Source: Proteromonas lacertae
Lineage: Eukaryota
Direction of reading: 5' to 3'
Length of the DNA stretch: 64,000 nt
Assembly: GCA_002245135.1 (NCBI GenBank)
Contig: NGBS01000294.1
Coordinates: 1 to 64,000, forward strand
How positions within the stretch are numbered: position 1 is the first letter of the stretch; every line of letters begins with the position of its first letter. Positions 1-64,000 of this stretch are shown piece after piece. A program made the position numbers and the translations under genes. Below the pieces are notes generated by a model. It saw nothing but the letters and a program-made list of their open reading frames with translations. It was not told where the DNA came from and ran no database searches.

Positions 1-984
1 AGAATACAGAACTTTGTTTATCTCATCGATTGAAGATAAGTAATATAATAGTGGATAAATGTAAAATAATGGATAGTAAACAAAAGCCTTTAAAGATAGT
101 GTTTCAAAATCTAGATAAAGATTGTCGAAATATTGTAACAATGATAAAGATAGGAGATGATGTTCGACAAGATCAATTAACACTCCAAATCATTCGAATA
201 ATGGATCGAGTATATATAATAATATAATATATCTATTTATATGTTTTATAATGAATGAATAGTATTGGAGTAAAAGTAAAGAAAAGTTGAATTTGGGTTT
301 AGAATTATATGGTTGTTATGCCAACAGGTGATCATAGTGGAATAATCGAATTTGTAGCTGATTCTGAAACCACGAAATAATATAATGAATAAAGTTGGTT
401 TGAAAGGTGCTTTTGTAAAATCTCCATTAGATGATTGGTTAAGAGATAATAATAAAGCTGAAGGATCTTATAACACAGCAGTTGAAACATTTATAAAGAG
501 TTGTGCTGGTTATTGTGTAGCTACTTATATAATCGGAATAGGTGATCGACATCCAAGTAATATAATGTTAACTCGAAAAGGTAATTTATTTCATATTGAT
601 TTTGGTCATATTTTAGGCAACTTCAAAAAGAAATTGGGAGTAAAAAGAGAGAGAAGTAAATTTGTATTTACTCCTCAAATGTTAGCTGTAATGGGAAATA
701 CGAAAGATAAACGATATAATGAATTTGAAACGAAATGTTGTGAAGCTTATAATATAATTCGAGAGAATAGTTCATTGTTTATTAGTTTATTTCAATTAAT
801 GGTAAGTGCTGGTTTAGATGAATTAGTAAAAGATGATGATATAAATTATTTATGTGATATGTTATTATTAGATGCGAATGAAGAAGATGCGAAAAGTGAA
901 TATAAGAAAGAGATAGTAAAATCGTTAAATACTGCCACAAGACAAGTAGATAATATGGTTCACATGATAAAACATAATAAATAA
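1..984 (+). CDS. Phosphatidylinositol 3-kinase catalytic domain, 5'-truncated; intron 210..262; two apparent +1 frameshifts near 317 and 375
   Basis: Motifs KIMDSKQKPL, KIGDDVRQDQLTLQ, SCAGYCVATYIIGIGDRHPSNIM, HIDFGHILGNFK. Intron GTAT...ATAG at 210..262. Confidence 0.93.
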
Positions 985-1154
985 AATACAATTACAATTT
1001 TATTGTTGTTTTTGTGTATTTGGTAATTGTAAACACATTCTATCTTGATGAAAATGAAAAAAGAAAAGTCAAGCCAAATGTTTGAATGAATTTTCATAAA
1101 CCATTTTCATATTTTCAATAACCACCAAATTTAAAAAGTCTATAAATCATAAAA

Positions 1155-2537
1155 ATGTCAACATATGAATGTGATTCACCAGTATATCTTTTTTTGATGA
1201 TTTATTAGGAAATATTAGACACAAAAGAGATGAAAATAAAGGAGTTGAATGAACTGTATAGAGACAGAAACTGTAAAATTGGTTTAAGATCATTAAGCAA
1301 AGATTTATCGGTTGATTTAAAAGCAAAAGATAAAAGAACGAAAGTGTTAATAATTGGAAATCAGTCTTCAGGTAAGAGTCAGTTTGTGAATTGTATGATA
1401 AATGTATTATGATGATATTTAGGGTATGTTGGAGGGATAGTTCAACAAACAGGAGAACAAATAGATACAACCAAATTCACCTTAATTAGATTTGTTACTA
1501 TAAATCATGATACAGAAATTGGATTAAATGCTTTAAGTTATTGGCCTGAGATAGAAAAATTGAAAGAAAGTGAAAGTTTTTTGGATTATTTTGAAACAAA
1601 ATTTACTGTGTTTAATTCACATGACTCAAAGTTGGTAGATTTGATAGACACTCCTGGTTTATCTGATGATTTATATTGCAATTACAAAGAAGAAGAAATA
1701 ATATTGGAATTAGTAGATAAATGTGATTTAGTGTTGGTATTTCTAGATGAACATGTAGTATTAAGTTGTAATAAAACAAGAGAAATAATAATAAAATTGA
1801 ATGAGAAATATAAAGAGAAAATGATATATTGTTTAACAAAAGTAGATTTATTGAATAGAAATGAATTGGTTAATTGTTCAGTGAGATTAGGAAGTAGTTT
1901 AAGTAGTTTAGGTGTAAATATTGATAAAGTTTATTCTTTATCAATACCAAAGCCATATGAAACTGAAAAGATTAATAATTCATCAGATTTAAATGAGATT
2001 TGTTCAAAAATAGAAAATTTAGTTAATAATAAAATAAATAAATATGAAGAAAGAGTAGGAGAAGATATAAATGAAATAGGATTAGAAATAGAAAAAAGAA
2101 TCAATGATTCAAAGAGATATAAAGATTTCAAATACAAAGAGTTTATGTTATTTGTTTTGAATATAATATTTGTTCATATCATGTATTGTAATAATGATGA
2201 ATATATATATTTAATAGGTTATATTTGTTATACCAAGAAGATAAAGTAAATTTACCAGGAATAAATCAAATTCACTTTTCAATGAAAGGATTGAATGAAT
2301 TTGAAAGAATAATATTATATATTTCAGCAATAATAATAGCTATTTGTATGTTTATGGCTTATAGAATATCGAATGAAGAAAAGAAATTGAAAGAAAAAAC
2401 ACCTTATGATATTAGTTATTATGAGTATATGTTGTTATTATTATTATTGTTATTTATATAGAAAAAGAAAAGAAATTTTGGATAAAAGAAGAATAAATTA
2501 TTATTATATAACACACAGTAATGAAACTGATGAATAG
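1155..2537 (+). CDS. EHD/dynamin-N-like P-loop GTPase with C-terminal hydrophobic segments (multi-exon)
   Basis: G1 GNQSSGKS, G3 DTPG, G4 TKVD. Introns 1182..1208 (27 nt) and 1393..1422 (30 nt) restore the frame to FVNWYVGGIVQQTG. Stop TAG ends at 2537. Confidence 0.8.
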
Positions 2538-2682
2538 GTTGAATAATCTCTCTCATTATCTCACTGTTTTTGTGTAAAATTAATGAATAAGTGATTTGTT
2601 AACTGTTTTTCATTATTATTTATTTTATTTTCAACTCAACAAACAAATTACAACAAAAATATCAAAAATAATAGAAATATAA

Positions 2683-4162
2683 TTAAGTTGAGATTGTAGG
2701 TTTAGAAGGAGGTGATGTTAATAATAGTTTTCTTTTCACTCTTTTCTTTTTCTTATCATTTACTGAAGTATTATTATTATTATTAATAACAACATTCTTT
2801 GGTTCTTTCAAATCACTACTGTATAATAAAGGATTAAAACTATCTACTTTCATTCCATCTAAATCCCTATATACATACATTAATATATATTATATACATT
2901 ATTAATTCATTATTATATTCTTCACTTATTGTATCTTCATTTCGATTTTGTCTATATAATATTTGTTCATTTGTTGGGATTCTTAATAATAATAAACATT
3001 CATTTGTATTTTCATTATTATCACTACTTATTATAATATAATATTCTTTTAATCTATTTATTGGATTATAGGTGTAGAATAATAATCCTATATTACTATT
3101 GCTATGTAAATAGTATATTAAGGTATTGAAATTCTTCATATTATTTAAGTAATTATCATAATTAAAAGTATTATTCATTAAAGGAATCTTTATTAATAAG
3201 GTATAAGAGATAATACTTAAATCAATTGAATTTAACTCAATTTTGCATAATAATGTAAATTTGGTCATTCCATTATGAAATAACGAAGAAATAGAATAAG
3301 AAGTGAATGGAGGGCCATAAATATAAGGTAAAATGATTTTAACATTTATTTCTCTTTTCTATTGTCATTATTAATATATATATAAATACTGTTGTTGTTG
3401 TTGTTGTTGGATTTGAAAGTATTAAAACTGATTCAATGGATGGTAATTCTAATGAAATCCATTCTCTTGTCTTTTTTAATATATTGTAATAATCATTTAA
3501 TAATGGAATTATCTCAATATTCGCATATTCTTCGATTGATCTTTTAAACTCAATTAACTATCAATATTATGTATATTATATATATATATATATATACTTT
3601 ATCTATTTCTATTTCACATGCTGATGATATGTATAATATTTCCAATTTTATACATTTCTTAAATAAATAATTGTACAATTTCTCAATATTTTCATCTTTC
3701 TCAAATATGTTGGAGGTAAAATAAGAGATTCTTATATCCTCATTCTTTTTACCTAAGTTCATTTGGATCAATTTACAACTAACAGTCAATGCCACTGATT
3801 CTAATGGAGAGTTGGTCTTGCTTAATTCACTCACATTTAGTCTTAAACAACTATTCTCGAAATTCTTTAAACTATCTTTGAATTGGCAGGGTTTAAACAT
3901 CACATTCACTCTATACATTTTATATAACTCATAGATTATCTCTACTTCTCACTAATACACAAGCAACTCACATATTCTTCACATAACAATTCCATTGTAC
4001 TTTTTATTAACACTGGAATATATTAATCAACAATATACTGTAGTTTTCAAGACAATTCTTCAGATTCTTCACCAATTCCTCACCTTCTTCTTTCATTCCA
4101 TCATTTACTCTTGTGTCAATAATCTGAGCATATAAAATAGTGAAATATACAACTATATGCAT
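2683..4162 (-). CDS. Multi-exon protein resembling meiosis 1 arrest protein (M1AP) family
   Basis: Spliced start MHIV|IIDTRV at 4162. C-terminal pattern NMKNFNTLIYYL...YYIIISS...LLLLRIPTNEQIL...MKVDSFNPLLY recalls the M1AP C-terminus. The gene is clear; the family call is from memory and tentative. Confidence 0.45.
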
Positions 4163-4400
4163 CTTAAAATGAAAAAGAATAAAAAAGGATCAAGTTTTTG
4201 GCTTGAATGAAACGATCATAATTTTGATATTTTTTAAATTTTAAATTAAGTGTAATTATGATGAATACATGATGATAATATATTATTATAGAAATGGAGT
4301 TATAGAGAGTTTCTGGTGTGTACATAGATTTTTACATAAATTATTCATAAATCAAAGAGAAGTAATTAATAAACAGTATTTTTATTAATCAAATGTTTAT

Positions 4401-7400
4401 TTAGGCATTTAACATAGATCCCAATCCATAATTTATTACTATTCTCAAATTTCTTTCCAACAAATCATAATTTGAATAATCTGGTAAATCAATTTGAAAA
4501 CTACAGGTATGTGATGATGGTAATCTATCTGTAGAACAACATCTATATATTATGAATGAATTATTCCAATTTTCTCCTTTCAAAGGCAATCTACTTCTTC
4601 CCCAAACAAATCTTATGAATTTTCTTCTTTCTTCATTGTTAAAACTCTCCATTACTTTCCAAAAATCAATTATTGTTTGACTATTACTATCATATCCTTC
4701 ATATCTAGTATGTTGTTTCAAATATTCAACATCTATCTCTGCTTTTCCACACACAAATTCTTCTATATCATCTCCATTAAATAAGAAGAAATATGATTGT
4801 GGAATTACACTATACAATCCTTTTAATATTGATTTTATTTGAATATCACATCGATGAATAAAATAATTGGTTATTAATTCACAATGTTTTTCTTTATTCT
4901 CCATATTCAATTCTTCTTCAATTCCTTCATTTAGATTCATTATCTCACCATTTTCATCACTTATCACAAATGCTGGTTGTTTTGGTAATTCTTCTTCATT
5001 TTTAGCATTTCTTATCTCTTCTAGATTATTATATAAATATTGATCTAAATCATAGATATCTTCATATCTTAATTCATTTCCATTAAAAACATTCCAAAAA
5101 CATTTGGGAAACATAAATGGTAAAGAGGCATTTGATAATATTGAATATCCCATTATTCTACCAACAAATTCATACATTTTCAAATGTTCTATCTCTTTAC
5201 AATTTGGATTGGGAATAAAACAATCAGTATCAATACCATATTTATGTTTATTGTTACTTGTTGGAATAAACAAATCAAAATATTCACTGAATAAATCTTC
5301 AATCATTTCTTCTAAACATTCTCTATATGGTCCACCTGCATCTGAAGCACCTTCATTTGTAAAATGAACTGTAAATACTTGATATCCATCAGATGTTGCA
5401 AACCATATTCTTTCTCCATATCCATATAATTGATTGTATAATTGTTTAAATACACAATTTGATTGTAATGAGTTTATTTTTCCTTTTACCTTTTCATTAT
5501 TTGCTTTAAATCTGTCAATTTCTACAGATTTTACACTATTTCCATATCTAATTCTTAATTCATTCTTTACTTTATTGGAATATAACTTCTTTTGTTTCTT
5601 TGATATAAATATCTTATTCTCTTTAATCAAATATGCAAAACTACCTTTTGTATCTAATTGAGACAAATCAACATATTTTAATACCTCAATCATATTCTTT
5701 CCTATTATATCAATGGCTAAAACAACTAATTTAAATATTTTCCATGTTGGTATAGTATCCATCCCATTTTCATTTATGTATTGATTATAAACATCCAATA
5801 ATTGTTCTGGTGTTTTAAATTCCTCGCTGAATTTATCTTTTATCTTCAGAATATTCTTAATTATTGCTCCATTCTTTATACAATCATTCACTTTTTCAAC
5901 CACATCTTTATTATCTTCTCCAACTTTATGCAATATATTAAAATCATTTATTCTTCCAGTTGGAGATAAAATCATCATTATTCTATATGCATTGTGAGAA
6001 TCGGATTCTGATGGATTTACATTTATACATATCTTATCAACAATATCATCCATATGAATATAAGCTTCTTTATCAAATTTTCTATACCTGTTACTACTAC
6101 ACCCATTATTTAGAAAACTAATACTTCCATTTCCAACATTTGTATTTTTACATATAACTACATCAACTCCATTGAAATAACTACATTCATATTCAAATTT
6201 AAATGATTTGGTGTTTGTTATTGGATAAGCTGATCCATATCTTTTTGTATAACGATCTTGTAAAATTGCATATTCTATTAATTCTATTGGCGATTCTGAT
6301 TTGTTGATTAATGACAATAATACTGAATATACTGAAGATATTTTCTCAATAGACATTTTATTATTAAATATTTGATTATAATTAATTACATTTGAATTGA
6401 ATTTTGACATACAATATAATTCTATCAGGAATAAATCTGTATTAATTTGTTCATAATTGTAGTTTATATTAGCAAATACTTGGCTTGCTAAATCATCTAT
6501 TTCTTTTGATTGTGTTACTAAATCTTTAAATCTTTCATCTCTGAATAATGTAACTAATATATTTATTATTCTTTCTTTGTTTATAGACTTAACAAATTGT
6601 TTTACTAAAGTATTGAATAGTTGTTGTTTGATTTCTTTGTTTAATGAATCTATTATATTTGATTGATGTAATATAATATTCAATAACCATAATGACCACT
6701 CTAAATTTGGATTTGATACAAAAGCTCTTTCAGATAATATTTCTGAATCTCCTAATCCAATAACAAACATTCTATATCCCCATCTACTATTATAATAATT
6801 AAATCTAAATCTGTAGTAAAGGCTATTAGAATATACCACAAAAGATTTAAGACTATTATTTTCATCAAATCTTTCAAAAGTATTGTTACATCTTTCATCT
6901 AAATAAAAACTCAAACTTCCACTTCTAATATCACTCTTTTCATCAAATATTATTACCATTGATTTACAGTTGGATAACGATATTTTCCCTATGTAATCTG
7001 AAACATTATACAGTGGATGTAATGATTCTACAACTTCATAATTAGTAACTTCTGATGTGACTGAAGAATGATTTAAATACCACAATATTTCACATATTGA
7101 AAGAGAAATAATTGATGATAAAGAATGATTATTACATTCACATGGAGATATTTCATTTCCAAATTCAATTTTCTCATTAAAAGTACCATACTTTAATTTA
7201 GTAACATACATCTTTGTCATAATCTCAAATGAATTATTAACATTTCCATTTTCTATTATATTTGATAATATATTTGTATTTAAAGAATTTCCACTACTTA
7301 ATCTTTTATATAATTGAAGAAATAAATATGGATCTTCAATTGAATAAACATTTGAATTATTAACCATCAGTTTCATTATAATATCTCTATTTGTATTTAT

Positions 7401-10400
7401 GATTAATGTGTTTGTTATTTCATTTATATAATTCAATGAATCATTAGTATTACATATCTTATAACCATATTTATCATCTACAAAATAAATATTTTCAAAC
7501 AACATATTATCTTTAATACAAATAACAGTTGATTGGTTATTGTTTAAAGTAAGTAAATAATTCATTTGATTCTTTCTACACAAATACATTGCAAATTCTT
7601 CTTTGCTTGAATTGGATTTTACATATACTATTTGACCAATTCTTAATGGAATTTTACTATCATATCTAGATAAAATACAAAATCTTGATGTTTTATTATT
7701 TATATCAATTATACTATTCACTTCATTTATATTACTATAATCAATTCCTTGTTTTGATAAAAAATCTTTTGGTAACAAATATTTAAATATCTCTTTTGAA
7801 TAATCTTTATATTTCTCTTTATTATCTAATAACCATTTCGTTGGATTATTAGAATTTTGACATAATTCCATCGCTTTTTTAGCTAATTCTATTGAACAAC
7901 CTATTTGTTCAGACAATATTAATTCATTTTGACAATACGTAGTTGATTTAACAAATAAATAATTCATGGAATAAAACATATTGGAATTGAATGTTAATAT
8001 ATGAGATAGTTGAAGTGTTGATAATGATAATGGAATATTTGATATTGATACTGAGATATTCAGTATTGATTTTATTATATTCTGTAATAAAACAGTTGGA
8101 ATTGATTCATAATGATTATTAACTTCATATTTCAAATAATTGAATAACAATAATGAGATTGTTTCTATTTGAACAGAAAGAGATTTATTCAGATTAATAT
8201 CATTTATATCATAAACTACTTTTATTAAATCACATAATAATGATGAATATGGAGTTTCATTTAATGGAATTGATGGAATATTCATTGATATAATTGAATC
8301 ATAATCAACTTCATATATCTCTTTTGATGATTCTATTTCAACTTTCAACTTTGAATAACATTCTTCCATTTCTATTACTCTACATTTTGATATATTTCCT
8401 TTCATATTCACTTCAACGATAGAATCTTTAGAGATTGTTGATTGAATTCCACCATGAATTGATAATAATCCTACACTTATATAAATATCATCATTCATTC
8501 TAAAAGAATCAATAGATTTTAATGATTCAATCAGTTTCTCTACATATATATGAGATTCATTGAATAATAATGTGAATATTGATTTATTATTTATCACATT
8601 TCTTAAAAATTGGAGTAAATTTGTTTTTTTCCACATCAAGTTTCTTTCATTATAGTTATTATAAGAATTTACACAATTATCATGAGATGGGAATATCATT
8701 CCTATTTTTGTATAAGGTAATTGACATTGCTTACATATATTTGATCCAATTTCATTTTTACAATCACATATAATACATTTCCATATAGATATAGATTTGA
8801 TATTATCATAATAATCATTTGTTTTAAATGTCATATTATCATCATATAATATTATTCGTCCTAATTCTAATAATAATATCATCATGAAATCTAAAATTCT
8901 TTTTATAAATGATGAATCAGTTGTTGATATTTCTAATACATTGCTTTTGATACATTTTAATATTAATATTTGATTTGGTATTGTTGTGTTTTGATATAAG
9001 TCTATCATCATTATTAAAACATTTTGGTTGTTAATCCATTCTTTTAATATTTCTAAATCACTAATTCTGTATAATTGTGATAATATAAGAGATAATTTTC
9101 TAGTAACTATCGATTCATCTTCATTAAACAAATTCAAATCAATATTTATTCCTTTTTCTTTATCATTTGATTGAATAAGTGACATTAACATATCTCTTTC
9201 TTTATCATATGATAATTGGTTTTTATTTTGATAAATTTGATAGATATTCTTCAATTTTCTTTCAACATAAGTAAATAATGATGATAAATGTGGATTTGAT
9301 GATTGTATTGAAATATTTGTTGATGGAATAACGATTGGTTGATATGAAGGAATTTCTTCTTTTGAATTTTTCTTAAACAATTCTTCAAATTTATCTTCAT
9401 ATTTCTTTTCATATGATTGTTTCTTTATTCCACCATCTTTTATAATAGATGATGTAATAAACAAAGCAATATTATTACATAAATCATCTATTGAACAAGT
9501 TGCTAAAACATCATCATGAAAACTTCTGTGAAAAGATGTTGTTGTTATACCACTATCAATATTTAATCTATGTGATTTATTAGCATCTTCACTTTCATTT
9601 TTATTCTTATTACATATTCTTATGAAATTGTCATTAGAAGAACATATTCCCATTTCTGTCAATGCATCATAAACTAATAGCTTAATATTCTCCTCACTTA
9701 TATATTTCACATATAAATGCAAATCTAAACCAGTTTCAATTCCATATTTTCTCCAAAATAAATCACTTAAATTCATTGACAATAATTCTAATAATAATTC
9801 GGATTTATTGAAATATCCATTTGATATTGCATCATAAACAGATTGATGATAATGTTTTAAACATTTTTCTTCTATTCATTATAAACAATTAATATATTAT
9901 ACTTTTAATTTCATTTATATCTTTAAGATGATAAATCTTGTTGAATCTAATAATATGATTGAATAAATCCATTATTTGTGATTCTTCTAATATCCAAGAA
10001 TCACATTCTGTATAATCCAAATATAACTCTTTCACATATAACAAATCATTATAATACTATATGAAAATAGAATAATGAATGAAATATACTTGTTTATCAA
10101 AACAAATAATCATTGAATTCTTGAATGAAATTAAAAATCTGAGAAATTCATTTGATAATTCATAATATGATTTGGATTTACATCCATATACATCTTTTGA
10201 ATAATGATGATAGCAGTTGATTTCCTCTTCTATTGATAATTCTTTATTTTCATATTTTCCACATAAACTACATAAAAATCCATTCAATATCAACGAATTT
10301 GAACCATCATTATTCAATAGCAAACTATACATTCTCAAACCAGATATTCTCAATTTAGTTCTTATTTCTCTTCTTTCTAATAGTCTAATCATCATTTCAT

Positions 10401-13400
10401 TACTTATTGAATTTCCATTACAAATATAAGATAAAGCAACTTTCACTTTTGATTCTATATCATTGTTTTTTTCATTTGAATTATGTAATTCACATTGTTG
10501 TATTAAAATACATCTTTCTTCTAATCTTTTCAAATAATCAACAAATGTATTTGGAAATGTAAAATCAACATTTCTTCTTCTATTCTCTTTTTCATTTGTT
10601 TCTTCTTCCATTCTGTTGTTATAAAATTGTTTCATTTCTCTTAAATGATGTATTACTCTACATAAAGTTATTATTATTGGTTTTATTGTTTCATAATCAA
10701 ATTCACTTTCTTCATTTTCATTGAATAATATAAACATCTTAAATATATCTAATGATTTTTCACAAATGTAGGATAAACTACATAAACATTGGATTATTGG
10801 ATTAAACATTTCTTCATTATTCATTATCAACTGTGGACCAATTATTCCATTTAATCTTGTTATTATTTTAACAATGAATCTCATTGATTTATCTGTTGAT
10901 TTGGATAATGAAGTGTATAATTGATTTGTCAAAGAATCACTTTTTGGTTTATTAATTGTTTGAATGAAATTATCATCACATATTCTCTTATCAATTGGTA
11001 GTTTTGATATATATTTGTTATTATCAAATGATTCTAATAGAAACTGTAATATTGGAGGATTTGTAATTGATTGTAATGATTCAAAGAAGAATTGTTTATC
11101 TGTATTTGTTAATCCTTTCATTTCGATTTTCTCTAATGGTTTTACATGAATCAATTCATTAAATTCATCATATTCATATTTTGATATGTAATTGTTTATG
11201 AATAATAATATCATATTTGAGTATCTAATGTATGTTATTGAAGATTCTGATGGATGAAAAGTCAATTCTGGAACTATTCAATTATAGTAATAAACAATAT
11301 ACAACTTATTCCATTATTCTCTATTTCATGAGGAATTAATCCAATCACATCATAATTCATATCAAATGGAGTTGACTTTTCATATTCTTTCATTAATCCA
11401 TTACAGAATAATGGGGAATTTAACCAATATGACAACTTTTCTTCTTCATATGACATTGTAAGTGATTTTGTTAATTGAGAAGCACAATAACCACAAACAT
11501 ATGAAATATAATCATATAAACATTCATTTTGGATATTTCGATTATTATTCATTATTTCATAAATATCATTTCTTAAACCAATCAAATCGGATGAAATAGC
11601 TGAGATAAATGGAAATATTAATTCATCTGATTGAACTTTGGTTATAATAAACAAAATTAAGAATAAATTCAATGGTAATGTTTGAAACACAAATGAATAT
11701 TCTTTATCAATACACTTTGATGAATTTGCATTATTCAAATAATGTTTTACACTGATTAATAATGAATCTATCATTCTATAATCAATAAATAATAATAACA
11801 ATATTTATACTCAATAATATAAAGAAGCTTCTCTTTAAGATTACTATTATCAATTGTTTTAATTTCTTTCACAAACTGAAATACAGTTAATTTTAAGATG
11901 TATTGTAGAATTGTTTCACCTAAACAACTTTCATGATGACTTTTAATTGAAGAGGAGAGTATTTTTAAAGTTTCAAAATGGAACATTTTGATTTTTGGAT
12001 TGAAAACATCACTTTCAAGTTTACACATCTCTTTTGGATTGGTTAATAATGGTTTAAATTGTTCAACAATTTGATTTGATAAATAATTATCATATTTACT
12101 TGCATTTATCAACATTTCTAGTTTTGAACCAGGAGGTGAATCTTTGAGTATGTTTATACAATAATTCTTCATAATTTCTGATAATTTTATATTCTTCAAC
12201 AAATTTCTTATCTTTTCATTGTTTTCTTTCTCATTAATCCAATCATTGTATTTCTCAATTGTTGTATTGATTGTTATTAACAAATTTCTATATTCTTCTG
12301 AATAATTACAACCACTATTTGATAAATCATATGAATAAAGATAATTCATTTCTTTATTCAATAAATCAAATAACAAAACAATCATCTCTATATTATCAAT
12401 TGTTGTTTTTGGATTTGACATTAGTAGTTGAATGTAGTTTAACAATATTGACAGATAATGAGGATGAAGATCTAAAACATGCCAATTGCCCAATTCAAGT
12501 TTGTTAATTATTCTGAGAAATTCTAATGGATAGTTAGAATAGTATAATTTCTCTTCTTCTTCATATGAAACTATCTTTGCATCTTTAATTGAAAGTTTTA
12601 TTTGAATGAATACATCAATCAATTTACCTCTATTCTCTTCATTCATTTTGATTCTGTCTATATTCATTAGAAATTGAAATAAATAATCTATTGCTCCTGT
12701 TTTTAATACCAAATCTAAGATTGCAGAAACTGTTTCATTATAACAATCTATCTCATTTGAGTTTAAAATATGATTGAAAAGTTTATCAAATATATTTTTA
12801 ATTGAAACATCATATCTACTATTTGATGAATTTTTTGATAAACTAACTGTATTTATTGATATATTCTCACTCTTCCCATTGAATAATCTCATTTGTAATT
12901 CAAATAGATTATTGAATGGAATTGTATCTTTTTCAAATACAACACATAGATTTTTATCTTTTACATCTTTTTTATTCAATTCATAATCTATTTCGATTGG
13001 TGGGATAATCTTTGGATTTCCATATTTGAAAATGAATTTTATTCTAAATGTAAATAAACAAAAGAATAATACTTTTGTGGCATTCTTTTATCTTTGAATT
13101 CTATATTTGCACTTTTAATTGGATCAAAATAATTATTTTGTTTATTATTATAGAAATGACATACCAAATCATTATTAACAAATTCATCTATATAATTTAT
13201 AGGAAGTAAATTATACTTTTCGATTTAATAAAGTTACAAAACTCTTCTTTATAAAAACAAATGTTATATAATTTTGACCTATTATATGAATAATAACATT
13301 AATTTATACAATTCATATTTTTTATTATATGCTTTTAACATCAGTTGAATTTCTTTTAAAACATCTGAATTAATGATTGATATATTCTTTGCTATTTCAT

Positions 13401-13823
13401 TGATAATCTGATATTTATCATCTTTTTCTTTAGTATCAATCATTTTATAATCATTAGTAGATCTTGCCTATATAAATAACAAATAATAACATACTACTTT
13501 GACATAATTATCATTTTCTTCAATCAACAAAAAAAGTAAGTCATTTGTCCTTGTTTCTACTTCTTTACTTCTTTTGGCTGTATATTCAACATAACCATTA
13601 TAAATCTGCTTGTCATACCACTTTTTACAGAAATCATCTTCTTCTTTCAGCTTTTTGGTAAATACACTGTTAGTTTTCTATAATATAACCATAAATATCA
13701 TACATTAGGAGTTTTGATATTGATCTTGTATAAATTATCAAGTAATAGTGAAAATTCCACTTTTTCTTCTTTATTTTTGCCAATATCTGCTGCATTGGCT
13801 GAATAATATGAAGAATAACTCAT
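4401..13823 (-). CDS. Giant HECT E3 ubiquitin ligase of roughly 3,000 aa (multi-exon)
   Basis: C-terminal HECT (EGASDAGGPYRE, FIRFVWG, LPSSHTCSFQIDLPDY). RanBP2-type Zn finger WKCIICDCKN..ICKQC, UBA-like segment, VESLHP module. ORFs 4401-9782, 10057-11265, 11274-11801 and 11771-12979 are joined by short introns; probable ATG at 13823. Confidence 0.88.
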
Positions 13824-14601
13824 TCTTTATCTAAAAAATAAGAAAATGAGGTAATGAGTATGAAAGTGAAAGATATATTGCGTAAAATGATAGATAGATA
13901 TATACCAACTACAAATAATGCAAATTTAACTGCTTTTAAATGTTCACTTGAGAAGAAAACAAAGAAATGCAAAAAAGAAAAACTTTCAATTTTCTTTTTT
14001 ACAATAATTCTTTGGTTCTCTTATCACATATTACCTCCATAATAGAAAACAACCGATAAACATGTGCAAACTCATTATGAATTGTTGCTAATGAAAAGCA
14101 CTTTGTTTCAGAGAGTAATGTCTAATTCTATAAATGCTATATCAGAATACGATATTTTATTAGCATTATTAAATTAATGTGGTAGTATTTATATGCAGAA
14201 CATAATTCAAACTACTAGAACATTTATGAATAAATTAACACATCTGAGAAGGTTGTCTAGAAATAATAATGATTAATCTATATACATATTATTTCTTTCA
14301 ATAATACTATAAAACACAGTGCTCAACTCCTAATTAACTGAATTTAATGAACATTTATGCTATACAGTACTTTCCATCTCACATAAACGCATCAATTAAT
14401 TTTAGACCAAATCTTATTCTTGTATATCATTTAATTAAAAGATTTTCAAATATCAGAAAACCGAAAACCGAATCTTTAATGATTTTTTTTAAATCTTTGT
14501 TTATAGTGGTTAATTACACTTGATGGATGAGAATATAAATTAAAAGCACAAAAGTTTAACGTACAATCAAACTATAATAATAAAATTAGAATTTACAAAA
14601 A

Positions 14602-15471
14602 TTAACTCCACAATACTAGTGGTATTTTACTAGTGGGTTTAGGGAATTCTTTATCAATTTCATTCAAATCTTCTTCATCTAGTTTTATATCAACAGATTT
14701 ACTATTCTCTATAACATGATCTTTATTTCCAGACTTTGGAATTGCTATAATATTATCATATCTCATCACAAAAGCTAATAATATCTGTGAAATAGTTGCA
14801 TTATGTTTTTTAGCTATTTTCTTCAATATTTTATTATCATACAATCCTTTATACATATCACCAGCTTGGGCAAGAGGACTATAAGACATAATTGGTATAT
14901 TTCTTTCTTTCTGCCAAGGGATTAAATCATATTCAATTCCTCTTCTACCTACATGATATAATACTTGATTAACAGCACAGTGATTGCCATTAGGAATTGT
15001 AAGCAATTCTTCCATTTCTTTTACATCGAAATTACTTACTCCCCATCTCTTAATCTTACCTTGTTGAATTAATTCTTCAAAACATTCAACTGTTTCATTT
15101 AAGTCGTGTTGACCATACCAATGCAGTAAATATAAATCAATGTAATCAATACCTAACCTCCTTAAAGAGTTATTACATGAATTAAAGATTCTATTTCTTG
15201 ATGCGTTACTAGGTGTTACTTTTGTCACAATGAATAGTTTTTCTCTTGATATTTCTGATGAAATAGCATTTATTGCTTCACCTACTAATGATTCTGATCT
15301 ACCGTTACCATACCACTCTGCTGTGTCTATTAACGTCATTCCTGATCTGATCGCTGTTTTCAAAGCTTCAAGTTCTGCATTATGTCTTTTATTGTTATCA
15401 CCAACTGAATATGTACCAAATCCTAACTGTGGTACTTTGACACCATCAGGCATTGTTACATATCTTGACAT
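14602..15471 (-). CDS. yeaE: Aldo/keto reductase, bacterial YeaE-like, intronless
   Basis: LIDTAEWYG, DLYLLHW, WGVSNF, NQVLYHVGRRGIEYDLIPW, YSPLAQAG, AIPKS closely follow the E. coli YeaE motif order. First true ATG is at 15471. Confidence 0.9.
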   Translation of the reverse strand: MSRYVTMPDGVKVPQLGFGTYSVGDNNKRHNAELEALKTAIRSGMTLIDTAEWYGNGRSESLVGEAINAISSEISREKLFIVTKVTPSNASRNRIFNSCNNSLRRLGIDYIDLYLLHWYGQHDLNETVECFEELIQQGKIKRWGVSNFDVKEMEELLTIPNGNHCAVNQVLYHVGRRGIEYDLIPWQKERNIPIMSYSPLAQAGDMYKGLYDNKILKKIAKKHNATISQILLAFVMRYDNIIAIPKSGNKDHVIENSKSVDIKLDEEDLNEIDKEFPKPTSKIPLVLWS

Positions 15472-15617
15472 AATTGATTTAGCGAATATTCTTGAAGTCG
15501 TTGCGAAGATAATAAATAAAAACACTAAAATCGTTTTTGTGTGTTTTATACAAATATTTGTAACGATTATTATTTTATGAAATCAATAAACCACATATAA
15601 ACAAAACTATAAACTTA

Positions 15618-17358
15618 CTAATATAGAAACTGCAATAAAGCAATAGAAAAAGCTTGAAATGGACTAAAAGGAGATGAAAAATCTAAAATGAATTTATTAT
15701 CATCTACTTTACCAAATTGAAACAATACTTTATTTACATCACTTTTATAAGTTAATTGGAAGTTTTTAACAGAAGAAACATTCACTCTTCCATGGAAATT
15801 CAATCGATAACTTCCATTTTTATATGCTGGTTCTTTAACTTGTAATTCATGCATTCCTTCTTTAGCAGATTTATCACTCAACAACGACAATAGTGTTTCA
15901 TCTTTATACTTTGGTTGATAAGGAATAACTCTATCATTCACTGCGATTGAAGGTAATAGTATTTCTATATATCGAGGCATTGCTCCTTTTAAATCTGGTT
16001 CAAAATCTACATCGAAAAATTTGGCTGCACCATATTCTGGCTTGAAGTAATCTTTACTTTTTTTCTTTTCTTTTTTACCATCATCGTCATCATCATCATC
16101 AAACGAATCTTTACCATAAATTGTTAATTCAGTTGAATTAAAATTACATCTAATTTTACCTAAATAATTACCACTCTTTTTACTCAGTTTCGATCCAGTG
16201 TAATTAGTCATATCAAATATATGGTAATTTGGAGTTCGACATCTTTGCTTTGTTGCTGTCATTAATAATACTTCACTATCATCATTTAATTGAATGAAAA
16301 AATTGTATTGTGTTGATGTTAAAGATTTCTTTCGAATTATGCAGCATTGACTCATATAATTATGAACTTGAAATAATTGATCACCACTAGGGATTTTATC
16401 ACTTTTCTATTCGTATATATATAATAATTATATGAATATATATATATATATATACTGATAATCGATGTTTAGGTGGCATTAATGTAGTTGGTGTTGATAG
16501 AATATCTTTCTGAGTGTTTATATATTTATTATTATTACTATTATTATTAGAAGAAGATGTATTATATTTAGATGGAGTTACATTTGGAGTTGTATTGGAT
16601 GAATGGTTTGGTGTTATTGAATTTGTACTGAAATCACTCATTTTCATCTCATCTTCTAATATTCGATTTATTCTATTTAAATCATCATCATCGATTTTAC
16701 GATCTTCATATTTATATTCTTCACAATGTGTTGTTGTAACGGTTAGTTTCTTGGGTGTTGAAAATGCTTGCTTTGGTTGTGGCTGTGATTGAAAATTGGC
16801 TATTCTTTTATCAATAGATTCTTCTGTTTTTTTCTCTTCTTCGTTTGTTTTTCTTTCGTTATTGTTATTTTCACCACCAAGTAGAGTGCGATTTCTTATT
16901 ATTGTAGGGTTTGGCTTGGATAAGTCAATATCACAAGGATTAATATAAACGTTTTTATATGGACTTGGTCGTTTTGCTAAATGTACTTTACGTACTGGAG
17001 GTGGTGAATGTGGATCACGAGTAAATGTCTTTAAAGGTACCATTGATTCTTGGTAATTCTCTGTATGAATTGGAGAGTTGAGAACAAAACCAGTTCTTTC
17101 AAAGAATGGTTCTTTTGGAGGTATAGCTATTTGATTTTCTTCGTCATCTATTATACAACATAGATTAGTGGAAAATACCTGTATCAGAGGAGTAATCATG
17201 AAAATTTATATCCCTCTCATTTGTATATCGATATCTAGTATTTGGTTGTTCAATGATTATCTCAGGCTCAGAATTAGTTTCACTATTTGCGTTAATTCAT
17301 AATAATACTTGTCAAAAGAAAAAGGAATAACAGGTGTCTCTTCAATTACTTCAGTCAT
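15618..17358 (-). CDS. Tubby-domain protein (multi-exon)
   Basis: NYLGKIRCNF, YRLNFHGRVNVSSVKNFQL, FQFGKV, FSPFQAFSIAL. Low-complexity N-terminus; probable ATG at 17358. Confidence 0.9.
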
Positions 17359-17604
17359 TATATACAATCCAATTAATAACTTCGATAACGATAAAAAAAC
17401 GATTTTAAAAACACTTTCAAGCTTTTCACAAGCTGTGTAACTGACACTTTTTATAAATTAAAAAATCTTTTGATTTATCCATTTATAACTCATGAAACTA
17501 TTGTTGTTATTATTTAAATAACAGTTATTTATTTTTAATCCCTACAAAACATATTTATATTAATTAAATATAGATTGCAATAGTAACTAATGCTTATATT
17601 ACAA

Positions 17605-18654
17605 TTAAACTTCTATAACTGATTCATTTACTACTGGTAACTGACTATATGGTACACGTGCTAAATTAGCTTGATTATTACTTTTAACTTCTTTCACTTC
17701 TCCTGTAAATATCAAAGAGTCATGCTTAGACAATGCTGTCAAATAACCCAATCCAGATAAGACAAATAATAGTCCAATTGGATATAAAATCCACTGATAA
17801 GTTTTCATTCTGTTATATTCTTCAAAAAACAGCACTCCACTGATGGATCCTACAATAATAAATGTTCCTTGATATAATGGTAATAATTGCTTTGCTGTAA
17901 AATATCTCAATCCTCGATGTAATATGTATATTTGTCCAACACTAACTAATAAAGTTGCTGCTAATGCTGCATATGTATAGAAATGTGTTAGTATTTTTAT
18001 ATCACTCATTAATTCCTTCATAAGACATACGAATATTTTAATTACAAATTGGCAACCTCCAATACCACCACTTACTATCCCAAAACATAAATAGATTACT
18101 CTCTCGTTACGAATTCTATATCTTTTTGGTAAATAAATAATGCAGAAAAGAATCAAAATACATACAGCGAAGATTGAAATAAATATTTGGAATTTACTTC
18201 TTTTGCATAGATCTAATAACATTTTTGCTGTATATTTTACGTCAGTGTGATCAGCAGATCCACAAACAATTGCTATTCCTACAACAATAAACATACACCC
18301 AAAAAATTCGTGTAAAGTAATGTGTTCACCAACTACAAATGGACAAAGAGCCATGTTCCAGAGTATAGTACATCCACTGAATGGAGCCAAGATGGACTAA
18401 AGGTAAACAAGAGACATTATACCGGAGATGCGAAATAGTAAGTTACCAGCGAAAGTAATGGGTTGAGTATCATTACAAATAATCCAGCTGCACATAAAGT
18501 TACTCGAGATCTACCAAAATATTCAGTACATATACCTGTGAATTAATCCCTTATTAAATTGAGTGTGACTAAGCTTCATCCATTGTTTGCCTATAGTACC
18601 CAGAAATGTATCGAATATAGCTATAGAAACACCTATAATCCACAGATATGACAT
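17605..18654 (-). CDS. NIPA-family (DMT superfamily) Mg2+ transporter-like membrane protein
   Basis: Multiple TM helices. FASP|SILAPF across a 26-nt intron (18397..18422); Q..ILHRGL...LLPLY and GVLFFEEY motifs. Confidence 0.8.
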
Positions 18655-19183
18655 ATTTCCCTCAAAAGATGAAAAATGATTTTTTTTAAATCCTACTACA
18701 AAAATTTACTTCACACTATCACAACACATATAAACACATCAAAATTACCAAAATAGCTTTTATAAAGTAGCAAATGTAGTTTAGGTGTAAGTAAATAAGT
18801 CACATTTGACAGGCTGACTCATTACTCTCATTTTTCTTTGAATTGTTTGAATAAACTATGTTTTAAATATAGACAAGTAGCGCATTTTTATGGGTATTTT
18901 TATTTCGGAAGCGCATGGCTTAATCTATTAGTATTGTAATTGAAAGATTTAAAAGTGTATTATTTGCAGTGTAATTAATTTATGCAATATATATGAGATA
19001 TTTGTTGAGTGCTGATCACAGCAATGTGATTAAATTGGCATAATCTGAAAATTTACTTAAGGAAGAGTATATGTCAGTTTGGCATAAACTACTTAGCATA
19101 ATAAAAGATATGAATTAAACTAATTGAATTATTATGGCAAAATTCATTTCAAAAACACCATATCTATACATAATATTCAGTTT

Positions 19184-22100
19184 TTAATTATTAAAATTGA
19201 TTAAGTTTTCTCCTAACTCATTGATTCTTCCTTCTATTTCTTGTGGATCACACATTTCATCAATTAATCCTGCAGATAAACATTCATCATTCTTAAGCGT
19301 GTTATTCAACAATCTAAATTTCTTTAATAATTCTTTTGGAATCTTTTCTTTCATCAAATTATTCAACAAATTTCTTAATTTCATATCATTTACTTTTTCA
19401 TAGATAAGTTCTACATTTTCATCTACACTTATACATAATTCACATAAGCATGGAATCATTAAACCCATTCCAATTACTTTATTGTGTAAAATACATATAC
19501 AATTTTCTCTTATTAAATTGATATTATTGTATAATTTTTCTATTGCCATTACAACATCCTTTTTATTTTCTCCATTACTTTCAATCATTTCGAAATTTTC
19601 ACAATCTATATTAAATACCATTACCTTTGAATAATCAATTTCATTAATTATTGAGTTTATTGCATCAGAAGTTAATAAATCATCTTGAATATTGACATAT
19701 TTTATATCATCTAATTCATTCATGGTTATTTCAACGTTTGATCTTGATGATGATGTTGGTTGAGATCTAACTGGTGTATGTCTTTGTTGTTGTTGTTGTT
19801 GTACTGGCTGTTGTTTTCTTTCAGCTTGTACTGGCTGTGGTTTTGTCATTGCTTTTATTGCTGATGGTGAAGCTGAAACTTTTTCAACTATTGATTTAAT
19901 ATTCATTCCACTTAATATTTGATTTTGAGAGATATTGATGTGATATTCATTGTTTAACCAATTCATTAGCTGAACTGCACTTAATGAATCTACTCCCATA
20001 TCTGTTAATGGCTTTTCTATATCAATATCAGATTCTTCACTTCCAATAATACCAGCTATCTTTTCAACAATTTCTTTCTGTATGGATGATGAATCTACTT
20101 TTACTACTGGAAGTTGTTGCTGTATTTGATGTTGAACTTGTGGTGGTCTTGGTGATGTTTGCTTCTGTCTTCTCATTGGCTGTTGGGGTTGTTGAGCTTG
20201 TTGTTTCTGATTTGAACTTTGCTTGGCTTGAATTTTACCAGCTATATAAGAATTACTAATTTGAGATATTAAAGTGTTAATATTCATTCCACTCAAGATC
20301 TGGTTTTGTGTAATGTTAATATGGAATTCATTATTCAACCAATTCATTAATTGAACAGCACTTAATGAATCAATTCCCATATCAGTTAATGGTTTTTCTA
20401 CATCTAAATCATTAGATTCACTACCTAATATATAAGCTACTTTTTCTACTAAGTTGGATAAGATGTTTTCACTTGATACAGATGGTTGTTGTTGTTGTTG
20501 TTGTTGTTCTTGTTGTTGAGAAGACTGTCTTGGTACATTCATTGGAGGTTCTCTTCTAGCAGAAATTGATGGTTGTAATCTAATTGGTCTTGACTGTTGT
20601 GGTACTTGTTTTCTTATTGGTTGTTTTACTGGTTGAGTAGCAACTGTTGTTGGTTTTACCATTTTACTTATTGCTGAGATTGATACACCACTTAATATTT
20701 GATTTTGAGAGATATTGATGTGATATTCATTGTTTAACCAATTCATTAGCTGAACTGCACTTAATGAATCTACTCCCATATCTGTTAATGGCTTTTCTAT
20801 ATCAATATCAGATTCTTCACTTCCAATAATACCAGCTATCTTTTCAACAATTTCTTTAATAACTTTTGTATTATCAACAGCAGGAGAAACATTTGTAGCT
20901 TGAACTGATACATTATCTTCAATTATTGAAGTATTATTACTAGTAATTGGAGAATGTGGAGTATTTGCTTCACTTCTTATTGCATTATTAATAACATATT
21001 GAATTAATTCATCAATAGTGTTATTCTCATTGAAGGTTGTTGGTGTTACTTGTAAATTGTATTTCTTATTCAACCAATTCATTAACTGAATAATTGTAAG
21101 TGAATCAGTACCAACAGAACCTAATGTATTAGTATTTTTAATTTCATTAACTTTACTTCCAATAAAGAATGATAGTTTTCTAACAATACCATTATAAATA
21201 ACATCATAACTATATTTAATAGTGTCAGATTCTTCATTACTCATCTCATAATTATCATTTGATAATAGCAATTTACTGGTATATGGAGATGGTAATTCAA
21301 ATACTGTTCTTTGTGAAATTATAATGTTTAATATATCACTTAATGAACTATTTTGATTCATTATATCACTAACAGATAAATTGCATTGATATTCAATATT
21401 TACCCAGTTCAATAACTGAATTGCAGCTAATGAATCAATACCAAGGCTTGCCAAAGGTTTGTTCAAATGAATATCACTTTCTTTACAACCTAAAATATAT
21501 GCTAATTTGGAAATAACATTAATCTCAATGGCTGAATTACTAATATAATTAATTTCTTCAAATTCATCTTCATCTCCTTCACTATTATCACTATTTGATT
21601 GGAATAATGATAAATCTGTAGTAATACCATGAATAAATTCATTTGTATTTCTATTAATCTCAACTACTTTATTCCAAGGAATTGCATCTAATGTGACATT
21701 TGGTGGGTAATTCTTTGTGATCAATAATGTTTCTAACATCATACAAATATCATGAATTGAACCAGTAGTAAATCCTTTATTGGCATTCAATTCTAATTCG
21801 TAAATATATTGTAATTCACTCAATCTACCACAGCCTAAAATCATTGGTAAATCAATCGATAACGAATTCAAACCGATAGATCTTCTATATCTTGCCAATC
21901 CAACTAATGAACAGTTAGCAGCTGAATAAATAGCTTGCATTGTATTACCATATAATCCACTAATAGAACTAGCTGTAATGAAGTAATCTAATTTATTTAC
22001 CAAGTCTTTTGTTGCATTGTGCAAATTCCAAGCTCCTCTTACTTTTACATCTAAACCATCCATCATATCTTTCTCTGTTACTTTATTGGATAAACCACTT

Positions 22101-25100
22101 GCATATTGTGTAGCAAAATGGAATATACCTCCTAACTCTGGTTGACAGTTCTTTACAAATTCATTCACTACTTCAATTTTTCTTACATCTAATGTCATTA
22201 CTTCAATCTTTACAGATGGATAATCTTCTTTTACTTTATTGATCATCGTTAATGATTTTCCACTTAGTTTTCCACTACCACCTGTTAATACAATATGTCT
22301 AGCACCATGAACAACAGACCACATTGCAATATTTAAACCAACACCTCTTGTACTACCAGTAAACAAATATGTTTTATTATTGGAGAATAAAGTACTTGTT
22401 GGTTTTAATGGTTTAGTTAATTCATTATTTTCATTTGGATCTGGTACTGAAATGACAATTTTACCTGTATGAGTTCCTTTCATCATCATTTTAAATACAG
22501 ATTGCACTTCATCAATTGGATAGACTTTAGTTGGAATTGGATGTAGTTTATTACTATTTAATAAGTCAATACATTCTTGTAAATAAACATGCAATTTCTG
22601 TGGATGTGTTTCAGCTAATAAATCAATATGTGCTGAGTAAAATGTGATATTATTCTTCAATAAATTCTCATTTAATAATGAATTATTCATAATATCTCTT
22701 TTACCTATTTCTACAAATCTACCAAGTGGAGATAAACAACGTAAAGTTTCAATTTGTCCATTACCTGAGATAGAGTTTAATGCAACATTAGCACCATAAC
22801 CATTTGTATATTTCATTACATCTTTATAGAATGTATCAGGATTATGTGAATCTAAAACATAATCAACTTTATAGATATTCAATAATTCATTTCTTTTTTC
22901 TTCATTACCAGCACTTGCGATGATTTTACATCCAACCATTTTACAGATTTGAATTGCACATAATCCAACACCACCCATTGCACTATGAATAATCACAACA
23001 TCATCTTTACAAATATTTGCTAATTTAATTAACGAATAATAAGCAGTAACCATTACACCTAAATAACCAGCAGCAATTTCTAAATCAATATTCTCTGGAG
23101 CTTTAATTATATTGTGCTTTTTACAAATACAACTGGTAGCTAACATTGAATTCCTTAATTCATGATTTGAACCAGTATCCATTGAAACACATAACACTTT
23201 ATCACCAACTTTATATTCGTTATTATTCACTAAATCTGAACCTATTTCCATTATTATACCACTACATTCAATACCAAAGATTGGTCTAAAACCAGGTAAT
23301 AGATTCATAGATAACATAATATCTTTAAAATGCATAGCTGTTGCTTTTACTCTGATTCTTATTTCATCAGGATTGAGACTTTCATTATTTATATCAATTT
23401 CGTGTTTTGTTAATGTATCAACTTGACCTGGTCTGTCTATTTCTATTCTATATTCATTTGAAACGGACTTATTTTCATTATTATTCTCTTCTTGTTTATA
23501 ATCGAATAATCTTGGAACAGTAATTTCATTTGTATCTTTCTCAAGCCTAAACTCAAACTCATGTTCATATTTACAGTTTATAATTTGACTGATTTCTGTA
23601 TAAATATTATCAGTGAAACTGTTTATTTCTAAGGTTTGTATTTTGATATTTGGATTTTCATTTCTAGCTGTTCTGCTCCATCCAACTACTTCACAATGCT
23701 GTTTATCAAAAACTAATAATAAAGTTGGTAAATAACTGTTATTCATTGATTTAGAGATTAATAAATTCAATATTGAAGAGGAAGCTACAATATCTTCTCT
23801 TGAATCAATAATATATTCACAATTTACTAATTCATTCAAATCTGTTGGATTTCTAATGATTGCGTTATTATTATCAGATTTAATGTCAACTTTATTACCA
23901 TCTTTTTCAAATACAACTATCTTTTTATTCTCAATGATTCTATTCTTTTCATTCTCTTTATTCACTAATATAACATTGTTATTAGTGGAAATAAATAAAC
24001 CATTAATCATACATTTATCTATTGATGTATTTTCTCTTGGATCATATATTATATCGAACATTTCATTGTTAGTTTCATCATTCATTACAGCTGCATAATA
24101 TAAATGAATTTTTTTATTCTTTATATTAATATTTCCACTTAAATGATGTGTAGTAAATTGGATTAATGGTAAATCGATTTTATTATCATTTATCATTGGA
24201 ATTAAAGTTGAAGCAAATATACCATTGTTAGAATAATCAGCTATCTTTATTATTCTTGTATTATACTTTAATATCATGTCCTTCACTTTATTTACTATAT
24301 CAATAAAGCCATTATTATTATTATTATTGTCAATTTCATTACCAAATGGAGAAATATAGTTCATATATTTCAATTCATAAAACTTAATATCTGATGGTTT
24401 ACTTCTGTATATATATTTCATACTTAAACCTCTGATTGAAGCAACTCTTACACCTTCTTGAGTAAATATATCAACATCACCAATCCAACAATCTATATCA
24501 CTCTTAGTGACTTTATTATAAGCAACATAAGTAGCAGGTTGTAACTGTTGTTCGAAGAAATGAATCTCATCACAACTTACTGGTACTAATGGATCTGAAG
24601 GTAAACCCATTGAGAATGCGAATGATTGAACCCAACTATCGATTACTGTAGGATGGAATCTTCTAGAAGTATCATAACATGGAGATAATTCAGTGATTGA
24701 TTCACCATCACCAGTATACATTGTGTGCATTAATTGGAACTTCTTACCAAATTCAATACCTGAGAAACGTGATAAGCAACGATATACTGCTGGTATATCA
24801 ATTGAAACTAAACATCTCTTTCTTATTACATCAACACTGTCATTACAAATTGGAGGAATCATTTCATAGTTTTGTTGTTTCTTGGCTATTCTTATACCAT
24901 TCATATATTCCATTCCATCAGCTGAAATTGAATAGAATCCATTCTGATAATTGATGGATATATCTAGTGTCTCATTATCTTCCATTTGCCATGCTAAAAA
25001 TCTCTTGAAGTTAGCATTCTTGATGATTATTACATCATTATTATTTGGACTTATTGGTTCTAATTCTATACCAATTGATAAATACATAGCACCTGGTAAA

Positions 25101-28044
25101 ACAACTCCATCACTCACTTTATGATCAGTTACATAACCATAATCTTCACGATGTAATTTCATAACATTAAATTCATTAAATGATGATTTTGATTCAACAA
25201 TGATTGGTTGTTGATCGCTATTCTTTTCATTTGTACTAGAATTTTCTAACAATTTCTTGTGTTTTTGTAAATGATCAACTTTATCTAAACTTTCTTTCCA
25301 AGCACCCATTCTGTAGATATGACTATGATCCCATACAACTGGTGATGGTAAATGAATTCTAGAATGTTCTGGAATTTCATAGAAATTTTCCCATTTGATT
25401 GTATTTACACCTAATGTATATAAACTAGCTAAAGATAATAAGATTTGTTCAACATCATTTTGTTTCTTTCTTAATGATGATACATATGGCATATCAGGTA
25501 ATTCTGTTAATATATAATTCCTTAAGATAGAATGTGCATCAATTTCTAAGATAATATCACATTTATCTTTCAACACTTCTAATCCTTGTTGGAAATGAAC
25601 AGATCCTCTTATATTCTTCCACCAATAATTTACATCCAATAAACCATCTTCTTGTTTAGCTAATGCTGCAGATATGAATGTAGTACCTTCTCTTATTGGA
25701 TTAACAGTAAAGTAAGAAGCTGAATTAAACACCAAATCTCTCATTGATTCACAATATCTGCTATGATAAGCATGATTGATTGGCAATAAAACGAAGTATA
25801 ATTTATTCTCTTCACAGTATTTTCCTATCTTTAATATTGCATCTTTATCACCACTGATGGTTATACTGTTTCTACTGTTGATACAAGCAACATCGACTAA
25901 TTCATCTAAATGTAAAGAGTTAATTAAGTTATGACCATCTGTTTCACTCATACCTAATGCAGCCATTGAGCCTAAAGCCATATTAGCTTGTCCTTTTGCT
26001 CTTTCGGATGATAATCGACATAAATCTCTAGTGGAAAAAGCACCAACAGCCCAAGCAGCAATCATTTCACCTGTAGAATGTCCTAGAACAACTGTTGGTT
26101 CAATACCGAAGGATCTATATAATTCAACTATAGCAATTTGTGACATTACAATACATGGCAAAGATACTTCAACTTTATTCATCATCAGTGGGTTTATTTC
26201 TTTGTCTGATTCAGTGAATAGTCCCACATCATGTAAGATTGATACACCGCTGAATTCCTTGAAATAAGAATCAGCTTCTTCACATGCATCTCTAAACACT
26301 TTGAAATATTTGTAACACATTTGACACATCTCTTTATATTGACTTCCTTGACCACCAAAAACAAAAGCAACTCTTGGTTTATCTTTATAACCAATATCAC
26401 CTTTAAATTGTTTTGATTTTGAGAAAAAGTCATTTGCTGCTGGCTCTGTAGTTGTAGCTGATGTTTTAATATCTTGTGCTGATAATAGTGTATTTGGGCC
26501 AACCAATACTTTTCTGAATCTTTGTGGATTATGTGTTAAAGCTTGAACAGCACAAGCTTCTGTAAATTCACTAGCAGAAACTGATTTATATTGTTCTTTC
26601 CATTGATCTAATGATAATTCAATACCATCTTTATAATGACTTGATATTGGTAAAATCAAAAACGGATAGTTTTTTGGATCAATATTGTTATTCTTCAATG
26701 ATAACTCTGGAGCTAAAACACAATGACCATTAGCACCACCAAAACCATAAGAACTTACACCAATTAAATTACTTTCATTTTCATTCAAAATTGGTTCATT
26801 TTTATCAACTATTTCCATATTGTATTTATTAGCATCTATCTTTGGATTTAACTTATCAAAACCAACTGTTTTTACATATTGCTGTTTGTACAACATTAAT
26901 ACACTTTTTATTATTCCACCCATTGCAGCTGCTGTCTCCATATGTCCTATATTCCCTTTTACACTTCCTACTTTTAGCTTATTATCTTTACTATGTTTAA
27001 TTCCAATAGTTTCACCTATACTTTTTGCTTCTAATGGATCTCCCACACTTGTACCTGTACCATGAGCTTCAACGTAAATAACATTTTCTTTTTTAAGATT
27101 ATTTCGTTCAAATACATCTTCAATTAATTTGGCTTGTTGAACATCGCTTGGCATTGTTAAACTTTTGGTTTTACCATCTTCATTTATACCACATCCTACT
27201 ATATTACCATATACTCTCTGAATTGGACTAATTGCATCTGGTTGTTGTAAGATAATTACTCCTACACCTTCACTTCTTACAAATCCATTGGCTTTTTCAT
27301 CGAATGGACGACTTGTACCTGTTGGTGATAACATCTTAGCTTGGGAAAAAGCAATAAATGGTGATACACCCATTAAACAGTTTACACCTACAACAATTGC
27401 TGTTTTACAGTCACCACTATCCAAGGAACGAATAGCCATGTGTAAAGCTGTCATTGCACTTGAACAAGCAGTATCTACTGAAAAACTTGGTCCTTTTAAA
27501 TCATAAAAATAAGAGACTCTGTTCGCAATGTTGCCTAGTGTATTACTTTCTAAGGAAAAAGAATTCATTTGCTCTGGGTAGTAGAATTGAAACGATAATG
27601 ATTCTACTGCTCCTGCGCCAACAAAAACGCCAGTATTGGATCCTTTTACATCAGATAGCTATTATATGATTAATTAACAAGTAAAGAATATACTTTTATT
27701 CTAGCATCACATAATGCTTCATATACCACCTCCAAAACCATTCGTTGTTGAGGATCCATAACATTGGCTTGCTTTGGTGCAACATTAAAAAATGAAATAT
27801 CAAATTTATCAACTCCTTCTAAAAAACCACCTTTAGAAGTGACACTTTTGCCTTCTTCTGTTGTTCCATTGGATGAATAGACTGATGCACTCCATCTATC
27901 TTTTGGAACTTCGGATATACAACAAGATCCTTCATTCAAGATCTTCCAGAAAGACTCTGTATCATTTCTAATATAGTATATAATCACTTATATATACGCA
28001 GAACCTGGGAATCTGCAACCTATTCCACTAATTGAGTATTTCAT
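19184..28044 (-). CDS. Type I iterative highly reducing polyketide synthase: KS-AT-DH-ER-KR-ACPx5-crotonase-like domain
   Basis: KS: GCRFPG, MDPQQR, DTACSS, HGTGT, NIGH. AT: GQGSQ, GHSTG, HAYHS. DH: DHKVSDGVVLPG and HPTVID. ER: HSAMGGVG. KR: GSTRGVG, YSAAN. Five GxDSL ACP motifs. Introns 27968..27997 and 27659..27693. Confidence 0.95.
19908..20857. repeat. Direct repeat of about 170 bp (19908..20077 and 20688..20857) encoding ACP5 and ACP3
   Basis: The two segments read identically by eye at an offset of 780 bp. Confidence 0.9.
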
Positions 28045-28362
28045 GATGAGATTTTGAATGATTTAAAATACGTAATTTTTATTTTTATACGTGAACCAAT
28101 AGAATTGCACTACGCAATATTTTTACTAAAACGTAAGAAGACGTAATATTCACTTTTATTATGCTGACAGTTGATAAATTTTGAATTTTGGAAGGAATAA
28201 CCAAGTAACCGATTGAGCAATAGAATAAATGCTTTGATTGTGATAAAGGTAGAAAAAAACAAATCAAAACTCTATTTTCATATTAAGAATTATATATATT
28301 ATTAATATTAATTTTAACTAAATGAAGAAATGTATAGGTTAATCTACAAAAGGCAAATTATA

Positions 28363-29898
28363 TTAATGAACAATTGCAGCATTTGGGTATGGATTACTTT
28401 CACTAAATGAATATAAAATGCAACAAATATACGGAAATGTATAATGCCAGAACTCTTCTTTACTTCCATTCGGATTTAATCCTTCTTCTTCATCATCAGT
28501 TGCATATTTCACTTGACACCAATAACATTGACAATTGTCTTTATTTGAATGATGATTTGGTGAACTTTGATCATACTATAAACAACATTAGTAACATAAT
28601 TAAACATACATTGTCGTACATACTACTACAATATTCTTTTCTCACATTTTTTTCGCAATAGTGACGTTTACAATTCATTGTTCCCATTCCACACCTCTCC
28701 AACTTCCCTGAAGCTAAATCACTTGTTGTAATTGGCGTCTGTGGTCTTGTATAACTCAAAGTTGGATCTAATCGACCTGTCTTTGGTACTGTAAATCCTT
28801 TCTATTTGATATTATATAAAAAAAGTAATAATTACATTTAAATTTCTATTAAAGTCAGATATGTCATATTCATAGATTGGACCAGGTGTAAAACTCTTTT
28901 CCCATGTATATTCTGGTGGTCTTTTTGTCTTTGGTATTACTCCATAGATTCTAACTTGAGGAACTGGATCATGATCTAAATAACTAGGTGGTCCCTATAA
29001 TACAAAATAATATTTTAAACAATTTATTGTATATAAATACAAGGTGTGGAGGAAATACGTTCCTTTCTACTTTACAATCCCCAAATCTACCTGTTCCAGC
29101 TGACCAATTCTCTCTTACTGGAAGAGATGTGTCATAATCACCTGGACCTGGTGTTGTTCGAGGGAATTCTGTTCTATGTGTTGATTCTTTAGGAAATACA
29201 AATCTGGTTGGTCTATTGATAATATAAAAAATATATATATTTAATACGCTTCTTTTACTGGTGCTGGATCCTGCTCATATTGACCAGGACCTGGCTGTGT
29301 TAGTGGTAATTTCTTATTTTTATTTTCTTCTTCTTCTTTATCTTCTTTTTCATTTAGAGTTGGACTTGCTGTTTTTGGCCTATTGGATAATGCACTTTTT
29401 GGCCTTGGCCTGGGTGATTTCTTAGTTTCTAACTGAATATTCTTCTGTGAAGCACTTTGCATAGCTTTTATTGGAGAAACATTTGCACTTTTGGATATTG
29501 TGGTTGTTGTGGGTGGTTCACTTGTTATTATATTTAAATCAATTACATCAAATCTAGAATTACTTCTAGATGGAGCTGTATGTATTAATCTTTCTCTAGG
29601 CTGATAATTATCATCTATTTCTATTGTTCTAGCTAAGGATGTACCATTTAAATTTATTTGTTTGGGTGGATGAGGTGAAACACCAAATACTCTCACCGGA
29701 GTATATACTCTACTTTCTGTTTGTGTAAATGCGTTTATTCCTCGACGATACCCAAACTAAATAAGTAAAGAGAATCAGATATACTGCACTTTTGTTTCTT
29801 CTTCTGCCACTTGAGTCCATCCTTGCTGCTCCATATGTAGGAACCTTCGATGAAAAATATCTATCTGTAGGATTCTTTGGCTTAAGCGGAGTTACCAT
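28363..29898 (-). CDS. SHIPPO/ODF3-type PGP-repeat protein (multi-exon)
   Basis: Repeats PGPGQY, TPGPGDY and TPGPIY in successive exons; basic low-complexity protein. Confidence 0.65.
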
Positions 29899-30203
29899 TA
29901 ATCGAGCTAGAGTGTATTACAAATCAAAATATTCATACATGATTCGAAAAAGTAGCTTCCTGGACTTTTTAAATTATTTGTACCGAGAAATAGATCCATA
30001 ATATACTCAATAAAACAAAAACAGAAAAATGAGTAAATACATGTAAATTACTTTTGTGACAATATAGTCGTTTCATACTTTCTTTTCTTAATTTCAACAA
30101 ATTGGATTATAATTTTGCTCTCTTATATCTATATCACAATAGTAAATATTATCCTATTTCCAAATCAAAAACAAAAATTATAAAATAAGAAATATTAAAT
30201 CAT

Positions 30204-32867
30204 TTAAAAATCATTTAAATCATATACATCATAATTATTATACTCATCATCATCATCATCATCATCATATACATTTTTATTATCATCATCTTTCTTCTGC
30301 AAATCCTTTATAGTTATTCCTTTTCCACATATTATTACTCCTTCATAAACTGGTTCTTCTTCTTCTAAATCTATTCCAATAATTTCTTGAATTTTTAAAA
30401 ATGAATCTTCTTCATCTTCATCAACACTATGTCTTTTATTTTTACCTTTACTCTTTACTGTTTTAGTAGTTTTTTCTGGTCTTTTCTGTAAGGGATGACT
30501 TTGAATTGTATATTTTCTTTTCTTTACATTATTATTATCACTACTTTCTGTTTTTAATTTATTAATAATTACGTTATTTGTTTTTTTATTTACATTTTTT
30601 GTATTATTATTATTATTATTATCACTAATTTTGTTTATTTTTGATTTTGAGTTAAAACTTTTGTGTTTCATTTTTGTCACTTCATCATCACTTTTATAAG
30701 CATTTGAATATTTATCATTCGTATGATAACTTAAATAATCAGGAATGTTATGGATTTTCTTCACTTTATGGCTTTTTGTTTTATTCTTCATATTGTCTTT
30801 ACTATTATTATCGGAATCTTCAAAATCATCTATTGAACTAAACTTCCTTGAACCACTAAATGACTTTGAAAATGATGATTTATTACCGTTATTATTATTA
30901 TTATTATTATTAAAAAAAGAAGATGATGAGGATGAAAAAGACGTAGAAAAAGCATCATTGCAAGATTTAAAACGAGGAATAGCAGAAGAATTCAAAATAT
31001 CATTTGAATCGCTTGAATAAATGTTATTATCTTCTTCACTATATACATTTAATCTATTATTTCGTATATAATCATTCAATTCTTCATTTTCTTTTATCAA
31101 TTTATCATTTTCTTCTTTTAGATACTTTTGTTTCTTTTCATATTCTTTTTCCATTTCATTAAATACACCGATTGATATATATTCACTTCTATCATCATCA
31201 TCATCATCATTACCTTCACTTCTTTTTAGTTTTGTTTTTAAATGTTCATTATTATTGTTCATTTCTATTTCTTTTACTTCTTTACTAAACCTCAAAATAG
31301 AAACAGTTTGATCCATATTATCAATTTTTGGATTTATTGTTAATAAATAAACTATTCTACTATTATATGTGAATATATCTTTTAATATTAACCTCAGTTT
31401 ATTATTCACTATTGGTATAACAGCATTATCATTATTTATAGATTGTATTATATTCCATATACCACCACTATAACAACATGTATCTACTGTTTTATCATTA
31501 ACTACACTTCCTGGTGATTCTATTAAAAACAACTTTTTTTCATTTACAATTGCATTCTCTTCACTTTCATTATATTCTTTTATATATACTGCTAAAATAT
31601 AATCACTACAACTATTTGACTTTTTATTATCACATCTTATTGAATGCATACTTTTCATTATTTTGTCTATATCATCTATTGAATTTATATCACTTTCTGT
31701 TATTATTTCGTTTATTGTTTCATTATAATATTCGACTAATGACAATCCTAGTTTATATTTCTTCATTTCACCTTCTTCTTTTATTTTCAATTTCTTAAAT
31801 AAATCATTAATTATTGAACTACACAATCCATTTTCACTTTCATTACCATACAAATTAATATTTTCACCATTATTAGTAATTACACCTACATTATATCCAT
31901 CTAATAATAAACTAACAACTGATTTATAATCTTCATATATTTCATTATTATTATTATTATAACATCTATCAAATATATATTTATTTGTTACTTCTTTACT
32001 CTTTGTATTTATTATGGAGATAGAGTTATTATTGTTGTCATATTGAATTAAATTATTATTATCATCACAATTTGTATTTACTGAATCAATTTTTATATGT
32101 ACTGTTATATTATTATTTAATTTTAATAGTCTATTATTCAATTTCATATTTTCCATTGACAATTCTTCAATTTCTTTATTAAGTATTTCTTTTTCTTGGT
32201 TTTCTTCATTTTCATAAGCTTTTAATAAATTTTCACATATTTTCAATTGATTTGAATCTAATGATGAAGTAATAGACATGTTAGGATGATCAGTAATTGG
32301 TTTTGATTGGCAATTTAAATTATCATATAATAATTGAAGTGTCATTGATTGATTTTGGGGTAAAGTGGATAAATATTTTACAGAAGGATCGAATATTGGT
32401 AGTATACCTTTATATTTCATTTTGATTGAATTGAAAAACAAATTTTGCTCTGAATTAGATATGTCAGTGGGAATACTATCCAGTTCTTCCTATTTAACTA
32501 TAATATAGTATAAAATACAAGACATGCTGATAAATTCCTTAACAACTCTGAGATATGAGATTTTGTATCTGTCAGTGTGATGTCTTGTTCTTCAAAAGAA
32601 AATGATTTTGTATTTTTCTATGTGAAATGACTATTAAAAAATGTTATACAATTGGAGAAAGTGAAGGTGAACTAAAACTACTATCTGACTTGGTTTTCTT
32701 CTAATTAAATCATATGATTGTAATAAAATACAGATCCTGTTGAATTTGATGTATCTTTTATTTTACCAACCTTTTTCTTTGAAATATGTTTGGATGTGAA
32801 CAAAATGTAATTAAGAATAACTAAGTAAATAAATTTCAAAAGGATATGATTTTTCACTAGGTTTCAT
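30204..32867 (-). CDS. Divergent kinesin-like protein with degenerate motor domain (5' end uncertain)
   Basis: YIFDRCY, LLDGYNV, LSLVEYYNETI, NKLRLILKD, TVSILRF are kinesin landmarks; flanking coiled coils; nucleotide-binding motifs are degenerate. Confidence 0.7.
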
Positions 32868-32954
32868 GGTCTGGAGCTTTATGTGTAAATAGTAATTAAG
32901 AAAAGAAAAACTATCAAGCCTAAAGATTGGCTCGATTGTAGTTTCATTTCTAAA

Positions 32955-35703
32955 ATGAATCAAGAGAACTGGAATAACAATCCAGGTGATTTAAAGCCTG
33001 CTAACCAAACCAATTATTTTATGCCGGCAAATACACCGGTATATAATCTGCCACTCCATTCTACACCGATTGTAGTTACACCTCCACATATGGCTAATCA
33101 GAATACAGTAGAATCTGGGCAAGTCAGAAGAGAATCTCAATTCATGAAATTTTTCAGAAAGAATGGTAATTCTTCAAATAGTGGTGAACAAATGAATCAA
33201 CCTATTCAACAAAATGCTCCCAATACTTCACCAATCAATGTTGTTTCACCAGATTTTCAACAACAGCAACAGAATCCATTAATGCAACAGGTACCTGCAC
33301 AACCGCAAATGCAAAATCAGCAATTTGCGCTCTTTCATTTTCAGCAACAACCACAACAACAAAATTCTCAACAGTTGTTTCAACAACAACCTCCTCAACC
33401 ACCAATACAGCAACAAATACCACCACCACCACCTCCTGCAATACAACCAAATACTCAACAAACTCGAGGTGTTTCACTCATTAATCCAATACCACAGAAT
33501 TATATACAACCACCTCCACCTCCACAGCAGCAGCAACAACCATTACAACAATCACAACAAATACCACTCCAACCTCCAGTTATTCCTCCACAACAACAAC
33601 AACAGCAAATGTCAATTCCAATGCAAATTCCAATTAATAATATGATGAGTTATATCACAGTGTCACCTACAATAGTTCCACCAAAATCACCATTAACTGT
33701 AATATTCTATATCCCCATACAATTAGTAGGTGATAAAGATTGTATTGGGATATATCAAGAAAGAGAAATTGATGTACAAAAACATATTACTTTTAAGAAA
33801 TTACCCAATAAACAAGAGAGAATAAAATCTAATAGTATTAATAATCCAATGAAAATTACATTCCATTCACCAATAGCAGGTGGTCGATTTGTTATTAAAT
33901 ATTATGATGAAGAAATGTGTAAACTACAAAGTGATCCATTTGTAGTAAAAGTATATATATATGATTTATGATTTATTTGTTTTATAGGTAAGTGGTACTG
34001 ATTTAGATCAAGTCTGCAACCATCTCTGTGATAAGAAGAACAGAGGTTATTTCCACTCAATATTCTCCATCAGAACAACCATTCCATTTATACTAGATTG
34101 TGATGGATGGAAAAGACCAGCAACATTAATAGAAAAATTAAACAGTTTAAAAGATGAATTACAGACTGATCCAAAACAAGAAGATGTTATTAGCGAAGCA
34201 CAGCAGAATAAAAGTAATCTATTTCAAGGTTTACTTAGAAGATTTTTTGAAAATAGGGCTGTTGTACATTATATTCCAGATAATTTGATTTTACCATTTA
34301 AACAGTTATATCAAAGTTATTGTTCATTATGTGAAATTTATTATCCAAAGACATTTGCTACACATATGAAGAAGGTACATAATCTTGAATTTATTAACCC
34401 TGGATCTGATTCAACATCATCATCTATTAGAATTTCTCACGACTTTCATGAGAATTTATCTAAAGCAATATCTGAATATAGTGAGAAGTGTAGAATACCT
34501 AAAGAAAGAGAAAATATGATTAATTTTGTGTGTGAAAAATTAACCAAAGTTTTGAGACAATACCCACAATATGATGATGTAATAATCAAGCCATTTGGCT
34601 CGAGTGTAAATGGTTTTGGTACACCAACTAGTGATTTAGATTTGTGTATTGTTACAAGCTCTAAAATCTTAAACAAAGATGAGAAAAAAGAAAGAATAGA
34701 AAAATTAGCTGAAGTGTTGAGTAAAGAAGGATATTTGAATATTAATGATAGTAAAAAGTATACATTTATATTATATTATATATAATGTAATAGAAATGCT
34801 CGTATACCTGTATTAGAATTTGTTGATCCAGATTATAAATTTGAATGTGATATAACATTCAATAATATTTTAGCACTTCGTAATTCATCATTATTAAAGA
34901 CATATTGCAATATTGATATTAGAATCTATACATTAGGAATGATTATTAAGAAATGGTATATTTTTAAATATAGTTTCTACGAAAGTTTCCACTTTTTTCT
35001 ATTTTTCTTTTTATTTCATTAATTTTATATTTTTATAGGGCATTACATCGTGGTATGAACAATCCAGAATATGGTACATTATGTACATATGGATATATAC
35101 TAATGTTATTAAGATATCTACAAATCTGTGATCCACCTATCTTATTATCTCTACAAACCCTTCCACCTAATTGGGATGGTGTTAGTTATGGTAAAAAAGA
35201 TTATATTCAAATGTATCGATTAATGTCTTCCGATAATCTGCCAGTTGGAACTTATTTTTATTCCAAGAATGATCCTCGTCTTAGCCAATATGCGAATGAT
35301 AATAAGAGCACAATATCTGAATTGTTACTAGGCTTTTTTAATTATTATGGAAATGAGTTTGATTATAGAGAAGATATTATTTCAATTAGACAGTTAGAAA
35401 CAATCGATAAATTGTATAAAGTGAATACATGCAATTGGATACCGGGTAACACTTTAGGGTATTAATTTATAGTAATTAATAATATTTACGTATAGAATTG
35501 AAGATCCTTTTGAAGATTACTATAATGTAGGGCATATTATAGAAGGCTGGAATTTAATGACTTTGAAATCTCAATTTTTGGTATATATTTGCTTATCAAT
35601 GTTTATTATTGTATAGTCAACGTATAATGCAATTTACAAAGCTTTTAAGGAAGGGAAAAGTGGTGAGAATTGTTTGAGTATTCTAATAGGAGAAAGTAGT
35701 TAA
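32955..35703 (+). CDS. Cid1/TUTase-type non-canonical poly(A)/poly(U) polymerase with Q/P-rich N-terminus (multi-exon)
   Basis: PFGSSVNGFGTPTSDLDLC, ARIPVL, CDITFNN.LALRNS, ELLLGFFNYY, IEDPF. Confidence 0.9.
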
Positions 35704-35866
35704 AAATCTTATAACTCGATAATTTTTTTGAGTTCTATTATAACATATTGTTGTAAAGGTTTTTTTCAAGTCGCTATGAATAGAAAATAATAAGATATGC
35801 AAAAACGAAACGAATAAATTCTGAATTAAATTTAATTTTTGATCGTTTCAGATTTATAACGAACGA

Positions 35867-38800
35867 ATGAGATTATTTGCTTTATTGATATTGTTAAGTG
35901 TAATAAGTTCATTTGATGTAGGGTATTTTAAGAGAAATAGTGGAGATGAAAGATATATGAAAGTTATGGAATTATATGCTAAGAATGTCACAACAAATTC
36001 TTCGATAGAAATAAATATAGTGCCGTGTGATTATAGCACTCCAGGAAGGGAAAAAGTAGATAATTGTCTCAAGGAGTTGGTTGATAAGAAAATTACACTA
36101 ATATATGCTTATTGTGATAAGCACATATTAAGTACAGATGACAAATATTTAAATGATAATGATGTGCTAATTTGGTGTGTTAATACTTTCAATGTGGGTA
36201 TGTGTAAGAAACATCACATTATGGGAACTTCTCTAACCAACAGCATCAATATAAGTATATTTTATATAATATGGTTATCGTTTAGTTTCATTTATCATCA
36301 GTAATATTGGAGGATCTGCTGCATTTCTAGGTGGGAGTGACTCAGATGGAATAGATGAATTCTATCTACAAGATTTCGCTCCTGCACTAAAAGGGATGGG
36401 TTTAGCACTACTATTTAACACAACCACCACAACAGCTCAAGATATCACTGATTATATAGATGTCTTGAAGAAATACTATAATGATCATCCAGATGAAGCA
36501 ATCGTGACATTATCATCTATTAAAAATCCTACATTAATTCAACAGTTAGTAAATGGTATTAAAACAGCAGGAATTGATGCTGATCATCATACTTTATTTT
36601 ATCTTCAAAGTGGAATATTATCTACTGAAGTAGATACAATTGCAACTGGTGATGCTACATTTAAAGCTAATAATGAAGGAAATGTAGCGTTTAGAGCTTA
36701 TGATACAGTGATTGATAATGATGAATCGAGGTTTTATCAAGAAAAAATATATGATAGTTCAAATACAAAATCTGTGTCAATAGAAACATATCAGTATATA
36801 TTTATATATAATAATATATTTATAATAATTATAATAGTACTGGATTAATAAAATTACTGTTCTACGCTTTAAATTTAACAGTTGATGTAAATAATTTAAC
36901 AAATACCAGTCCATATACTTTACTCTCAATATTGAATGATGAAGTGATTAATTATGCAGGTGGAAATATATTGTTAGTACCAAACCATTATATTGTTACT
37001 ACTTACTATGGTTTTCAATATGTAACTGGCGGTGGTATTGAAACTGCGTTTGAAATCCCATATAGTTTGAGATTCGAGCCAAACTCAACATTTGGTGAAA
37101 TACAAACAGAAACTTGTAATTTTAAAATGAATGAAGATACAGGAATAAGTGCATTTGATACCATCAATGTGATATTAATACAGAATTTAACATCCTATCA
37201 TTGTTTCAATGAAAATGTGAATAGGAGAATGATTAATGCATTAGTAGATGAAGTGAATTTTCAAGGAGGAGTTTTAGGTAAACAATTACAATTCACATTT
37301 TATGAATTATCAAATGATAAAGATGTGTATTTACAAGCTGAAGAAATAGTTGAGATTTGTAATACGTCAAATATTCATACTATATTGTTATTATCCACTG
37401 TTGAAACAAGAGATGTAATATATAATACATTTGAAGAAGCATTTGACAATGAAGGTGATGATGATGATGATGTTTTTGACTATATGATATTTTATTATGG
37501 ACCAAATGAAGGTGAATTGTGTAAAGAGAAAATGATATTTGCAGGTGTGAGTCAATATAATTATGTTCAAACTGTAATGGATTATATATTAACTCAATCT
37601 TATGATTATATAATGATATTAGGTTCAGGTTATAAATATGGATTAGGAATGCAAAAAACTATAAAAGAACAGCTTTATACAAATGGATATAACTCAAGCC
37701 AAGTTGCTGTTTGGAATTTATTGAATGAAGATGATACACTAGACAATGTAAAACAAATTTTAACTACTAGAATTTTAGGCTTGAATAAGACAAACCTTCC
37801 TGTAATAGTAACAGCTGAAAAAGAGTTTCATTTTACATTATTTGAAGCAATGAAAGATTTAAAGATAGATGAAGAACATGGATATACAGTTTTTGTAATA
37901 ACTTTGGATATTATACAAGCACAATCAATTGGTTATAGTTATATAAATAACACAATTTATACAACACAATATTATACAGAAAATAAAGAATTTGTTAGTG
38001 ATGATCTATTCTTTTATGTACATAAGAAAATGATAAAAGAAGTTGGTACTTATATTCCAATATCTTCAGAAATGGTATTGTTATTTACAGTCTATCAACA
38101 GTGGAGAAGGTCTGTTGTTACAGCTGGAAATGAAAATCCAAAATTATATAGACAATTCCTATATCATCAAAAGACAGATGATCTTATATCTGGAACTTAT
38201 GAAATATATTATAATGGATATGGTCAAGCACCATTGTTTTTATTAAAAGTATATATTCTATTATTATAATTATTATAAAATAGCTACATGCTATTGATGA
38301 TTCTAATGCAACAATTGAAGTAGTGAGTAAAGATCCAATATCTAGAAGACCTTATACATATGTTAATCAAAAGAATAAAACATGTGATTGGAGATATCGT
38401 ATATAATAATAATAATATTTTATATATTTTTTTATATATAGCTGACAAGCCAATATTTGAAAGTTCAGTTTATAGAGTTGTTACATTGTTTTATTCAAAG
38501 AGTAAAGTAGGCGTAGAAGAATATAACAGTTTATTATTAATATTAGATTTAATCAATCAAGATGGTGGAATTAATGGTAAAGAATTGTTGTTAGAGTTTA
38601 CTAATTATGATGGAGATTATAAGAATATAGTTTCTGAAGCTGAAGGTGCTTTGAATAAATTTGGAGATAGTATTTTATGTTTTATTGGTGGAACTTCGTA
38701 TATATTTATTATCTATTTATATATATCCTTGTAGTAAAGAAGAATTTGATGCAGTAGATGATTTTCTAAAAGAACATGAATTATTATTGTTTTCAGTAGA

Positions 38801-41800
38801 TCCAGTTCCTGGTAATTTTGCCTATAGAAACATAATATTCGTATATAATAATTGTTTTTATTTTATTTGTGTTTAATAGATGAATTATGTATCAACTCAA
38901 TTTGTAGAATTTCAAATATATTGGTTATTAAGCAATTATGATAATTTCATGTTTATTGTTACTCCAAATATTACACCACTACTAAAAGCAGAATTAGAAT
39001 TTGTTCAAAGTTTATATCAATACTATAAGATCACTCCAATTAAAGAAACTATCTATTACAATGTTTCAACAATAAAATCAGTATTGAATGAAACAGTGTA
39101 TAGCTTAAATGATACAGCAGAAAAAGAGCCAGTAATGATTGTAACAGCATTAGATTCAGATACTATTGATTTCTTACAAGTGTATAATGATCTAAATATC
39201 GATCAAACAAGATTCCCTGTAGTTATATCTGATTATTCACAAGATATGTATAGTGAAGATAATCAACATTTATGGAAAGGACATTTTGCTTCTAAATTAT
39301 ATGATCAAAAAACAACTTATAAAGAAAATACACTTTTAAAAGATACAATTAATACATATAAAGGATCTGCTGAGACTAATATAAACCAGAGGTTTATACT
39401 TATGTATGATATATTCCAATTCTTTGCCTATGCAATTCCAAATGCAGAAAATGAAACTACAATAGCAGTAAAACAGAAAATGTACAATGCACAATTAGAT
39501 TTACCAGATGGACCAAAATCATTATATGCTACAAATTATGCGACAAGTCATTCGTTAGTATTTCATTTTGGTGATACAAAAGATGATGATGAGATAGTAA
39601 TGGATTTGTTTTATCCACTTGGTCAATTCCCATATCATTTCTTAGTATAATTTTTTTTAATCGTTTTATAAAAATAGACTAACCAAAAACAATATTATGT
39701 ATCTGATTTTAGTTATGGACAAGATATAGAGAAAACTGGAGCAAAGTATTATGGAATTGCTTTTTTATTTGAATTGAAAGATAGAAATCAACAAGGTTAT
39801 TCAGATTACTTATTTGTTAAGAGTAATATTGAATATGCAAATTATTATGGAGGTATAAAAGGAAAAAGAATTGTATATTTTATATCATTATATTATATTA
39901 TATCAAAATAGTATTCAGAATTATATCAATGTCCAGAAACAGTCGCAGAAGGTGCAGATCTTGTCTTTGATCTATATGAAAGAGGTTTTAATATAATCAT
40001 TGGTGGATGTGATGTAAGAAGAAGAGATTTAATAGTTGATAGGTTATTGCCATTAGAAATGATAATGTTTTATTTAGGTCCAGATACTGGAAATCATTGT
40101 AAAGAGAATGTATTTTATATGAATATGCATTTTACACAAGGAATTCAACCTGCATTATTGCATTTCTTATATACACAAAATGAAGATTTTGGATTTATTT
40201 ATTCATTAAAATCAAAGTTTGAAAGTGTTATTACATTTATCAATACTATGTTAGATGCTTGGAATGTTAAACCATCCTATTCAAAAGGTGTAAATAATGA
40301 AAATCGTAATGAAGAGCAAATATTAGAAAACTTCAAAATGGAAATGAGTAGGTTACATGAGAATTTAACAAATGGTGGAAATATCTTAGCAATTTTTGAA
40401 GATAGAGATTCAGAATTGTTCTTTGAATCACTATATGATTATGTGAAGAATTTGTATGGTGTAGATGCTGAAATTCAAGATTATTTCACTGTCTATATGA
40501 TTGATTTTTCACATACAACATTCAGAGAAAGACCAGAAACAGCAGAAGGTCATTATATTTACACTCCATTTGCATTTGATGATAGTAATATGAATATAGT
40601 AAACTACGAAAATAATTGGGATAAAGTAACGAATAAAAAACAATCTAGATATGTTGATGTATTAGCTGGAGTAACAACACAGTTTATATTACAAATCTTT
40701 CAAGATTCTAAATCTGATGATTATGAAGTGATGAGACAACAGATATATACAACTACATTAGATACAGCTATAGGAACATTGAGATTTGATGCTGAAAATA
40801 GATGTTATCAGAGTTTCTATATAGCCAAAGTAAATAAGAAAGGAGAAGTGTATGTCGAAAAGACAATAAGTACAGAATTTCCAGCTGAAACTTATCATGT
40901 TAATTTCAATAGATTATTCTTCGCAGTTTGTGATTGGAGAGATGCTAAGAAAGAAGTTATTAAAAGAGATATGATTAGATTTGGCTTGATATTACCAAAT
41001 AGTAAAGCAAACAGAGAAAGTGGAATTGAATTCTATCAAGGACTTTATACTGCAGTGAATAATTTCAATTTAAATGGAGGTATAGATGGTAAATATATTT
41101 TATTGAATATTGTTGGTGATAATAATGATCCAGACTATGCTGCATTACAAATGGAAAAGATGTATAATGAAACGAATATATTTATATTCTTTGGTGGTTG
41201 GACTAGTGAAATAAGAAAGAGTTTACATGAAGTTGCAGTTAAATATAATTGTCTGTTATTTTTCCCATCTAATTATGAAGGAGAAGAATGTTATTATAAT
41301 GGATTCTATGCTGGAATGCCTTATTCTAGTTATTATGCTATTGTGCCTCAGATCATGAGTAATAGTAACGGATATATTATTTTATTATATGGAACAGCTG
41401 TAAGAAGTGTCTATTTTGCTGAACATTTAAAAGAAGACTTAGAATATTTCAATATAGAATTGAATATGTTTACACAAATACCACCAGATATAACAGATTT
41501 AAAATATGCAGTAGAAAATATCAAGAAAATATGTCCAAAAGGAGCAATTATTATTTCATTGTTAGATGGATCAACTCGAATGAATTTATTATCAGAATTA
41601 TACAATGCTGATGCTAGACCACCATTGTTTGTTGTATATAATATTAATTTGGATGATACAATGGTGAGTGAATCAACATCTATAATAAACGATCAATATA
41701 TTTACGATTCATTTGTACATGATGATAGTAATGAAGATTTGACGAAATATGATAAGCTATTTAAGAATTTATTTACATTCATAAAAACTGCCAATTATTT

Positions 41801-44800
41801 AATTGCAAGAGGTATTGCATTAGGTGAAATATTATTTAAAACTTTTGAATTAACACTGACTAGAGATAATGGAAATTTCACTTATGATAATTTAAGAAAG
41901 AATATTTATGATGTTGAAACTAATACTGTCTTGGGGACTTTGGTATTTGGTGAAAATAATAATTTAAAGAATATTTTATCACTAGAAAGAGCAGAAATTG
42001 ATGAAAATGGAGAATTTGACAGTGTTGCTGTTTATCAAACTAAAATACCAATAACAAATCGTCCTTTTGGTAATATAATCCGAACAGAAACTATAAAGAG
42101 ATGTAATTTAAGGTACAGTGATACAAAAGAAGAAATAAATTACAAAAGAATTGCTTTGTTATTCTCAACAACAGGAACTATGAAAACAACTCATGCAAGA
42201 GCTATTTATAGTGCTTTAACAGCCTTAAGAGAGTTATACGATGAAGATTTGATTAATGGTGAAGTATTATTATTGAAATTAGTGAATTTTGATTCGGATG
42301 AGGCAAAATTAGAGGAAGAAATGAAAAAACTAAGAGATGATAATTCAATTGTCGCATATGTTGGTTGTACAGGTGCTGAATGTCGTTCAACTGCACAAAG
42401 TGAAGCAGAGTTAACAGGAAGATTGTTCTTTTATCCAAGATCCTCTACAGGTGAACAATGCAGCTACTATACATTCACTACATCAATTGTTCCAAATCAA
42501 TATGTGACTAGATTGATGGAATATTTAATCACCACTGATTATAATTCCTTTATTTATATAATTGGTCAAAATAGACCAACAATTATTAATTTAATGGATA
42601 TAATTGATGATGCAGCAAAGGGATTATTTACACCTCAAGGTAGATATTTAGTAGATGAAAATAATCCTATTTCTAGTTCACTAGTAAATAGTATAATCCA
42701 AGAGAAAATAAGTGAAGGTGGAATAATTTTAACTGTATTTACCACTGTAAATTATTTAGTTCAATTTTTACAATATGTTTATCGAGCTCATATAGATTAT
42801 AATAAAATAGCAATTGTTGATTGTATTACTGAAGTAGAAGATACAGACATAATACCATCAAATTATAAAGACAATTTATATAAGTTTTCTAGATATATGT
42901 ATGATGTAGATACTGAAGATAATAAGAATTTTAAAGATAAACTGTTCTTATATACAGGTGAAACTTATACCACAAGTTTAGCTGAAAGTACCTATGCTTC
43001 AATCAAATTATATGCAAAAGCAGCTAGAGATGCAAAGACATTCAATTCAACAATAGTAAAGTCAAAAGTTTACGGTAATTCAATTACTAGTGGTAGTGGT
43101 AAAGTGACTGTAGATGCATCTGGTTATGTAACATCTCCATTCTTTGTTTCAAAGTATTCTGCTAGTACAAATACATGGAGTACAGTGTATTCGAAGTATG
43201 ATACACAAACACCACAACCTTGGAGTTGGAATTTAAAATCATCTTATGGATATATGTGTAGTTTTGCTGATGGTATAATTAAAGATAAATATCAAGTACC
43301 TGTACAACGTACTGTATTAATAGCAAGTTTAACTGGTGATTTAAGTATCAATACAAAAGGATTAGTGGATGTATATCAAATGACAATTAATAAGATTAAT
43401 GACAATAATGGAGGTGTTGGTGGTTATACATTAAAAGCTGATGTTTATGATATTCAATCAAATACTGAATATTGTAAAGCAAATGTAGGAAACTATATAA
43501 AAGAGAATCAACCCTTAGTTGTATTTGCACAATTAACAGCTGAATGTTATAATTATGTAAAAGATAGTTTTGATACTATCTTATTCTTTGAATTGAATGA
43601 AAAAGAACAGAATTTCTGCAAAGAGAATGTGATGGTTTCTGTACAACATCCAACCTTCTTAGATAATATAATTGAAGTAATTAGAAGTAGATTCTATCGT
43701 GCAGTAATGATAATAGTTGATGTAGAGAATAATCAATACAATATAAATGCTGAATATATGATGAATTATATGAAGAAATACTATATTCCCTTTGGTAATT
43801 ATACATATTCATCAACTAGAGATGGAAGAAATACAAGAGAATTGTTGAATGTATTTAACACTATTTATTATGGATTATATATAAATTCAACAATTAATAA
43901 TGAAGCTAGCAATGATCAAGGATTAATTATCCATTTTGGTCCAGCAGATAGTTTTAAATTTTTAGTTGAAACTCTTCAAAGTTCAAGTGAATTATCGAAT
44001 AGTAAACATAAATTATTAGTGATGGAACATCAACATTTAATTCGTACTTTTGATTTGAATGGATTGAAAGAGTATGAAGCTTTAGAATTCTATGATTCTG
44101 ATTCAAGTGATGAATTAAATGTAAATTTCAAAAATGAAATATATCAAAGAATCCAACAAGGAACATTTGTATCTGATTTGATGATTCGTACTTACAGTTC
44201 AATCAATTTATGGTCAGAAGCAATACAAAGTTTACCAAAGAATATGATTGTTAATGATAATAAAGTAGCTGATGTATCATTGAAGAATGTAAGAGATGCA
44301 ATAATCAAAATACAATTCAATTCACCAGAAGGTTTGGTTTATTTTGCTAAAAATCAGTATTTATCTAGGATTCCTAAGTTATTTAAATATACACACAATG
44401 AAACTTCTAAATCATATATTAGAACATTAAGTTATTTTGCTTTAAATGCGATAGAACCAGAAGCTTATTCAATGCCATCTTCTTCTCAATATCGATTATG
44501 TGATTTTACTGATGATAATATATTGAATGATGGAACAGTAAGTGCTTATCAAATAGCAGTAATCTTGTCATTGACTGGCAAGAATAAAAAGAAAGAAATT
44601 CCAATCTTTGAAGCAGTTAGAACTGCAATTAAATTGATAAATAAAGAAACTGGTTATTTAATCAATAGATATATTTCGATGGATTTATTTGATGCTAAAT
44701 CTAGTGATGATAATTACCTCAGTATAACATCAGATATAATACAAGATAAACTGAACAATAATCAATATGCTTATGTATTTGCTGGTTATTTCCCAGAAAC

Positions 44801-47800
44801 ATTCGATCAATTAGCTCCATTATTTACAGAAACAACAAAATTGCTATTCTTCTTAGGAAAACCATTAGGAATGAAATGTTATTCAGATGCAATAGCAATC
44901 CATCCACACCCTTCAATGATAGTCCAATCTACAATAAGAAGACTATTAGAATTAAGTTCAAGTGCTTATTTAATCCATTCTGATGATACATATTGTAATA
45001 GAATCGCTGATTTAATGACTTTGACTATGCAAAGATTAATTATTACAGCAAATGGTAATATAATCTATAATAAGAATAGTAATCGATTATTAAATGATAT
45101 TGAAAGAGCTTTGCCGAATGGAGGATATATCATATTTGTAAGTGATATAGAAGATGATATATATGATTTCTATAAGAAGATATGTAGTTCAAAAGTAATA
45201 AAACCACCAAGTTATACAATAATCAATGTATTATTAGATGAGAATATGGTAGTAAATATCATTAGTCAAAACAGTGTAAGTTGTTTGAATGGTCATATTA
45301 TAATGGGAAGTTATTTTGAATCATTGAGTTCAAGTAACACAAATCTATTAGATACAATTCCATCCAATTCTGAGATGTTTAATATGAATTATCACATTAA
45401 TTGTGGTTCTTTATTCCCATCTACTGATATAGAATCTGCATTTGCTACTGTTGAACTATGGAAATACTTTATAAAGAAGAATAATGTATTTGGTAAAGCA
45501 GAAGGAAGTGCTGATATATATCATTATTTTATCACATTACCATCTGGTGAAAGTGATATAAGTGTAAGTAATTTTTGTAGTAGAAAGATCTACAGTGGAA
45601 CATTCAATGAAAATAGTCAAATAATCGTTAATTGGGGACCTACAGTCACATTTAAGCCTAGTGTATATAGTGAATACAATACCAGTGAAATTGGTTTAGT
45701 ATGTGATTTCAGTGATAAAAACAAAGGTGCAAGATATGATGAAAATCCAATAATTATCTCATTTATCCATGAAAAAGATTTAGGAGGAAGAACTGAAAGA
45801 TATAATGCATTAATTCAAAATATGATCATCAATAATATGAATGATTTAGGAGGAATATTAGGTAGGAAATTAGCAGCTAATCATACTTGGGTAACTATCA
45901 GTGATGCTTATAGAAATATAAGAGATATAGTTGAAGTAGGAAGATCGAAATTTTTATTTGGATGTATTACTTCTGAATGTAGAACTGAAGTAAATAGATA
46001 TTTATCGAATCATATGGATTATTTGTACTTCTTTACAGGCAGAGATGATGGAATTCAATGTAGTAATAATGTAATAACAACAGGTTTAGGAATGACAGCT
46101 AAAATTGTTACATTTGTAGAATATATTAAGACAATGCAATTGGAATATTTATATATTATAGGACCAGATAGAAATTCAAGTTATACTGAGATATATATAA
46201 TAGAAAAAGCTTTGAAATTAACATCAATGAAATTATTAGATTATAAACTCTTCTCTGCTTTCAATACAATTGATGTAGCAACTGCCATAAAAGCAATAGA
46301 AGATGAATTAAATGATGTTGATAGAATAGCAGTAGTGAATCTCTTTGTCGCTTATGAGAATAATCAATTAACACCAACATTTGTAGCTAGTACAAAATGG
46401 ACTTCAATGATTATGTTCTATATGAAATATGATCCATTAGATATTGATTCAAAGTATCGTGTTTCAATCAGTGGAAGTTATGTAATTACCTCTTATTCAA
46501 GTGTAATATCCAACACAGCGTCAGGTGCATTTCAATACTTGACAAAGAGTGAATATCAGAATGCAATTGAGTTGAATGAAATCATTGAAAGTAGTTATAG
46601 TTCAGTAAATATATTAAAATTAGCAATGGAATATTCAGCAGATTATGATAGAGAAAATGCATTACCAGGTAGTGATTATGTAAAATTGAGTTTAAAGTAT
46701 GTAAATTATGATAGTCCTTCAGGTATATTTTCAATCAAAGATAATAATCATGCAAATAAGAATATCTATATATTGAGATTATCAAGTGATAATGAAATTC
46801 AAGTCTTTCCATCTCAAGGAATGGAATATTCAATGGATAATAATATGACATATATCGATGATAAAGAAAATTGTGAATTTGCCAAGAAAATGGAAGTTTA
46901 TGATGTAGATAAAACAATGGAATATATAGTAATTGGATTTACATTATTGAATGTAATATTATGCCTTCTATTCGGTTTAATTGTATATGTCTATCGACAT
47001 AGCCGAATAATCAAAAGTGCCAGTCCTTTGTTCTTATTCTATACTTTATTATCTTTAGTAATATTGAGTTGCTGTGGTAATATTTTTACTCAATTACCAA
47101 CAGAAGAATATATCTGTGAATTACGTATTTGGTGTTTAAGTTTATCAATTGATTTTGTGTTTAGTATAATGTTTTGTAAAGCTTGGAGAATTCATCGTTT
47201 ATTTAATAATAAAGAATTACAGAGAGTGAAAGTGTCTAATACAATGTTATTGAAGATGATTGGAATGATATTAATAGTTCAAATCATTTATTTATTGTTA
47301 TGGACATTTATTGAACCATCCGAACCTAGTTTGAGATTTTCCTCAGGATTTTCAACCTATTTAAGTGATATATATCTACAAGAATGTAGTTCAAGTATTC
47401 CCTTTGTAGTAATTCAATTATTTGTGATAGTAATAATCTTTATATGGGGTGGAAAACTAGCTTGGGGAGTGAGAAAAGCTTCAGCTGAATTTAATGAATC
47501 AATGTCATTAATGTCAACCATTGGTTTAATGTTAATAATGGGTATAATATTAGTTCCATTAGATTATTTAATGGCTGATGATCCTGATACATTGGTGTTA
47601 TTGAGAAGTTTAGGAATTGAGATTGGTGTATTTGGAATAATCTTATTACAATTCTCATCAAAAGTGATTTATGTTTGGAAAGTAGAAATGAGTACAACAT
47701 TTGGATCTTCATCGTTAGGAAGTAGTGGAAATAGTAGTGGAAGTCGGTATATATATATATTTATATATTATGTATTAAAATAGAGCTAAAAGTCAAGCTT

Positions 47801-48003
47801 TAAAACGAGCTGCAGCAAGAGGAAGATTTACACTTCATCCAAAGATATTGAATTATTGTGCTATTTCCATTGCTACAATCTCTGAATCTGATAGATTTTT
47901 CGAAGAGAAGTTGAATCTTCATAGTTCAATTCGTGTTCATAACAGCAGTAGTATATCAAGACAAAATACTTCTAAAATATCAGCTCAAGATCCAGTTTTA
48001 TAG
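35867..48003 (+). CDS. Giant class C GPCR-like receptor: signal peptide, nine tandem type 1 periplasmic-binding (UrtA/AmiC-like) domains, GABA-B-like 7TM domain (about 3,900 aa)
   Basis: Signal MRLFALLILLSVISS. Nine repeats of about 390 aa, most with N..GG(V/I)xG. 7TM motifs IKSASP.F, C..R.W, K.WR..R.F, FNES. About nine short introns join the ORFs in frame; stop TAG at 48001-48003. Confidence 0.88.
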
Positions 48004-49289
48004 TTTATATATATAATGATAAATGTTTTTTTTTGATAATTAAAATATACTTTCAGATTTAATTAATATTTAGTTTAAATGATTTTATACTATATTGTTT
48101 ATAAATGGTGTTTGTTTTATGCCTGAGTTGCAGAAAGGACGTCCTTCTGCAGCCGTATCCTCCTTATACTCTTTTGTTATTTCTTTTCGTTTTTTTTAAA
48201 ATAAGAAGCAAAAATAATCATTCACTAATCAATAGATATCAATATGACGAATTGTACTCCTGCCCTACTGTACAATTAACAAAAATATATATTGTTATTC
48301 ATTTAAACTATTTATTTATATATTGTAATTGTATTTAATTATTTTCGTTCATTTTTTTATCCAAAATTATATCTAATTAATAATATTAATAATTACTTCT
48401 AGTCACGATATATTACATTTACAATAACTCAAACAAATGATGTATAACAATTATTATTGAAACAACAAATCACACAAACAAAAATAACAGAAAATAATTA
48501 TTTGAATAATGTTTTGTAGAAAGTGAAAATATACTTAAGAAATAGATTAAGTATAAAACAATTAACAACATATTACGTATTAAATTCTATTTATTTAATG
48601 AAAAAAGAAAAATGAAAAAGTCATTCAATTAGAGGAGGAGAATGAAAGTAATGGAAAGATTTCCACAAGTACAACTATAAAAACGCAAAAGAAGAATGAA
48701 GAAATAATATTAAAAGCTCAACAAAGAAGACAAGCCAAAATTAACATTCAACAATCCAAATCACCATATTAAAAGATTATATTATTATGATGGAATTATA
48801 TAGAAGCAAAAAAAATATTTAAATTACTTGTTATATTATAAAAGTGGTTTGAATATTAATCTGTTTTTTCTTTTGGACTGTCATTCCCTTGAATAAAATC
48901 ATCAATAATTTTGTTTATTTCATTGCTCATTGATGATAATTCTTCCTATTATATTCATAATAAATTAACAATACTAAATCTTCTTCATTAACAACTTTAG
49001 CTGGGCATAAATATTCAAATAATGCATTGAATATACACATATATATCAAAAATAAACTAACTATAAAACTAACAAACAGAAAAGGATGTATGTCCCACAG
49101 AGTTATAATCGATTTAATCTATTTATATATTGATAAAATATAAATCATACAATGAAAACTACTGTATCTTGAAATTCCATCTATCATATAAGCAAAGAAA
49201 TTTAGATAATGAAATTAGATTCGTTTCATTTTGATTGAAAAAATATATTCGTTATTCGTTTCATTTTTTTTATGAAATTTAACTAAGAA

Positions 49290-52200
49290 ATGGGTTGTGG
49301 AAGTAGTAAAGCTAAATTAGTTCCAATGAAAATGGAATGTAGTTTCAAAGATTTACAATCTGATATAATCGCTCCAATCTCAATCCCTCCTCCTCAAATG
49401 AAATCTCGAAGCCAGAGTGTATCATCTGTTGCTTCTTCATTTTGTTTCGTTGATCCTAAAATCCCTGATCATCCTGGTCAGTTAGTGATTGGTGAAAGTG
49501 GAACAAAAGAGATTCGAGGTTCAGTATACTACTCTATGAAATAATGCATATAATAGGAAGCTAATTTCACAATTGAATTCGCTTGTTTAAGTCTAACTGG
49601 ATATTATCCTGAAGTATACTATTTATATAGTTTATTTATTTATTAATTATAGCAATTGGACAAACATAATCAAGATAGTTATATCTGTTTAGCAGATTAT
49701 GATGAAATTAGTGATACAAATGGAAAAGATATAAATCTGGGTTTATTTGGAGTATTTGATGGTCATGGAATATATGGTGATAAATGTAGTCAATTTGCTA
49801 GTCATATATTTCCAAAGAAAATCAAACATAATCCTTCCTACAAATCAGATTTTCTTCGAGCTTATAAAGAAGCATTTATTGGAACAAATGAGAGTTTACA
49901 CAAACGAAAAGACATGAAAGGTGATAAAAATATCGATGATTCCTTTTCAGGAACAACAGCCATTTGTTTGATGTTATATGGAAGTGAAGCTTATATAGGT
50001 AATGTAGGTGATTCTCGAGCAATAGCTGGTGTAAAGAGTGAAAATGGCAAAGTAGAAGCTGTTTTATTATCTGTTGATCAAACTCCCTATAGAAACGTAT
50101 ATATATATATTCTATTTTTTATTATTATTAGGATGAATTATTACGTGTACAATTAGCAGGAGCTCAAATCTTATCTTTAGAAGAAAAAAAAAATGATCAA
50201 TCAAAAAGTACAGTGAATTGGGCCAAAGTAGTTGAAGGAAATGGAGATCCACCTCGTTTATGGGTAAAAGATGAGAATTATCCAGGAGTATGTTTTACTC
50301 GAAGTATTGGAGATTGTGAAGGTGAAAAGATAGGTGTAGTTGCAGTTCCTGAGATTCAAATACATACAATCACAGCTGATGATGAATATATAGTAATCTG
50401 TAGTGATGGAGTATTTGAATTCTTAACAAGTCAACAAGTAATTGATATTACATCCTCTAGTAAAACAGTAATGGAAGCTTGTCAAAAGTTATTAGTGGAA
50501 AGTCATAATTTATGGCTTACTAATGATGTAAGAACTGATGATATAACTGCATTGGTAATAAAAATATCAAACTATAATCAAACAGGTGAAATATCTAGTC
50601 GATCTCGACATGAGAGTGAATTAAGTCAAAACTTAAGGCCAGTCAGAGGAACACTCTATTCTTCAGTACAAAATGATAATAATAATAAAAATGGAATGGG
50701 TCCTGTACAGCCATTAACAATTGAAGAACAAAATTATCAATTACCAACAGTATATACAGGTTTACCAAGTCAAAAGAATGATATAAAAGAAGCAATCAAA
50801 TCGCAATATATATTTCGATATTTAGATGATGATACATTGAATGGTTTAGTGAATAGTGTAGTTGTGATTAATGTAATGGCGAATGAAACAATTATTAAAC
50901 AAGGAGAAAGAGGTGATCACTTTTATATTGCATTTAGTGGTGAATATTCTGTTTATATAAAAAGTAAGAAAATTCCTACAACAACAACAACAACAACAAC
51001 TCCAACAAATAATAATGAATTAATAAATAGTGATAATGATTTAAGTCATAAAATATCACCCACAAGTCCAAAAGATTCTAGTGAAAATACAACTCCAGCT
51101 CCAATAATGGAATCTCAAACTCCTAAAAATGTCGCTATTTGTGTACATAACTACAATGCTGATCATGGCGTATATCCATCCTTTGGTGAATTGGCATTAT
51201 TATATGATTCTCCAAGAATGGCAACTATTATTGCAGATTCAATGGGAGTGTTATTTGTTATTAATAGAACAGCGTTTCGATATGTTGTGTTGAATAATAA
51301 TTATAATAAAACACTTCATGTTTTAAGATCAGTGAAATTATTTCATTGTCTTACATCAATTCAGTTGAGAGATTTGTCCAAATGTTTGAATGAAATAAGT
51401 TATAAAGATGGTGAATATATAACGAAACAAGGTGAAAAATGTGAAAATTTCTATATAATTAGTCAAGGAGAAGTGAGAATAACTAAAAATATGAAAAATG
51501 GAATAGTAAAAGAAATGGAAATTACAAGAGTTAGCCAATATGGATATTTTGGTGAGCTTGGCTTGATTGAGAATATAGTAAATAAATTCAATACAGTAGC
51601 AAATGGTGAAGTGAAATTATTGAAATTAACAAAAGAAGCATTTGAAAAAGTGTTAGGATCTATGCAAGATTTATTAATTGTAGATAAAAAGAAACAAGAT
51701 GAACAAATAAGAAAACAACAAATATGGATGGATTTCAAATCTGCTAATAATATTTTAACAGTCAAAAATACAGATTTTGAATATAATTTATATAATAAAA
51801 CTTGTACTACACAATTAAGTGATTATTATATTGTGAAACATAAAGAAAGTGGTAAAGAGTTTACGTTGAGAATAATGAAAATTGGAACAATTGATGAAAA
51901 GAATTTACAAAATAGGATAATTCGTGAAAAATCAATTCTAAGTCAATATTTTATACTTAATTTAGATGAAAATCCTTTCTTTATTTGTACATTAAAATCA
52001 GTAAAATATGTGAATGTATTTTATAATTCATTAATCGTAGATGTTGTTGATAGTTTAATAATTAAAGAAAAACCAGTTTCATCTCAAATAGTCAAGTATA
52101 TAATGAGTAGTTTAGTATTATATTTTGAGAAATTTCATAACATTGATCTACTATTTAGAGGTGTAAACCCATCGTTATTGTGTTTAGATAAAGATGGAAG

Positions 52201-52732
52201 ATTGATAATAAACGAATATGTTAATTCAAAGATATGTAATGGAAGATCTTTTACTATTTGTGTTGAGAATGTATATATGTCTCCAAGAATGGTTTTAGGA
52301 CAAGGACATGATTATAGAAGTGATTTGTGGAGTTTAGGAATATTTTTATATGAATTATTAACCTTAAAGACACCATTTAATAGAAAGAATAATGAAAGTG
52401 ATTTAGGAATATTTCATAACATATTAAAGCATGAAAAAGATTTGAAGAAGGTGGATGGTATAAATGATAAGGAAATGAGTTTAATTAATAAATTTTTGAA
52501 GAGAAATCCTTCTGAAAGGATTGGAGCAGGTAGTGATGGTATTAAGAATTTGAAAAACGATAAGTACTTTGAAGATGTTGATTTTGATAAATTAATGAAT
52601 GGCAGTTTAGAATCACCTTTGAAAGATTATTGTAATAAGTTGTATGAAAAATGTATAGGAGGAGGGAAAACTGATGATATGCTTGAAATGAATGATTATG
52701 AAGGAAATAGTCCTTGGGTTGTACAATTTTAG
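49290..52732 (+). CDS. PP2C phosphatase, two cyclic-nucleotide-binding domains and an AGC-like pseudokinase; N-acylation signal
   Basis: MGCGSS; VFDGHG, NVGDSR, TRSIGD, SDGVFE, DDIT; FGELAL and FGELGL; DLWSLG. Three short introns. Confidence 0.92.
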
Positions 52733-53005
52733 TTTATTTATATATAATTATAATAAATATATAATAATAAACACATAATAATAATTCTTAGAAAAGATTT
52801 TTAAAATTTAGTCTTAATTGTGTTTTTCTTTGTCATTTTACTAAAAATTCAATTTCTATAATAATAATGAATTGATTAATTAATTCTCTTTAATTGGTGT
52901 TACTGTATTTAATAGAATAATTATTGGTTATTGAAAAGTGAACGAAAATAAACCCAAATATTTAAAATTTCTTTTTATTGATTTTGTGCTAGTTAAAATA
53001 ACATA

Positions 53006-53785
53006 ATGAAACAACAGAATTGGATAAATTGGTTTTTAAGTTTGGAAGGCAACAATATTTTTTGTGAGATCAATGAAAGTTATATTGGTATCTGTTTATT
53101 ATTATAATAAATATGAGTAGTAGATGCATTTAATTTATATGGTTTAAAATCTGAAGTAGTGGATTATAAAAAAGCACTTAACTCCGTTTTAAGTAATTCA
53201 AGTATAATATGAAGATTATAATATATTCATGTAATTAATGTAGGTGCAAATAGTAACTTCGAATTGAGACCAGGTCTTGAATTGTATGGATTAGTTCATA
53301 GTCGTTATATTCTTTGTGAAGATGGTTTAAAACAGATGGTATAATAAATATATATAATAATTAGTGTGAAAAATATGTTCGTAGAGAATTTGGAGTATGT
53401 CCTCGTTGTAGTTGTGAAAATCAATCTTGTTTACCTGTATATAATGAATATATACATTATAAATGCTAATAGATTGGCTTAAGTGATAGAGTAGGAATTG
53501 AAGAAGTTAAAATATATTGTCCTTGTTGTAAAGAAATATATAATCCTCCAAGATCTGTAATGAGAAGAAATATCATTTTTAATTAATCATTATAAGATAG
53601 TTGTAACTTTAATTATGATTGTAGGAATTGATGGTGCATATTTTGGTAGTTCTTTTCCTCATGTTTTTCTTATGAAATATCCAGAATTTGTATTGAATAT
53701 TCCAACTCACAAATTTGAGCCAAAAATAAATGGATTTAAGATAAATAGAAATAGTAAGTATTTCAAATATGAGAATTTAGTATAA
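53006..53785 (+). CDS. CSNK2B: Casein kinase II regulatory beta subunit (multi-exon; absent from ORF track)
   Basis: Spliced: WINWF...FCEI...FNLYGL, LYGLVHSRYIL, FGVCPRCSC, IYCPCCKEIY, IDGAYFGSSFPH, PKINGFKI. Confidence 0.9.
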
Positions 53786-53962
53786 TTAATAATTATTATA
53801 GATAATTTAGAATAAAGTTTTAAAAACAATAAGAAAAATAAAGTGAATGAATAATAATTGTGTATTTTTGTTGTTAATTTTATTTCTTTTTCTTTTAAAA
53901 ATAACAAAAAACAACTAATAAAATTCATTAAATAATTAAATAAAACTAATTCACATAAAACT

Positions 53963-56573
53963 TTATAAGAATGATAATTTCTCAGTACTTCTTTGTCCAG
54001 TTGCAGAAAACAATCTATTGGAACTTCTATTATATTCATGAACTAATAAATCAGAAGGAGGCATTTTATCTTCTTTGTATAATGGTTTAATCCCTTCTAA
54101 TCTTTCTCTTTTAATCTCTTGATACTCAGGAATATCTTCAAATAACTTTGACAAATCTTCATCTTCTTTCTTCATCACCATAGCTGAAGTAGATGGTCTA
54201 AAATTGATTGGAGGAAGCGGAACTGTTCTTGTATAAGCAGATGTTGGCTTTGAGAAATGTTCTAGAATATTCTCATCTTCTTCAATTGTTTCTATGGATG
54301 TAAATGGAACAAATCTTTTCCCATCATATTCTCCTTTTGGTGGAACTCCCATATAAACATCTATTTTAATAATAATAATAATAATATATAAATTATACCT
54401 GGTGGTAATTTCACTACTGGTTTTATTTCTATTGGGATTTCATGATCTAAATTATAATCTGATAAATCTGCTTTTATATTATCATGTTTCTCCAACATTT
54501 TCGTTAATTCCAATTCTCTTTGTTTATACTCTTCTGCTCTCCATGACAAGTTACTTTCAGCTGATTTATCTCTCTTTCTTGTGCTTAAAACACCATGAAA
54601 CATTGAACATTTATAACTAAATAATAATATAAATTATATTATATAAATTATACGTTCCAAATGGATGTGGATCTGATAATCTATCAAAAGTGTTTGATGC
54701 TTTTTTCTTTTCTTTTAATCTTTGATTATCAAACTTTTCTCTTACATCTAAACGTTTTAATACATCATTGATTGGAGTTGGATCATCCATCTAAATATAA
54801 TATAATAAATAAATAAGAAATATACAATTGTTTCATCAACACTAAACTGAAATATAGTTGGTTCTCTATGTAATGCCTTTCTCACCCACTTCTCAGCCAT
54901 TTTCTTCAAATTAGCTTGAAACAACAAGCTTTTTGCTTCATCGTTTTTCTTCCACCAACGTAAAGATGTATTAATATGTACTAACCATTTACAACCATAA
55001 TTAGGACCCATTAATAAATCTTTATCTAAATAAGGAGGTGATCCTAAAACAGAATAACCGAGAGTTCCTTGTAATTTTGAATCAAAATGCCATAATCGTG
55101 AAGTACCATCTAATGAACTTGACATAATACAATTTGCACATTCAATCTATTGAAAAATAATAACAGTGAAAAAATATACCCAAGTTAAGTTTGTAATAGT
55201 GGTAACATGTGCTTTCCATGTATAAGTTGGCATTAGATTAATCGTTCCTCCATTTGGTCCACATTTACTATAACTAGATTCATCTGCATTTCTAAAATCT
55301 TGAAAATCGATTTCCACTTTCTCTCTTCTTCCTCTATCTCCTACTTCATTTGTTTTACGAGGAGGCATATAAGGAATACCAAATGACTTGAAGAATGATG
55401 ATGTTAAATTCCATGCTTTTATATATCCCTGTTCATCTCCAGTATATAACATGATTGTGGGTGGTTTAATATAGTCTGAATGAACAATGTGTATTGTAGC
55501 TGCGGTTATGGAACATTTCATATCGTGATCTAATTCATCTTTAACTACATTGGGGAAGGAGAATAAATGTCTATAAAATAATAATATTAATAACAAACAA
55601 TAATATATATATATATATATACTTTGAATTATCACTATAAGGCGGAGTTTGATATAAATCAACATCTCCATAAGTATTAGCAACCATTACAACAGGATAT
55701 GGATCTAAAATACATAAACAAGTACAATCTATTGAATTAAACTCATCCATCAATTTAAAGTCCATATTTCGATGATCTTTCTTATATTTATCTTTTGGAT
55801 CTTTATAAGGTGGTTTGACTAGTCTATAAATGATTTTAAATGTTTCATAATTAATAACATATATTCTATCACTATTATTCAATCTATAAGAAACAATTAA
55901 AATATTAAAGTTCTTTGAAAAATCCATAAAATTTATAGACAATGAATAAGCAGATGAGTTATAATTAACTACCAATTCTCTCAATATTGATGATTGAAAT
56001 GGTAATCGACTATAACCATCCGTTGTATCATCATATATTCTCAAACTACCATCCCAACTTGAACATATTACAGCCATATTCTCTACACAATATTTCAATG
56101 AAGAGATATGAGAAGTTGCTGGATCAAACTCTTTACAATAATTACCATTTGAAATAGTGTAAACTCTTACTAATCCATTAGTAAAACCAATATAACATCT
56201 CTTGTGGATTGGATCAATATCCATTGCAGTGATTTCAGCTTCAACATGTGTTGGTGGATTGGTTTGTAAATATAAATCTTTCTTTGTGGAATATCTACAT
56301 TTTATTTTACCATTTCTACCATAGTAGAGAGTTAAGAAATCATTGGAAGCAACAATGAAGTTTAATGCAGCACCATCGAAACAGGCAGCTACCACTTGTG
56401 AACATGGTAATGGAATATCTCTTAAAGCATAAGATGAAAATTGAGTTCCATAAGTTACTATATTCATAATAATAATAATTATAAATATATATATACAGAC
56501 ATAACCTTTATCTTCATCCACTAAAGATCCACAACATATAAATGCAGTATGTGGAGAAGATATATGAAATTCC

Positions 56574-56605
<32 letters not shown>

Positions 56606-58325
56606 CTTGAATGAATGTATGTGTAACTGCTTCATATACTCTATAAATACCACACTCATCTCCAGTAACATACTGACTATGAACTCCTCTCTCAATAACA
56701 CCACATCCTATTAATGGAACAGCTTGACCTGTTAATACAGCTTTCCTCTAATAATATATATAAATGAAATTATACTTTATGACTGTTGAAATCCCACACA
56801 CTACAATATAATGTTGTACTATCACTTTGTTTACCATAACCACAGCTAATAATCTCATTGGTTGTATAACAATAAGCGATTTGTCTAACACCATCTTCAT
56901 GTGCATCAAATATTTTATTCTCTCCATTTGGATATTTACAGATTGAATTTGTTACAGTATCCCAAATACAAATATAACCATCCATACTTGCAGATAGTAA
57001 ATAATCTTGAAGTTCAGCTAATAATATAATATAATATATATATATATACCTCTTACAATCAATAATCCTGTACTACAAGCTGTATGCCAAGTCAATGTCT
57101 TTGTTGTTAAACTCTCCAAGTTCCATACATAAATACTATTCACTGTACTTCCTCTAATACCATTAGCACAATATAACTGCTGATTTGTAGTACACCAAGC
57201 CATGAAATGAACAGGAACAACACTGTCAAACCTTTGTAATAAGAAATATCGATCTAATGACCAGATGGAGATGTAACAATTTCCACTGGATAATTCTATC
57301 GATGAAGTACATAATGTTTGATGATCTTCTATTAAACAACAAGATAATACCTATTAAATAATAATAATTATTATTATTATTATATATACAGTATGCTGTT
57401 TTCCTATAGTTTGATGTCTTACTTTACTCTTTAAATATACAGATCCTTTATGATTATAATCCAATGATGGATTTGAATATATTTGCAATTCCCATGTATT
57501 ATGAGGTACACAAGCTACATAATTACAAGGACTACCAAGATAATAAGCCTATAAATAACATAATAATAATAATAATAATACTCTGTCAATAACTTGGTGA
57601 TATTTCATAGTAGATTCACCCATATGAAAGAATCTACTATTATATAATACACTACTATCAAATTCTTCATTTCTATTGGCTGCTTGATCTATTATATAAC
57701 TGGTCAATTCATGCCAATCCATTGTTCCATTACCATTTAAATCAATTTGTCTGAAAAGATCTACGATTTGATTTACAAATATCCACTATTATTATTATTA
57801 TTATTATATTATGTTTATATATACTCTACAACCAGCTGGAATGTGTCTTTTGAAACAATCTAACATAATCATAACAAATTCTAACTCATCTATTCCATCA
57901 GCTCCACTCTTCTGCTTGAATTCATCTTGTAATTGCTTTAAATTATGAGCTGTTAGTAATGTCGTTACATCAAATTCATTATTTACTATTATATATAATT
58001 AAAAGAAATTATGAATACAATTCATTGTGGAATTATCTAACTTTGGTTCAACTGATTCATGCTTTGCAATCATTGACATTCTAGATGTCCTTCTGGATAT
58101 TTTTGATATTCTTGAAATTCTTGACTGTCTTCTTGACATTGAAGGAGATGATAATCCATCTGAAGCAGATGCAGATGATACTCTTTTTACTTCTTCTACT
58201 GGAGTGGATGGCTCTACTGTAGGGTAATCATCGGGAATATCATCCAAATTCGGTTTAGTAAAGTATTGTAATAGTATTGAATCATTCTGTATTTTTAATT
58301 CTATCTCATCTTTTCTACTATACAT
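53963..58325 (-). CDS. EF-hand plus WD40 repeat protein (WDR49/EFCAB8/CFAP337-like; many exons)
   Basis: EF hand IDLNGNGTMDWHELTSYI. WD repeats SASMDGYICIWD, SSWDGSLRIYD, TGDEQGYIKAWN, WKAH...SSSLDGTSRLW. Confidence 0.75.
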
Positions 58326-58669
58326 TTGAGATTGTGTAAGTTTTGGTTTTCGTGGAGGTAAGCCTATTGATTCGAATATTATATAGTATACTTCTTGACA
58401 ATATATATGAAGATGATTTACTGAATCTACTCTTTCTCATTTATGAATAAATTGATTTTAAAAATAAAACGATTGTTTGATTTATCTCAAGCTTTTTGAT
58501 TTTTTCAATTTCTTTATATATTACCTCACACGAAGCTATTAATTCATAAATAAAAAAATAATGACTGTTATTTCGTTTAACAATATCTAAACTATCAAAA
58601 TCTTATTCTAAATTTTACTAGTATAGGGCTTAATAATACAAACATTTGTCAAGTCTAACGTTCACAAAA

Positions 58670-61600
58670 ATGTTTGTTTTCTTTTTATTTGTATGTGGAA
58701 TCCTAACAGAAACTACAAATAAAAAATTCTGTCCAAACAACTGCAGCCATCATGGTACTTGTAATTCAAATGGTGTATGTGAATGTTATAGAAGTGGTAC
58801 AAGTGATGATTCTTATCCAATGTATGGTGGAGCTGATTGTTCAATAAGTAAAATATTATTATTTTAATTTTTATTTAGAATTATGTCCAAGTGGTAGAGT
58901 ATTGTTTGCATCTTTAACAACTACTTCTATACAGAATACTGTAGGGAATGCAAATTCTGGTAGTCCATATCCAACTGGAACTGGTGCTGGGGAAGATTAT
59001 CTCAGAAGACTATCTCCTAAAACTGATGGATATGCTCCACATCAGACTCAAGCATGCGCATTTGATTTAGCATCATCTGGATGGATTATAGAACCATATA
59101 CTCCAGATACTCTAAGATTAGGTGAAATTGGTGGTGTAGTAGATTGCAAAAGAGTTACATATCATTTAGTAGATAATAAAGATCCTGGTGGTAAAGACTC
59201 TGAAAAAAATACAACAGAGATGCTTTATAACTTAAACTATTATATTGAACAAGATAGATATTTAATCATAGAATATGAAAATGGAACTGCGCCAATGTTA
59301 CTACATGGACAATATTTAGAATGTACAAAAGTCTCAAAAACCTTTAATGATTTTGCTAAAAGAATTACAGTAGTATTTGATGATGAAACAGGAAAAGCTG
59401 TTTTGAAAGAGAAATACCATCATTTATTATCATATCAAAAGTTCATTGATACTCAGTATTCCTTTGGCTGTATAATGGATGATACAAAAGAAGTGAAAGT
59501 ATTATCAGCTACAAGTAAAGGATTTAATACAGAATGTTATGAAGGAAATAGATGTATAAAGAATTGTGAAGCAAATCAAATAGCAATATGTAATAACAAT
59601 AAAACTTGTGAATGCGTTTCTAATTTCTGTGTAGATAAAGATGGATATAGTTGTAGTAAAACCTGTCCAAGTGGACAAAGTGCAATATGTTTAGGAAATG
59701 AATGTGTATGTAGAGATAATTATAGAACTTGTTATAATGGTGATAATTGTAATGATATGGATTGTGGTAATAAATATGCTCCTTTTTGTAAATTTGGTAT
59801 ATGTCAATGTATTGTTAAGAAATGTACAAGTGAAGAATTTGATTTACAAAGTTGTTTAGCTTATTGTGAGAATGGTAAACCTGGTGTATGTCATAATCAA
59901 GAATGTATGTGTGAAGAGAATAGATGTGTTGCTGGGACCTTATTTGATGATAGTCATGTTAATGAGATAAATGGTAATGTAACATGTGGTGAAAGTGAAG
60001 ATAAAGTATGTGTATCTGGTAGATGGCAATGTGTTCAAGATCCTTGTACTAACTCTACTGCAGGATCATTATGTATTGATTTTTGTGGTAATGAGACTAG
60101 TAGAGGTATTTGTACAAATACCACAAATGGAATGAAATGTGAATGTTTTAATATTACTGAAGAAAATGAATATTGTGTAAATGGAGAAGACTGTTTATTT
60201 GGAATTGGAAGTTCAAATGAAACATATCGAGGAATCTGTAAGTTAGGAAAATGTGAGATAGTAGAAAATATCTGTAAGTCCTTGAATGGAAGTAATACTG
60301 ATGGTCGATTATGTATGAATCACTGTTTTAGTGAAAATAATAATACAATGGATGGAATTTGTATGAATGAGACATGTATATGTGTAGATGATCCTCCTTG
60401 TTTAAGTGGTGATTCTTGTAATTGTGATAGTAATGGTTCGAATATGACTGGTATTTGTTTCGAAGGTAAATGTGAATGTTTTGCTGATAATTGTTTTGAT
60501 AAACGAGATGGTGAGATTTGTTTGAATGAATGTTTAAACAACAAAACAGGAATGTGTTTAAATGGTAAATGTTACTGTGACCAAAGTGAATGTGAGATAG
60601 GTAAGCCATGTAATAAAGAATGTGATACTGAAAGTGAAGAAAGTGAATGTGTTGATGGAAAATGTCGATGTATTCAGAAAGTATGTAATAGTAGTGTAAT
60701 AGGTGAATTATGTTTAAGTGATTGTGGTAATTCGAGTAGTCGTGGTATTTGTCGAAATAATACAGAATCAAATACGATATTATGTGAATGTTTTAATATA
60801 TCTGATGACAATTCTGATTGTGTGAATGGTGAAAGTTGTACATTTGGAATTGGATTATCAAACGAAACATATCGTGGAATTTGTAAGAAAGGAGAATGTG
60901 TGATGGTAGAAAATATCTGTAATAAGAATGACAATAATACTTATCATCGAAGTTGTATGAATAACTGTAATGATGGAAGTGGAAATATGGTATATGGTCA
61001 TTGTGATGAAGAAGGTGTTTGTATTTGTGATCTAAAATTGAATGTAAGTTCAAGTGATAATAACAAATGTATGGATGCAACTGATTGTAATATGTGTGAT
61101 AATTCAACTAGTGATAGTTTATGTATTTATAACGAATGTTATTGTGTTCCCAAATACTGTAATAACCATACAATAGGTCAAAGTTGTTTAGGAAACTGTA
61201 GCAACGATCATCCTGGAATTTGTAATGCTAATAATGAATGTGAATGTAAAATAGATCGTTGTAATCCAGGAAATGTTACTAATGATTGTAATAGTCATGT
61301 TTGTAAATCTGATACCGAAATTGTGAAATGTATAATTGATGAATGTCGATGTATTCAAAAAGTATGTACAAATGATAAAATAGGTGAATTATGTTTATCA
61401 AAATGTGGTGATGAAAATAGTCGTGGAATTTGTTCTAATAATACAAATGGTAAAATCGAATGTAAATGTTATAATAAAAGTGAAGAAAATGAATATTGTG
61501 TAAATGGAGAAGATTGTTTATTTGGAATTGGAAGTTCAAATGAAACATATCGAGGAATCTGTAAGTTAGGAAAATGTGAGATAGTAGAAAATATCTGTAA

Positions 61601-64000
61601 GTCCTTGAATGGAAGTAATACTGATGGTCGATTATGTATGAATCACTGTTTTAGTGAAAATAATAATACAATGGATGGAATTTGTATGAATGAGACATGT
61701 ATATGTGTAGATGATCCTCCTTGTTTAAGTGGTGATTCTTGTAATTGTGATAGTAATGGTTCGAATATGACTGGTATTTGTTTTGAAGGTAAATGTGGAT
61801 GTTTTGCTGATAATTGTTTTGATAAACGAGATGGTGAGATTTGTTTGAATGAATGTTTAAACAACAAAACAGGAATGTGTTTAAATGGTAAATGTTACTG
61901 TGACCAAAGTGAATGTGAGATAGGTAAGTCATGTAATAAAGAATGTGATACTGAAAGTGAAGAGAGTGAATGTGTTGATGGAAAATGTCGATGTATTCAG
62001 AAAGTATGTAATAGTAGTGTAATAGGTGAATTATGTTTAAGTGATTGTGGTAATTCGAGTAGTCGTGGTATTTGTACAAATACAACAGACAATAAAATTA
62101 GTTGTCAATGTTATGAAATTGATAATGTAATAAATGAACATTGTGTGAATGGTGAAAGTTGTACATTTGGAATTGGATTATCAAACGAAACATATCGTGG
62201 AATTTGTAAGAAAGGAGAATGTGTGATAGTAGAAAATATCTGTAATAAGAATGACAATAATACTTATCATCGAAGTTGTATGAATAACTGTAATGATGGA
62301 AGTGGAAATATGGTATATGGTCATTGTGATGAAGAAGGTGTTTGTATTTGTGATCTAAAATTGAATGTAAGTTCAAGTGATAATAACAAATGTATGAGTG
62401 CAAATGATTGTAATATGTGTGATAATTCAACTAGTGATAGTTTATGTATTTATAACGAATGTTATTGTGTTCCCAAATACTGTAATAACCATACAATAGG
62501 TCAAAGTTGTTTAGGAAACTGTAGCAACGATCATCCTGGAATTTGTAATGCTAATAATGAATGTGAATGTAAAATAGATCGTTGTAATCCAGGAAATGTT
62601 ACTAATGATTGTAATAGTCATGTTTGTAAATCTGATACCGAAATTGTGAAATGTATAATTGATGAATGTCGATGTATTCAAAAAGTATGTACAAATGATA
62701 AAATAGGTGAATTATGTTTATCAAAATGTGGTGATGAAAATAGTCGTGGAATTTGTTCTAATAATACAAATGGTAAAATCGAATGTAGATGTTATAATAA
62801 AAGTGAAGAAAATGAATATTGTGTAAATGGAGAAGATTGTTTATTTGGAATTGGAAGTTCAAATGAAACATATCGAGGAATCTGTAAGTTAGGAAAATGT
62901 GAGATAGTAGAAAATATCTGTAAGTCCTTGAATGGAAGTAATACTGATGGTCGATTATGTATGAATCACTGTTTTAGTGAAAATAATAATACAATGGATG
63001 GAATTTGTATGAATGAGACATGTATATGTGTAGATGATCCTCCTTGTTTAAGTGGTGATTCTTGTAATTGTGATAGTAATGGTTCGAATATGACTGGTAT
63101 TTGTTTTGAAGGTAAATGTGAATGTTTTGCTGATAATTGTTTTGATAAACGAGATGGTGAGATTTGTTTGAATGAATGTTTAAACAACAAAACAGGAATG
63201 TGTTTAAATGGTAAATGTTACTGTGACCAAAGTGAATGTGAGATAGGTAAGCCATGTAATAAAGAATGTGATACTGAAAGTGAAGAGAGTGAATGTGTTG
63301 ATGGAAAATGTCGATGTATTCAGAAAGTATGTAATAGTAGTGTAATAGGTGAATTATGTTTAAGTGATTGTGGTAATTCGAGTAGTCGTGGTATTTGTAC
63401 AAATACAACAGACAATAAAATTAGTTGTCAATGTTATGAAATTGATAATGTAATAAATGAACATTGTGTGAATGGTGAAAGTTGTACATTTGGAATTGGA
63501 TTATCAAACGAAACATATCGTGGAATTTGTAAGAAAGGAGAATGTGTGATAGTAGAAAATATCTGTAATAAGAATGACAATAATACTTATCATCGAAGTT
63601 GTATGAATAACTGTAATGATGGAAGTGGAAATATGGTATATGGTCATTGTGATGAAGAAGGTGTTTGTATTTGTGATCTAAAATTGAATGTAAGTTCAAG
63701 TGATAATAACAAATGTATGAGTGCAAATGATTGTAATATGTGTGATAATTCAACTAGTGATAGTTTATGTATTTATAACGAATGTTATTGTGTTCCCAAA
63801 TACTGTAATAACCATACAATAGGTCAAAGTTGTTTAGGAAACTGTAGCAACGATCATCCTGGAATTTGTAATGCTAATAATGAATGTGAATGTAAAATAG
63901 ATCGTTGTAATCCAGGAAATGTTACTAATGATTGTAATAGTCATGTTTGTAAATCTGATACCGAAATTGTGAAATGTATAATTGATGAATGTCGATGTAT
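58670..64000 (+). CDS. Secreted or surface Cys-rich EGF/tenascin-like protein with long tandem repeats, 3'-truncated
   Basis: Signal-like MFVFFLFVCG, CPNNCSHHGTC...GADCS, intron 58848..58878 (31 nt), then a Cys-rich frame apparently open to the window end. It is missed by the ORF track because it has no stop. Confidence 0.88.
60159..64000 (+). repeat. Coding tandem repeat, 1,323-bp (441-codon) unit, about 2.9 copies visible
   Basis: GAAGAAAATGAATATTGTGTAAATGG recurs at 60159, 61482 and 62805. Confidence 0.95.

What the first reader, a model, noticed from the sequence alone, without database searches (positions are those of the whole stretch)
35867..48003. Class C GPCR carrying nine tandem bacterial urea/amide-sensor-type binding domains
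Seen: a signal peptide, nine repeats of about 390 aa (starting near 35910, 37160, 38470, 39750, 40970, 42150, 43310, 44550 and 45750), then a GABA-B-like 7TM domain (about 46920-47690) and a cytoplasmic tail. Known: animal class C GPCRs carry a single Venus-flytrap domain. These repeats instead match the bacterial UrtA/FmdD/AmiC binding-protein pattern, best in repeat 5 (NLNGGIDG...FGGWTSEIRK...LLFFPSNYEGEEC...FYAG) and repeat 6 (STTGTM...LFFYP...PNQ). Inference: a bacterial solute-binding module was recruited and amplified into a long multi-ligand antenna on a eukaryotic GPCR, perhaps sensing urea, amides or amino acids. The repeats are highly diverged, so the amplification is old and specificities may differ.
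Basis: partly seen in the sequence, partly recalled or inferred. Interest (0 to 1): 0.9.

Follow-up and report, generated by a model that had tools for sequence, protein, structure and literature searches.

The report
GPCR with nine bacterial urea-binder modules
A single protist gene joins a glutamate/GABA-type membrane receptor to a chain of nine modules most like a cyanobacterial urea-binding protein; relatives with such chains occur in distant eukaryotes, and this copy, whose modules have lost most urea-gripping residues, likely senses other small molecules.

Summary
Observation confirmed. 35867-48003 (+) is one 10-exon gene for a 3,932-aa protein: hydrophobic N-terminus, nine ~390-aa repeats, class C 7TM, tail. 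A relative (P0002) is one unbroken ORF with the same layout, gap-free at 8 of 9 splice points. The repeats are UrtA-type by profile (UrtA E 4e-48, AmiC 6e-22, animal flytrap 0.57) and by predicted fold (Z 44.4 vs 33.9 for mGlu8). With their relatives they group inside cyanobacterial UrtA in trees, though an AU test could not reject a link to ANF domains. The architecture is a family: 22 of 151 other proteins examined have two or more repeats plus a 7TM, including Capsaspora CAOG_05347 and an unnamed protein whose repeats are up to 55% identical to cyanobacterial UrtA with intact urea pockets. The window's repeats keep only 0-2 of 5 essential urea residues, so urea is unlikely here. Bacterial-type binding domains on protist class C receptors are known; tandem UrtA arrays were not found in ten literature searches. 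Ligand, expression and G-protein coupling are untested. New variant of a known kind.

The parts
35867..48003 (+). Whole gene, 10 exons: 35867-36254, 36286-36793, 36838-38248, 38284-38398, 38442-38697, 38735-38840, 38880-39644, 39678-39872, 39912-47746, 47784-48003; 3,932 aa
   Evidence: splice points checked against unbroken relatives
35867..35929 (+). Predicted signal peptide (hydrophobic aa 3-21)
   Evidence: hydropathy; similar N-termini in P0002, P0003
35909..37150 (+). R1, most degenerate repeat (two introns)
   Evidence: pooled-profile match; no Pfam hit on its exon ORFs
37151..38461 (+). R2, UrtA-type repeat
   Evidence: Peripla_BP_5 E 2e-12, TIGR03407 E 7e-12
38462..39740 (+). R3, UrtA-type repeat; has lost both conserved cysteines
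   Evidence: Peripla_BP_5 E 3e-10 on its longest exon
39741..40964 (+). R4, UrtA-type repeat
   Evidence: leave-one-out 68.7 bits; weak Pfam hits
40965..42140 (+). R5, closest to a urea pocket (keeps W120, S122, E146 equivalents; 2 of 5 essential residues)
42141..43301 (+). R6, highest overall UrtA similarity
   Evidence: TIGR03407 E 2e-25, Peripla_BP_5 E 2e-34
43302..44540 (+). R7, UrtA-type repeat
44541..45740 (+). R8, UrtA-type repeat; pocket positions 8 of 9 identical in P0002 and P0004, 4 of 9 in P0003
45741..46907 (+). R9, membrane-proximal repeat, 16 residues from its last cysteine to TM1, no cysteine-rich domain
   Evidence: AlphaFold2 model pLDDT 92.5, Z 44.4 to UrtA
46908..47689 (+). 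Class C seven-helix domain (7tm_3), GABA-B-like
47690..48003 (+). Cytoplasmic Ser-rich tail (intron 47747-47783) with a segment conserved in P0001 and P0002

Best explanation
[quoted passage not shown] Shown: gene structure, nine homologous repeats, UrtA-like sequence, class C 7TM, loss of most urea residues, position-by-position conservation of the array in relatives. Predicted: UrtA fold of R9; a disulfide in each module between the two conserved cysteines. Inferred: a solute closes one or more modules; R9 (and R8), which sit directly on the 7TM without a cysteine-rich domain, as in GABA-B, pass the change to the helices; the distal modules, with different pocket residues, broaden or tune the input; the 7TM then activates a G protein, probably as a dimer. 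The ancestor was likely a urea sensor, as slow-evolving relatives (P0007, P0024) keep complete urea pockets.
For: One ORF of 3,886 aa with the same layout (P0002) and gap-free alignment at 8 of 9 splice points, one linker gap at the ninth. Seven-repeat profile against PDB: UrtA E 4e-48 to 3e-43, AmiC 6e-22, LIV-type 2e-7 or weaker, taste-receptor flytrap 0.57. R9+7TM model built without bacterial rows: pLDDT 92.5, pTM 0.83; best matches three cyanobacterial UrtAs (Z 44.2-44.4, rmsd 2.2 over 369), AmiC 42.0, mGlu8 flytrap 33.9. Trees: 17 of 17 eukaryote repeats form one group (98/99; 96/99 under a mixture model) inside cyanobacterial UrtA (100/99; 99/99); a clade of all bacterial UrtA without them is rejected, p-AU 0.015. 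Cysteine pair present in 12 of 12 cyanobacterial UrtA, 1 of 14 other bacterial rows, 8 of 9 window repeats, 60 of 70 other eukaryote repeats; R3 lost both. P0007 keeps all 8 conserved urea residues in 5 of 8 full repeats, P0024 in 1 of 2. 7TM aligns with GABA-B2 through TM3 and TM6.
Against: No ligand, transcript or G-protein evidence. The AU test does not reject window repeats + ANF flytraps as a clade (p 0.237); window branches are very long and compositionally odd. Pocket positions overall are no better conserved than the rest of the repeats (39 of 81 vs 0.42, p 0.15; 23 of 72 vs 0.38; 16 of 34 vs 0.42), as expected if several modules bind nothing. The monomer model places R9 differently on the 7TM than GABA-B does (rmsd about 26 A over the whole chain). 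Cyanobacterial rows were picked as best hits of a P0007 repeat, and only 4 other UrtAs were sampled, so the donor is provisional.
Confidence: 0.55

Rival explanations
1. Only the one or two membrane-proximal modules sense a ligand; the distal repeats are a non-binding stalk or adhesion rod that lifts the tip beyond the cell coat or contacts bacteria or host surfaces.
For: Pocket conservation stands out only in R8 (8 of 9 with P0002 and P0004) and R9 (7 of 9, 6 of 9), and falls to background in R1, R3, R6, R7; identity to P0002 rises from about 30% distally to about 50% proximally; 30 N-glycosylation sequons in the ectodomain.
Against: In P0007 and P0024 the pattern is reversed: distal repeats keep the urea pocket and the proximal one is the most degenerate (95 vs 217-509 bits; 53 vs 527). 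The R8/R9 excess is a post hoc pick from 21 comparisons and fails with P0003 (4 of 9).
Confidence: 0.27
2. The array is a surface nutrient trap or a G-protein-independent partner subunit; the 7TM acts as anchor or allosteric partner.
For: UrtA is a transport-binding protein; TM7 lacks the proline of the class C xPKxY motif (motif recalled; sequence); no genome was available to look for G proteins.
Against: The 7TM is the best conserved part (69% to P0002 against 30-53% for repeats), with TM3/TM6 features shared with GABA-B2 and a conserved tail segment.
Confidence: 0.1
3. The repeats are ordinary eukaryotic Venus-flytrap (ANF) domains that diverged, not a separate bacterial acquisition.
For: AU test does not reject it (p 0.237); weak ANF hits in P0002 and P0014; an ANF-bearing receptor (P0039) sits among UrtA-type receptors in the 7TM tree.
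Against: Profile, fold and cysteine-pair evidence above; P0007 repeats are 45-55% identical to cyanobacterial UrtA with full urea pockets.
Confidence: 0.04
4. Several neighbouring genes or an assembly artefact were read as one.
For: No transcript was examined.
Against: R4(part)-R9 and the 7TM lie in one 2,623-codon ORF; P0002 is one unbroken ORF with all parts, and P0003 with R1-R9; repeats are only 9-21% alike, so not a collapsed or duplicated assembly.
Confidence: 0.02

Closest known systems
GABA-B receptor (class C GPCR, ANF flytrap joined directly to 7tm_3)
   Same: Best solved relative of the 7TM (E 3e-13); bilobed type I binding domain joined to TM1 without a cysteine-rich domain; top Foldseek hits of the R9+7TM model.
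   Different: Nine modules instead of one; UrtA-type instead of ANF-type; different placement of the proximal module in the monomer model (rmsd about 26 A).
Non-animal class C receptors with bacterial-type binding domains (BMP, OpuAC, SBP_bac_1, LysR_substrate, PBP_like_2 in PMC3251606; a 'Peripla_BP//7tm_3' row in the supplement of PMC3971589; BMP-type Grl receptors of Dictyostelium in PMC10445921)
   Same: Same design: periplasmic-binding-protein domain on a 7tm_3; some are shown sensors (GrlL for folate, as stated in PMC10445921).
   Different: The passages seen name no UrtA-type domain and no tandem array; the Peripla_BP row gives no copy number in the text held.
UrtA, urea-binding protein of ABC transporters (TIGR03407; PDB 8HIC, 7S6E, 7S6F), and its relative AmiC (1PEA)
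   Same: Best sequence and fold match of the repeats; cysteine pair and C-terminal extension shared with cyanobacterial UrtA.
   Different: 15-21% identity (13% for R1); 45-90 bits where matched against a cut-off of 493; urea residues mostly lost; fused in tandem to a eukaryotic receptor.
Capsaspora owczarzaki CAOG_05347 (P0023), annotated only as hypothetical / family 3 GPCR
   Same: Three UrtA-type repeats before a 7tm_3.
   Different: Three, not nine; its 7TM is not resolved as sister to the window's group.

Membership tests
Class C (glutamate) GPCR | 7tm_3 domain above Pfam cut-off with seven helices | tested here: met
   131 bits vs cut-off 33.5; seven long helices in the model
Class C (glutamate) GPCR | Large extracellular bilobed ligand-binding domain N-terminal to the 7TM | tested here: met
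   R9 model matches type I binding proteins, Z 44; extracellular location inferred from hydropathy
Class C (glutamate) GPCR | Conserved TM3-ECL2 cysteines and TM3 lysine / TM6 acidic residue (motifs recalled) | tested here: met
   C459, K480, C549 invariant or nearly so in alignment A3; aligned with GABA-B2
Class C (glutamate) GPCR | Constitutive dimer | not testable with these tools
   needs biochemistry
Class C (glutamate) GPCR | Couples to heterotrimeric G protein | not testable with these tools
   no host genome, no assay
Animal GABA-B / mGlu type ectodomain | Single ANF_receptor domain | tested here: not met
   nine repeats; ANF_receptor only E 0.16 in R5 and absent in the other six repeats scanned
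UrtA urea-binding protein (TIGR03407) | Score above the family cut-off (492.75 bits) per domain | tested here: not met
   45-90 bits in 6 of 8 repeat stretches scanned, no hit in 2 partial ones
UrtA urea-binding protein (TIGR03407) | Urea residues W120, S122, Q144, Y190, N246 (PMC10392092) | tested here: not met
   0-2 of 5 in each of nine repeats; columns for Y190 and N246 uncertain at about 20% identity
UrtA/AmiC clade (Peripla_BP_5), as descent | Best profile, fold and tree placement with UrtA/AmiC | tested here: met
   caveat AU p 0.237
Single-origin UrtA-GPCR subfamily | All UrtA-type receptors form one 7TM clade | tested here: inconclusive
   FastTree split 0.987 with 24 UrtA-type + 5 others vs 99, but 33/89 and Capsaspora unresolved in the careful tree of 42 rows

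The most novel reading that the evidence does not exclude
An undescribed subfamily of class C GPCRs arose when a cyanobacterial urea-binding protein was captured once and strung in tandem; it now spans distant eukaryotes (Capsaspora and this low-GC protist lineage). Its conservative members (P0007, P0024) are urea-sensing GPCRs, and the window's nine-module receptor is a multi-ligand antenna that integrates several solutes through one 7TM.
Probability: 0.35. Interest if true: 0.87.

Novelty: new variant of a known kind. Interest (0 to 1): 0.72.

Why it matters
Class C receptors are understood as one flytrap per chain. A conserved chain of nine poses a direct mechanistic question: how can binding several modules away reach the helices? 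The family also offers an unusually traceable case of a bacterial binding protein becoming a GPCR ectodomain (55% identity still visible in P0007), a candidate urea-sensing GPCR that can be tested at once, and an entry to how little-studied protists sense their chemical surroundings. Modular solute-binding arrays on a 7TM could be useful for biosensor design.

Tried and rejected
No whole genome is held, so no paralogue count or G-protein search; within the window no second copy of the repeat or 7TM was found. No RNA holder listed. Metagenome contig scan: 25 pattern matches, none a relative. Word-based search with the 7-repeat alignment: 0 of 5,811 candidates passed. Single-sequence fold of R6 was unusable (pLDDT 34.9). 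Self-BLAST of the whole protein printed no off-diagonal hits; repeats were tested by profile instead. R9 homodimer prediction: no answer. R1 was not folded or looked up in the Atlas, so its fold rests on profile comparison. Atlas look-up of R8-R9-7TM returned only ANF/7tm_3-type clusters and no structure search. The 63-row careful mixture tree did not finish; its quick tree is cited as such, and a 36-row set was used for the careful trees (left out: P0002, P0014, several long-branch repeats and 6 bacterial rows). The idea that the host is a human-type Blastocystis was not supported: a TGTTTGTT motif (recalled) lies 105 nt after this gene's stop but exactly after none of 9 other approximate gene ends checked, GC is about 27% and introns are 31-44 nt; the organism stays unidentified. 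A neighbouring PP2C-cNMP-kinase fusion resembles haptophyte, plant and oomycete clusters, a weak lead that it is not an opisthokont. Four look-ups of earlier scan findings gave nothing relevant. Literature searches returned 0 papers; others listed none whose title or abstract start describes tandem UrtA-type GPCRs. Unseen supplements may bear on novelty: supplementary file 12 and figure 3C of PMC12716839, file 1 and the figure itself of PMC3971589.
Full report
Gene. The window is AT-rich eukaryotic DNA (GC about 22-33%). Between 35867 and 48003 on the + strand, nine GT-AG introns of 31-44 nt join ten exons into an open frame of 3,932 aa; exon 9 alone carries most of R4, R5-R9 and the 7TM in one ORF. 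A search with that ORF found 4 relatives among 5,932 candidates. P0002 is a single unbroken ORF of 3,886 aa that aligns part for part: N-terminal hydrophobic stretch, R1-R9 at 30-53% identity, 7TM 69%, tail 49%. The spliced model aligns to it without gaps at 8 of 9 junctions, with a one-residue gap in a linker at the other. One polypeptide is therefore well supported, although no transcript was seen.

Repeats. R2-R9 are mutually homologous by leave-one-out profiles (52-92 bits, best shuffle 4-11). R1 fails that test but matches a pooled profile over 314 columns (probability 96.7), and Pfam counts nine Peripla_BP_5 stretches in P0002. Identity among repeats is 9-21%. In the quick tree each window repeat pairs with the same-position repeat of P0002, and five pair further with P0014, so the array is older than these sequences' split.

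What the repeats are. R5 and R6 each hit UrtA structures first, then AmiC. A profile of seven repeats ranks UrtA (E 4e-48 to 3e-43), AmiC (6e-22), LIV-type proteins (2e-7 or weaker) and a taste-receptor flytrap (0.57). An AlphaFold2 model of R9+7TM from 52 eukaryote-type rows is confident (pLDDT 92.5, pTM 0.83); among Foldseek's 1,000 top chains its best matches are cyanobacterial UrtAs (Z 44.2-44.4, rmsd 2.2 A, 369 residues), ahead of AmiC (42.0) and mGlu8 (33.9). Whole-chain matches to GABA-B have rmsd about 26 A: same two domain types, different placement in this monomer model. Two cysteines, one after the 'EG.EC' loop and one near the end of each module, are in 12 of 12 cyanobacterial UrtAs, 1 of 14 other bacterial rows, 8 of 9 window repeats and 60 of 70 other eukaryote repeats; R3 lost both, which fits a disulfide (inference). 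Linkers from that cysteine to the next module or TM1 are 14-17 residues.

Family. A HMMER search of 1.84 billion representatives with R8-R9-7TM gave 3,555 proteins at E up to 0.001, of which the best 150 were listed. Of these plus P0002 (151 proteins), 43 carry UrtA-type repeats after dropping one ANF protein (P0129); 32 have two or more, 24 five or more, and 22 have two or more plus a 7TM. Many begin at internal methionines, so counts are lower bounds. Of 30 clusters looked up, most are unnamed assembly proteins. One is Capsaspora owczarzaki CAOG_05347, with three repeats. P0007 (unnamed, not AT-biased, N-terminally cut) has at least nine repeats scoring 2,996 bits in all against TIGR03407; one of them found 587 relatives in the 21 of 64 parts of the genome collection scanned, and 78 of the best 80 are titled as cyanobacteria, at 52-57% identity; 3 of 3 checked pass the UrtA cut-off.

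Origin. In a 36-row set, 17 eukaryote repeats form one group inside cyanobacterial UrtA, away from ANF and LIV rows, under LG+G4 (98/99; 100/99) and a mixture model (96/99; 99/99). A clade of bacterial UrtA alone is rejected (p-AU 0.015), but window repeats + ANF is not (p 0.237); the window's branches are very long. The cyanobacterial rows were chosen by similarity and only four other UrtAs were included, so the donor is provisional. For the 7TM, FastTree separated 24 UrtA-type receptors plus 5 others from 99 (0.987), but a careful tree of 42 rows supports only the AT-rich group (10 rows, 99/99), leaves Capsaspora unresolved and places an ANF receptor among the rest. A single capture of the module is favoured; a single fusion is not shown.

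Ligand. PMC10392092 (passages read) shows W120, S122, Q144, Y190 and N246 to be essential for urea binding. By alignment, window repeats keep 0, 1, 0, 0, 2, 0, 0, 0, 1 of these five; P0007 keeps all eight conserved residues in 5 of 8 full repeats and P0024 in 1 of 2; Capsaspora keeps at most 3 of 8. Urea is thus likely for those relatives and unlikely here. Pocket positions are not conserved above background overall (39 of 81 vs 0.42, p 0.15 with P0002; also not with P0003 or P0004), though R8 and R9 stand out with P0002 and P0004. In P0007 and P0024 the proximal repeat is the least UrtA-like, which suggests a transducer role for it (inference).

Mechanism. Most likely a class C sensor: solute binding closes one or more modules, the proximal module moves the 7TM as the flytrap does in GABA-B, and a G protein is activated (all inferred from established class C biology; 0.55). 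Rivals: distal repeats as a non-binding stalk (0.27), nutrient trap or G-protein-independent partner (0.10), diverged ANF domains (0.04), several genes (0.02).

Literature. PMC3251606 (passages) reports BMP, OpuAC, SBP_bac_1, LysR_substrate and PBP_like_2 domains on non-animal class C receptors, with N-termini up to 1,667 residues, which matches where the 7TM of CAOG_05347 begins, so that protein may have been in the set unrecognised (inference). PMC3971589 (passages and 2 of 3 supplements) lists a 'Peripla_BP//7tm_3' architecture without copy number in the text held. PMC12716839 (passages, section 9, one supplement), PMC10445921 (passages, section 10) and PMC12965686 (passages; a GPI-anchored single flytrap of Entamoeba) describe no UrtA-type or tandem array in what was seen. 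PMC12129017 (passages) and PMC5608401 (term search) have no occurrence of GPCR. Ten searches found no description; the library lacks most subscription papers.

Verdict. A real, intact-looking, conserved gene; a new variant of a known kind. The surprise lies in the nine-module array, the traceable UrtA origin and the wider unnamed family with predicted urea sensors. Interest 0.72.

Noticed in passing
window 19184-27658 (-): Type I polyketide/fatty-acid synthase ORF of 2,824 codons (KS, AT, DH, ER, KR) ending in five tandem acyl-carrier domains; two of them share an identical 170-bp stretch.
   Followed up: no
window 49290-52732 (+): PP2C phosphatase fused to three cyclic-nucleotide-binding domains and a kinase, directly downstream of the receptor; nearest Atlas clusters are haptophyte, plant and oomycete. 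No evidence of a functional link.
   Followed up: partly
window 58637-64000 (+): Cysteine-rich (14% Cys) open frame of at least 1,699 codons running off the window, built of about 1,320-bp tandem units 96-98% identical, after a signal-peptide-like and EGF-like start; no Pfam family above cut-off. Looks like a young repetitive surface protein.
   Followed up: partly
P0007 and P0024 (unnamed records): Class C receptors whose repeats keep complete urea pockets and up to 55-59% identity to cyanobacterial UrtA: the best candidates for urea-sensing GPCRs.
   Followed up: partly
P0038, P0040, P0047, P0049, P0053, P0054: Class C 7TM receptors with leucine-rich repeats, some also a PA domain, in the ectodomain; a separate well-supported 7TM clade holds those included.
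   Followed up: no
window 358-35465 and 53963-56572: Ordinary neighbours: PI3/PI4 kinase, HECT E3 ligase, aldo-keto reductase, Tubby, NIPA transporter, kinesin, Cid1-type nucleotidyltransferase, WD40 protein.
   Followed up: no
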